Source: Gnetum montanum (lineage: Eukaryota > Plantae > Gnetophyta). From it: 64,000 nt of DNA. A program made the position numbers and the translations under genes. The DNA lies in NCBI GenBank assembly GCA_015680685.1, contig MNCI01001817.1:2634-66633 (forward strand). The letters are read 5' to 3'. Positions 1-64,000 of the stretch are shown here, piece after piece (position 1 is the stretch's first letter; each line of letters starts with the position of its first letter). The notes under the pieces are model-generated. The model was not told the origin of the DNA. It saw nothing but the letters and a program-made list of their open reading frames with translations, and searched no databases.

Positions 1-1546
1 CATCATATAGGGACTATATAGACTAAGTGACTTAAAAAAATATGAATCTTTAATGACTCACAGTATTTGACAAGGTTAGCTGAATTTCTGTTATAATAGC
101 CAATTATAGTTTCATACAAAAACCTAACCATTTCAACATTCATAACAATAAACACACATTTACAATTAGTTCACTCTATTACCACTAAGTTTATTTGGAG
201 GTATCTAGGCCTTGGTGTTGCCAAAGACAAACAAGCACCTAAACTCAAGTTTAAAGAAACACCTTCGTTTCTCGTGATTCCAACCATGAGACTGAAGGAA
301 AACATTGGCAGTCCCAAACAGTTGCCAACAGTACTATCTGCGATCACAAACATAACCACGGATTAGTTTCTTAAACATAATATTTATTTCTTTTAGATAC
401 ATCTCTTTGTTTAATTGTGTTATGTTTATTAGTCAAACACTAGCATTTTATCATTAACTCCTTGTACAATGATCATAGGCATATGATATTATTTTATTCC
501 TACTTTAACAAAGGTTTATTGTTGATATTAACTCTTGTGATCATTAAATTAATATTGTTTTAATATCTTATGCAAGGGGAGTTAGACAAAATTTCTATGA
601 AAACCTAGTATTTGATGCCCCCACAATGTCAAGCATACCTCTAGTAGCATAAGAATTTAAGAATGAGTGAAAACAATTAAATAGGTGATAAGTTATTGCT
701 ATTGGAGGGCTTTGAGCTTTGAAAACTTGTAAAAACTCTTCTTGCATTTATGAGAAAATATGAAAAACAACCTAAGTGTCGCATGTATTTACAGGGTTTT
801 TGTGCTGCATTGACAGGGCTATGTCTATTAATCATGTTGCATTAATGGTGATGCATTAACACAACTATTTGCAACTACATTTTTCACTTAATATATCAAG
901 AAATTTAAAGTTGAGATTAAAAAAAGAACCAAATGGAAGCCAAAAACCTACAAAATCATAGCAATAACATAATTGAGGATATGGTTCAAGAAATTAAAGC
1001 AATTTAAGCATGTGGTATGAGTTATTAAAGGATGTTTCTTATGCTAAAGTTGAGTAAAAACTAGATGCTACAAGCTATCGAGATGATCAAGATTGCAATG
1101 AGGCCTAGGGTTAGGGGTTTGAACTAGAAGAAAACTAAAAGATATGCAAGTGGATCCTCCCCAAAGCAAGCTTATGCCTAATAGATCCATGCATAACCTC
1201 ATTACAAGGAGTCTGTAGGCAACCAACAATGATGAATGGTTATTCAAGTTAAACTTCATATCCATGTAAGGGATTGTCTTAGGATTATGAAAATTATAAA
1301 ACAAAACTATCAATTCATCATGGCATGAGACAATGAGGTGAAACAAAATGAAGTACAAGAATGATAGAAAGAGAATAATAAAAGACAAATCTACATCATG
1401 GTTACATGAGATCCTACTGAAATTTGTGATTACAGTGATCTTAATACTGATTCGTTACGAGTCTTAACTACATCCATTCTAATTACAATGACCTCACATT
1501 GATGTATTTCATCTCTCCTACCATCAGGAGCCTATGCTAGTTACAA

Positions 1547-2173
1547 TGTGACATACGATTATCGAATGTCATGATAAACATGAGATATATGTTATATTAG
1601 ACATTAGGCATAAAAAGATAACATAACAAATGTCAAATATATGCTATATTAGGCATTATGCGTAAACACATAACATTGCAAATGTCAAATATATGTAACA
1701 TTTGACATTAAGTGTAATGGAAATAATAGGGAAAATGCAAAAGGAAAGGAGAAAATAATTCTTTGGTGATGCAAAATAGTATATCTAGATCATGCTTTGA
1801 GAGTGTTTCTTGGGATTTTTCCCTTCGACATTGATCCTTTAGAGGCAATCCAACACTACCATCATAGTTAGGCCTACAACAAGCCAAAGGGAATGGCCAG
1901 TCCTCTTCCTATTCCACTTCACCTAACACTCATTACTTGCCTTTACTAGCTCTATAACTCCATGCTAATATGACCTCTAATGCCTAGTTATAAATACCTT
2001 AGGTCAAACACCCAAGGATCACCTCGAGAGATATGTCCATTTTTACAATACACCCTTTTGAGTCTTAATTACAACAAACCCTTTCAGGTCTTGTTACACT
2101 AATCTTAATATTAGTTATGAAGAGACACTATCTTTGTTATGCAACAGCATCATTTAGAAATAAGGACATTATA
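1547..2173 (-). mobile_element. Solo LTR of the same family as the LTRs at 2199-2625 and 6386-6958 (older, more diverged copy)
   Basis: Reverse complement aligns end to end with 6386-6958. Flanks are TACAA (1542-1546) and CACAA (2174-2178), a near-perfect 5-bp TSD. Contains an internal ~52-bp tandem triplication at ~1575-1715. Confidence 0.85.
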
Positions 2174-2198
2174 CACAAGGAATAATCATCACTTCGAG

Positions 2199-2625
2199 TG
2201 TCACATCCCCATTCCCAAATGATGCAGTTGCCTAATGAAGATGGTGTCTCTTCATAACAAATGTTATTGTCATCTTAACAAGACCCAAAAGGGTAGTTGT
2301 GATTAAGACCCGAAAGGGCATTTTGTAATAATGGATGTGTCTCTTGAGGCAACCTTTGGGGGTTTGACTTAAGGCATTTATACCTAAGGTTAGAGATCAT
2401 GCTAGCATGGAGTTGCAGAGCCTGGAAAGGTGAGTAACGGGAGTCGGGTGAAGCAAGACAGGAAGGGGACAGGGCCACCCTTCTGGCCAAGTTATAGGCC
2501 TAACCATGGTGGCAGTGTTGGATTGCCTCTAAGGGATGGATGCCAAAGGAANNNNNNNNNNNNNNNNNNNNNTAATATATGATATATTTGATGTTTGTCA
2601 TGACATCCAAGGATGGGATGTCACA
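2199..2625 (+). repeat. 5' LTR (with assembly gap 2552-2572)
   Basis: Matches 6386-6958 on both sides of the N run; TG...CA ends; followed by PBS. Confidence 0.9.
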
Positions 2626-2627
2626 AT

Positions 2628-2639
2628 TGGTATCAGAGC
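2628..2639 (+). promoter_or_regulatory. Primer binding site, initiator tRNA-Met
   Basis: TGGTATCAGAGC 2 nt after the LTR end. Confidence 0.95.
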
Positions 2640-3685
2640 AAACCATGACCCAAGGACCATTTAGAACCATGAACTTGATGATGAACCTTGAAGCCACAAC
2701 ACATGGAAAGCCATTGAACATCACCAAATGTACCATATATTTGTAATGCAAGTTAGAAGATACCTTTCCATTGACTTTGTGAACAATGGATCAGGCATCT
2801 AGATCTCAGCAACCAACAAAATTTCTTTCATGGATATCATTAGCCGATGAAGATTTGATCACACCTCTTCAAGCTTCATCAATTACAAAAAAATGTTGGT
2901 AAGATAATGATACACTAGTCCAGGTAACTCTTACCCATATTAATACTATAATTATTAATTGATTAGGGTTATTGTTGAATTTCTTTCAAGAAAGTTAGTA
3001 ACCATGACCTGAATTGATCTTGTTTTCTTAAAATTCATTCTCCTAGTAATCTAGAAGAATTTAAGTTACCATATGTCATCCTATAAATGTTAGTTCAAAA
3101 AAATAGGCTAGCTTGGTCCTTTTTAAAATCTACAACTATGTCCAACACGTAGTACTTGTTGAGATGATTCCAACGATACAAATTTCGTCTAAATCGGACT
3201 TACGATTTGGGAGATATTGATGTTTAAAGTTTCTATAGCCTCTATAGCTCTATAGCCTCTGTGCAAATTTTAAAAAATAATAATAAGTGCAAACCATGCA
3301 ACCATTGTTTGTAGGGGCTGGCCATGTTGCCCCTTCTCAAGGCCACTGCCCTCAACTAACACTTGCTTCCCGCTAACAACTACCTCCCTTGCATCGTCCG
3401 CCTCGCCTACCTACATAGCCTATGAAATTCTTGCCCTCATGCACTTCCATCAGCCTAGCCTTTGCGGCATTACTTGTTACTCCTTGCTACTTCTGCAAAA
3501 TGAAAACCCTCATCCGTGATATTCACCACATTCTTCATCGCTAATTGATTGCATCGCTGCTGCTTCAACACCGCCCATCATTGCCTTTTGCTCGATCCAT
3601 CACCGCCTTTCACTCCACCCATCACTGCCATCCACACTACCCATTACTACCTCCCGTGCCATCTATCACTACCATCCACGTCACC

Positions 3686-3795
3686 CATCACTCCTCTCGT
3701 GCTGCTCATCACTCCTCTTGTGCTGCTCATCACTACCTCCAACGTTGTGCTCATCACTCCTCTCGTGCTGCTCATCACTACCTCCAACGTCGTGC
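3686..3795. repeat. Minisatellite of 21- and 24-bp units (A-A-B-A-B)
   Basis: CATCACTCCTCTCGTGCTGCT and CATCACTACCTCCAACGTYGTGCT units. Confidence 0.9.
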
Positions 3796-4584
3796 AAATT
3801 CTCCGTTATATAATAGAAATATTTTAATTACTTATCAATTAACAAAAAAATTTGAAATTTTCGTCAATTAACAGAAAATTCAAATCTTCATCATTAAACT
3901 GTTAGTTTAAATCAGGAATTTGCAAAAATAATTTTCAAAATTAGAATTTTGCATGGTGGTAGCAATAGATATAACAATTTCACAATTAAGAACAATTACT
4001 TTGGAGTAGAACTAGGATGGATGACCTCTCAGAAAGTCTTATTTTTCGCGCTAAATGTCTTAGACTCCAAAAGCCATAACTTTTGATTTCGAAAGCCTTT
4101 TTTAGTAAATGAAGAGTCGTTTCCTATAGTTTTCAACCTTCTAGACACAATAGTAATCCCAAAAATTAGGTTTTACTCATTGCCCAATATAGTGCCTTGA
4201 GATCATTAAAAGTTTAATTTTCACACAACTTGAGCATACGATGTCCATTTTCAACATATAAATAGTCATTTCTAACATTTTTTACCCTTTTGAACTCAAT
4301 GGTGGGGTTAGATTTATTATCTAGGAACCCTATAATTCAATGATATTATAAATTCAACATTTTTAAGATTTAGTACATAACTCTTATAGATAGTCTTAAG
4401 ATCACTATGACATGTTATTAGTCACACTATCGGAGTTAGTGTTCTCAAGGGGGGTAGAAAGGTTATCAAAAATAATATAGTTAAATATTACTAAAAATTA
4501 GGTAATGTAATTATATATTACTAAAATTAGATAATATAGTTACATATTACTAGAATTATATGATGTCGTTAACTATTAGTTATT

Positions 4585-4663
4585 TAGTTGATGTAGTTGA
4601 TTATTAGTTGATGTAGTTGATTATTAGTTGATGTATTAGTTAATGAATAGTTGATGTATTAGT
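4585..4663. repeat. Short tandem repeats (TAGTTGATG / TATTAGTTGATG)
   Basis: Directly visible upstream of the CCR4-like ORF. Confidence 0.8.
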
Positions 4664-4755
4664 TGGAGAATTAGTTTAAGAAATAGAACAATCTTCAACC
4701 ATCAAGAAAAAGGTATATTAATCCATCCTATAATTAAAACATAGGACAAAATAAC

Positions 4756-5946
4756 ATGGAGACACAAAATCTTGTTTCAACAAGGAATATGATACTCATG
4801 AAGAGAAATGATCCAGACAAGAATCCAAGAATAGAAATGAAAGTTGCAACATACAATGTGCTTACAAGATCCCTAGTGAGTGAGAAACAATATCTTCTAT
4901 GTCCATCATGGGCCTTGGATTGGCACGAATATTAATACCCATGTATCTTAGCAGAATTAAAAGATTTGGATGTTGATTTCTTATGCTTACAAGAAATCTT
5001 ACCATGGAAATTTTTATATCAATTTCAACCATATTTGGAAAAGATGGGATACAAAGGTATTTATAAGCAAAAAGGTTCTTATGGAAGTTCTTCTTTTGAG
5101 CCGTATATATTAGCATATTGTAGGAATTACAACATGGATGGTTGTGCAATCTTTTATAAAAAAAAGCCAAGTTTGAATTGGTACAAAGATTTGAATGGAG
5201 TTTAGAAAATGTGATTTTTTGAAATTCCAGAACTTCAAGCAATGGGAAAGAAAGAACAGTCAAGATTTTAGAAAAATCACATAGCCCTAGCAGTGATTCT
5301 AAAAGTTCATCTATTAGGAAGATGTGTATGCATGGTTAACACACATTAAATTGCCAAACCAACATGTTCAGATGTTAGACTTTGTCAAGGAGCATACTTG
5401 ATTAACCAAATAGAAGAAAGTTTGAAGAAGAAGTTATCCCTAAGTTGTACCAATCCAGTTCCATTTATTCTTTGTGGAGACTTCAATGCAAAAGTTGGAA
5501 GTAGCATTTATTAATTTCTAAAATATGGATATGTACAGGAATCTTTGGAAGATGAACTTGACTTGAAGAAGATGTTTCCATCAATTCAGCATGCAATTCC
5601 ACTATCCAGTGCATATTCTACTTACTTTGAATTTTCAGTAGATAATTCAGATTCTAGAATTCAAGAACATATGATGTTGATGGATAGCACTCATCAAGAA
5701 CCACAGTTTACAAATTATACTACAATGATTAATGAAGATGGTTCAACAACATTCTTCATTGAGACTTTGGATTATATTTGGTATGATACTTGATTCTTTC
5801 AAGTTACCAAGTTACTAGAGTTGATTTCTAAAGAAGAAGTTGAGAAGAATCAAGATCAAGCCTTGCCATCACGAACAAGACCATCTAATCACATATCACT
5901 TATAGTAGAATTACAGTTACTCCCATCAATTCATAAGATTGATTAG
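4756..5946 (+). pseudogene. Intronless CCR4-like deadenylase (EEP exonuclease-endonuclease-phosphatase domain), disrupted
   Basis: Motifs in CCR4 order: KVATYNVL, CPSWALDW, DFLCLQE, MDGCAIFY, KNHIALAVIL, VNTH, PFILCGDFN, HAIPLSSAY, EPQFTNYT, FIETLDYIWY, LPS..PSNHISL. Stops at 4933, 5269, 5347, 5512 and 5791, plus a compensating frameshift pair in the A-run (~5160) and T-run (~5218). Confidence 0.92.
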
Positions 5947-6385
5947 GATCAAGAAGTATCTCACTCTTCCTTTTATTTGAAGATCTTATTATTTTATTCA
6001 TTGTTTAATTTATATTTCAATTAGATTAATAAAATATCTAAGGAAATGCAAGTTGGAAATGAAGAATTTTCCCTACCTTCACTTGGATAATCATATATGA
6101 GTTGCACATTGTGTGACCCTGGTTAGAACTAGTGATTGGTAGTTAGTAGATCTTTAATTCACTTATTGTCATTATCTTGGAAAATGAAATAAGTATCAAG
6201 AAAGTAATTTTGCATATAATCTTTCTCACATATATCTTATTTGCAAAATAAGCAAGAGACAACTTCAAGATCAAAGGAGGAATCAAATTATTGAAGCACA
6301 CAATCATGAAAGAAAGCATTGGAGCTAGAAGAAGATAAAGAACATGGATTCGTTCAAGGATGAACAAAACCTAAGGGGGGTAGAT

Positions 6386-6958
6386 TGTCACATCCCCATT
6401 CCCAAATGATGTGGTTGCCTAATGAAGATGGTGTCTCTTCATAAAAAATGTTATTGTCATCTTAACAAGACCCAAAAGGGTAGTTGTGATTAAGACCTGA
6501 AAGGGCATGTTGTAAGAATGAACATGTCTTTTGAGGTAACCTTTGGGGGTTTGACCTAAGGCATTTATACTGGGGGTTAGAGGTCGTGCTAGTATGGAGT
6601 TGCGGAGCTTGGAGAGGCAAGTAGCAGGAGCTGGGTGAAGGAGGACAAGAAGGGGATTGGCCCATCCTTCTGGCTGAGTTATAGGCCTAACCATGGTGGC
6701 AGTGCTAGATTACCTCTAAGGGATAGATGTCAAAGGAAGAAAACCCCAAGGAACTCTCTCAAAGCACTCTCTAAATACACCTTTCCATATCAATAAAGCA
6801 TTCTTTTGTTTCCTTTTTTGCATTTTTTCTATTATTTCCTTTATACATAATGCTGAATATCACTTATATTTTGCATTGGTATATTTTCTCTGTATGCATA
6901 ATGTCTAATATATGGTATATTTGATGTTTTCCATGACATCCAGGGACATGATGTCACA
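6386..6958 (+). repeat. 3' LTR
   Basis: Follows the PPT; TG...CA ends; AATAAA at ~6792. Confidence 0.92.
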
Positions 6959-7529
6959 CCAAGAAAAGAAGAAAAGAAAAGAAGGATGTAGGTAGGAACT
7001 TATTTAGAGGGGTACCTTCACACATAAGTAATATGTCTTTCTAGCCCTACAACTAGTGCTTATAGCCCATGAGATTATCAAAGGGGTAAGCTTTGAATTC
7101 ATGTTGTGTTTTTTTTTTCTAAGAACCACATCATATAGAGGCATGCTTCCTTTTATGGCAAATGATAGGAATGATGATATACCAATGAGGAGCCATAGAA
7201 CTGAAGAAGAAAGTTGAGAAAAGAATACAAAAAATCTCCTTGAGGTCATTACCTTTTCCATTCCCTCTTGGTTCTTTCCCAGTTCATTGGGTAATAAGAT
7301 CACATGTTACTTTTAGTTTTTTATGTGAAAGAGCCTTTATGTTTCCATAATGTAGACTCCACATGGAATAGATGGAATGGGTGGATATCATGAATTCACT
7401 ACCTAATGCCACTAGAAAACTGATAGAGTGTTAGTAGAGAACATAATCCAAGGATGAAGTTGATCATTTATAATCAATCATAACTTTGATAGTTGTGTTC
7501 AACAATTTTCAGAATTTGTAGTTTCCATG

Positions 7530-8465
7530 TGATGAGACGCGATTCGCATGAGCCGCGATATCACGTCATCCCCTGCGATATCGCAGTCCACCGCCATATC
7601 TATAAATAAGAGGCGGCACTCCCCTTATTCCTCATCCTAGGCTAGAAGTAGGGAAACTCTGGTAGATTGATCACTCCAGAGATAGAATATTTTCCATGTG
7701 CCCGCAGTAGGAGTCCCTAGGTGAACGGATCTTTATTCGAGCAATATTGTACCTGAACGCAACTTGTGTACGGCAATAAAGATGAGCTTTGTGGATAAAC
7801 CTTGCAGTGCATGGAATAGGATTTATTATATGTTATTTCCTACCTGTTATTTATTACCCTGCAGTAGCGCGGCATGAGTATGACTTGATTACGAGCATTT
7901 ATGGATGTGTACAGCTAATCAAGGAATCAACTGCTCATCACGATTAGATTCTCTCACCCTCAACTCCTAGAATGCGGAATGAGTACGACTTGATTACGAG
8001 CATCTAAGGATGTGTATGGATAGTCAAGGAATAGATGCTCATTACGCTTAAGCTAGTTAGGTGCCTCAGTACGAGCACTTCGAGCACGTGCGTTACGTGT
8101 GGTGATCCCAGTAATGATTAGCATTTGGTAGCCACAGTTGCATAGTTCAGGGTGTGTACGGTAAGTGGGAAAGGATGCTAACGCTAGTTAATTTAGACTT
8201 AGTCATTAGTTAGAGTTAGTTAGTTTCTCAACCCTTCTCTCGTAGCATAGAAGACATAAAAACAGAAAAGACCATAAAAATCATATACCTCAGACTTACT
8301 TAACCATACACTGTGACAACTACAAGTAGGTCTGGGAAGACAACGAATGATTAACCCCAAATGTTCCATGGGGCGTGTAGGCATTTAGTCTACGGAGTTC
8401 GACCGGATCGTGCGTGCTATGCTCGTTTTGTATGGTTGAGTGTAGGGGTACCTCGCCACTCATCA
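7530..8465 (+). mobile_element. Young Athila-like solo LTR
   Basis: TGATGAG...CTCATCA termini with perfect 5-bp TSD CCATG (7525-7529, 8466-8470). CpG-rich, with a TATAAATA box. The 3' end is homologous to the LTRs at 9186 and 17284. Confidence 0.95.
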
Positions 8466-9860
8466 CCATGGAACAAAATCGAAGAAGTCAAATAAGACTA
8501 AATAAAAATAAGAAGGAAATGAAAATATATAAAATAATTAGTAAAATATAAAGAATATAAAAAGTATATAGGAAACATTACAAAAAGAAGAAAATTTTTT
8601 TATCCTTGTCAAGGTATTATGGTAGATGGGTATCTTCACCCCGACTAAGTTGAAAGGAGGAGATTTGGAAAATGGAGTGAGCTTGTTCTTGATCAAAGGT
8701 GCTAGTATTATGGTTGGTTACTTAGAAGTCCAAGAATGATTTAAGTTACTAGATGTTGACTAGCATGTGTTTTTGAGGGCTTATTAGGTGAAAATTTATC
8801 ATAGCCCCAAATGGAAAACTTGAGTGGATCATGTAAGGTCCTTCTCGTAGTGTATAGAACTTAATTCGTTGTGGCACATGCATGGGATTCCAATAGAGAA
8901 TCTTGTCTTCCAGTTCGAATATAACTTACCTAATCCATGTGCCATGACATTTTTTATTGTGTGCTTTGGACACTTCATTCATCATTAGCACTATTTTTTG
9001 ATTTTTATCTAGTACGTTAAGTATCATGAGTCATTCTTTTTATGCTAAATTAATGTCTAAGTTAAGTTCATAGGTAATTATGAGTGTATGGAGTTTAGTT
9101 TGAATTGGAAGTTTAGATAACTTTCCTTATACTAACTCATATGAAGAGTAGCCTATATTAAGTTTCCATGTTGAGTGATATTCCCTAATGAATTGTGATT
9201 CATTAGGCCCCAATATCGTGTACATGATATCGAGTAAGCGATATCGTGGCCTAGCTCGCGATATTGAATGTGCGATATCGCGGTTCCCATGTGAGCAAAT
9301 AAATACACAATGGGGTGCATAGGAAAGTAATAGTAAGTTAGTTTTCAGTCAGTAGATAGAAGTTAGTTCATTTTTAGTTCTTCTCAACACTTTCTCCCAG
9401 TGCATGCCCGCAGTGTCACTAGTTCTTCTCAACACTTTCTCAACACGAGCATACAAGTGTGACTACTTGGTATCCTAGTAGTGTACGTAGGCCATGCACT
9501 TGGTAACCCTAGTGGTAGTTGTGCATGAGGTACAAGATGTGTACAGATGATTAAGGAATGAATGCTCATCACACTTAAGCTAGCTTAGGCTCTCTCTCCC
9601 TTTTCCTCTTAGCTTAATTAAAGTTATTTTCCAATTGCCTCCAAGAGTAGCACTAGGTTAGAAACTACATCATACACCTCACTCTGGACTAAACCATACG
9701 TGACAAAGCAAATACTAGTCTAGGTGGGAAGACAACAAACTGTGATCAGCAAGTAACTATCTAGATACCATAGCTAGCCCGTCTGCAGAGTTTGACCAAA
9801 TCATTCATGAAACTCTCGTATTCTTATGGTTGAGTGTAGGTGTACCTCACCACTCATCAT

Positions 9861-9878
9861 TGGCACCGTTGCCAGGGA
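9861..9878 (+). promoter_or_regulatory. PBS (tRNA-Asp type, Athila-like)
   Basis: Decayed TGGCGCCGTTGCCGGGGA immediately after the LTR. Confidence 0.85.
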
Positions 9879-9992
9879 GAATGCTAGTTATTTAGATTAG
9901 TTATATCACACAAGATTTCTGTAAAAAATTATTCACGATATATCTCTTAGAAAAGAAATTAATTTTAATTAAGTCACAGATAGTTCACAACA

Positions 9993-12329
9993 ATGTCTCT
10001 CTCACAAGACTCTGACAACACAACAATGAGTAAGGTAATTCATTGGAGAACCAACAACTTTTATGATGATGAAGATAAAGTTTGGAGTACTCAACCTTAT
10101 GCAGGAGTCCCCTACATTCATGAACATTGCAATGATACTCAAGGATTCTTACCAACCAACTCTGACACCTCTAGTAAGGATGAGACATCCGATAGAACGA
10201 GGAGGCCTGAAAGGCCTAGGACCTTCTCGATAACTAACAAGAACTTATTTGGGGATGATTGGAAGACTTACAAAAGTCATAATGAGTTTTATAGTTCCCT
10301 CTCTTCCTCTACTCCTTCAATGTTAGATTGTGACATGGATGACTATCTTTCAAGGGATTGGTGTAGAACTAAAATCCGAGCTCACAAAGAAAATTGAGAA
10401 CGCCAACATGAACAAGGACAACATCGTCCCAATGCACAAACTCACAACCCACTTAGTGACAATGAACCCCTGCTGGCCACTAAGAGCCTAATGCCTATAC
10501 AAGAGGCCATTCAAATATCCTGCAGCCATCACAAGAAAAGCCATCTACACAAGCTTGACTTAAACAACTTTCCTAAGTTTTCCGGAGGCTATGATTTAGA
10601 TTCGCAACATCATCTACAAGCCTTCTACGATTCCTGTGTATGGAACAATATTGATAATGGGTGGCAAAAACTTAAGCTCTTTCCTATAACACTTGTTGGC
10701 TAAGCAAAAGTGTGGTACAGATCGTTAAAACCAAAATCAATCCGTAGTTGGCCAACAATGGTAGAACTCTTCAACGAAAGATATCAAACTTATGCAAGAG
10801 TGTGAGCCTTGAGGAAAAAAATCCAAGAGTGGAAACAAGAGCAACATGAACCCTTGGACATGGCCTTAGAAGAAAGATATTATGCATTGTTAAACAACTA
10901 CCCAGGCCATGGGTTCTCTGAGGAGAGGCTAGTGTACCATATCATAGATGGGCTCCGTAATGAAATAAGGGAAAGCCTAGGGATGTATGCCTGAGGTCAA
11001 CTATACAAGCTACAAACCCATTAACTCTAAGAGCTTATTAAGCGGGTAGCAAAAGAAGAAGGAGAAATGGCTAAATGGGAGAATGTTGAAAGCTCTCAAT
11101 GGGACCAAAATCTCGACTTAACAAAGGTCCGTATCCATAAAGAGGAGAAATCAACTCACCTAGAGGAAGTGCAAGCATTTCTACCTTTGCCAATGCAACA
11201 ATCACTAGATGAAATCATGGAAAAAATTAATAAGATGACGGAGTGGGTGCATGGAAAATATGGAGAATATGCTAGCAATAGTAGAGCCACAACTATGCCA
11301 AATCAAGAAACAAGATAGGACACCACGCAACAATCAGAACAAAGGGTAGAAGATAATAAGAATAAGAACTCAATTGCCAACTTCCCATATCAATGTAATG
11401 TCTATCTATACGATCACCCCAAAGGCCAATGCCTAGTTTTGTCACATTTACATGAGCATTAGGGAGGAATGTTACACCTAGATTTCGTACAGAAATATTG
11501 GGTTCAACCACAATGGCAAAAGCCCCAGTCATGGGGGAAGGCATCACCAACTTGACCATATCCTTTGTATGTCCCAATGCCAAATGCTTACTATGTTCAA
11601 CATCCTATTTCTCCAACCGGATCATCATCCTCTACTTCACCTCATTGTTATCATTTTTTAGACTACTATCCACTCATACGCTCTTCGCCAAGGTCGCCAC
11701 CTCATGTATCTTACACTTTTCCTCAACAATAATATTCTCATCCTTCACCTCCTTCTACATTACCACCAATTGTACTTGAAGGGTTTGCACCACAGCATTA
11801 ACCCATGAATGTTACTTGTGCTACTACTAACAACAATAATTGAAACCCACCTCACCAAAGGTGTCCCTTCTTTAGACGTGACCATTGAAAGGGACATCTC
11901 AATTCCGAAACCACTGCACCCTCCAACTCAGCACAAGTTCAACACTGTGGTGCATCTTCCTCTTCGAACCTAGCACCTCATGTTACTTTATCAGGGCCAC
12001 CAATCAATACTCCAACAACCATGCAGCCTAGTGAATCTAGCCACAAAGGAAGACATATCAATCCTTGCATACCATCTTATAGTCACGAGTGCCATAGTGG
12101 GTTAGCTCCTTATCACATAACCACATCTTATAATCTACCTCACTATGCCTACTACAATCAAGTGTGTGAACCCCAATTTGGGTATATTCCTACCACCACC
12201 TCAAAAGACACCCGATGGTTTGGATATGATCGGACTTCAATGTTTCCAAAATGCTTGGATCCAAACCTTCCATTTATTAATTCTAGCCATGCTGAACCGT
12301 TTAGCTATGGGGGGTATCCTCCATTCTAA
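9993..12329 (+). pseudogene. Degenerate retrotransposon gag with Pro-rich tail
   Basis: FPKFSGG..DSQHHLQAF, KLKLFPITLVG.AKVWY, SIRSWPTM.ELF, QEWKQEQHEPL..ERYY.LL..YP.HG motifs, interrupted by stops. Confidence 0.85.
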
Positions 12330-13789
12330 TAATAGTAGATTAATAAATTTTATTTGTTTCTTTAATTTTTCAACTTTTTGTTTTCCAGTTTTTCACCTTT
12401 TAATTTATTGCTTTATCTTTTTGTCTGTTTATCTTTTTATGAGTAATCTCATCTATGAATAAAGCACTCATGTGACTCATTGGTTGAGGTGTTGTTCTCT
12501 GCTATTAAGTCTCAGGTGACTAATTACTTGAACAACGTGCCCATAACATCCACCTACCCATTCCATTAATAAGAGGTTCTACCCTAGGTACAATGATGTT
12601 CCTAATCATTAAAACTTAAAGTAACCTTGTGTTTATTATACCTAGAGCAAAGAAGGATGGACTAAGCAGGAATGGCCAGGGTGTGACCTCAAGGGGACTT
12701 GTGGATTCTCTTTGGTGATATCTATAGGAGTTATCATGCAGCTTGGTTGTACTAAGATCCTTGTAGATCTAATGAAAAATGGGAGTAAGAGTAATCAAAA
12801 GGCACTCAATCAAGGAAACTCAATGCTATTCTAGGGGTTCCCACTAGAAAGACATGCACCCATGCATGAAGGTAGGTGGCTTCTCTGGCTTAAGCATTCA
12901 TTCCATCAAAAAAAAAAGAGAAAAGATCAAGACAAAAGTGCCGTAAAGAAATTTTAAATCACTCCTCCCTTGAATGAAACACCAAGTGATCATACACCTT
13001 ACTATCATGATCCTCTTATGAATGTCCACCATGGGAAAAAACAATGCGATGTCATTGATCAAAGGAATGAACTTGGTCCTAATTTTTAAGTGACAGGTTA
13101 ATGACACATTAATCATGCCTTACACTGAGGATTCATTATGCCCTAAGCCAGTTACCTCATGTCCCAATCTCTGCAATCCCTTCTACAATTCACCTCATCT
13201 CACTATTCATGAAGTTGTGACTCGTGTCTTATGTAGCATTGAATTTATACCTCATCACAGTGGTATCTACATATGTGTGTTTTGTGGAATTGGTGTGAAT
13301 TACATTTAACCCTTCTAGTGCCTACAGACATTTTAAGGTGTGGTTACGCAAGGGCATTATAGGTTGGAACCTACTTTGGGGAGGATCCACTTGCATAACC
13401 CTTGTAATCTACACTCACAACACATCAACATCACATCATTTTATACCCTCCAAGAATTACAATACTCTTTCCCTCATTATATTTCTAGTTCAAACATTCC
13501 TATGAACCAACATGTGTCCTTTCTCCTCATCTGATTCATGCATTCCATTGCTAGATTCTACACCATTATATTTTTTGTGTCTTCAAGACTATTTAATATT
13601 ACTCTAAACCTTTTACACCAACTTCAAGTGCTTCATTTTTGAGTTTAGAATTTTAGAAATTTATCAATTTTTCTAAGTACCCTACTTTAAACAAGCCATG
13701 ATATTGCGTATGCGCTATCATGTCTGATGTGATATCATGGTCATGCTATCGCGTACGTGATATTGCGTCACACACGACTATATATTTAG

Positions 13790-13790
<1 letters not shown>

Positions 13791-13825
<35 letters not shown>
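13791..13825. repeat. Poly(C) tract, 35 nt followed by N
   Basis: Directly visible, just downstream of TATATAT at ~13779. Confidence 0.9.
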
Positions 13826-14301
13826 NCATTTTCAACTGTTCACGTAGGGGAATTTTTTAAATCTTCTTCTACAACTCACGACTTGCACACCTCTTGTCCC
13901 AATAGCCATAACTCGCTCACTAGCACTCTGATTATTATTCTGAAAGAACCTACTTGAACCCGGAGTGTTCAACATAGTCATGTGGGAGGGGTACACTCTA
14001 AATTGCTTATAAATTTTTTGAAATTCATCTGAAGGATACTATAAAGGGTAATTAATTACAAAAAATGATGATAAACATGTGCCAAAAACAATCTTATCTC
14101 CTCACCTACACCAGGAAATTAAATTTTAAAAACACCTAATCAAATTAAGGGGCCCAATATTAAAACTCTTAGGGAACATTTCCACAAGATTTTCTAACTT
14201 TGGATCACATGAAATAAGAAATGCATTCATTAAGACAAAAGTAAGATATAACTTAAATTTTGTAAACAACCTTACTAATGGTCGGCCTTGTGTGATTGCA
14301 A

Positions 14302-17085
14302 ATGGCCCCTAAACATGAAAAACAAGAAGGACCCTCTCAAGGTGTGTCTAATCAACCTAGGAGAGGTAGAGGACAAGTGTCTCCTGAACAACATGCAAAG
14401 TAGGAGGCGCAATCATTTAGCATCCATTAAGATATTCCTGTTACTATGCAGTTAGAACAAGCGAAAGGAGGAGCTGCTGAAGCGCCTGAATAGGGACAAC
14501 ACCTCATGTTGTCCCCAAAGTGTGTCCAAGCTATTTGAGAAAGGTCCACGTCAGCAGCTGTGATCATGGAATGAAACTTTGGACCTTTCACGAAATTCAC
14601 TCCTAAGGCTGTTAGGAACCAACTCAAAGGGTCTCCATTATGGCCTATCCTCTCTGAAAGTGGTGCCTAGTACTTAGGAGAAACATACCAATTTTGACAT
14701 AATAAGGAAGAAGGCACCATAGTTGACATTTGTGGTGTGTCTGTAGATTTTTCTGCCAAGGCCATTGCAGAAGTGTTGAACCTTCTAAATACAGGGCCAA
14801 AAGTTGCTCACCTATCCACTTGCTCTGATGCTGATGTGCAAAGACTTTGGTTGGACAGGGCGTACAGCAAAGAGGACAAGACATATGGAGAGTTGACATT
14901 GGAAGAAAGGATATACTTCAAGATTGGCACTTACCACATCTTCCCCATGAGAGGATTAAAAAGAATATCAATGTATGTGGCAAGAGGAAGTGTGATATTG
15001 ATGGTAAAGACTAATGCTTACCTTCCTCATCTGTATCTCATGGATATCTTGAGACGATTTGAAGAACGCAAGATAGGGAAGTTCACATTGCCCTTCCCTT
15101 GTCTCATCAGGAAGCTATGCAAATGTGCTGGTATTCTGGGGTACACCAATGACGTTCTTAGAAGAGCCCAAAATGCTTCGTTCGCTGAACTACTAAAGCC
15201 ACCAGCCCCAAGGAAAAGTGCTGGTGAGACACTAGAGGCAGAGCAAGAACAGACGGTGGGGCCCATTGTAACTCAAACTGCAGGGCCTAGCCAACACCCA
15301 GACACAAGGCCCATTCAACAACAAGCAGGGCCCAACACAAGCCAGCAAGACCAACCGTCACTACCGTCGCAGGATTATTGACTGTCGATGAGCCATCTCA
15401 GAGCCATTGCTAAGACAGTCAGTTGGGGAAGTTGTGCTGATGCTAATCTCTTTTGCGTCATCAATGACACCGCACAGTCCATAATTCCTATTGATCATGC
15501 ATGAGGCAAGGTGTCCATTCAAACAGGGGGAGTGGAGACTCATTGGTACAACATATTTCAAGAAATGCTACATCTTTCCAGGTGCAATTGGAAACAGGTG
15601 AAGGGGCCATAGTGGTGGTTATGCAACACCAAGATGTAGCAAGAGCCATAGAAGTGGTCACAGATCACATCAAAGAATCTTTCAATGTCCCTATTGTGCC
15701 ACTGGCAGATTTCACAGGAGCATGGGATTCTCAAACTCTAGCCAGTCCCTCAATGACTCTTACAGAGCAGGATGTCCTTGATTGATTGCTGCAGATAGGA
15801 CAAGTAATGAAGTCCTTTTTCGACATCCCACAAGATGTCATGACAGCACAATCAGAGCTCATCTCCACCAAAGGAAAATTGGTCATGGCAGAGATCAGGG
15901 TCAAGCATGTGGAAGTGGAGTTGGCAAGGCTCCAAGAAAGGCTCATTACCTTGCAAGCTACACAGTGAGAGCCATCTCAGTTTGTTCCCATAGACCAATT
16001 GGACACTTTTAGGATGGAACAGCTTAATAAACTATTGGTGGATAATAAAAGAGTGGCGGAGGAAAAGGAGAAGGCTAACTGGGATGCCTCCAAGGCGCAA
16101 GCGTAAACCTATGCGCACACCAAGGCACTCAGAGCCTTACAGGAAGAGAATAAACAACTTGCTGCTGACAATCTTTGGTTGACCACTATGGAGAAATAGA
16201 AGAATGTTCTTGAGGAAAAATTTCAACAATTATAAGAATAGTTGGTCAGGGTCAACGAAGACATGAACCATTTGGCCAGAGAGAATCAAACCCTCTTAAT
16301 GGAGGAGGTACGTGCAATGCGTCAGAAGACAGCCATCAAAATAACCATGTGGCAAAATGAGGCCAAGAAGCATGAAAAGTTTAAAAAGCACTTTAGAGAC
16401 TAGGTGGGGATGTACATGCAAGTCATAGAAAATGAGATCCATATGGCCAAGGCCCACATCAACACTTTCAGTGCTCAACACACTAATTGGCAGGCCATAT
16501 TGGACACATGCATTTGCCCACTAAGCAAAGCTTAAAAGCCTAAACCTGTAGATTCAAGATCTCACAGAGTACATGGAATTGGAAAACTTGCGATATGCCA
16601 ATCTACCCATGTTGACAGTAGGACACCAGAGAACAGAGCTCAAGAAGTAGGTAGCTACCACCTATGCTAAATATGAAGCAGAATTTGCGAAGCACAAGAA
16701 AATGTTATAGAAGCTAGAAGTCACAAATTCTAAACTAGAGGTGGTTAAGACCAGCTACCAAGGCCAGAAAGATGTCATAGCAGACTTGGCTTGACAGCTT
16801 ATAGATTTTCAAGAGTACAAGGACAAAGCCAGAGCCTATGAGGAGGAACAACGGTTGTTTGTAGCCTGGTACATCAAAGCAAATAAGATGTTCCCACAAC
16901 TACCATGTCCATGGGAGGTGCCAACTCCATCAAATGTTGGAGCATCAACATGGATGGCAGAGGATCCCTGAACTAAAGAAGAAAAGCTCCAGGCACTCCC
17001 TCAGAGCCATCAAATCCCAAAGCCCAAAGCACAAGACCAAGAAAAGTGACCCATGAAGGATCCTCCGCCATCTGGAATCACATGA
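14302..17085 (+). pseudogene. Athila-type accessory ('env-like'/plant transposon protein) ORF with C-terminal coiled coil, disrupted
   Basis: Starts MAPK...RGRGQ. Contains VSVDFSAKAIAEVLNL and HIFP...YLPHL...LPFPCLIRKLCKCAGI, typical of plant LTR accessory ORFs, then a Q/P linker and long heptad-rich segments. Confidence 0.7.
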
Positions 17086-18142
17086 GTTCCACAAAATTTT
17101 GTAATTTTGTGATTTTGTTTTCTTTTTTGTGTCTATCCTAATTTTTTTCTATTCAATTCTCCACAGTAGCATGAATATATTCCTAGTCAGTCAATAATCC
17201 CATACCTCTCCACTGTGTTATCAATGGAGCTTGTTCTCATTTTGTTTGACTCGAGGACAAGTTTTTATTCAATCGTGGGGGTATGATGAATCATGATTCA
17301 TTAGGCCATGATATCAAACCTTCAATATCGCGTACACGATATTGGGTATGTGATATCGCAGCCTAGCTCGCGATATCGGATGCACGATATTGTGGTTCCT
17401 GTGTGAGCCTATAAATACACAATGGGGCATACAAGAAAGTAATAGCAAGTTAGTTTTCAGTTAGTAAATAGAAGTTAGTTCATTTTTAGTTCTTCTTAAC
17501 CCTTTCTCCCAGTGCATGCTCGCAGTGTAATAATTGTAATTGTATGGCACCTTTATTCAAGTGTGATGTATTTGGACACTCACATGACCAGAAATAAAGA
17601 TCAAGATTAGTTCATCATTGTAGCATTTACTTAGTTTAATTATTTAATTGTTATTATTATTTATTACTTTTGTAGTTAGTATCTCTTCACCCTAAACTCC
17701 TTAAACATGGAATGAGTACAACTTAATCATGAGCATTCAAGTGTGACTACTTGGTATCCAAGTAGCGTACCTAGGCCATGTGCTTGGTAACCCCAGTGGT
17801 AGTCATGCATGAGGTCCAAGATGTGTACGGATGATTAAGGAACAGATCCTCATTACACTTAGGCTAGCTTAGACTCTCTCCCCCTTTTCCTCCTAGCTTA
17901 ATTAAAGTTATTTTCCATTGCCTCTAGGAGTAGCACTAGTTTAGAAACTACATCATACACCTCACTCTAGACTAAACCATCTGTGACAAAGCAAATACTA
18001 GTCTAGGTGGGAAGACAACGAATTGTGATCAATGAGTAACTATCTAGATACCACAGTTAGCCCATCTGCAGAGTTCAATCAGATCATGGATGAAATGCTC
18101 ATATTCGTATGGTTGAGTGTAAGGGTACCTCGCCGCTCATCA

Positions 18143-21100
18143 TGCCCAAAGGACATCGTTGAGTTTGGTGCTCTAGTCTTTCCTATATCTACTAATAGTT
18201 CATGTTAGAATTTGTGTGATCTTCTTACTGGTTACTGCTACTTGACTATTAGCTTAGGGATGATAGGGTGTTGTGAGTTTATGTTACACCGCTAAGCATG
18301 GCATTAACTTTTAAAAGGTACCTTCTATGAAATGTGTTCCATTGTCAAAAATTAGTGCTCTAGGTATACCAAACCTATTTATCACTTATTGTTGAAAGAA
18401 TCAAGCTATAGTAGTAGAGGTACAATCAGAAACTATTGTGGCTTTAGCCTACTTGGTACAGTAGTTAAAGCAATAATAATGTACAATTTCTTATTGGACA
18501 TGGAAGTGAAATCAATTCTCTGAAGATTAAAAGGCTTCAATGGTTGAATCTACTATTGGAGGCCTTTCATTCTGGTTGTCATTCCTGCATCTCATTGACA
18601 CCTCCCTCAAGAATGGAAAAAATGATGAGCATTCCTAAATATTATTGGTCAAAAATATCCTACCTTTAGGATCTTTGTGGCTGTCCTTCTTCCTACATAG
18701 TAATCCTCATAACGATCCTTGTGAGCATTTTGGAGAACTCTTAGTTGATCTACATTAGGTACACACCATCATACTAGACCACCAACACAAACCTTATAGA
18801 GGTTTCCTTTGATCTCTATGTAATGTTTGACTTGGTGAAGAAATTGATGTTTCTTCCTATGATCCCATTCAGTAGGATCCTTCTGCATGAGTAGATATGA
18901 GAGAAGTTTAGTTATCCTTAATGCATGAACTTTAGTTATCTTAGCAAAGAGAAGTTTATCTAGAAATTGATCAAATAAGAGCTCTTTGTTATCATTGCTA
19001 TCCCATCGTAATTGAGATAAATGATCTACAACTATATTTTTAGTCCCTTTTCTTTCCACCATTATAAGATCAAACTCCTATAAGATCACCAACCACTGTA
19101 TAACATAGGAGCTTATCATAGGCTTATTTATTAGGAAGCAAATTACACTATGATTACAAAAATAGGATATCCAAGCACATAGTGCCTGAATCTTTCTAAG
19201 TCATACATCACCACCATAAACTCTTTTTCCATAGTAGTGTAATTGAGTTATGCACCCATAATGCTTCTCCTTGTACAATGGATATAATATGGGAATTTTT
19301 AATCATCCATTTGTATCAATACCATCCCTAATGTATAGTTGGATGCATCTATCATGATGTGAAATGGTTTGGACCTTTCAAGAATACATAGAATTAGAGT
19401 CTTTGCAAGCTTTTGCTTCAACTATTAAAATGCTTATTCACATTCCCTAATCCATTCAAAGACTACCTCATTCTTCATAAGCTTTACTAGTGGCTTGGCT
19501 ATTTTAGAGAAGTTTTTAATGAAATGCCTATAGTAACCAATATAACCAAGGAATGACCTCATATATTTGACAATTTGAGATTATCTAGTTATTTCCTATA
19601 TGATCCATATCTTTTCATGGTCTGCCTCAATTCCTTTTTCTAAAATTCTATGTCCCAAAACAATGTCTTCTTGGACCATCAAGTGTCTTTTTTACTAGTT
19701 GAGTTGTAGGTTTATCTCCATACATTATTTTAGTACTTGCTCAAGATGGTCCAATGCTTGTTCAAAGTTAGTGCCATAGGTGGAAAAGTCATCCATAAAG
19801 ACTTTTATACCGCTACCAATTTATTGCTAAAAGATGTTTATAACTAAGTATTGCAAAGTTACAAGGGCATTACAAAGGCCAAAGGGCATCTTCTCATATG
19901 TGAAAGTTCCCCACAGACTTGTAAAGGTTTTTTTTGGCTTCGTCTTCTAGAGCAATTTGTATTTGCTTGTACCCAGTGTATCCGTTGAAAAAACTATAAT
20001 AATTCTGCCCTGCAGTTGTATCCAACACTTGGTCCATGAATGACAATGAAAAATGATCTTTGAAGGTAACCATGTTCAATAGTCTAAAGTTGATATAGGC
20101 CCTCCATTATCCTCTTTTCTTCAATATAATGATGAGTGGGCTTACTCATTCACTATCTACCACTAGATAAATGAATCCTACATTAAGAAGTTTTTCAACT
20201 TCATTTTTTAAATCTTGTTTCAGTTTCAAATTCAACCTTCTTTATGGTTGTCTCTTGGATTTAATAGTGGAATCTATATAAATCCAATGTTGCCATATGT
20301 GTGGATCAATTTTTGTTAATTCATCATATGATCAAGCAAAGGCTATTGGCCATTTGTTTACTAGTTTTAGTAGCTTCCCCTTTTTTTCCTTAGTGAGGTT
20401 AGCATTGATGATTACCAACTTACCATTATCAAGAAATACATATTCCAATTCATTTTGGATTCTTCCTTGTATTCCATTTAGAAGAGTTGGTTTTGAATTT
20501 TCTCCATTTCATCCATCTTATTAATATAAGCACTTGGGAGGATTTTAACTAGTTCCATGCACATTGTTAAATTAGAGCTAGTATCAATTGTTAGCCACTA
20601 GGTACCCTCTTGTTTTCTGACTGCTGCATACATGCACCTTTGAACATTTGATGTTTTGGAACACTTCTTACATGTTGTGATGAATGTGTTCTTTATAACC
20701 CATATTTTTTACATGTAATGGTACCATGTGTCACTATACACAATGCATAAAACACTCTTCTTCTTAACCTTTCCAAATTCATTTTCCTTGGAGATTTCCA
20801 AATAAAGATCTCTAATCCCTAGCTTGACATTAATTATGCTTAGCTAAGTCCTTTTCATGATAATTGGAAAGTCCCCCTTATATTTGTTCTTATGGATGAC
20901 GAGGAAATCCACTAGATAGGACCGTCCACAAATGATGGTCATAATATCCTCCACCAATTCCAAAGGAATGTTGATGGATTGATCAACAAGCTCTAATCTA
21001 ATGTTACATTTCTTTAGTATAGGGAAATTCCTAGTTTTATACAATTCTTAAGAAATTAAGTTCACCTTGAAACTTGAGTCTAGTAGAGCTTTGCACAAAC

Positions 21101-21150
21101 CATTTCCTATAATTTGTAAGTAAATTAGAGGGCTTCCAATATCAAATCTT
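18143..21150 (-). pseudogene. Degenerate gypsy pol (protease, RT, RNase H, integrase N-part)
   Basis: ALLDSSFKVNL, KDHFSLSFMDQVLD..G..YYSFFNGYTGY.QI, KVFMDDFST, PFHIMIDASNY, RKGTKNIVVDHLS, RFGIPRALI.DNG.HF. Confidence 0.9.
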
Positions 21151-22068
21151 TTTTTGGGAAGGTGTATTACCTTTATCTAGTATGTAAATGCATGAGTTAA
21201 CATGACAATATATACATTTTGGGATCATTGGTTTGAAGTTTCCTTAGTGATTATCTTAGGAGTAGCTTGAGAAGCATCAATAGCCACAGATGCCTATAGG
21301 GGTTTATGTGAACTATTGGATCTGAAGAAAGTCCTTTTTTGAGGCTTATGCTTAGAATTGTTCAAATTGTAGTCTAGCTATAAGTTGCCAACCCACATGA
21401 AATTATGTTGCTAAGGTCATGGTGGTATCTCATCTTGCATAAGTGGCATAGGTGGTATAGGAGTGGAATTGGAAGGTGCAAAGTATTGCGGTGGATAAGG
21501 AGAAGTATAAGTCAAAGGAGATACAACTCATAAAGTAGTCACTCTATGATATTTAGGGGGATAATAGTGGTGGAAAAAAGGTGTGGCTTGTAGAGCCACT
21601 AGGAGATACAATTTGTTGAACATAATATCCATATGGATTTGGTTGGTGATAAGGATATTGCTACCTTGGCAGTGGCATCCCCTATGGCTGTAGGTTTTAA
21701 CATTGATGATAATGCTCTTCATGTTGAGATGGCACTCCACTTGGATAATACTATTCTTGGTGAAATTATTATCGATGATTGCCTTGTGAATAAGGCAATC
21801 TCTTGGGTAGTTTCCTTTTAAAAAATTTTGGATTCAAGGCATAGATCCTAGATTCTTAGAGGTGCAACAGTACATGAGAACATCCTTTGAGATGTTCATA
21901 TTGGTAGATGTCACATCCTTCTTCCTTTGTTTCAAAATCTACAACCTCATCAATTACTATAGCCTTATATTTTTGTTGATCATAGTTCTTTTTTGTATCC
22001 TTTCTTCTCCTTTTATCCTTATCTCAATTCCCCTACTTTGCTTTCTTCTCCATAATTTTTAGAGTAGT

Positions 22069-23750
22069 TTAAAACTTCTCATCCAAGAAGTCCCACATTT
22101 GTTCCATCTTAGCTGATATCTCTATGATAGATTTTTGGATCAGTAAGGTTTTCATTTTTACCACTTCTTCTAGTAATGCTTCCTCCTCAGGATCATAGAG
22201 ACATACTTCCCTTTTGTAAATGAAGGGGTCTCTATTATACTCTGATATACTTTCTTGCTTTTTAAGTTCTTCTTCTTCCTTGACCACTTGATCAATAAGC
22301 CTTTGGATCTAATGGATCTTCATTTTTACAATCCCCCTTGGGCCTAATCCCCAAGAGTCTCTTTGGTTTTGTTTTTGAGCCCATTTATCACGTGGAAAAG
22401 TTATCTGCTTTGAGAGAAACCATGGCTTGGGCATTGATGCAAAAGATAGTAATACTTGCCCAAGGCTACATCAAGGGATATCATTACCTTGTATACACCC
22501 TTAGATTTATTTTCTTAAGTTAGGCACCCTGAAGTATGTTCGATATTTATTGTTGAATAGCTCTAATATTATACTTCATCTACGGATAAATTCCAGCTCC
22601 AAAGATGAGTACCAACTTTTCAATTTCTTAATAAATGGTATAGGGAACAATTTGAGTTTTTATCATTCATTTTCAATGTTTTGTAAGGTACAAGCATCGT
22701 GGAAGGCTCAAAAATGATGTTTTGGATCAACCTTATACCATTCCTCAAACTTAGGGATGTTGTTCGTATTAAGCCATTTGATTCAACTATCTCTTTAATG
22801 GCTGGTGGGAATATGAATTGCCTCTAAAATGTTTATCATGCTTATCGTAGCAAATAGTGGCTCATCATAGTCATCGTTTTCATGGTGGTCCTCATTATGG
22901 CTATGTCTTCTATGATGTGGCTTGATATGCCTTTATTCCCAATGATGTCTCTCCTCTTCTTATTGTTGTTCATGCTCTTTCCTTTCATCTCTATGATGGG
23001 GCCTTCTATCATCTTCATCTCAACCTCGAATCCTTCAGTCTCGATTGCATTCCCCCATTATAGAGTTTGAAAATGAGGAGGATGATGAGGGTGGAGGACT
23101 AGAGAGTTGTCCTAGCTTATTCTTCTCCTTTAGTCTCTTGGTTATTCTCTTGGTGAATAGTTGGGAAACCTTAGCCTTGAGGTTTCCCTAGTTTTGGAAT
23201 CAATTGTCCCCTTACCTTGGTTGCTTGCCAAGGTTAAACATAATCATTGATAAGTCATATCATCCTCACCAAAGGAAGGAGGACCTTGGCACTAAGATTT
23301 CCATGATGAAAAATCTAGATCCTCCTTCTTTGATAGTGAAATTAATGAGATTGAAGCCTTTTTACCCTTGGAGGCTTCATGACTTTTCTCCATGAGTTTA
23401 TCTTTTCTAAGTTGAGCATCTATTGATTGATAGTCCTTGGAGAGGTGCTCCTTTATTTGGTAATTTGGGGCTACTGGTTCAAGTCCTAGATTCATGAAAG
23501 CTACCATTAACATTGAAAGAATAGACTGATCAGGGGGTAATACAACACTATCCTCCAAGTCTCTCTAGCGTAGCTATTCATCCTGATGAAGGATGAAAGT
23601 GAAGTCCTAATCATATGGATCCGAATGTGAATAGACAACCTTTAGTTGTTGAGGTATCTCATCAGCATTCCTTCTAGGTTTATCATACTGTTAGTTAAAA
23701 TCATCAACAGATGGTGAATTAGCCCTACAAGAAGAAGATATCATAGTTTC
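22069..23750 (-). pseudogene. Degenerate gag of the host Athila-like element
   Basis: NNIPKFEE..VDPKHH...HDAC...KLKLFPIP on the minus strand, homologous to 10491-10994. Confidence 0.7.
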
Positions 23751-23896
23751 CTCTTATGTAGTATGCCTTAAGAAAATATTATTATTATTTTTCTTAAAGG
23801 TGATGTGTTATATTTTTACAATAACTTTGTATGATTTCACTATCTAAAAACAGTTAGTGCAAGTAGCTAAAACATAGTCCCCAACAATAGCACCAA

Positions 23897-24776
23897 TGAT
23901 AAGCAAAGGGTATTCCCTACGTTGAATCATATGAATCACTAGTGTGTATGTACTACCTGCTTGAATTCCATGGACTCCTTTTACCTAAGTGGCCTATATC
24001 CTTATATAGGAAAAGATGTCATTACTAGTTATTGTCTTTCCAATCATCACTTGTATTAAGTTGTTCATATGGCTAAGCGTGATTGAGTTATAAGATATTT
24101 ATTTTTATAATTTTGTATCATTTTCTTTATATGTAGAATGATAAAATAAAGGAAGAGTTGAATATTTAATTTTACTAATTAATTAACTAAACTATCCTAA
24201 ACATGGAGTATTTGTTTCCAGTTTCCATACACATCCTGAACGTACACTAACACTGCTAGGTTACCAAGTGTTCACTACTGAGCATACCAAGTATTCACTA
24301 TTGAGATTACCAAGCATTAGTATCTTATGCTCGAAGTGGCCATACTTACATTACTTATAAATTTAGAATATTAAATGTTGAAGGACAAGAAAGTAAATTG
24401 CATTCAAAGTAAAATACTGGAAAATAAACTTAAACTAATCCAAGTGTTGCAATGGATAGAAGAAATATTGATTTTATTGTTGTTCATGCAACTGTATCTA
24501 GGTACATATTATACTCAAATAAAATTCCATACAAATAATTCAATTCATGTTGTGGGCACTTAGAGGAAAATTTTTGCTAAGTTTTACGGGAGAAAACTAT
24601 AAGAGTTTAACTAAGGGAGTGAACAAATGGTGCCATAAATGTGGCTAGTGTGCATACTTTTTTAGGGTTTGAGAGGATTAGTGTTGATGCACATGTGCCA
24701 ATGCATCCTAAGATATGTCGACAAGGATGTTTCAATGGGAATGCATCAACACAATTGTCTTATGGATGTTTTGTCA
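23897..24776 (-). repeat. 5' LTR of the host Athila-like element (right end approximate)
   Basis: Begins with the reverse complement of the family LTR 3' end; adjacent decayed PBS at 23878-23895. Confidence 0.75.
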
Positions 24777-24806
24777 CTTAGTTTTTTAAAATACTAGTGT
24801 ACAAAG

Positions 24807-25592
24807 TCCCTGGTAATGGCACCAATGATGAGCAGCAAGAATCCCCTATGCTCAACCATACTAATCACAAGCATTTACACACAATCTGGTTGAATTCCAT
24901 AAACTTGGACTAGCAAGATATCCTAAACAACTAAGCATGAGATTTTTGATCATTGCCTTTCCAATCACAACTTGTAGTAGTTCAAGTAGCATGGTTAAGT
25001 GTAATTGGGGTGTAGGATGATTTCATTATTATTTAAAATATTAAAAAAATAAAAATATTAAAATATTAAACTAATTAATTAAGAAAATAAAAGAGGTCTA
25101 AACTAGCCTAAGCATTGAGCATCCATTCACTTTTTGTACACATCCTAAATTTATACTAAAGTTGTTAAGTTACCAGGTGTTTACTATTGGTGTACCAAGT
25201 ATCCACCACTAACATTATTGAACATCAATATATTATACTTGAAGTGGTTGTACTTAAGTTGCATTACTGAATAAAATATTTAATTACTACGTATAAGAAA
25301 GTAAAATGCATTAGGAGTGAAGTATTGAAAAGTAGACTAAATGCTAGTCCAAGTGTTGCAATGGTTGGACTTAATCTCGATTTTATTGTCTCCATGCATA
25401 AATGTCTTGGTACATGATGCACTTGAATGAAATTTTATACAAATGACTTAATCCATGCTATGCATACTTAGAGGGAAAAAATTCTAACTTTTACAAAGAA
25501 AAACTACAAAAAGTTTAGCTAAGCTACTTACCAAATGTATTATAAATACAATGGGTACATGCACATTTTGCCAAATTCATAGAATTACATTA
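24807..25592 (-). mobile_element. Second related LTR plus its own PBS (right end approximate)
   Basis: PBS revcomp TCCCTGGTAATGGCACCA at 24807-24824; LTR from 24826 is colinear with 23897-24650. Confidence 0.8.
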
Positions 25593-26113
25593 ATGTTTAG
25601 GTGCATTAAATATTGTTAAGTTTTGTGATGTTTGGATCACCCTGTTCAAGGAAACTATAAACATTTTAATGACTTTGATCAGTGAAGAATACATTAACAT
25701 TGTCACTATGGATGCTGAGTTGACCACGGTGTTAAGTGTTTGAGTTATGTTAAAGTTGTTAAATATATAAACAAAGATGGATGTCATTATACAATATTCC
25801 TCTATTTTGGATAGACATAATGAGTAGTTACAATTAATTAAGAGATGCAAATAATGAAATCATCTATAACAAACTTTAACTAACAAATACTACAACTAAC
25901 TAACACCATAATAATGTTGGACACTGTGATGGTGACGATGTAATGTAAACATTTATGGTGTTGTGTTACAAAATATAGATATTGTTTGATATGTTAAATT
26001 TGATAAAATGTATCCAATCTTTAATAAATATGACTTAAGCTAGCAAATTCCTGCTTACATAAATTTGTTAGATAACAAGGTAACTAGTTGATCTATTCTT
26101 AATGTGTGTTGTA

Positions 26114-26282
26114 ACCCTAAAATAATTGTAATATAGGTATACCTTAAGATATATTATCCAATTAGAACTTTATAACTTAGCATTGTCCACCAGAATCAAA
26201 CCTATGATTTGGAGATTTTAAATCAAGAGTCTTACACTATGATTTGGAGATTTTAAATCAAGAGTCTTACACTAGGCCAACA
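26114..26282 (-). mobile_element. tRNA-derived SINE-like copy with internal 35-bp duplication
   Basis: Minus strand has A-box-like TGGCCTAGTG and B-box-like GGTTTGATTC; duplication at 26202-26271; homologous to 26543-26660. Confidence 0.55.
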
Positions 26283-26542
26283 CCTCATCATTGACTCATT
26301 CTTAATGATTAACCTTGAACCTTATTTCAAAGCATCAACTAATGTCTTTAAGGGCAATGCCTACAAGGCAACATTTAGTGTAAGGACAAAAACAATAAGA
26401 AATCATGTAAAGAGTCAAATTGATTGTGGTTAATTGTAACTTGAAAGATACAAATGATTGTGTGTTGCATAATGTAAATAAATTGTGCATAGTGGAGTGA
26501 ATGCGTGCACATTCACACACTCACATATATATTCACATATTC

Positions 26543-26660
26543 ACTCTTGATACGGAAACTCCAAGTTATGAGTTCAATTCTAGTAGGCAATGCTAAGTTA
26601 TAAAGTTCTAATTTGACTATAAATCTTTAGATGTACCTATTTTTCAATTATTTAGGATCC
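26543..26660 (+). mobile_element. SINE-like copy (5' truncated), inverted relative to 26114-26282
   Basis: Shares CAATGCTAAGTTATAAAGTTCTAATT and flanking sequence in reverse complement; B-box-like AGTTCAATTC. Confidence 0.55.
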
Positions 26661-27409
26661 CAAGACCCCCTCCCCTTAAGATTAGATTTCAAAAAGGGAG
26701 GAGGGGAAAATAGGTATTGAACCCACAACATTTTTCTAATAATATTAACCCCCAAGACATATGGTTGAACCTATAACTTAGAGCTACTAAATTAATAGTT
26801 TTATTATTAAAACGAGAATCCTATATAAAACTTTAATAGAACTTTTATTTATTAAAATTGAAATAAGTGTTGGGGGTGTTTGAACCACAAATAAGTGAAA
26901 CACAGATACACCCTAATTAAAATTAGTGTTGAAGATGTTGGAATTTGAAATAAGTGAAGGATAAGTACATGGTAATTAAAACCAGTGTTGGGAGTGTTGG
27001 AACAACCCGAAATAATATAATGTAGAATTATTAAGCCAAAACCCATACCCGAGGCTATTGCAACCAATGTTACCACCAAGCTATGCAGCTATGCCTGATA
27101 AAAAGGTGCTCCGCTAGGGTTCGACGATTTGAGATTCAGGGGCATGTCACGTCACTTTCAACCTTCCACTTACGTGTGGTGTCGCAGATGATGGCATTGC
27201 CATTCACAGTAGCGACAGTAGTCAAACAGGGAGCTCACGCACATGCTCCATCTCCATGTGCAAATACGAATATGAACGTGAATGTGAGTGCATCGATTGA
27301 TGGCTTTACACGTCTTGTACTGTTTTTCCTCTTGTGATGTTCAACGCCCGCCCCCACCTAAGAGATACCACCAAAGCACCAATATCACCATCACCGTTGG
27401 TCATATTCA

Positions 27410-27463
27410 AAATTCCAATTCCAATTCCAATTCCAATCTCAATTTTAATTTTAATTTTAATTT
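27410..27463. repeat. Compound hexamer microsatellite (AATTCC)n(AATTTT)n upstream of ABIL
   Basis: Directly visible. Confidence 0.9.
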
Positions 27464-27670
27464 TGGATTTCATTTGGTTTGGTTGCACTGTTTGGAATGT
27501 CATTGTCACAAATGCGGCCTTGTTTCAAGGAAAACCCATCATCATGAGGATCCTAAGGCTACGCCGAATCCTCCGGCAAAAAGGCACATACGCTTGGCTT
27601 AATATCAAGACACAGAAATATTTATTACGGGATTGGGTTTGCACTTTGCAAAGCTTTGTCAAAGTGACCA

Positions 27671-27814
27671 ATGCAGACCCAGAGGGAGAGGGAGAGGGAG
27701 AGGGAGAGGGGGAGAGAGCAGCAGGACGATGACAATGGAAATCGAAATGGGGAGCCTTTGACGTATGACGAGATTTCAATGCAGCAGAGCAGACATTTCC
27801 TCGACAGTTTGCAG
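27671..27814 (+). CDS. ABIL: ABIL exon 1 (includes a (GAGAGG)n repeat encoding an RE tract)
   Basis: ATG...[21 protein letters not shown]|GT donor, phase 0. Confidence 0.85.
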
Positions 27815-30800
27815 GTACATATTTGCAAATCATCGATCATCATTCGTCGTTCCTTATCCATTCCCATGTAATTTTCCCACGGAACATTTTATGAAGCGTT
27901 GGCTTTTGCCCCATTATATTTGGTGGTGATGGTCTTGTTGTTCTTGATGTAGGAACTGAAGAATCTGCGGCCTCAACTGTACAATGCAGCAGAGTACTGC
28001 GAATATTTTTACCTTAACGTTGAGGATAAACACATGTACTAATTATCCAACTACTCTCTGGTCTCTTCTCTCTATATATATATATGTTGGTGAGTGATGA
28101 TTCAAGAAATGTTATTGCCATTCCTTGCCATACAGGATGCTTGACAGTTTGAAAGACTATGCTCGCAAGGCTTTGGTTAATGCCGTTGATCATCTGGGCT
28201 CTGTTACCTACAAGTTGGACGATCTTCTCAATCAGCAGATTGAGGACATCTCTTCGACCGAACTCCGCATCGCATGCCTTAATCAGGTATAAATTTGTTT
28301 GCAGGGTTTTTTTTTTTATCATTTTTTTGGATTTATCTTTTGTTTGTCATTGTAATAGTTTTGATAGTTTTGAAAGCTAAAATGATGATTTATACGTTGG
28401 GCATTGTCAAATCTCAGAGGCTTCGAACTTGCCAAGAATTCAATGATGTAGAAGGCCTGGTCCAGCAATGTCTGCCAGAAGAAATACCGAGATTCCATAA
28501 GCATTACGTTTTGCCAGGCATGTTGATATTTCAATGACTATTATGAGGCTAAATACGATGCAATTCTATTAACTGTGTGAAATTGAATTCATCAGTATAA
28601 ATAAAGACTGCTTTACAGTTTCTTTAATAGGTATTTGTAGTGTTAATGTATCTTTCCCTAACGTAGGTTCCAACGTCGGCGACTTGGAATCCAGGGTAGA
28701 CAACTCCGAAGATGTCAGCCCGGCCGGTAGGGAGATATAATTCGTACTCAATTTATGTTTTTTCATTTACATATTAGTATGTCTATTTCCAGCAAGATTT
28801 TTCCTAAACAGTTGTCCATTTGACAGCGGACATAAGAAACAGGGAGAGTAAAAATGCCTCATTCAGGTGAATTTTATTTCTAACCTATTTTCATGGCAGT
28901 ACTTTGGAATTCCCATTGGGCTTCACTGAAAGTTTGTTCATATTATTTTTAGAGATCAATTTGAGTTTTTTGCTTCTTCTCCAAAGTCACAATCTTTCTA
29001 CTTCCAAGGTATTTAAATTAAGTTTAAATCTTTTCTGGTACACTATTTGTTAAAAACCTGACAGTTTTGAATTCTTCATTTGTTTATTTCTCCCTGCAAA
29101 CCACTGAGATGGCCCGGAATTGCCATGTTTAAATATTTCTGTTAAAAAATGAAACACAGCTGATAAAAATTTCTTTTGTTTGGCTAGACACTGAAGTACC
29201 TATTCCGTCGATGGTTCCTCAATCCTCTGGAGTTCAACAGTCTCAGCTTTCTCCCCGTCTTACCTCTTCAACATCCTTCGCCGCCGGACGACAGGTATGC
29301 TTGCTTAAAAAGGAAAATGGGAAAAAATTCTTATGAATCCTTTCTTTGGCCTCAATGGGTTTTATACGTTTTGAAAAACTTAACTTGGAACGATAACAGT
29401 AAATACACGGATTGTTAATGACACAATACAAGTATTCAAATAATAGAAGATGTTAAGCAGCAAAACCAAAATAATGGTTCTACTTCAAGGATTACATAGA
29501 ATTTTCTTTCTACTGTGACCAACAAAATGAAGATATTAGTGTCACTATTCTGGGAATAATTTTAATTGGTGAACAAAAGGGATTTTTTTAAAAAAAAATC
29601 CTGCAAGCCATAAAATCTGGTTTGCTGAAGTTCTCCATTTTTTGTTTCAAAATCAGGCAAAGCTGTTCGACAGTAGTTTCTGGTCAAAAATTTGTAGAAA
29701 GGTTGCTAATGCTGTTGTAACTGAATTGGATTCTCAACCAACCTACTATGTGTCCGAGTTTCACTTAGCTTTAATTAATTGAGGAATTATTTTAGTTGAA
29801 TTAATTGTCATATGATAGTTGATACAATTTGACACATACATTGGTTTTCAGTTGCCACTTGTCTATGTGGTTCTAAGACTATATAAACATCAGAACATTT
29901 GTTGGAATAGATAACAATGTCCAGAATATTAGCCACTAGACTTTTCTATATGTTTCTAAGTGATTTGGAGAGTATGTCTAGGTTTAATGAACCTTGGGTT
30001 AGCTTGAAAGCAACCACATGTATAAATTGACATGAAGGGAAATGGAATTGATTGCTTAAGTGTTTGTCCCAGTTTGGTAGGCCTTCAGAGTTACTTTTCA
30101 ATGTTTTGGTGACTTCACAATTTGGCAATTTTGGGTGATTTGGCAATTCGGTGATTTGGTGTATCACATATCTAATTTGGGATTCCAGCATTTCGGTGAT
30201 TTGGGATTTGGCATATGGTATGCCAAGGCCAAGTAGAAAGTAGCATATTCCATTTCAAGTAGTTTGGGGAAGTACAAAAAGTAGGGTTTCAATGGCAGGA
30301 TTTAAACTCCATTGCATCTAGGATTGTGTCATTAGAGTCTATGGTTGAAGCTGTGGTAAAAAAAGGTACAAACCATTCTAACCACTATAGAGTTGAAAGA
30401 TTTATTGTCAAATGTTAAAGCAACTCAAGTTCAGACTAATATGGATACTTTGTAGTCAGATTCTCTTGAATAAAAAATAACAACAGCTCACACAGGCTTA
30501 GAGGTAGTTACTAAGAATGTGTGAAGATGAAGAAAAACATGATGAGATTCAGAATCTTCCAATTGTGGAAATTCCTAAAGATAAGGGTGAGGATCTTTTG
30601 TAGGTCATACTAGATTTCTTTACTAAACAAATGTACATTTCTTCTACCCCAATAATTAGTGCAAATAGACTTGGCCTTAAGAGGGATAAACCTTGGTAGA
30701 TTCTTGTTAAGTTTGCTGATTGGCATGGTAGAGAACAACATAAGTATCTTGAAAGGACAAAAGATTTGATTTAATAAAGATCTGATTGTAAAATAGTATG

Positions 30801-33800
30801 CAAAAATGTAGGAAGAATGGTAGAAAGTTAAACAAGCTCATGCTGAAGGTAAAATTGCTTGCTTGAACTATAAATATTGCAGTCATCAAAAAGAGGGCAA
30901 ATCCCCCAAAACAGGGATTTTCTTCTATTACATGTGGTTTCCTTGATGTTTAAGGTTCATTGGCTAATAAAGTTGCTGCTTTAGATGTTAGTTATTTCTT
31001 TACTGATTTTGATTTGTTTATTTTTGCTGAAACTTGGGAAGAAGAAAATTCTCTGATTGTATTTATTTTAGGCTTTCATATCATTTATGTTAGAAATAAA
31101 CGTTCCAAGCTGAGGGGTAGACCTTCTCGTGGTCTTACTTGTTGAATTAAAAAGTCTAGAGATTATTCCATTAAGGTGCCCAAAGTTGATGATAATAACC
31201 AATATTTGGGGGTTAAAGTTCAAAGCATTTTAGAAGTACTTTATATTGTTTTCTGTTATTTTTCTCTGAGGGATTTTTCTATTTATAATTCTGCTAATCT
31301 TTCATCAGAGCATCATTTTCAGTGTTTGGGTCAAGATATTGCAGAATTCTCTAGTCTTGGTAAAGTTTTTATTTGTGGAGATTTTAATGCTCGTGTTGGA
31401 CAAAGTTAGGTTCAAAAGCTTGTTTGGAATTCTCAATTAAAGTTCAGTGAAGAGCTCTATTTAGTTCACAAAAGGTCATATGGTGATCATATTATAAATT
31501 AGAGGCGTGTTCATTTCTTGGAATGGGTTTGTTTCTTTGATTTTTTAATCCTTAATAACATCAACAAATTTCCTTCTTCCTCTCATTTCACCTTTACTGG
31601 GCACCAAAGTAACTCTTGCATTGATCTTCTCTTATCTACTCATGATAATATAGACATAGTGAAAAACTTTCAGGTAGGAGAAACACTCCCAGAATCTCTT
31701 CATCATTACCAAAAATTTACTATTGTTGCTTTAATTTGTCATATTCATTACAAGAAATGTAGAACTCATCGTCTCACAAAAGACCTTTGTTAGGACTTTC
31801 AAATAAGAGTGATTTATATGTTGGTTAACAATGATAATGAGCTAGATTTGATTAATGCTCTTTTGTCTATAATTTCTCACATGTAGATAAAGAAGAGGCT
31901 TTCTTGTAGAAAACTTTGGTTTTATGTGAATTGTTTGACAACTCGTAAAGATGTTTTAGCTTTACATTTTGATGTTTCAATGCTGAAGAATTATAGAAAG
32001 CTTATTTGATTTAAAAAAAGGAAGTTCATTAAAGAAGAGCAAGAAGAATGATCAGTGAGCTCCAATAAAATCCAACAAGTTTTTGGAATTTCTTTTAAGA
32101 TAGACAACAACATGGTTGGGATTTTTCCTTATTTACTATTTAGACTTTCTTCAATGACCTTTTTAATCAAGGCTTCTCCTACTATGCAAGATAACTCTAG
32201 TATTCTTGAGTTATCCCTTCATGATGTTTTTGCAGGAATTCAAAGGTTGTCTTCTGGGATAGGTGCTAATGTTAATGGTTTATATGTAAAGCTTCTTAAA
32301 TGGGGTGGTACATTGGTGTGGAAACTAGCTTGTAACCTTCTTAATAAAGGGCTTTGACATAGTTTGGATCAGTCTTGGTGTTCTAGTTGAGCAATCTTGC
32401 TTTTCAAAAAGAGAGATAGGACAGATCTTAATAATTATTGATTGTTTGCAATCAATTCAGTTTTCACTAAGCTTTTGGGCATTATTTTGGAGAATAAAAT
32501 TAGTCCATGGCTAGAAATACAAGATCTTTGTGCTCAGTCACAAGTAAGCTTCAAGAGGAATTATTCTACTATAGACCATCTAATAACTTTACGTTATTGT
32601 GTGGAGAAAGTAAAAAGGCCCAGCATACAACTTTTATCTATTTTGTTGATTTTTTCAAGGCTTATGATTTTGTTGCTTGAGATAAACTTTGGAAAAGATT
32701 TGATAGCATTAACGTTCCACAAGATCTCCTTTTTGCTACTAGAAGAATCTATGAGATGGTTAAAATTCTTATTGAAGATGATCTTATTGGAGAAGGAACA
32801 ATTATCAACAACTTAGTTAGAGTTAAACAAGGTTGTCCTTTGTCGCCTACCCTTTTTTGGCATATTTATAGACGAATTGGAGGAATGGATGCATAGTGCC
32901 TCTCCTCATGTTATGTCAGTGAATGGATTATTTTTTAACATGCTTTTGTTTGCACATGATGTGGCCTTAATTGCAAAATCAGCTACAAGATTAAATTATA
33001 TGCTTCAAATTCTCCATGACAATTGTAACTATTCTAGTTTGAAAGCTAATATTAATAAGGCTAAAATTCTAGTTTGTGGTACAAAAAATAGAAATTACAA
33101 ATTTTTTCTTAGAGAAAAAAAGACTTGATATATGTGAATCTTATAAATATTTGAGAGCTCAATTTGCCAATAATTATAGTTGGAATGCCCTTATTGCTCA
33201 AAGGGTTTCAAGTAGCACGCGAGCTCTATTTGCTCTAAGAAATAATTGTAGTAGGAAACAAATTTTGGCATGGGAGATCATAAGGAAACTTTTTTGTAGT
33301 CTTGTTGAACTTGTATTATTATATGGATGTGTTGCATAGGGACCTTTTGTTTCCATACATAATTAGAAAAAATTCAAGCATGTTCAAAAACAATTTCTTG
33401 TATGTGAATTTCAAGTGAAAATGCAGACTTCTTATGATATCTTACTTTTAAAAGTAGATTAGCTTCCTCTTGAAGTTAGTCACATGGAAGAAGTCAATTA
33501 TGCTAAGGAGATAATGAATGCTACACAAGAAAATGGATGGTTGCATCAAGGAAAGTTATGGCTCTAGTCATGAAACATTATAATAGAGGATCTTCCTTTA
33601 TACAAAAGCTATTTCAGACAACTATAAAATAAAAAGTCTTGGCTAAAGCTTGGTTGAACACGTTAGAGAAAAAACATTTTTATTTACATTCTGTTAGAGG
33701 ATATTTATTATCTAGTACTCAAAAGTATCTATTCTTAGTTATTTCTATTCATTTAAGGAATCAACTTGCTATAGCAAGAATGAGCTCTCATCATCTCTTT

Positions 33801-36800
33801 ATTGAGATAGGTTGTTGGATCAATTTACCGAGAGAAGAGTGTATTTGTAGACTCTGCAAATCAAGCATAGAAGATGAAAAATATATCTTTTTATTTTGCC
33901 TATCTCTAGTTCACATTTGAATGAATTATAATATTAATTGTAATTTGCTGATTGTTTTCTTTCAAATTGATCCTATCTTCTTAGGGTATTACATTAATGA
34001 TGTTTTTTATTTCAAAAATATGTTGAGGCTTTGTAACCATCCAACAAATCCTTTGTGATTTCTTAGATGTATTAAAAATTTCTAGTTTCTAGTTTCCACT
34101 TTTAGTTCCTCACCTTTCATAATGGCTTTGGATGCATGATCGGTTTTGTTTTTGTTGTGCTAATTCTATGTGTTAATTTTTGTTTTTGATTATAGAACTT
34201 GTTATTGTTGATGGGCGCTAGTGATGTTATTATAGTTTGTAGAATTAAATGACAAGGTAGATGTAACATAATAGTGGTATAAGAGCTTTCATGATTCAAT
34301 TTTGACGATGAAGGGTGCAAGTAGATGAAGGATAGCTTTATTGTTGGTTTGTGAGGGTTTCCAATAGATATTGGGTTTCATGTTGATAAACAAGCTTATG
34401 TGTAATGATGGGGTATGATATAATTATGATGGGCATGCCAAGCATAGTGGTGATATTAATGACCTGCACAATTTATGGATTTGGTGAGGGTTTCAACAAG
34501 AAACACAGTTCAATGATATTAATGATATGCACAAGTTTTGAATCTGGTAAGGGTTTTAACAAGAAGCACAATTTAGCGATAAGGATAACACAGTTTCAAG
34601 GGCTTCGGCAACATCAAATGCAAAATTATGTTGTGGTTAGCGACAAACAAGTTTGTTGTTGTTGTGGATTTACGCCAACTTGGTTATTTCCAATGATGGT
34701 GCAACAAGAGATATAGGAGGATTGCAACATGTTGATGATGTCAATGGTAGTGTAGATGTATGCATTTTGGCCACATTTGGAGAAGTTGTGAACAATGATA
34801 GTAGCATAGACGATAAAGGGGAGAAGGATGTACTTTGGTAATGAGGGTAGCAAACAACATTGGTGGGTTTAACTACTTTTGATAGCTTTATAGCCAAGTG
34901 TGATCAGAAGCCATATTAAGAATAGTTACTCTTAATTGCAGATTGGCAGAATTTGTTGTTGGATTAGTAAGATCCATGGTTTTTCTTGTAGGTTTGCTAC
35001 TGTTTTGAAGGACATACTATTCTTGTAGTGTTCATTTATGTGTTTGCAAGACAGGTTGTTCTTGTGGGAGTTTGTTGCTGTGTTTGCAAGAAGGGTTTTT
35101 CTTGCAGTGGTTCGTTGTTGTGTTCACAAGATGGATTGTTCTTCTGAGGTTTGTTGCTATGTTCGCAAGATTGGGAATACATCCCCTTAATTCAAATTTT
35201 ATCTCAAAATGCATACTATTCAATTTGATGCCACATTTAAGGTATACTTGCTCAATAATACATTTGAGCAACGAATCCACAATGGCAATCCATCTTGCAA
35301 AATTGCAATGAAGCCACAAGAATAATTTGTTCTGTGAATCTAGCAACGAATATTCAAGAATAATCTATCTTGCAAAATAGTAAATATTATGCAAGAAGCC
35401 AAGAACAATGTCTTGTGAAAGTAAGAAGAGACATACAACAACATCCTATTTTGCAAACCCAACAACAAACCCTTAAGAATAACCCATCTTGCAAATACAT
35501 CAAGGAACTTGCAAGAACAACCTTTCTTATGAAATCAGCAATGTACCCACAAGAACATCCCATTTTGCAAACACAAAAATGAAACTGCAAGAGTAATTTG
35601 TTTTGTAAAAATAGCAAAAGACATGTAGGAACAACCTATCTTGTGGACACAATAACAAACTTGCAAGAACAACTTGTCTTGCGAACAGAACATCAAAGCT
35701 GCAAGAACAACCTATCTTGCAAACATAGCAACAAACCTCTAAGAACAACCAATCTTATGAATACAACAGCAAACTTGCAAGAACATTTTTTGGAAGATAA
35801 TACTGTAGTAACGTATTTATGAAGAGTACAACATTGTGCATAAATGAGAAAGTAGGTCTGTATTTGAGTTACCTCCTGCATTGTAGATTTGTTGTATGCC
35901 TTGTCCATCAGAAGTAGATTCATGGATGATCATTAACTTTTATGGAATCTGCCATTCTAAAGTGATAAACAAAGGAGTAATTTTTCTATGAAGTTGGGAA
36001 AGACCTGTTAAACTTTTGGGCACATAGATATAATGCAATCTGCCATTTTAAAGTGATAAACAAAGGAGTAATTTTTGTATGAAGTTGGAAAAGACCTCTT
36101 AAACTTTTGGGCACATAGATATAATGCATACCCCAGTATAGTGGATCTTGTCATATCCAATACTGTCGTGCCAGATGTATTGTCTAAACAGATAAAAATT
36201 TAATTCCACTTTTGAAAATAATTTTCCATTTTTTTGGTCTTTTGTCTTTTCTTGTTTCATGAATTTTGTGTGAGCTCTTCTAAGAGACTTTAATGTCTCT
36301 AATCGATCATTTACAATGTCATCAATAGACTCGTACACGTTGTGCAACATAGCAACTTTATATTTTTGATAAGGATCATAAGTAGGCATATAAGAATCCC
36401 AAATGGTTTCCAGGTTGAAAGCAAAGGAGGTAAAATTCTTTATTGATGATTGGAAATCAAAATGCGGCACAATCTGAAGCTTACAATCAGAGTAGGACAC
36501 ATACCAACAAAACCAAGGATCTCACAAGTCAAGAATCCTCAAGCACTATCCTTTCTCCAATGAATTACGCAAAAAATTGAAATATTTCAATTCTCTTAAC
36601 ACTACTTTATGCTTCACTTACACAATGCATACCTCTTTACCGTGGCAACAAATTTCTTTGTGCACACAAGGCCCAACCATTGTCTTTGCTTATGCAAGAC
36701 TGTTATATATAATAAAGCCACATCTTTATTATTTCCATAATTTTCTTTACTTGAGTTCTTGTTAATGTTTGTAACTTACTCATCTAATTATGATTAATTA

Positions 36801-39800
36801 ATTTCCTTGTAACTGATTGTATTTATCTACCCTTGATTTATTGGGGAACTGAGTATGAGCGATAGATATCCTTGACTTTGGGATATGGCTGGTATAATTC
36901 ATTGGTTGCCCATGATTTTTTGGTGCTGGTGTTGGAGGCTATATAGAGGGGGCAAGAGCTGTGGGATCTACATACTAAAACACAATTCCTTGTTAAAAAT
37001 TAGATCAGCCTGCTTTCCAATGGGGGTTCTTACGACATAAGTTCGTGTTTTTCTTAGTTTTAGTTTTTTTGTTTTTATATTTGTAAATTGTGCTGCTAAA
37101 ATAAGCTCTTAACAACCGGTGTTAGAGTGCCTAGCTCATCATGGATTGTTTGTAAGGCATTAAAGATGACGGACAAGGTTGAGATTTAGAAACTTGCAAG
37201 CTCCACTTGGCAGATCCAGAAACTTTTGAGGACATATGTTTTGAAGGAAGCTTGACAATGAAGTGCTGCATTGATTTAACATGGCTTTAGCAAAATTAGT
37301 AAGTACTCCTGCAGCATTATATTTCAAGTTGTCCAAGGAAGATTGCTCTAAGACTAATGCTAATTAGAAAATCATGATAAAAATCCATGTAATTCAGTTG
37401 TGGAAAGTTTAATGTATGTTGTGGTCTGTTCAAGACCAATTATTGCATATTGCATATGTAGTAGGAGTTGTAGTATACATATGAGTAACCATGGTACTAA
37501 GTATTGGAATGGTGTTAGCTGGAAACTGCAGTGTTTTAAATAGATCTTGTAGTGTATGTTTTGGTGGGATTAGTTTAGAACTTGTTAGATATGTAGATGC
37601 AGATAATGAAGGAAATCTTGATAAGAGAAAGTGTACGACTGGGTATGTCCATACCCTTGTTGGAGGAGGTGTCAGCTAAGGTTTAGATTGCAAAATGTTG
37701 TCTTATATTCTGACTCGCTCAGGCATGCAAGGAGATGATGTGGTAGCATTGTTTCTTAAGCAAGATGGGCCTGAAATAAAATTCATATGAATTGCTATAC
37801 AATAGCAAAAGTGCTATATTCTTAGCAAAGAATGCTGCATTTCATGCAAGAACTAACCATATAGATATAATATATTATTTTATAAGACAATTAGTTGAAG
37901 ATAAAACTAAAAGTGGTCCATACAAATGAGAATTTAGTTCATATGTTTAAGTAGTGCAGAGAAGAATGTATTTTTGCAGAAGGGAGATAGGATTGATAGC
38001 AATGTAATAAATCAATTTGGAAAGTAGTGCATAGTTAACTTAAAATGAGAGTTTGTTATATATAGTGAAGCCAAATCTCTTAGCATTTCCTTGATTTCCC
38101 TCTTTATTTTCTGGTCAAGGTGTAATTGACACTCCTAATTATGATGAATTAATTTCATTGCAACTGTTTGTATTTATTTACCACTGACTAAATTGGGAAA
38201 TCGAGTCTGATTGATATCCTTGAGTTTGGGATATGACTGCTGTAATTCACTTGATTGATTATCCCTGGTTTTACATAGGCTATACAATTCCTAATTAGAA
38301 ATCAGATTATCTTGCTTTCCCATTGATGCTTCCTTTTATACTGAAGGGATTTACCACATAAATTCTTGTCTATGGTGTTTTATTAATATTTCTTACTTCT
38401 TAGTTTGCATGTTTTATTTTTGTTAATTGTACTGATACATTAAGTTCTAACAAAGGCCACTTTATATAGGCCTCTACACTGGACACATGTTTATAAACTT
38501 TCAAATTTTCATGCTCTTTGCATCATTGGGATTAATAGTCATGACAACCTTATCACAACTTGTAGTTGCTATGCCATGATCCATCGTGACATGACTATGA
38601 CTTGTGATTTTATCAGAGAATAACTCTAACTCTTGGAAGTGACTGCAAATTCTATTGCGATTTGCAACTTGCAATAATTTTGCAAGAGTTATCATGACTC
38701 CCTATGTTTTGTGGCAGTTGACAAATTGGTCTCAAGTTGTTGCAGCCACCATTGTTATCAACTTGTGTTCTTATTGTGAATTGTGGTGCCCACTTAAAAG
38801 GGGATTGCTGTAACCAGATTGTCACTTGTAGTGTTTGTTGGATTTTAAAATAACAAATAACTATGGCCCTGTTGTCGGTCATAGTGAACTTGTGGTATAA
38901 GAAAAAATTCAAACAGTATCTAAATTACATAGAATTAACTCAACCTACCTATACCCTGACTCAAACATGACTCAAATGACACATAAAGGTTAGAAGTGGG
39001 ATTAGGATTGACATCCCTAAACCAAGGTTTCTACCCTTGAAAACATGATTAAGAACTTGACACAAGTGGGATGACATTAAGTTTTGAATAGCTTAACTTG
39101 GTCAGGTGGAACCATGCAACATTTTAAGAAGATTTACCATTGTTAATTAATGTGACAAGGACAAGGTGGTAAAGCCCATACTTTGAAGTGCAAAAGCGAT
39201 TTCAATGACAAGCTTGATCGTGAGTTGGGACTTGGTCACAGCCTCTTTCTGTGAGGCAAACATAAGCAAACCATGGGCTGTGATGCAAACTATGAGCTAG
39301 ATTGTGAGTTGCAATGAGGTTGGGGTGACCTAAAATAGAGAACAAATTATCATTAGTAAAACCATTAGGGCAGCCACAAGTTGTGGTGATGATTGTGAGA
39401 TAGACTATGAGTTGTGGTTGGGTCATTGTATATGCCATTAGATAGACTGTGAATTGCAATGGGTTTATCGTTGGGTCAAAGCAAAAACAATATTTTTCTC
39501 TAGTAAAACCATGCTTATAAAGATCAGATTGGGATTGTGATTTGGATCTGTTTCGGATTGCGATCTAGTTTGGAATAGTGATTCTGGATAATTTTGGGCG
39601 ATTTTGGATCACATTTCTAGGTGATTCTGGATGATTTCAAGTTATTCTAGATAATTTTGGAATCTTTAAAAACACCAATTAGAAGTTTACACTTTTTTAA
39701 CATTAAACATTTCATTAAACATTAAAACACCATTCCAATATCAAAATTCATGATTCAGTTCAGCTATAAAAGTAGAAAGAATGAGCATAGACCATTTCGA

Positions 39801-42800
39801 ATATGTATCATGAGCAGTTTCAAGGTTTTTGGCACTTCAAGTGCATATTTTTCTGCAAGGAGCAACACATTCTTGGGGAGCTCGTAGTACATTTTTCAAG
39901 AGCTCAACAATGCATTCTTCAACTCATTTTGAACCACTTTAGTAATCTATTTTAGACATTCTTTAGTTCATTTGTTTTATTTGACAGTGAATGAATATTG
40001 CAGTGTAGCTTATGTTTGAAATTTTCTGTAATGTATATGAGAGTATAAATAATTAGTTTATGTTGATGTTCATAGTTAATGCAAGATTGTTATATTAATA
40101 TTTTTAGAAATTTCAATTTTAAAGTTGAATATATGGTCTTTTGAAAATGGATTTTCAAATTTTTTTCTTCTTAATTGCATATACTTTTGAAAATGTGATT
40201 CCAAGTTGCAATTTGTGATCTGGAATCTTAGGAATTGAAAACGATCTACAGTCTGATCCGATCTTCATAAATTTGGGTGACACTGTAAACTATACCACAA
40301 GTCATGGTGAAGTTATGTGAAGTTTGCAGTGGAAAAAGGAACACAAATCAATTTGATTTTGAAATTATGTGATACATTGAATTCAAAGCTTTCTATCAGT
40401 GTGCAAAGGACAGATCAGTTGTCCAAAACAACATGAGCTTTGAAATTTGATGTATTTAGATTCAAACAAAGGGTTTTATGCCCTGCCTTTATGACATTGA
40501 GAAATTTAACATGAAATCAACTAGATCTAGATGTTTTTGCGCTTAGAATCAATATAAACATTCAGTTTCATGCCTCAAAGGCCTTGCAAACATTCAAATG
40601 ACAAGTGATTGTGAGATCAATTGGTATTGAGAGTGGGTTCAAAGAAGATCCACAAGCATCTCCTTCAAACCCTGAAACTTGAAAATCAGAATGTTATAGC
40701 TTAGATCTATGTAAGAAATTTATGATTTTTGCAAGATTCGAATCATAAATGCTTGATTTATATTCCGAATTTCCTATATCTGTTGATATTAAATTGAAAA
40801 TCAACATGCATGTAAACATATGTGAGATAAAATTTGAATTATGTGAGAATTAAGAGAGTAATTTGAAAACATTGAGAGATTGTAAAATCTCTTGGGATAT
40901 TTAAGACAATTGTGAGATGTATGAGATTGAAATTTGAGCTGATGCATTGTGAGAACTCAGCAGCATTTCATTTTGATTCTTTTCTAAAAATCTGAATAAT
41001 GAACACTCTTCTTCAGATCTCATCATCTACCAAGTGTCTTTTTGACCTCTATTTATAGTTTTAGAGAGAGGAGAAACTTACCACAAATGACATCATTACA
41101 TCATGAGGACTAAAGATATATTTGTATGGTTGACAAGCCAATGGATGGACAATTCCTTTTTCGTAGAACTGTAGCTCCTAGCTTGCATCTATTGAAGTAT
41201 ACTTTTCTTTGTCGTTTCCTTAGAGATTTTTGAATCTTCAATGATGTCCTTTTGATTGATGATGTTTTCCTTGAATTTGCTAGCGTTCACCTTTATATGA
41301 AAGTGTGTAAGGTTTGTAACATTAAAAGCACAAGAAATAGAAAGAGCTTTAGGTAACAAGAGTTTAAAGGCATTATTATTTACTTGTATTTTAAATGGAC
41401 CGATTCTCCTTTGTTTTAATTTGGAAAAGTTGTTTTTTTTGGGAAAAATGTTCGAGTGATATTATTCCAAAAAGAAGATGTACACATGTACAAAGTGGAT
41501 CATTGACCCTAGTCCACAAATACCCCATCCACATGACTCAGCGGTCACCTGCAATATTTCTGGTGAGCACCCACATGCTTGTGTAGTGCAGACACCTTGC
41601 GTCGCCCAAGAACCCACAACCCAAGGTCACAACCCAGCAACAAAAAATGAGGTGGACCAAACACAACAACCCCCACTAGCACCAGGAGCCCCCTCCCCTT
41701 AGTGGCTAGGCCGCACAACGCTACCGGGACGCGTCTAGCCTTGAACCACTACGTCTCGTAGTCTCGGCCAGCTATGACCTAGACCCCATGCTCTCAACCG
41801 TAGCCAAGGTCTCAGATGCAGCCATGCCAGCCGCAACTTGCTAAACCATTGTCCCAAGCCCAAGTGCCAATCGTTGATGGTTCTCTTCTCTGAGTTGTGC
41901 TAGGCTTGTCCAGTGCTCTGTGATCCTTGCTTCCATCCACTGGAGGTCTTGCAAGCGTGAGGCGTTTGCTTCCCTTTAGGCCTCTTGCCTCATGTTCTCC
42001 CACCTGAGTTGCCACTGTGCGCACTCCTCCAAGCACACTTGCTTGGCAGCTAGGCAACACTCTTCCAGCAGTGTGCTACCGTTGGCGCTTCGCTCTTGTA
42101 CTGGCTCCATGATTGTAGACAGGCCTAAAACTTCGTCCCCACCCAACTCAGGGCCCTGGCTATCCTGCATCTACACACTGGTAGCCTGTCGGTGGTGCTG
42201 TTGCCGTTGATGCACAAGTGGTGGCATTGGGTGGGCGATTTGCACACCTCCATGCCAAAGCACAAGAATCACCTCTGGGTGCTGCCCCAGCCGTTGCCTT
42301 CAAAGGGATTCCTAGAAAAATTGGGGTAGATGGACAGGGGAACCTTGTCGAAGATGCTTGAGGAAGGTGAAATGCACCCCCACAAGTTTGTGGGGGTACC
42401 CGGATTGGACAAAATACCTCTCCACTAGGAGCGCTGCGTCCCTCCAAACACCTTGCAATCCAGACTTCTGATGTGCCTGCTAGCAGTCCTGGGAAGAACA
42501 TCATCACGTCAGTCTGTGCTCGTGCAACTGGTGCCACAATCTCCCCTTCAGCCTCCACCCCTAGCGCAGCAGCTGATGCCTATATAGTTACTTCAATCCT
42601 CTTGCCCCTGTACTGCATAGTGTCTCCCACCCAGTTGTCATAGAATTGTTGTGTGGGCAAGTTTGGTTCACCTTCCAAGCATTTAAGCTTCTCCACCCAC
42701 CCCATCCTTTCAACTAACATCCATAGCTCGGGTAGTCTGAAGCATCCTATCCATGATGGCTTGAATAATAGCTGTTGTTCCATGACCTCAGTTGCCTTAG

Positions 42801-45800
42801 TTCATAGCATGCATGCCTCGCGGACCACCGTCATGGCCATAGGGAGCCGCTACCCTCGAAAAATTAGGGAATTCCTACGTTTCCACAAGACCCACAATGT
42901 GGCAAGTTGTACAGAATCCCCATGGAACCTCGTTGTTTGGGAGAGATTTGTAGCCCACCACACGTCTTGAGAAAAATGACACCCATATATTAAATGGTAT
43001 AGCATTTTGGGCGTTGTGTGACAGCGCGGATAGTTGGCATCTATCCGTAACCCCTGCTCTCTCAACATGGCCCTCATTGGCAGTGCCTTGTGCTTGAGGA
43101 GCCAACCAAATGCCTTGACCTTCTCAAGGAGATGACCTTTCCATAACTCTGCCCACCCCTATTCTTGCGGGTATAGGAATTTGACTAGCTCCTTTAGGTG
43201 TTGTGCTAATAAGCCAAGCTACTCCATCATACCAACATGGCAACAAAAGTGTTTCCAGAGCTGGGAGCACTTTGGCTGAGACTCCTAGTGCCTGTACTTT
43301 TGTTGCAGAATTTGAACCCACGGTGCTGCTTCTGCATTTTGCCCCATATACTTGTTCAGCAGACGGTGCATGCCCAAGGCCATCTCATCTCCAAACCATA
43401 AAATGCCAATGCTCCCTGCTAGTTTGGGACACGCTGTCACCGTCCATGACACCAAATGCATCTTCCTACCCCCTTTGCTACCTGACCACACGAACTCCCT
43501 CACAATACCATCAATTTTTGTATCACCATGGCAATGCCTGTATCACCATGGCCAGCGGCATTGCCATAGATGCCACAAACTAGGCAATTGCCATCAGAAC
43601 TGTTGTAGCAAGCACCATCTTCCCTTTCGGGGATAGAATCGGCCAGTCCAAAGCATGATTTGCTGCTGAACCCACTCCACCAATCCCTCCCAAGTCCTCC
43701 ATTGTTTCCAGTCAAAGATAGGCATGCCCAAGTATGTGTCGTGGGCATGGCCTGGTAGAATGCCCAATGTTTGGATAATCTTGGCCTGCACCGTTCCATC
43801 CATGTGAATGAAGTAAATGGCAGACTTCCCTTTATTAACTTCGAGCCGTACCTCATGTTGCATCCTTGCCTTCACCCGTAACAGAGCCGTAGCTTGCAAC
43901 ATTGCAGCCCTGGAGAAGACCGTTGTATCATCTGCATAGTGGGTTGCCAGATTGTGCACCCTAGCGATATGGATTCCCTGGACACCTTCGGCGAGGCAAT
44001 AACCTTTGAACAAATCCATGACGATGATAAAGAGGAGCGGTGACAACGGATCGCCTTGCCTCAATCCATGCCCTGTTTTAGCAAACCCGCAAAGCCTCCT
44101 ATTGATGTTAAGAGAGTAGCGGCTGCTCCGCTGCATTTGAATACATAGATTGACAAACTTGGCATCAAACCCTTTGTCCATCATCATCATCCTAAGCACT
44201 GCCTAGCTCACTATGTCATAGGCCTTGGTGATGTCTAGTTTAATGCACATTCCTGGAAATCTAGTTGCCCTAACCAAGTGTAGGATCTCCTGCAAGAGCA
44301 ACACTTAGTCCTGTAGAAAATGTCCCCTAATAAACCTAGCCTAATGTGCCCCAACCAACTTCCCCATTAGCGGCGCAAGGTGCCCAACCAACATCTTGGA
44401 AAATACTTGTAGGAGAGTGTTGCAAACCCTGATGGGTCAGAAATGTCCCGGTGATGATGGGTTAGGAACCTTGGGTAACAACACCACCCTTGAGCAATTA
44501 ATTTCCCTCTTGACTTGTTGCTAGCTAAGCATACTATTGTACGTGTCCAGTAGATTGGGTCCTAGGATATCTTCATACGCCCTAAAAAATTCGATTGGCC
44601 ATCCATCTGGTCCCAAGGCCTTGTTAGATTACATCGATTTCATAGCCCGCTGCAGTTTAGGATGCAACAACTATAAGTTATCTGCACTTGTAAGGATCCG
44701 CGGGATTTGCAAAGAGATAGGTTCCGTGGCCTGCCACCTCCATATGTCTCCCCAAAACTCCTGTAGGGCTTCCAACCCCCTCTTGCGGCTTTGTGGGCCT
44801 CCCCCACCGATGCCCTCCAGCAAGCACTGCAGTTTGTTCTTGTGGGCCCGATTGTGTTTGGCCGTGGCAAAGAAGAAACATGTGTGCTTGTCCCCTTCCT
44901 GTAACCAAGTCACCCTCGACTGTTCTCGCTAGTAGCTCTCTTGCTCCTTGTCAAGCTCCTGGAGTTCCCTAAGCATCTCATGGTCTTCAATGTCCCAGGC
45001 GACCCCTGTTTCTTGCAACCTTTGGATTTCCCGTAGTTCCTTTTGCACGTGTTGCTTGTACCCTCAAAAGCTATACTTGTCATCGGTTGCTTTGGCCTTG
45101 ATGCCAATTTTTAGAGCTCGCACACCATCTCTCAAGAACTGCCGGGGCTCCTACGTCCTAGTATAATTTTGCTAGATATCGGCTACCATCAATTTCAGCT
45201 AGGCCTTGTGCAATTAGGACCTCTCAAATCGGAATGGTCGGGGCTCTCGACCCTCCTATGACTGGAACTGGCATAGAATGGACCGGTGGTTCGAGGCCTA
45301 CTACTTCTTTTCCTCTGTCGTAATGTCAAACTCTAGCATGAGGCCCTCACTCACCCATACTCACCCATATCTAATCAATCCTGGACTGAACGCGATCCAT
45401 GCCCCTCTAACGGCTACTGCAAGTGAATTTACATCTTAGGATCTCTAGGTCAATCAACTCATATTGATGAAGGAACTCGATGCATGCCTTAGCCCTTGGA
45501 GGATCTGTGCAATCGTTTCCAGATTTCTCCTAGCAATGGAGCCTCTAATTGAAATCCCCCAACAACATCCATCTGGTGGTATTGGGGATGACCCCCTACC
45601 ACACGTTGGAGTTCCTAAACCCAGGTCTCCCAAATCTGCGCCCTGTAAAAATTTGTGAGTGAGTGAGCCACTTGCAGCATGTAAATGGTTTGACTTCAAT
45701 CTTGGCCAGAATGGCCAGTCCTCCCACGTGGTCCTTGCTGGGCACTCTGTGGGTACTCCATCCCTCCCAATTTAGCATCTTCCATTCAGTCATTTGAACC

Positions 45801-48800
45801 TTTGTTTCCTATAAGTAGACCACATCACATCTTGCCTCCCTAACCATCATTCGCAGGGTATTTCTTTTGTACAGGGTACCCTAGCCCTGACAGTTCCATG
45901 TGAGGATCTTCATGGAGATGTAGACACATGTCTGTGATACACCTCTTGTAGCATCCGTTGCACTCCCAAATCTAGATCCAATTGTGGATTTCTTGCGTGT
46001 TGTTGTCTTATCGGGCTGCCCAATCTTGCTTTTTGGCCGAAGGACCACTGCTTCGACTAGGCCCTCCGTTTGCCTGGTCTGTATGTCCTTCCCTTTCGGC
46101 TTGGTAGAGCCTTGTCTCACTGTTATCCATTCCCCCAATGGGGGTAACTCTAGTGTTGTGGCCGGCGGCTCAATTGCCTGTTGAGCTGGTGGAGTGCGGG
46201 GAGAGCTAGGGACCTCCCTGTGGCCCCCCAGTCCCCCACTTGGCAGTGGGTCTTTTGTACCTTCCTCCACTTGAGGCAGCTGATTCTCCTTCGTCTGTCT
46301 CTGTCCACCCCCCTCCCCTTGCAGTTTTGGAATGTGGGTGTTTATGTTGTGGTCCCCCATCTCCCATTGAGGTTGACCCTTGCTTCTAGATCTTGCCCTT
46401 TCGGCCCATGAGACTCCAGTCCTGAGCAACCTCAGTTGGTCCTCGGCAGCATTCTGACTCGGGATGCCCTTTCTCGTAGGTCTTACATATCGGAGGCTCC
46501 TCCTTGTGCACTGTCGACAGGTTTTCAAATTTAACTTAGATCCTTTCTTCCCCTCTTGCTGTGTTCAACATGACCTTTGCAACCCTATCCTCTGACCATA
46601 GCGACCACTAGATGCAGAAGCGGGTGTATCCCATCTGGTCCATGCACTTTGTAAAGGCGTCAAACTTGATGAACTCTCCAAAGAGCCCCGCTAGGGACTT
46701 CATAAACCTTGGTTCCTAGTATTCCAAAGGCAAATCAAACAGCCAGATCTAGACCGGTGTGCCCTAGGTCTCCAGGGAGCCAGGGCCAGCCCTTGGGCTT
46801 CATAGAACCATGGACCCCCCCCTTAGCAAAACCCTGTCCCTTTTTTCCATTGTTGGAAAACTAAATAGCAGCTGGTAGTCCACCAGACTCCAGATGTGGA
46901 CATCCTCCAACCCCCAGGCCATGCAGACCCACTTTTGGATGAGTTCCATGCATAGTCGTACTCCTTTGGAAATAAATTTGCCAAGCAGACTTCGCTCCAG
47001 TTCTTGCACGACCTCCTCAAGCAGATGCCCCACCTTGATCCGCATTACTACCTTGTCCCTTGAATTGGCATCAAAATTGGAGCCATCACCTGCCTTTGAG
47101 GGCACTCTGACCCTCGTTTCTTGCGTTGCATCATCCACGTTCACCTGGCCCTACGTGGGCCCATCCGTGGTCCCATTGACACTCTTGCTCGTGACAACCA
47201 TCATAGTTGTCGCTCCTGCAGCTGCTCCTGCTGACTCTTGTGCTCCCCCCATCCAATATTTCCAATGAACTAACTTTCATCTCTTAATTTGGAGAAGTTG
47301 ATTCGCTTTAGGCTCTCCTTTTTAAACTGTAAGTAAACATAATATCCTAGTGGAAAATTTGGCTTCATCTTCCTTCATTCTAGGATATAACAACTAACTC
47401 GTTTGTGCTTGGTGTCTTCTTTGCACTTGATCATGTAGTTCATGCATATGGTTCACAAAATATGAACTTAACGATGGACAATTTTTAAATTTTTTTAAAT
47501 TAGCAACCATCTTAGGTTAGTGTCCATACTTGGCTTCAAAAGATGAATTGTTTAAACTAGAATGATAATCATGGTTGCCTTTATCCAACAACATGTGCTA
47601 AACCATTAAATTAGGCAGATGATTTGACAATAAATTTTTAGGGCTGCTGTCTACTTGATATCCTTGAATGCATATTGTTAGGGATATGTATTTTAGTATA
47701 TTCCTTGTAATTGAAGTTGTGACTTGCACAACTACAAATGACATTCTCTAACCAGTTGAACTCAACCTCATTGATTTGCCCAAACTAGATTGGTATGAGT
47801 TATTGTTGCAAAACTCAGTATGAGATAAGCAAAATTTTCCATTTTTCATGTTGATTGTCAAAGACATCTCAGAATGGTTAACATGGCTTTTTTCTCTGCT
47901 TCAGTTTGTCATTTCATTGAGGACAATAGCCAGTTGAGCAATTGAGTTTTGTGTCTAAAAATCTTCACAAGGGTTTCCAAAAACGATCAGTAAATCTTAC
48001 ATCGCTATCTTTAACAGTGTTCATTGGAATTTTATGCAACCTATCAACCTCTTTAGAAACATGAGTTCCATTATTAGCGTTTCTACAAAGAATTAAATGA
48101 GCGATCTTGTAATTGAAGTTGTGACTTGCACAACTACAAATGACATTCTCTAACCAATTGAACTCAACCTCATTGATTTGCCCAAACTAGATTGGTATGA
48201 GTTATTGTTGCAAAACTCAGTATAAGATAAGCAAAATTTTCCATTGTTCATGTTGATCGTCAAAGACATCTCAGAATGGTTAACATGGCTTTATTCTCTA
48301 CTTCAGTTTGTTATTTCATTGAGGATGATAACTAGTTGAGCAATTGAATTTTGTGTCTAAAAATCTTCACAAGGGTTTCCAAAAAACGATCAGTAAATCT
48401 TACATCACTATCTTTAACAGTGTTCATTGGGATTTTATGCAACCTATCAACCTCTTTAGAAACATGAGTTCCATTATTAGTGTTTCTACAAAGAATTTAA
48501 TGAGCGATCTTGTAATTGAAGTTGTGACTTGCACAGCTACAAATGACATTCTCTAACTAGTTGAACTCAACCTCATTGATTTGCCCAAACTAGATTGGTA
48601 TGAGTTATTGTTGCAAAACTCAGTATGAGATAAGCAAAATTTTCCATTGTTCATGTTGGTTGTCAAAGACATCTCAGAATGGTTAACATGGCTTTATTCT
48701 CTACTTCAGGTTGTCATTTCATTGAGGACGATAACCAGTTGAGCAATTGAATTTTGTGTCTAAAAATCCCTCGAGTTCCGGATTGGGCTAAGCCTTTTCA

Positions 48801-51800
48801 CATTATGACAAATGTTGTAAACTATGCATTGGGGGCAGTACATACTCAATTGGATGAACAAAAATATATATTGCACCAGTTGAAGCATCATTGGGGCACA
48901 ACTCAACTACACCACCACAAAAAGGAGCTTATGGTTGTGGTGTATGCGCTTGATAAATTCAGACACTGTGCTTGGTTATCTTATTTATGTCTATATTGAT
49001 CATAGTGCCATCAGATTTTTAATGAACAAACCAACGGTCAGTCCTACAGTGATAAGATGGCTTGTTATCCTACAAGTGTTTGACATTTACCATGATTGAT
49101 AAGAAAGGGACTGAAAATGTTGTAGCAGATCATTTATTAAGACTTAGATGGGAATTCCAATAATGTGAATATCACCCTATGTTATCAAATCATTGAAAGA
49201 CTGATTGTATATGTAGTGAGACCACATCATCCATCCACTCATTTCCAATAATAAGAGGTTCTTACCATGGACATAATGACATTCTTTCACAATAAAACTA
49301 AAATAAACCTGTGACCATTATGTCTGGATAGAAAAGTGAAGAACCAAGTGGGAATGAAAAGGGTGTGACATCAAGGGTATTTGTGAATTCATTAAGACTA
49401 CTACAATAGGTCTTATCTTGATGTTAAGTTGTATTATTAATTTGAGTTCTAATGAAAAATGGAAGTATGTCTAAAATAAGTGCTACCTTACCATGTCACT
49501 AGAAAGACATGTTACCCATGCCTGAAGGTGGTCCTTTGTTAAGGTTGACACATTAATAATCTAATAAATGCATGGAATAAAAATTTGTGGGAGTTCCACT
49601 AGAAAGACATGTTACCCATGCCTTAAGGCACCCCTTTGTCCAATGACCAAGTCTCCTTTAAAATAAGTGTGCTATTAATAAATTGCTTTCTTGAAATTCA
49701 TTGCCAAGTGGTAATACCCCTTGCAGTTGCGGTAGTCTTGTGGTTGTTAGTTTTGAAATGATACAATGTGGTGTCACTGGTAAGCGGTATGGACTTGGTT
49801 TGGATCTTGGACGGAAGGGCTAATGATTACTTTAACCATGCATCACACACAAAATTCATTATGCCTATGGTATGATACCTCATGTCCCATTTTCTGCAAT
49901 CCATGCTACTCCAATTTCACCTCATTGTTATATACAATCATAATTTAATGGTTTTGTATAATCTAGTGTTATTTTCTCATTAAGGCAATACTAATATGTG
50001 TGTCTTGGAAGACAAGTATGTTTTACATTCAACTCCTTGAGTGCCTGTGGACACTTGTAGGTGTAGTTATACAAGGGCACTAAAGGTTGGAGCACTAAAG
50101 GTTGGAGCCTGCTTTGGGGAGGATCCACTTGTATAACTTTTGTGCTTCATACTTGATGACCAATTCCACATCATCTTCTGTCTCTAGAACACTTAAATAA
50201 CCATTGTTTCTTTCCTATCTACTTATCTTCCATCATACATTCAGCAAATCTTACCATCTCCAATAAACCTAATCGACTTACTGTGCCCGAGATTCTTTCT
50301 TTCACATACTTTCGATAATAAATTCTTATATTCCAAGCATCACCTATTACTAAGAACCATTTGGATCACCTTTATACCTTTCAGACTATACATTTCATTC
50401 AATATGACGTTGCATCTACGTTGTTGCTGCCACGAAAAACTATATATATGCACGAGGAGTTACAAATTTTTCATTCTTCTCATTTGATGCATAGGGAGTT
50501 TATGCCATTTTTCTAACCCTTTGGCAACCAAGCTTCCAAGTTTTATAACTTCCTCACAATAGCTCTGATTTGCACGATTCTTTAATCCTCTTGATCACAG
50601 AGTGACCAACTTAGTCATGGGCAATAGTGCTATGCATAGTGGTGCAATTTGAACAAAGATTTTCTAACACTTGGAAGAACACATTAAGGGTAAGAACCAT
50701 AACAAGTAATCACATTTTAATTAAAATACTCAAATAAAAGCCAATAGACCTAACTATTCTTCCTAATTAACCATTCCAATACATATTAAACAAGAATATA
50801 ACCAGTGTGAGAGGTCATAAGGAACTAACTTGTAGATAATACATTAGAAGATCCAACAGTTAAGGGTTTCTTTTCAAAATTTTTCTAAACCTTGCAATCC
50901 TAATAAGAGCTAAAAAGTAATAGCGAGGATTATGAACCATTATGAACTTATTTGAAATCCTTGGGTAATCATATATGAATTCTTTATGATTGTAGATGGC
51001 TCCTAAAAGACCCATAGCGGAAGGACCCTTACAACAAAGGGGCAAAAAACCTAGAGGAAGAGGACAAGCTGGAGAGTAGACTTCACAAGTTGAGCATTCT
51101 TGTAGCTTATTTGAAATGGAAGCCACTCCAAGTTTTCCTCTAATGTTTGTATTGTGTAGGTTATCTCTTTTGGTAACTTTCAACATCTATTGAAGCATTT
51201 GCATTTCTGCCACACTGATTTGTTGTTTGTGCCTCTTTTGTAGTGTCTAACATTTAACACCATATAAGATAGTAGACCAAACTCTCCTATAAACTTTCTC
51301 CTTTTAATTTATTGGTATTTTTTTATCACATAGAAAACCACCAGCTGATCTCCATTTCGACCATCCTGCCTCAATTCTATTTCTTATATCTTTATCAATT
51401 CCACCATTTGATTAGAGGATTGTTCCTAGGTAGTGGAATTGTTTGTAATGAGGAACTTTTTTGCCTTGAATTGTCACTTATATTTCACCAATTTTTATGT
51501 TATTAAAATTGCATTCCATATACTTTAAAGCATGTCTCTAACTTCTCCATTTTAAAAGCAATATTTTTTTTTGCATTGTGTCCATCAATATAATATCACT
51601 TCCAAATAGCATACACCAAGGGATTTCATCTTCTATTTCCTTTATTAATTCATCCATAATAATGACAAATAAGTATGGGTTGAGTGCAGACCCTTGATGT
51701 AGACTTACTGTGACTAAAAAATTAAATGTCCTTCCACAAACTATTCTAATTTTAGGAGTAGCTTTTTTCATACATGTTTTGAAACACTTGAACGTATTTA

Positions 51801-54800
51801 TCATGGATGTTTTTTCTCTGCAAGGCACACCAAATAATATCTCTAGGCACTCTATCATATGCTTTTTTTAAGTCAATGAAGATCATATGTAGATTTTTTC
51901 TATGTTTTCTGAATTTCTGCATCAATTGTTGTATTAAGAAATAACATTTATAGTAGATCTCCTTGGCATAAATCCAAACACTGTTGATTCAAGTCTGAAG
52001 CTTTTTGGTAATAGTATAGTCCTCTTACAGCTGCACATCCTGATCCTACCAAATATCTGTTATGATAAAACAAATGGGAGTGAGATACAGGCTTAGTAAG
52101 GATTAACTTCTCACATCTGCCTACAGCCATGGGTAGATGCAAGACATTGTTTGAACAAAAAATGACTGTCATGGCTCCAAGAAGAAGATTTGTCTGTAAA
52201 CCACAATCTTGAATCAGCATTTCACATTCTATGATAATCAGTGATTTCAACAACTGCACAAGTAGAGGAAAAAACCAAACATGTACTCTAACAAAGAGTT
52301 CTTTCACTCAACATCTATTAATCCACACAATGCTCATTTGTTATTGGTGCCTGTTGGCCAACCAGATTCCCCAAGTAAGAATGTGGTATCCTTATGTGTA
52401 CCCTGCATACACTCAAGAATCTCCATTACCTCAAACAGTATATGGTGGACCGGTTCTTCCCTACTTGTTGCCTCATGCCATGGTTTACGATCTTGCCTGG
52501 AGATCACTGCTTCAATCCGCATCTGTGTACCTACCAATAATACTTGTTACCTCATGTGGTGCTTTGCAAGGTTGAACAGACCAAGCACACTTTTAAAAAA
52601 CGCACTAATGTTTACAACAGGAACAAACAATTCTTATAGATTTTTACATGGATAGTTAGAATAGTAAAATGCAAAATTTATGGAAACTGCATTTGTAATT
52701 AGCAAAATTAAAACATTGTGACTTGGGTTTTGAGGTCAAGACTCTTAGCATTAAGCTATAAAAATGTAAAGGAAACTAGAATGTCATAGTCAATGGATAT
52801 CTACAACCCATTCAAAAATTTCAAGGTATCTAAGGGATCAAAGCTAAAAATCGTGTTCAGTATCAATAGAAGGGAGTAAATCCTCCTGGACAACTGTAGT
52901 TTTTTTCATCAGTCTACCGCAACAGCTACTCGTTCTTTTTTGTGAAGATCTTCTTGTCAATGTTTCAAAAATCATCAAATCTACAACTGTGTATGAGGAT
53001 CAGAAAACTCTTTTAACTGTCGTTAGAGAGCTTGTGCATGCTGGATATTCTAATATTAAGCATCATGCTTAGTATTCTAATCCTAAGTATCAAACTGGTA
53101 ACTATTTCTGAGCTAAATTCTAAAATAGTATGGTGCTTTCTGTTGATGAATTATCAATAATATTACTAGACAACCAGAAATGATTAGAATTTAATCTTAT
53201 AAAAAGCCTGACAACTGTCAAGCCAAAATAGCCATTTTCCAAACATATCAAGTTCTTTGAAGGTCAGAGAGGTAGAACTCCCTTGGTTAAAGCATGAAGC
53301 TTGTGATAATGCAAGTCATAGTTTTGAATCCAAAAGGGACTATGCTGATACATATGCCACATAGGGGCATGGTAAAAATATATGTTCAAAACTATGATAG
53401 ACATCTGGTAATAGAAAATTATCATAAGTTCATCTACCTACCTGAACAGTTTGTCCATGTTGTTGAGTTAAAGGCACTAGGATGATGATGATGCTTATTA
53501 AGCTGTATGACAGGTATACGTTATTTGCAAGAACCCAAACCATATTTCTAGGACCTACCAGGAATATGAAAAAGTTAAATGCTATCAAAAATTCCAGAGC
53601 ACATTGTTCTTGCAAATAACATATACTTTTTGGTGAGGCAAATGCTATCTTCAGTATTAAAGTGAAGAGCAAATACATATGTGAGCACTGATGACGTACA
53701 AGATTGATCATCCCTTTTTATGTAATCATATACCATGCTATACATGAGGACTAAGAAGATATGATCATATGTTTATTTGAGACCAATGAACATTAATTGT
53801 AATGTTCACTTTTTTTAATTCATCACTAGGATGCTTAATGCTCATTTTGCTAAGGGGCTCTTAAGAGGGTTGGCATACAAGTGAAAGGTTAACCTTTTTT
53901 TGAGTGACTGCACCCAAGCTCAAACCCAAGGCTTACAACTTGAGCAATGAGCACCTTACCATCACTCCAGATGATGGCTTAAGAGTAAATGTTCAACTAA
54001 AGTTGACTCCATCATTACTTCTAGCATAAAGTCTTGATGAAGAAAGATTTGTCAAGAGAGAGACCAACTTGAAAAGATCAACTATGATATTTTCCTCATT
54101 TCTCTTCGAATTGATTGAGCACAAATATATTNCCTATGTCCCATCCCTATTAACTTTGTCCCTTCCTTGGCACTACTTTCTTGCAGCATGTCCCCTAACA
54201 TCAGCAATCAAACATGAGACCAATATGTTAAAAATCTTTGCTCAAAGTACTAGAACAAATCTCTCTCAAAAAAATCCATATTCAAAGAGAAAAATCAAAA
54301 CTTTAAATCCCATCTAATTATCAATTTGCTTGATGAATCCTCCAAGCGTTTGTTATTATTTGTTGAAGAGCTATTATTTCTTGAAGAGCTCACATTACAA
54401 TTGCTATTCACACTTGGTGGCATATCAAAACTCTCCCTCGCCTATCGNGCTGAGAAAGAGATGGGTATGTACATCTCGTTGCTTGTCTTAGAAAGCTGTC
54501 TTGAGGCAATACATCAGAGGATGAAATAACGTTAGTGCAAGCCATGAAGATGACGGAATCAAGCATTGTGCCTGAGAGGAATAAGAGGAAGTTTCTGATG
54601 TGGTGTTGAAGAATGAGTGTACCTGCAAGCAAACACAGGCAGATGGAGAGAAGTGGGAAGTAGAGGAGAAGGGAGCGATATTGCCTATACACCTGTTACA
54701 GGGATGATGTTGTGCCACCAAAGTGGGGACATGGCTGTATCTGCCACATATGAGATTATATGTGATGTGGTCCCTTACGCACTTAACACTTATCACATGG

Positions 54801-56357
54801 GGAAGCAGGATACTCAAAACCTCACTAATTAGCAAACCAAAGAGGTAAAGTAAATTAGATAGAAGAGAGATTGCTAGCTCATAGTACTCTAGGTAAAAGT
54901 GTCAACTGGTTCAGGCATCTCTGTCTGTCTAAGTTGGCACGTTTGTTTGTGCTATTTTAAGTTCTTTGCACGTTAAAGAAGCCAGTTTCTAAACATATCA
55001 AGTTCTTTGCAATGTTCACCACTGCTAGAGGAAATAGTCTTGAGTTGGCTTGGTTCAGTTATGATATTGTCTTCACGCTCAAACGCAGCTACATGATTAT
55101 TTAAATTGGTTTAAAGTTTGCGAATCATACTTGCTATATTCTGACAGAATGTGCTGCAACTAATCTTTGGAGATTGTAATTCCCTATAGAGTGTCTTCAA
55201 CTGAAGACTGTTCGTCAAGATTCTGAAATTGTTGACTGAGTATTCTTTGCATAGGAAAAGCCTTATCATCATCATCTTCATTGGTGTTTTTATCCCAACA
55301 ACATTGGCTAACCTGATAGGGTCAGTGAATAACTTGAAGACAATTTTTTATACTCAACTGTCTACCTTACATTGTAGTTGGTGACTGACAATTTTCTTTG
55401 CTTAGGAAATGCCTATATTTGAAAATAGTATATTCTGGATAAGTTTCAAGAGTGCTAGATGCTTAGCACTAGTTTGTTTAAAGACATGAAATCAATGTTG
55501 CAAATGAGAGGCGCGCCCCGCACCCACCCCCCCTGTTTTTTGAGTGCTCTGAACTCTGCGGTTATGAGGGGTACCGAGGCTTCCACCTCCTCCCCTTCCC
55601 AGTGGGCCATCCCTGATGTCCCTTTAATTTGTATGCTTATGTACCATACTTCGTAGTAATACAAACCCGAACATTCTCTCAAAAAATAAAAATAAAAAAA
55701 TGAGAGGTGGCTTAAGTGGTTAGCTCGGGGATTGCTGGCAAGAGGTTGCTGGTTCTTACCATACTTGAGGCATCATTATATTCCTCTCTAATTCTAGAGT
55801 ACAACAATATTAAATCTCAACATTACAAATATGACTCCAACCATAATATGTGAGATTTTATATTTCCTAAGTAAGAAAGTAAATGAAGCTGAGACATTAT
55901 TTGTTATAACTTCAACATTACAAATATGACTCCAATCATAATCTGTGAAATTGTATATTTGATAACTAGGAAAGTAAATGGAACTCGGGCATTATTTTCT
56001 TAGAAGCATATCTTTCAAGTTCGTGGTCTTATTTTGCAGCAACTTATTTAAATTCCTAAATTTATTAGTATGTTCCCTCTTGTAATGAGTTTTGTTGAAT
56101 ATTATTTGGTAACACAAGCTTAATCTTGTTTGGTAGCACCATTTATTAAAATCCCAGTCAGATCCAGAATTATCTTGTTAATATTCTAATAGTTTTTCTT
56201 TACTCAGGCATCAGCAAAGCTTTCAAAATCTATTTCTATGCGGTTGCCAAGCTATGATCACAATGTTGGAGATGTCACTAGACAACCAACCTCAAGGAGC
56301 AAGAGCTTATTTAAATTTCTGCTGAACAAGCATAAATCCATGAAGAATCATACATAA
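27671..56357 (+). CDS. ABIL: ABI-like protein (ABIL; Abl-interactor subunit of SCAR/WAVE complex), 9 exons: 27671-27814, 27953-28035, 28136-28286, 28418-28517, 28667-28726, 28827-28866, 28953-29008, 29188-29294, 56208-56357
   Basis: Spliced translation: ...[19 protein letters not shown]|[17 protein letters not shown]...[28 protein letters not shown]...|[13 protein letters not shown]...[11 protein letters not shown], ending [21 protein letters not shown]. Exon phases are consistent throughout with no stops. Confidence 0.92.
27953..28035 (+). CDS. ABIL: ABIL exon 2
   Basis: [21 protein letters not shown]; AG/GT boundaries. Confidence 0.95.
28136..28286 (+). CDS. ABIL: ABIL exon 3
   Basis: [26 protein letters not shown]; AG/GT boundaries. 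Confidence 0.95.
28418..28517 (+). CDS. ABIL: ABIL exon 4 (followed by a GC donor)
   Basis: [33 protein letters not shown]; CAG|GCATGT. Confidence 0.9.
28667..29294 (+). CDS. ABIL: ABIL exons 5-8 (28667-28726, 28827-28866, 28953-29008, 29188-29294), Ser/Pro-rich linker
   Basis: GC-richer open exons with AG/GT ends whose phases chain 1-1-2-1-0. Confidence 0.75.
30080..34100 (+). mobile_element. Degenerate near full-length LINE, RTE-X-like (ORF1 ~30290-30890, ORF2 ~30920-34050)
   Basis: ORF1: [13 protein letters not shown]...SANRLG..KP..ILVKF. APE: [24 protein letters not shown]: [21 protein letters not shown]-terminal [23 protein letters not shown]...IEDE; (TTCTAGT)n tail. Confidence 0.8.
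34930..35790. repeat. Two arrays of a ~39-bp minisatellite in opposite orientation
   Basis: Unit ~CTTGCAAACACAGCAACAAACTTGCAAGAACAACCTAT on + at ~35255-35790; reverse-complement units at ~34930-35172. Confidence 0.8.
35800..36680 (-). pseudogene. Unidentified spliced gene remnant (exon 1 36680-36633, exon 2 from 36473), disrupted by a 91-bp tandem duplication
   Basis: [16 protein letters not shown], then a GTATGC...CTTCAG phase-0 intron, then IVPHFDFQ... (open >120 codons). Duplication at 35948-36129. Confidence 0.5.
36701..38452 (+). mobile_element. Internally deleted Ty1/copia element
   Basis: LTRs at 36701-37114 and 38054-38452 (TGTTA...TAACA); TSD AAGAC/AAGGC; decayed PBS. RT/RNase H remnants YVDAD..G.LDKRK.TTGYV and [10 protein letters not shown]. 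Confidence 0.88.
38500..39505. mobile_element. Probable CACTA terminal region
   Basis: Many decayed GTYGCAA/TTGYGA subterminal-like motifs, ending TTTTTCTCTAGTA (~revcomp CACTAGAGAAAAA). Confidence 0.4.
39510..40275. mobile_element. Non-autonomous hAT-like TIR element
   Basis: Imperfect TIRs CATGCTTATAAAGATCAG / CCGATCTTCATAAATTTG; GATY-rich subterminal repeats; candidate 8-bp TSD AGTAAAAC/GGTGACAC. Confidence 0.5.
41700..45913 (-). pseudogene. L1 ORF2 (APE, RT, zf-RVT) plus in-frame accessory domain and coiled coil, disrupted
   Basis: [70 protein letters not shown], then a same-frame extension. Confidence 0.88.
45881..47280 (-). pseudogene. L1 ORF1 (DUF4283-like + zinc knuckle), disrupted
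   Basis: LERSLLGKF...IQKWV..AWG...[34 protein letters not shown] motifs. Confidence 0.8.
47704..48768 (-). repeat. ~402-bp tandem repeat (2.65 copies) made of a chromovirus-type integrase core fragment
   Basis: Unit starts at 47704, 48106 and 48509. Minus strand reads KIAHLILC...[42 protein letters not shown]. The integrase remnant continues at 47301-47700 and beyond the L1 near 41100-41415. Confidence 0.88.
48769..51090 (+). mobile_element. Athila-like internal fragment (RNase H, inter-ORF non-coding region, start of accessory ORF)
   Basis: [10 protein letters not shown]...YALGAV and [12 protein letters not shown]; shared non-coding motifs; MAPKRP...PRGRGQ at 50996, like 14302. Confidence 0.85.
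51090..51945 (-). mobile_element. RTE-clade LINE RT fragment
   Basis: [36 protein letters not shown]...[21 protein letters not shown] motifs. Confidence 0.88.
53870..53975 (-). mobile_element. tRNA-like SINE copy, related to 58930-59030
   Basis: Revcomp CTCAAGTTGTAAGCCTTGGGTTTGAGCTTGGG..CAGTCACTCAAAAAAAGG matches the 58.9-kb copy. Confidence 0.45.
55512..55697 (+). mobile_element. 5'-truncated young L1 3' end with A-rich tail
   Basis: TSD AAATGAGAGG (55502-55511, 55698-55707). The terminus TAATACAAACCCGAACATTCTCTC-A(n) resembles the end of the 41433-47283 L1. CpGs are retained. Confidence 0.85.
56208..56357 (+). CDS. ABIL: ABIL terminal exon
   Basis: Polypyrimidine tract then CAG|, phase 0. 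[12 protein letters not shown]...[16 protein letters not shown] resembles the basic C-terminal motif of plant ABILs. Confidence 0.8.
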   Translation, partial: ASAKLSKSISMRLPSYDHNVGDVTRQPTSRSKSLFKFLLNKHKSMKNHT

Positions 56358-56849
56358 ATTACTTCAATACATCAGACAGATGTGCAGATCCAGAATCTTT
56401 TAGTTAGATGCTTTCTTGTTTCTTAATAACTCGTATAGCTTTTAGAGTTTTAATTTGGATCCTATCCGTATTTATTTTGTATCATAATGCAACCTATAAT
56501 GTTTGGGTGTCATGAAATGTTCAATCGTATTTTACCATATAATTTGCTTAAACTGAATGGGGTTGCTTGAAGACTGCCAAATGAAGGCAAGCGTGGTGAT
56601 GTTTTAAACAAGAAGGCTTTTCAAGTGAAAAAAATGGCTGCTATTGGTAAACATCGATTGGAAATCTATAGAGCAGTGTGCAATTCCTTTAAAAAGATTA
56701 CGAGTCTCTTTCAAAGTTGAATATGTTGTATAAGAAATCCAAACATTTTCCTCTTTGCAGTGTCACTTGTACTTCTTGATGCTTCCTATGTGATGTAAAC
56801 ACCACCTGTATTAGCTTTTCTTTGGAGATTGCTACTTCAGATGTGCACC

Positions 56850-58450
56850 ATTTTATCTGCTTTTACCGAAGAATTTAGCAAAGAAGGGAAACTAAGGGTT
56901 CAGAGTTCAGAAGAAATCACATCTCATATCTCATTAGGGTCTTATTTAAAGGAGGGGCTCATCAAAGTTCTTAAAGTCGGAGATCTTCATCAGCTAAAAA
57001 ACTAGCGCTGAATAACTTTGCTCTCTAAATTCTATGAAATCACTGCCAATGAAGTGGCCAACAGAATTCTCCCTTATCTTGTAAAGCTTGACTTTGCTAA
57101 CACATATAATAGGATCAGGTAGAATTATCTTAATACTATTGTGGGACAACTTCAACTTTGATCCAATTGGATTAATAATGTTAACATGTTGCTTCCTAAT
57201 GCATCAGTGAAAATTTCAATTGCTGGTAAAATTTCTAAGAGATTATTCTTGGGTTGCTAAGTCTGTCAAGGTTAGCCCTTAGTTCCGTATCTTTTTATTA
57301 TTGCAACATCAAAGCCTGCTCTGGTCTTTAATGATGCTATACAAAGAGGAAGCAGCAGGAATTCATCTATCTAATTCTCCCAGGCTACGTATTCATAGTC
57401 AATATGTAAATGATACTTTTTTGCTTCGAAAATATTGCACAAATTCTATTTCAAATGCCATCTCTATTATTGAAAAATATTGTGCAGCTTTAGGGAGCTT
57501 AACGACTTGCAACAAGAGCACTAGAGTTCTGTTCAATATTACAGAAAATGTCTCCACACAAGCTCCTTGGAATTGGGTTGGTTCTAATGATACATTTAAA
57601 CTCTTTGGTATTCCTTAGGTTCTGTCTACTTCTATAACAAAAATGTTGTCACATGTACTTTTCAAGGTAAAACCAAAAATTATTTTTAAAAGGGCTCTGA
57701 GAAATTTTGTCACTTGTAGGTAGATTAGTGCTGGTTAAACACATCTTGTCTTCTATTTATATATATTACTCTTCTATTCTGGCTTCCACCATCTTAGCTA
57801 TTAAAAATTTGCAATTCCTTTTAGCAAAATTCCTTTAGGGTATTGGCAATGATATTAGAGGATTTCATAGTGGTGTGGGACTTTTACACAACTTCAAAAG
57901 CTAATAAAGTACCTAATCTTCTTTAATCTTCTTCAATAGACAACCCTTTTAGTTGATAAAAATGATTTTCAAGAGTGTAAGTGAATGACCCATAACAAAT
58001 CTTAATTTAGTAGGCTACAACAAATTAAGCCAACCTATAGTAAAGGAAGAGACAAGAAGCTCATTGGTCCAATTGGCTTTTTTCACCTATTTCTATTAAA
58101 TGTTTTGGCTCTATCATTTCAGAAGACCTTTGGAGAGCATAGAGTGGGATTAGAAATACGGTAAGTTGGAATCCTCCAAGTTGGTCATAAATGACTTTGG
58201 AAGCATCTTTATGGTAGACATCCATCGGAAAAGGAATAGATTGAGCTCTAGCCAATAGTCATGGTCTTGGTCTTCCTTTGATGTGACTTATCAAATTGGA
58301 ATGAATTCATTACAACAATGTAATACAACCAAATAATTATCCATGAGATGAATTAAGGTGTGCATGAATCCTTGTCTTTTTACAACATTTGTTCACTCAG
58401 TTGTTTTAGTAGATCATAGCATGGACATCTCAACTTGAAAATCTTGAGAT
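56850..58450 (+). mobile_element. Old L1 ORF2 fragment (RT region)
   Basis: VKLDFANTYNRI, QGXPLVPYLF, SQYVNDTFL, FKLFGIP motifs with many stops. Confidence 0.75.
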
Positions 58451-58929
58451 TATTTGGTTTGACTATTAGAAATGGTTAGATAATGCTTCTTTTCATCAAA
58501 TGAAATTATCCTCTATCACACATTGGATTGAATGAATATGAAATGTTAAGGATAAACAAGGGTAAAATTCAAAAAATATAGTGTTTTCAACTATCTAATA
58601 ATCAATGATTGAATTTCATGGAAGCAACTTTGGATTTCATGGAGACATCTTTTTTTTTGTGGTCTTTAATGGTCTACCACGTAGTTGTAGGTTGCAACAT
58701 TTTTCTAGTATTTGTTCATGTTCATTTTGGAACAATGTGGAGGATCCTCTTCAATGACAAGAAATTTAAAGATGGATTTTCCTTAATTACCCTTAAGGAT
58801 TAAAAGTGTGATATTGACTTGAAGATTTTTCCTTTTTCTATGCAATATAGGTAAATACCATGTGTACCTTTATGCAATCTAGGTGATATGATATGATACT
58901 TTTGGTAGAACTTGAGACAAATATAAAAT

Positions 58930-59030
58930 GTATCAGGTATAACTCAAGTTGTAAGGCATGGGTTCGAACTTAGGCATAATCACTTGGGTTCGAACTTAGG
59001 CATAATCACTTGAAAAAGGATAGGTTTTTA
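58930..59030 (+). mobile_element. tRNA-like SINE copy with duplicated B-box segment
   Basis: GGTTCGAACTTAGGCATAATCACTTG present twice in tandem. Confidence 0.45.
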
Positions 59031-61562
59031 CTTATTTATCAACCCTTTTGGGGTTTTGTTTGGTAAGATGAGCATTGAGCCTTTGGGTGATGATTCTTTT
59101 TATTATGCAATTTGGTCTTTGTTCAATTTGCATATTTGTGTCTATGGAAATTCAATAAATAGTTTTTAATGACTTTGTTACATCCTCCTCTCTATTATTA
59201 TTACAAGAAGGTAGTACACATTAGAGCAGACATAACAAAAGATATACAGTTGATGGAAGGTGGTGAGTGGCCCTGGATCAGCTTGAAAATTCATTAAAAA
59301 ATTAGGTCCAAATATATTTTTGAGCATCATAGAAGTGATGGCTTGCAGTGATTGAAAAATCCTTCTTTATTGATTGTCATCATGGCAATCTATAACCTGT
59401 GAGATGTAACTTTTTCTCTCTAACATATTACTTGACATTAATAATGGGGACTGCAATTGATCTCTTCTTCATTGTTGGTCATACTAATCTAGGTCAATAC
59501 TTCTTGCTTTGCTTTTAAAATCAACATATCACACCCTATCAATTTGGTTGGTAGAAATCAATACAATAAAAATGTCACTAAAAGTCATTGGATCTATGAG
59601 CCTTGGGTTTCTGGTTTATAGTTGAACTACATTGCCCAAAAATTGCTTGGGGTGATAGAAATCGATACATTGAAATTTTCATAAAAATCACCTGCAAATC
59701 AACATGATGCTTGATAAATTGGAATACATTCAAGCCTAATTTGTTGAGGGCAACTTAGATTTATGAAAAGGCTCACAAATATTGCCATGCAAGGCAGATC
59801 TAGAGACTTCTTTAACAAATTGAGTAAACATGGCTTTATTAGAAAGAGCAAATAACATAACTTTAAATTCTACATTGCTTGGGCATGAAGACATAATGAA
59901 ATTACCTAGATCTACATAATATTTCTCAAAAATAACATAGGCTCACACATTCTTAAACTTGGAGGCCTAAGTTAACATCAACTCATCAACAAAATAGGGC
60001 TTCAACATGATCTTAAATGCCCTTGATTCTACAACATAAATTGATAACATAGATTACCTCAAACTATTGCAAAAAACTTCCATACATTTAGATCTACTAG
60101 GTGGAGGAGAAAACTTAACAAAACTCATGCATTGATTTTGAAGTCTTCATACATTTCATCAAACACTTGCATTAAAAACATTCATGATCAAAATTGAGGC
60201 AAGAACATAAAACATAAATATCAAATCTAGCATCTATGCATGAAAGGCCTCCTTTTTGAAACGTTTGTGAGAGACTTTATGAGAAAGGGTTGTGAGAATT
60301 ATGAGAACTATCTATTAAAATGTGAGAAGGATTAGTGAAAAATTATGAAATAAAACTTGTGAGAATTGGGCCATGCAAATTTTTGATGGGAGAGCTTAAT
60401 TGTGAAATAGTTAGCTGCAAGAATGTGAGAAGATGGAGCACCTAAACTAAGGAATTGGCCACCACTTAAATGGATAAAAAATGAGGCAAGAAAGAAAAAA
60501 AAGAAAAACTTAACTTCATTCATTTTGAATTTCTCATTGTTCCATTGTATTTACAATGAGGTTGATGACCTCATTTTATAGCTTCACGAGTGGAGAGGAT
60601 TTGAAACTCATTTTCATGTGGCATAAACTTTTCTCATTTTGCTTCTTCTTCTATGAATAAACTAAGGTTTTCTTCCTATTTTTCTTGGCTTTGTTCAGCC
60701 TTCTAACATCTACTCAACTTGAAAACATAAAAGAAAAACAAAGACACAATTTTGGCATTACCCAAAAATCATGATAGAACATTGAACCCAATGATCATGC
60801 TAGAATACATATGTATTATGCATAGAAGATAATGGTTGAACATGAAACCTATCTTATATCATTAAGATCTTTGGTCTTCATATTAATATTATTGAATTGA
60901 ACTAAATTGAAATTTTATTACATCTATAAAGGTTCAAAGGAAATTAGCTTATGCAAAATAAATTAGTAGTAAGAAATTCTAAGTACAACAAATATGTCCA
61001 ATAGTCATGTTCTATATAATTTGAACACTTTTGTACAATCTCCTACAATCTCCTAGTAAGAAATTCTAAGTACAACAAATGTAGCTTGAATAGTTCATAT
61101 AAATATTAATTGTCCATTTGCCATTTAAAAAAAAAATATTTTACTTCAGAACATTTTAATAATACATATTGTTAATTTTTAACTTGTAGTAAACACTATT
61201 GGTATAATCTATCCGCATACTCTACACTATTGTATTTTTTAATTTCAACCTAAAGTTGGTCTGATTTCATTCTTGCTTTGACGAATATTGGAATAGTTGC
61301 ATATAGATAATTCTTTCACCTCTACTGTTTTGTTAATAAAATTAAAGTATTTTTTAGTATTTGTACCTTACTTTTTATCTTTAATAAGTCTTTAAACTAG
61401 TTCTAAATTTATTTTTACATCAATATTTTTAATACCTTTTTGTAGCTACAATTTTTCTTCATGGTAGCACTATTGTTGTTGAGATTTGTAGATGACTTCT
61501 TATAAAATCTTATTAATGTTTTTATTATTCAAATAGAATGTTAAGAACTAGCACATTACTTC

Positions 61563-64000
61563 TGTTGAGCTTTTGGTATGTCAAAACCTTAAAAAATGGA
61601 GAATGTGGAAATGTTGATGTAATCTTGTAGGGCTAACAAAAGAACAAGGTGACAAGATGATTGAGCAAGAGCTTCGAAACAAGAGTTGGGATGACGGAAT
61701 GAGAGTTGAGATAACAAAACTAGAGTTGGGATGCAAACGGAGTCTACAAGCTAAATGAAGGTGTTCCAAGGTTTGTTGTCCAAAGTTCAGAGTTCACTTG
61801 CAGATCAGACATCATAGATTGATAGTAGACATTCCAATTATTGCTAGGACATCCCAAGAAATATATCCCAATTTTTTGTAGGATGTCCCACCAGAATAAA
61901 AGCTGTTTTTAGATAGACATCCCAACCTCAAATGGGATGTCTCAGTTAGTTGTTTCCTAGACGTTGCATGAATTCTAAGGAGTTTTTGGAAAGTAAAAGG
62001 CTATATAACAAAGTGGAGTTCTTGGGAAATGTACAAGCATTGTTCATTAATCAATCCCATTATTGTATATTGAGTGAACTAGCTTTGTTCCTCATTGTGT
62101 TCATCATTTGTGAATTGTTGTATGTGTTGAGAGGCTTATTGCAAGGAATTTGTAAAGTAAGTTGCACTCTCTCTTTGATTATTTTTCTCTTCTTGTAAGC
62201 CCTGTTGGGTTGATGTGCTTCTTGTGGGAAGGCATCTTTGTTGAGCTTGTCAGGACCTTGCGAGGTTGAGTATGTTCATAGTGACGAAACACTCTGGTGC
62301 AGAGCTCACATTTTGTAAAGGTTGTGGGATCCTTGAAACCACATTTTGAGGTTGTTGGGACCTTGTGGAGTTGAGTGTTTGTCTAGTGAGAAAACACTTT
62401 AAGTGGAGCTCAAAACTTTATAAAGGTTGTGGTGCCCTCTAAACCATATTTTGAAGAAACAAAGTCCAAAGGTATGCAAGGATTCTACCCTCTGAGTATG
62501 GATGTACCTAAGTTGGGGAATCATGTAAAAATTATGTGTAGTTTTGGTTGTTTAATTTGGGGAAATTATTCAACCTCCCTACTAAGTTCTTGGTACTCAA
62601 GTGGTATCAGAGCTCAGTACTCTCAAGTTTGGAGCGTAACATCTCAAGAGTGAATAATGGAAGAGACATGCTACATAAATTCACCTATGTTTGATAGGAT
62701 CGACTTCATGTATTGGAAAGCTAGAATGAAAGGATTCTTTGAATCCATGAAGTTTGAAGTCTAGGAATCTATTCTTGAAGGTTACACACCACCAATCAAC
62801 AACATTACATCAACTACCAAGCCAAGAAGAAAATGGATGCAAGATGAAAGAGATAAGTTCATGTTTGATTCTAATGCAAAGAATTATCTTTATTGTGCTT
62901 TGAGCAAATTTGAATTTAAAAGAGTAGATGGATGTAAAACCGCTAAAGAAATTTGGGAAACACTAGAAGAAGCCTATGAAGGTACATCAGTTGTAAAACA
63001 ATCAAAGCTTCTAGTTTTGCAAAGTAAATATGATTAATTAAAAATGAGAGAAGGAGAAAAGATTAAAAACGACTTTTCAAGAGTCAACGATCTTGTTGTA
63101 GTGATCAGAAGTACATGTAAGGTTATGCCAAAAAGTAATGTTATTATCAAGATGATAAGAACCTTGCAACCTGAATTTAGACCCATGGTAATAGTCATGG
63201 AGGAAATCAGGGATTTTTCAGTCCTAAAATTTGAGGAACTACAAAGTGTACTTATTGCCTATGAGATGAACCTCATTAGCGAAGGTCCAATCAAGGAGAA
63301 GCTTATTATCCTTAAAAGCTCATCAAAGGAGAAGGAACCAATTGAATATGAAGTGAAGAGTGCAAATGAATTGGCTCTCTTGTTAAGGAGAGTACAAAGA
63401 CTACTTGCAAGAAAAGACAAAAATTTCAATCAATCCAACACAAAAGAGAAGGAAATAGGTAAGAATTTTAAAATTTTAAATCTTGATGCATCCTCTATAG
63501 AATGTTGGGTTTATGATGGTACAGGACATGTGGCCTCTAAATGTCTTAGTGTTTGTAGGTTTCCAATGAAAGATTAATCCGAAGCTAATACGAAAAAGGA
63601 AAAATTTCCACACTAGTTAGGACAATGAACAAAGTGAAGAAGAAATAGATGATATCTCCTCAAAATCACATCTTATTTGTATGGCTCTTGCTGATGATGA
63701 TCCAATAATGGAATTTTAAGAATCTAAAGGAACTATTGAAGAAAGGTATGATTTACTATGCAATGAGGTTTTATCCTTTCAAAGTCTATGCATTAAATTG
63801 GAAAAAGGCCTTAAGTGATAAAGATTTATAATTATCTGAACTCAATCAAAAATACTTGTATCTATCACAAGAAAACTCAAACCTAAGGGCTGAGAATCAA
63901 AAGCTTACATCCTCATATGAGGAGATTGTAAAAGATCTTGCAGATACAAAGCTTATAAATGGAAGACTTGTAAAAGGGAAAGAAGCACTTTGAATAGTCT
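61563..64000 (+). mobile_element. Ty1/copia (SIRE-like) element, 5' part
   Basis: LTR ~61563-62599 with GACATCCCA repeats and a ~107-bp duplication; PBS TGGTATCAGAGC at 62602-62613; gag follows. Confidence 0.88.
62657..64000 (+). pseudogene. Copia gag (UBN2-type, degenerate zinc knuckle, coiled-coil tail)
   Basis: PMFDRIDFMYWKARM, CKTAKEIWETLEEAYEGTS.VKQSKL, C..Y.GTGHVASKC; internal stops. Confidence 0.88.

What the first reader, a model, noticed from the sequence alone, without database searches (positions are those of the whole stretch)
2199..6958. Non-autonomous LTR retroelement whose cargo is a CCR4-type deadenylase
Seen: a complete LTR-PBS-PPT-LTR unit with no gag/pol, holding one ~395-codon intronless sense ORF with the EEP/CCR4 catalytic motifs in order (YN, LQE, NTH, GDFN, LDYI, and SNH for the usual SDH). 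Established: CCR4 is the poly(A) nuclease of CCR4-NOT; plant CCR4a/b have introns and an N-terminal extension, both absent here. Inference: the protein is strongly diverged and has in-frame insertions (e.g. TMINEDGSTTF) while the active-site motifs persist, and the few lesions look like later decay. That fits long evolution under selection as a TE-borne enzyme rather than a fresh retrocopy. A TE-encoded deadenylase could trim host or TE RNA tails or interfere with silencing. A third, older LTR copy in this window shows the LTR family is multi-copy.
Basis: partly seen in the sequence, partly recalled or inferred. Interest (0 to 1): 0.9.

Follow-up and report, generated by a model that had tools for sequence, protein, structure and literature searches.

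The report
Retroelement carrying a decayed CCR4 nuclease
A helper-dependent plant LTR retrotransposon has, in place of gag-pol, an intronless and now broken copy of the nuclease half of the plant poly(A)-removing enzyme CCR4. That copy had diverged very far from host CCR4 while keeping its active site, which is unusual cargo because host CCR4 is known to restrain such elements.

Summary
Window 2199-6958 is an LTR-PBS-PPT-LTR unit with no gag/pol. The LTRs are 573 nt, K2P distance 0.13. The N gap lies inside the 5' LTR and hides about 167 nt; no reading frame is affected.

At 4756-5946 lies one sense-strand, intronless CCR4-type EEP nuclease domain. It is a pseudogene here, with five premature stops and two 1-nt frameshifts.

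It aligns end to end with CCR4 nuclease domains (BLASTP E 1e-46) and shares a land-plant-only insertion, but it is only about 32% identical to plant CCR4a/b. Those are 70-78% identical among themselves. It lacks the N-terminal 225 or so residues, including the MYND-like finger.

Universally conserved residues are kept at 51 of 65 positions; plant-only invariant residues at 16 of 96 (P = 4e-15). The lesions fit neutral decay since insertion. So the gene was probably an intact, catalytically conserved nuclease when this copy inserted. It is not a fresh retrocopy.

The scan has noted the same architecture before on at least 13 other pieces of this genome, and 77 notes mention CCR4. No literature precedent was found.

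Verdict: a dead member of a probably abundant non-autonomous LTR family with a captured deadenylase-type gene. Selection while transposon-borne and the gene's function remain untested.

The parts
1547..2173 (-). Older LTR of the same family, inverted, about 74% identical to the 3' LTR. It lies head-to-head with the element's 5' LTR, 25 nt away. It is context, not part of the element.
   Evidence: the hairpin formed with the 5' LTR start is
2194..2198 (+). 5' flanking 5-mer TCGAG, a possible degraded target-site duplication
   Evidence: matches 3 of 5 positions of 6959-6963, and both mismatches are transitions
2199..2625 (+). 5' LTR (TG..CA), interrupted by the assembly gap
2552..2572 (.). Assembly gap of 21 N inside the 5' LTR, standing for about 167 nt (3' LTR positions 354-520)
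2628..2639 (+). Primer-binding site TGGTATCAGAGC, 2 nt after the LTR. This is the usual plant initiator tRNA-Met type (from knowledge).
2640..4755 (+). Non-coding leader of 2.1 kb. No Pfam domain. Tandem repeats at 3574-3795 and 4472-4676, the latter just upstream of the ORF.
3975..4050 (+). Stretch that by eye resembles the 3' half of plant 5S rRNA (box C region). Rfam does not confirm it.
   Evidence: by eye and from memory; negative; other first-reader notes report 5S fragments in sister copies
4756..5946 (+). Intronless CCR4-type EEP nuclease-domain pseudogene: 390 sense codons, 5 premature stops, 2 single-base frameshifts, SDH changed to SNH
6373..6384 (+). Polypurine tract, ending one base before the 3' LTR
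6386..6958 (+). 3' LTR, 573 nt, complete. TATA-like TTTATAC near 6563 and AATAAA near 6793, both read by eye.
6959..6963 (+). 3' flanking 5-mer CCAAG

Best explanation
This is a dead copy of a non-autonomous, helper-dependent LTR retrotransposon. It is LARD-sized: 573-nt LTRs and a 3.8-kb internal region.

Its only recognisable gene is an intronless copy of the nuclease domain of a land-plant CCR4a/b-type deadenylase. The copy is N-terminally truncated.

The gene most likely entered an ancestral element as processed host mRNA, by template switching during reverse transcription. This resembles maize Bs1 or retroviral oncogene capture (inference). It was then carried through many rounds of retrotransposition.

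Over that history it diverged very fast from host CCR4, yet kept nearly all universally conserved EEP/CCR4 active-site residues. It was therefore under purifying selection as a working nuclease until about the time this copy inserted. Selection on the core is shown. That it acted while the gene was transposon-borne is inferred.

The protein lacks the MYND-like N-terminal region, which from knowledge tethers plant CCR4 to CAF1/NOT1. It would therefore have acted as a free-standing 3' exonuclease outside CCR4-NOT. Its substrate is unknown: poly(A) tails of element or host RNA are the leading guess.

Since insertion (LTR K2P 0.13) the copy has decayed neutrally and is non-functional.
For: Anatomy: LTR pair, PBS, PPT, and no gag/pol.

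CCR4 identity:
- Full-length colinear BLASTP and tblastn matches to CCR4 nuclease domains, E 1e-46 to 1e-41.
- Pfam Exo_endo_phos matches on the pieces.
- PDB hits to CNOT6, CNOT6L, Ccr4 and Angel2. The N-terminal CPSWAL-W piece hits only CNOT6, CNOT6L and Ccr4.

Plant origin: it shares the land-plant-only insertion before EPxFTN, and has a NTH-x-x-A-x-P motif like Ginkgo and Marchantia.

Truncation: the match starts at Ginkgo residue about 225 of 586, and there is no N-terminal remnant upstream.

Not recent:
- 32% identity to plant CCR4, against 70-78% among plant CCR4.
- Branch of 1.50 substitutions per site against a median of 0.24.
- Nothing above 50% identity among 1.84e9 representatives.

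Selection on the core: 51/65 universal sites are kept against 16/96 plant-only invariant sites, Fisher P 4e-15.

Intact at insertion:
- Neutral decay at the LTR-derived rate predicts 2.6-4.1 stops (5 observed, P 0.12-0.38).
- It also predicts about 9 of 65 universal sites changed (14 observed).
- Both frameshifts sit in homopolymer runs.

No poly(A) tract follows the ORF, so an L1-type retrocopy insertion is not supported.

Family: at least 13 first-reader notes on other pieces of the same genome describe the same architecture, and 77 notes mention CCR4 in 913 windows. These are unchecked leads.
Against: Only this one copy could be examined. No second copy lies in the window, and none was retrievable from public collections.

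The target-site duplication is not clean (3 of 5).

The substitution tree places the ORF outside land plants, next to a long dinoflagellate branch (UFBoot 85). A plant-plus-element clade is not rejected (AU 0.139), so plant origin rests mainly on one shared indel.

Selection on the core could have happened in an unsampled, fast-evolving host paralog before a late capture.

The ORF starts 2.1 kb downstream of the PBS, behind many upstream ATGs. How it would be translated from element RNA is unexplained.

The SDH aspartate is changed, and there are no expression or activity data.
Confidence: 0.7

Rival explanations
1. Hitch-hiking cargo. A divergent host CCR4 paralog, which evolved under selection in the host, was captured fairly late. 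It has never mattered to the element, and the family spread despite the ORF, not because of it.
For: Plants do hold divergent CCR4-like paralogs that lack a recognisable MYND-like finger, for example Macadamia, Nelumbo and Macleaya at 49-62% to canonical CCR4. Trans-acting proteins are hard to keep under selection in non-autonomous elements (knowledge). The ORF sits far from the 5' LTR behind a long leader. The retention test cannot say where selection acted.
Against: No known plant paralog is closer than about 33%. A branch of 1.5 substitutions per site is far beyond any sampled host paralog. The ORF seems to have been still open and catalytically conserved at insertion. That is unexpected for a long-carried, unselected passenger in an abundant family.
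Confidence: 0.15
2. Deletion derivative. The CCR4-like gene is an accessory ORF of an autonomous LTR retrotransposon lineage, and this copy has simply lost gag-pol.
For: Plant Ty3/gypsy elements often carry extra ORFs (knowledge). Another element in this window carries an accessory Transposase_32-like ORF. The 2.1-kb leader is repeat-rich and could be what remains after deletion.
Against: No gag/pol remnant is detectable. The other notes describe elements of about 5-6.8 kb with CCR4 as the only cargo, and none mentions an autonomous version (unchecked).
Confidence: 0.1
3. Assembly chimera. The N gap joins the LTR of one locus to the body of another, so the complete element is an artefact.
For: The gap lies inside a repeated sequence, where assemblers and scaffolders often fail. 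The target-site duplication is imperfect.
Against: Both sides of the gap match the 3' LTR in the right order and orientation. Their divergences are the same: K2P 0.133 on the left and 0.148 on the right. The PBS follows directly.
Confidence: 0.03

Closest known systems
Maize Bs1 and other LTR retrotransposons with transduced host gene fragments (from knowledge)
   Same: A non-autonomous LTR element whose internal region holds intronless host-derived coding sequence in sense orientation. Capture was presumably by template switching on co-packaged mRNA.
   Different: Bs1 is low-copy and holds fragments of three genes. Here a whole catalytic domain of an RNA-decay enzyme is carried. It is very diverged from the host gene with its active site kept, and the family appears abundant (unchecked notes).
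LARDs, large retrotransposon derivatives (from knowledge)
   Same: LTRs, PBS and PPT with a multi-kb internal region lacking gag/pol; mobilised in trans.
   Different: LARDs are defined as having no coding capacity. This one holds a recognisable enzyme gene.
Acutely transforming retroviruses that carry a captured cellular gene (from knowledge)
   Same: Replicative genes are replaced by a processed, truncated cellular gene between LTRs, and the element depends on a helper.
   Different: This is an endogenous plant retroelement with no oncogene logic, and the captured gene has a long independent evolutionary history.
Plant CCR4a/b, the deadenylase of CCR4-NOT. AtCCR4a shortens LTR-retrotransposon RNA tails and suppresses Evade (PMC12501189).
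   Same: The same EEP nuclease domain with the catalytic motifs in order, the CPxWAL-W motif and the land-plant-specific insertion.
   Different: About 32% identity. No N-terminal region or MYND-like finger. Extra insertions. Intronless. Located inside a transposon. Broken in this copy.
Cassandra TRIMs, which have 5S rRNA-derived sequence in their LTRs (10.1101/2023.07.14.548913)
   Same: Possibly a 5S-derived fragment inside a non-autonomous LTR element. This rests on by-eye reading and on the sister-copy notes.
   Different: Here the 5S-like stretch is internal, not in the LTR, and Rfam does not confirm it.

Membership tests
LTR retrotransposon, non-autonomous (LARD-like) | Two direct long terminal repeats with TG..CA ends | tested here: met
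   353 alignable nt at 88% identity, E 3e-128; ends TGTCAC..GTCACA
LTR retrotransposon, non-autonomous (LARD-like) | PBS complementary to a tRNA 3' end directly after the 5' LTR | tested here: met
   TGGTATCAGAGC at 2628-2639. Complementarity to plant initiator tRNA-Met is from knowledge; no tRNA was compared here.
LTR retrotransposon, non-autonomous (LARD-like) | Polypurine tract directly before the 3' LTR | tested here: met
   AAGGGGGGTAGA at 6373-6384
LTR retrotransposon, non-autonomous (LARD-like) | Target-site duplication of 4-6 bp | tested here: inconclusive
   TCGAG versus CCAAG: 3 of 5 match, and both mismatches are transitions
LTR retrotransposon, non-autonomous (LARD-like) | No gag, protease, RT or integrase | tested here: met
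   No Pfam hit in any internal ORF of 30 aa or more outside the CCR4-like gene
LTR retrotransposon, non-autonomous (LARD-like) | Multiple copies, mobilised by an autonomous partner | not testable with these tools
   Three LTR copies in the window. At least 13 unchecked notes on other pieces. No partner was identified.
CCR4 (CNOT6-type) deadenylase, EEP superfamily | EEP nuclease domain, colinear over its whole length | tested here: met
   BLASTP E 1e-46 over ORF residues 30-395; Pfam PF03372 on the pieces
CCR4 (CNOT6-type) deadenylase, EEP superfamily | Catalytic residues N (YN), E (LQE), H (NTH), D and N (GDFN), D (LDYI), D and H (SDH) | tested here: inconclusive
   All are present except the SDH aspartate, which reads N. 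One change in a copy that has decayed since insertion.
CCR4 (CNOT6-type) deadenylase, EEP superfamily | CCR4-specific N-terminal motif, as opposed to nocturnin, angel or PDE12 | tested here: met
   The piece 4756-4932 hits only CNOT6, CNOT6L and yeast Ccr4 in the PDB. Other pieces do not discriminate.
CCR4 (CNOT6-type) deadenylase, EEP superfamily | Docking module for CAF1/NOT1 (LRR in opisthokonts, MYND-like finger region in plants) | tested here: not met
   The match starts at Ginkgo residue about 225 of 586, with no remnant upstream. It is therefore CCR4-derived, but not a CCR4-NOT subunit as defined.
CCR4 (CNOT6-type) deadenylase, EEP superfamily | Open reading frame and poly(A)-specific 3' exonuclease activity | tested here: not met
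   Five premature stops and two frameshifts in this copy. Activity is not testable here.
Land-plant CCR4a/b clade | Groups with land-plant CCR4 in a tree | tested here: inconclusive
   The ML tree places it outside land plants, with a long dinoflagellate branch. The plant constraint is not rejected (AU 0.139).
Land-plant CCR4a/b clade | Land-plant-specific insertion before the EPxFTN motif | tested here: met
   Present in all 16 plant sequences and in the ORF; absent from all 28 non-plant sequences

The most novel reading that the evidence does not exclude
An abundant non-autonomous LTR retrotransposon family keeps, under selection, a free-standing CCR4-derived 3' exonuclease as its only gene. 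The family uses it to alter poly(A) tails, either its own or those of host or helper RNAs. One example would be escaping or subverting the CCR4a-based deadenylation that plants use to suppress retrotransposons. That would make it a transposon-encoded RNA-decay enzyme.
Probability: 0.3. Interest if true: 0.85.

Novelty: new variant of a known kind. Interest (0 to 1): 0.6.

Why it matters
Gene capture by LTR retrotransposons is known. Captured pieces are usually fragments that decay as passengers.

Here a complete catalytic domain of the main mRNA deadenylase has been carried in a gag-pol-less element. Its active site was preserved across a divergence larger than that between plant and animal CCR4.

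Host CCR4a was recently shown to shorten retrotransposon RNA tails and suppress transposition (PMC12501189). A transposon-borne, complex-independent CCR4 would therefore bear directly on the contest between transposons and RNA decay.

If the family is as abundant as the scan notes suggest, it gives many copies of different ages. Selection on a transposon-borne host-derived enzyme could then be measured directly.

Tried and rejected
- **Search for other copies:**
  - The HMMER scan of 1.84e9 representatives with piece 4936-5202 gave only generic CCR4 at 50% identity or less. The long hits were Plasmodium CCR4.
  - The metagenome scan gave six generic eukaryotic CCR4 loci at 35-40%.
  - The search of earlier findings by sequence and by relatives were blank.
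- **Host identification:** the L1 RT ORF had a best hit of 34% to Fagus, and the Atlas gave no taxon. The host stays 'a land plant'.
- **Atlas on piece 5515-5790:** nothing specific.
- **5S rRNA:** no Rfam hit at E up to 1 on 20 kb or up to 10 on 241 nt.
- **L1-mediated processed-pseudogene insertion into an older element:** rejected, because no poly(A) tract or flanking duplication surrounds the ORF.
- **Remnant of the CCR4 N-terminus upstream:** none.
- **Weak tblastn hit at 16847-17068:** stop-ridden and not EEP-like.
- **Leader intron idea:** an exon-like ORF at 2786-2899 ends at a GT, and an AG lies at 4743-4744. The ORF alone has no Pfam hit. By eye, the reading across meets a stop before the ATG.
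- **Ancestral codons at the stops:** I did not assign them and did not mend the frame. All read-through used X at each break.
Full report
**1. Anatomy**

Reading 1800-7400 and the repeat search show two direct repeats that begin TGTCAC and end GTCACA, at 2199-2625 and 6386-6958.
- The 3' LTR is 573 nt.
- The 5' LTR holds 353 nt before the N gap and 53 nt after it.
- These match 3' LTR positions 1-353 (88.1% identity, E 3e-128) and 521-573 (86.8%), in the same order and orientation.
- The 21 N at 2552-2572 therefore replace about 167 nt of LTR. They touch no reading frame.
- The two sides diverge equally from the 3' LTR (K2P 0.133 and 0.148). This fits a single LTR rather than a chimera.

Other structural features, read:
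- The PBS TGGTATCAGAGC follows the 5' LTR after 2 nt. From knowledge, this is the usual plant initiator tRNA-Met type.
- The PPT AAGGGGGGTAGA ends one base before the 3' LTR.
- The flanking 5-mers, TCGAG and CCAAG, agree at 3 of 5 positions with two transition mismatches. A target-site duplication is possible but unproven.

LTR differences are 35 transitions to 7 transversions, with no internal indel. This is typical of methylated plant repeats. K2P of 0.133 gives roughly 5 My at 1.3e-8 per site per year and about 30 My at a conifer-like 2.2e-9. Both rates are from knowledge, and the host is unknown.

**2. No gag/pol**

The 3.76-kb internal region has no ORF of 30 aa or more with a Pfam match, apart from the CCR4-like gene. 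It holds tandem repeats at 3574-3795 and 4472-4676. The internal region occurs only once in the window, while the LTR occurs three times.

**3. The gene**

Frame 1 from 4756 reads 398 codons to the stop at 5944. It is interrupted by stops.
- Comparison of frames and alignment to CCR4 show that two of the seven in-frame stops come from a short frame excursion.
- A 1-nt shift in an A-run (about 5157-5165) and a second in a T-run (5215-5220) bracket 18 codons. In frame 3 these read like the CCR4 segment after DGCAIF.
- The true lesions are therefore five premature stops (4933, 5269, 5347, 5512, 5791) and two frameshifts.

With X at each break, the 390 sense codons align end to end with CCR4 nuclease domains.
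- The best hits are plant CCR4a/b: Nelumbo E 8e-46 and Ginkgo at 32% identity.
- tblastn of Ginkgo CCR4 covers its residues 203-582 in one frame with no intron-like break.
- The pieces hit Pfam Exo_endo_phos.
- In the PDB they hit Angel2, CNOT6L, Ccr4 and nocturnin. The N-terminal piece with CPSWAL-W hits only CNOT6, CNOT6L and Ccr4.
- The motifs YN, LQE, NTH, GDFN and LDYI are present. SDH reads SNH.
- The N-terminal 225 or so residues of plant CCR4, including the MYND-like finger, are absent. No remnant lies upstream.

**4. Origin**

All 16 land-plant CCR4 sequences and the element ORF share an insertion of about 15-20 residues before EPxFTN. It ends in a similar M-D-x-(S/T)-x-x-E-P string. 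All 28 protist, animal and fungal sequences lack it.

After NTH, the ORF has x-I-A-K-P, like the I-H-A-N-P of Ginkgo and Marchantia and unlike the H-W-D-P of most others.

The ML tree gives no help. The ORF sits on a branch of 1.50 substitutions per site (median terminal branch 0.24), next to a long dinoflagellate branch. Forcing it with land plants costs 5.6 lnL and is not rejected (AU 0.139).

I take the indel as the better marker. The gene derives from a land-plant CCR4a/b-type mRNA.

**5. Not a fresh retrocopy, and not neutral drift**

- Canonical plant CCR4 are 70-78% identical from Marchantia to Prunus. The ORF is 33% identical to them, about as far as plants are from animals.
- A scan of 1.84 billion representative proteins with the best-conserved piece found nothing above 50% identity.
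- At sites invariant in plants and shared by 80% or more of non-plant CCR4, the ORF keeps 51 of 65 residues.
- At sites invariant only in plants, it keeps 16 of 96 (Fisher P 4e-15).

Neutral decay at the LTR-derived rate (0.067 per site) predicts two things.
- About 9 of the 65 universal sites would be changed; 14 are observed.
- There would be 2.6-4.1 new stops; 5 are observed, P 0.12-0.38.

So at insertion the ORF was probably open, with an almost untouched catalytic core, although it was already very far from host CCR4. That pattern requires long purifying selection on nuclease function. Whether this happened inside the element lineage or in an unsampled host paralog cannot be decided from one copy.

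**6. The family**

The search of earlier findings lists at least 13 first-reader notes on other pieces of the same genome with the same description: a non-autonomous LTR element of about 5-6.8 kb whose only cargo is an intronless CCR4-type gene. Some mention a 5S rRNA fragment. In all, 77 notes mention CCR4 among 913 windows.

These are unchecked AI notes and I could not fetch their DNA. They raised my odds that this is a multi-copy family, but they are not a test. In this copy a stretch near 3975-4050 resembles, by eye and from memory, the 3' half of plant 5S rRNA. Rfam does not report it.

**7. Mechanism**

Shown:
- the element structure;
- the CCR4-derived, truncated, intronless gene;
- its decay in this copy;
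- selection on the core at some stage in the past.

Inferred:
- Capture was by template switching on a co-packaged host mRNA. No poly(A) tract or duplication surrounds the ORF, which argues against an L1-type insertion.
- The element was mobilised in trans by an unidentified partner.
- The protein was a free-standing 3' exonuclease outside CCR4-NOT, because the docking region is missing.

Its substrate and its benefit to the element are unknown. Host CCR4a deadenylates and suppresses the Evade LTR retrotransposon in Arabidopsis (PMC12501189). That makes tail manipulation the most attractive hypothesis, but nothing here tests it.

One weak point is that the ORF lies 2.1 kb behind the PBS. A spliced or internally initiated mRNA would be needed. 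I did not build a joined splice model.

**8. Comparison and novelty**

The closest known systems are:
- LARDs, which by definition have no coding capacity;
- Bs1-type transduction of host gene fragments;
- by analogy, helper-dependent retroviruses that carry a captured cellular gene.

Three full-text searches found no report of a transposon-borne CCR4. I rate it a new variant of a known kind.

**9. Limits**

- One copy only, and the host is unidentified.
Read-through used X at every break.

Noticed in passing
window 2106-2268: The start of the older inverted LTR and the start of the 5' LTR lie head to head, 25 nt apart. They fold into a hairpin about 160 nt long (-68 kcal/mol, z -10.7). The hairpin gives sub-threshold Rfam matches to the plant miRNA precursor families MIR7993 and MIR444. 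It could be a source of hairpin small RNAs against this LTR family.
   Followed up: partly
window 3975-4050: This stretch resembles, by eye and from memory, the 3' half of plant 5S rRNA including box C. Rfam finds no 5S match. Other first-reader notes report 5S fragments in sister copies.
   Followed up: partly
window 4472-4676: Arrays of 29-nt and 11/23-nt tandem repeats lie directly upstream of the CCR4-like ORF. TATA-like strings lie between them and the ATG. This may be an internal promoter or enhancer region.
   Followed up: no
window 9211-18143: A second, unrelated LTR retrotransposon. Its LTR pieces are 86-89% identical and about 8.1-8.3 kb apart. It holds a 214-aa ORF (14737-15381) with a sub-threshold match to Pfam Transposase_32, a putative plant transposon protein.
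   Followed up: partly
window 42000-48700: A GC-rich block (46-51% GC against about 35% elsewhere). It holds an L1-type reverse-transcriptase ORF (43594-44199, minus strand) whose best public match is only 34% (Fagus). A 402-nt tandem repeat with three copies lies at 47569-48673.
   Followed up: partly
proteins P0051, P0158, P0160, P0161, P0221: Several angiosperms (Macadamia, Telopea, Nelumbo, Macleaya, Tasmannia) hold a divergent CCR4-like paralog clade. It is 49-62% identical to canonical CCR4a/b and has no Pfam-detectable MYND-like finger.
   Followed up: no
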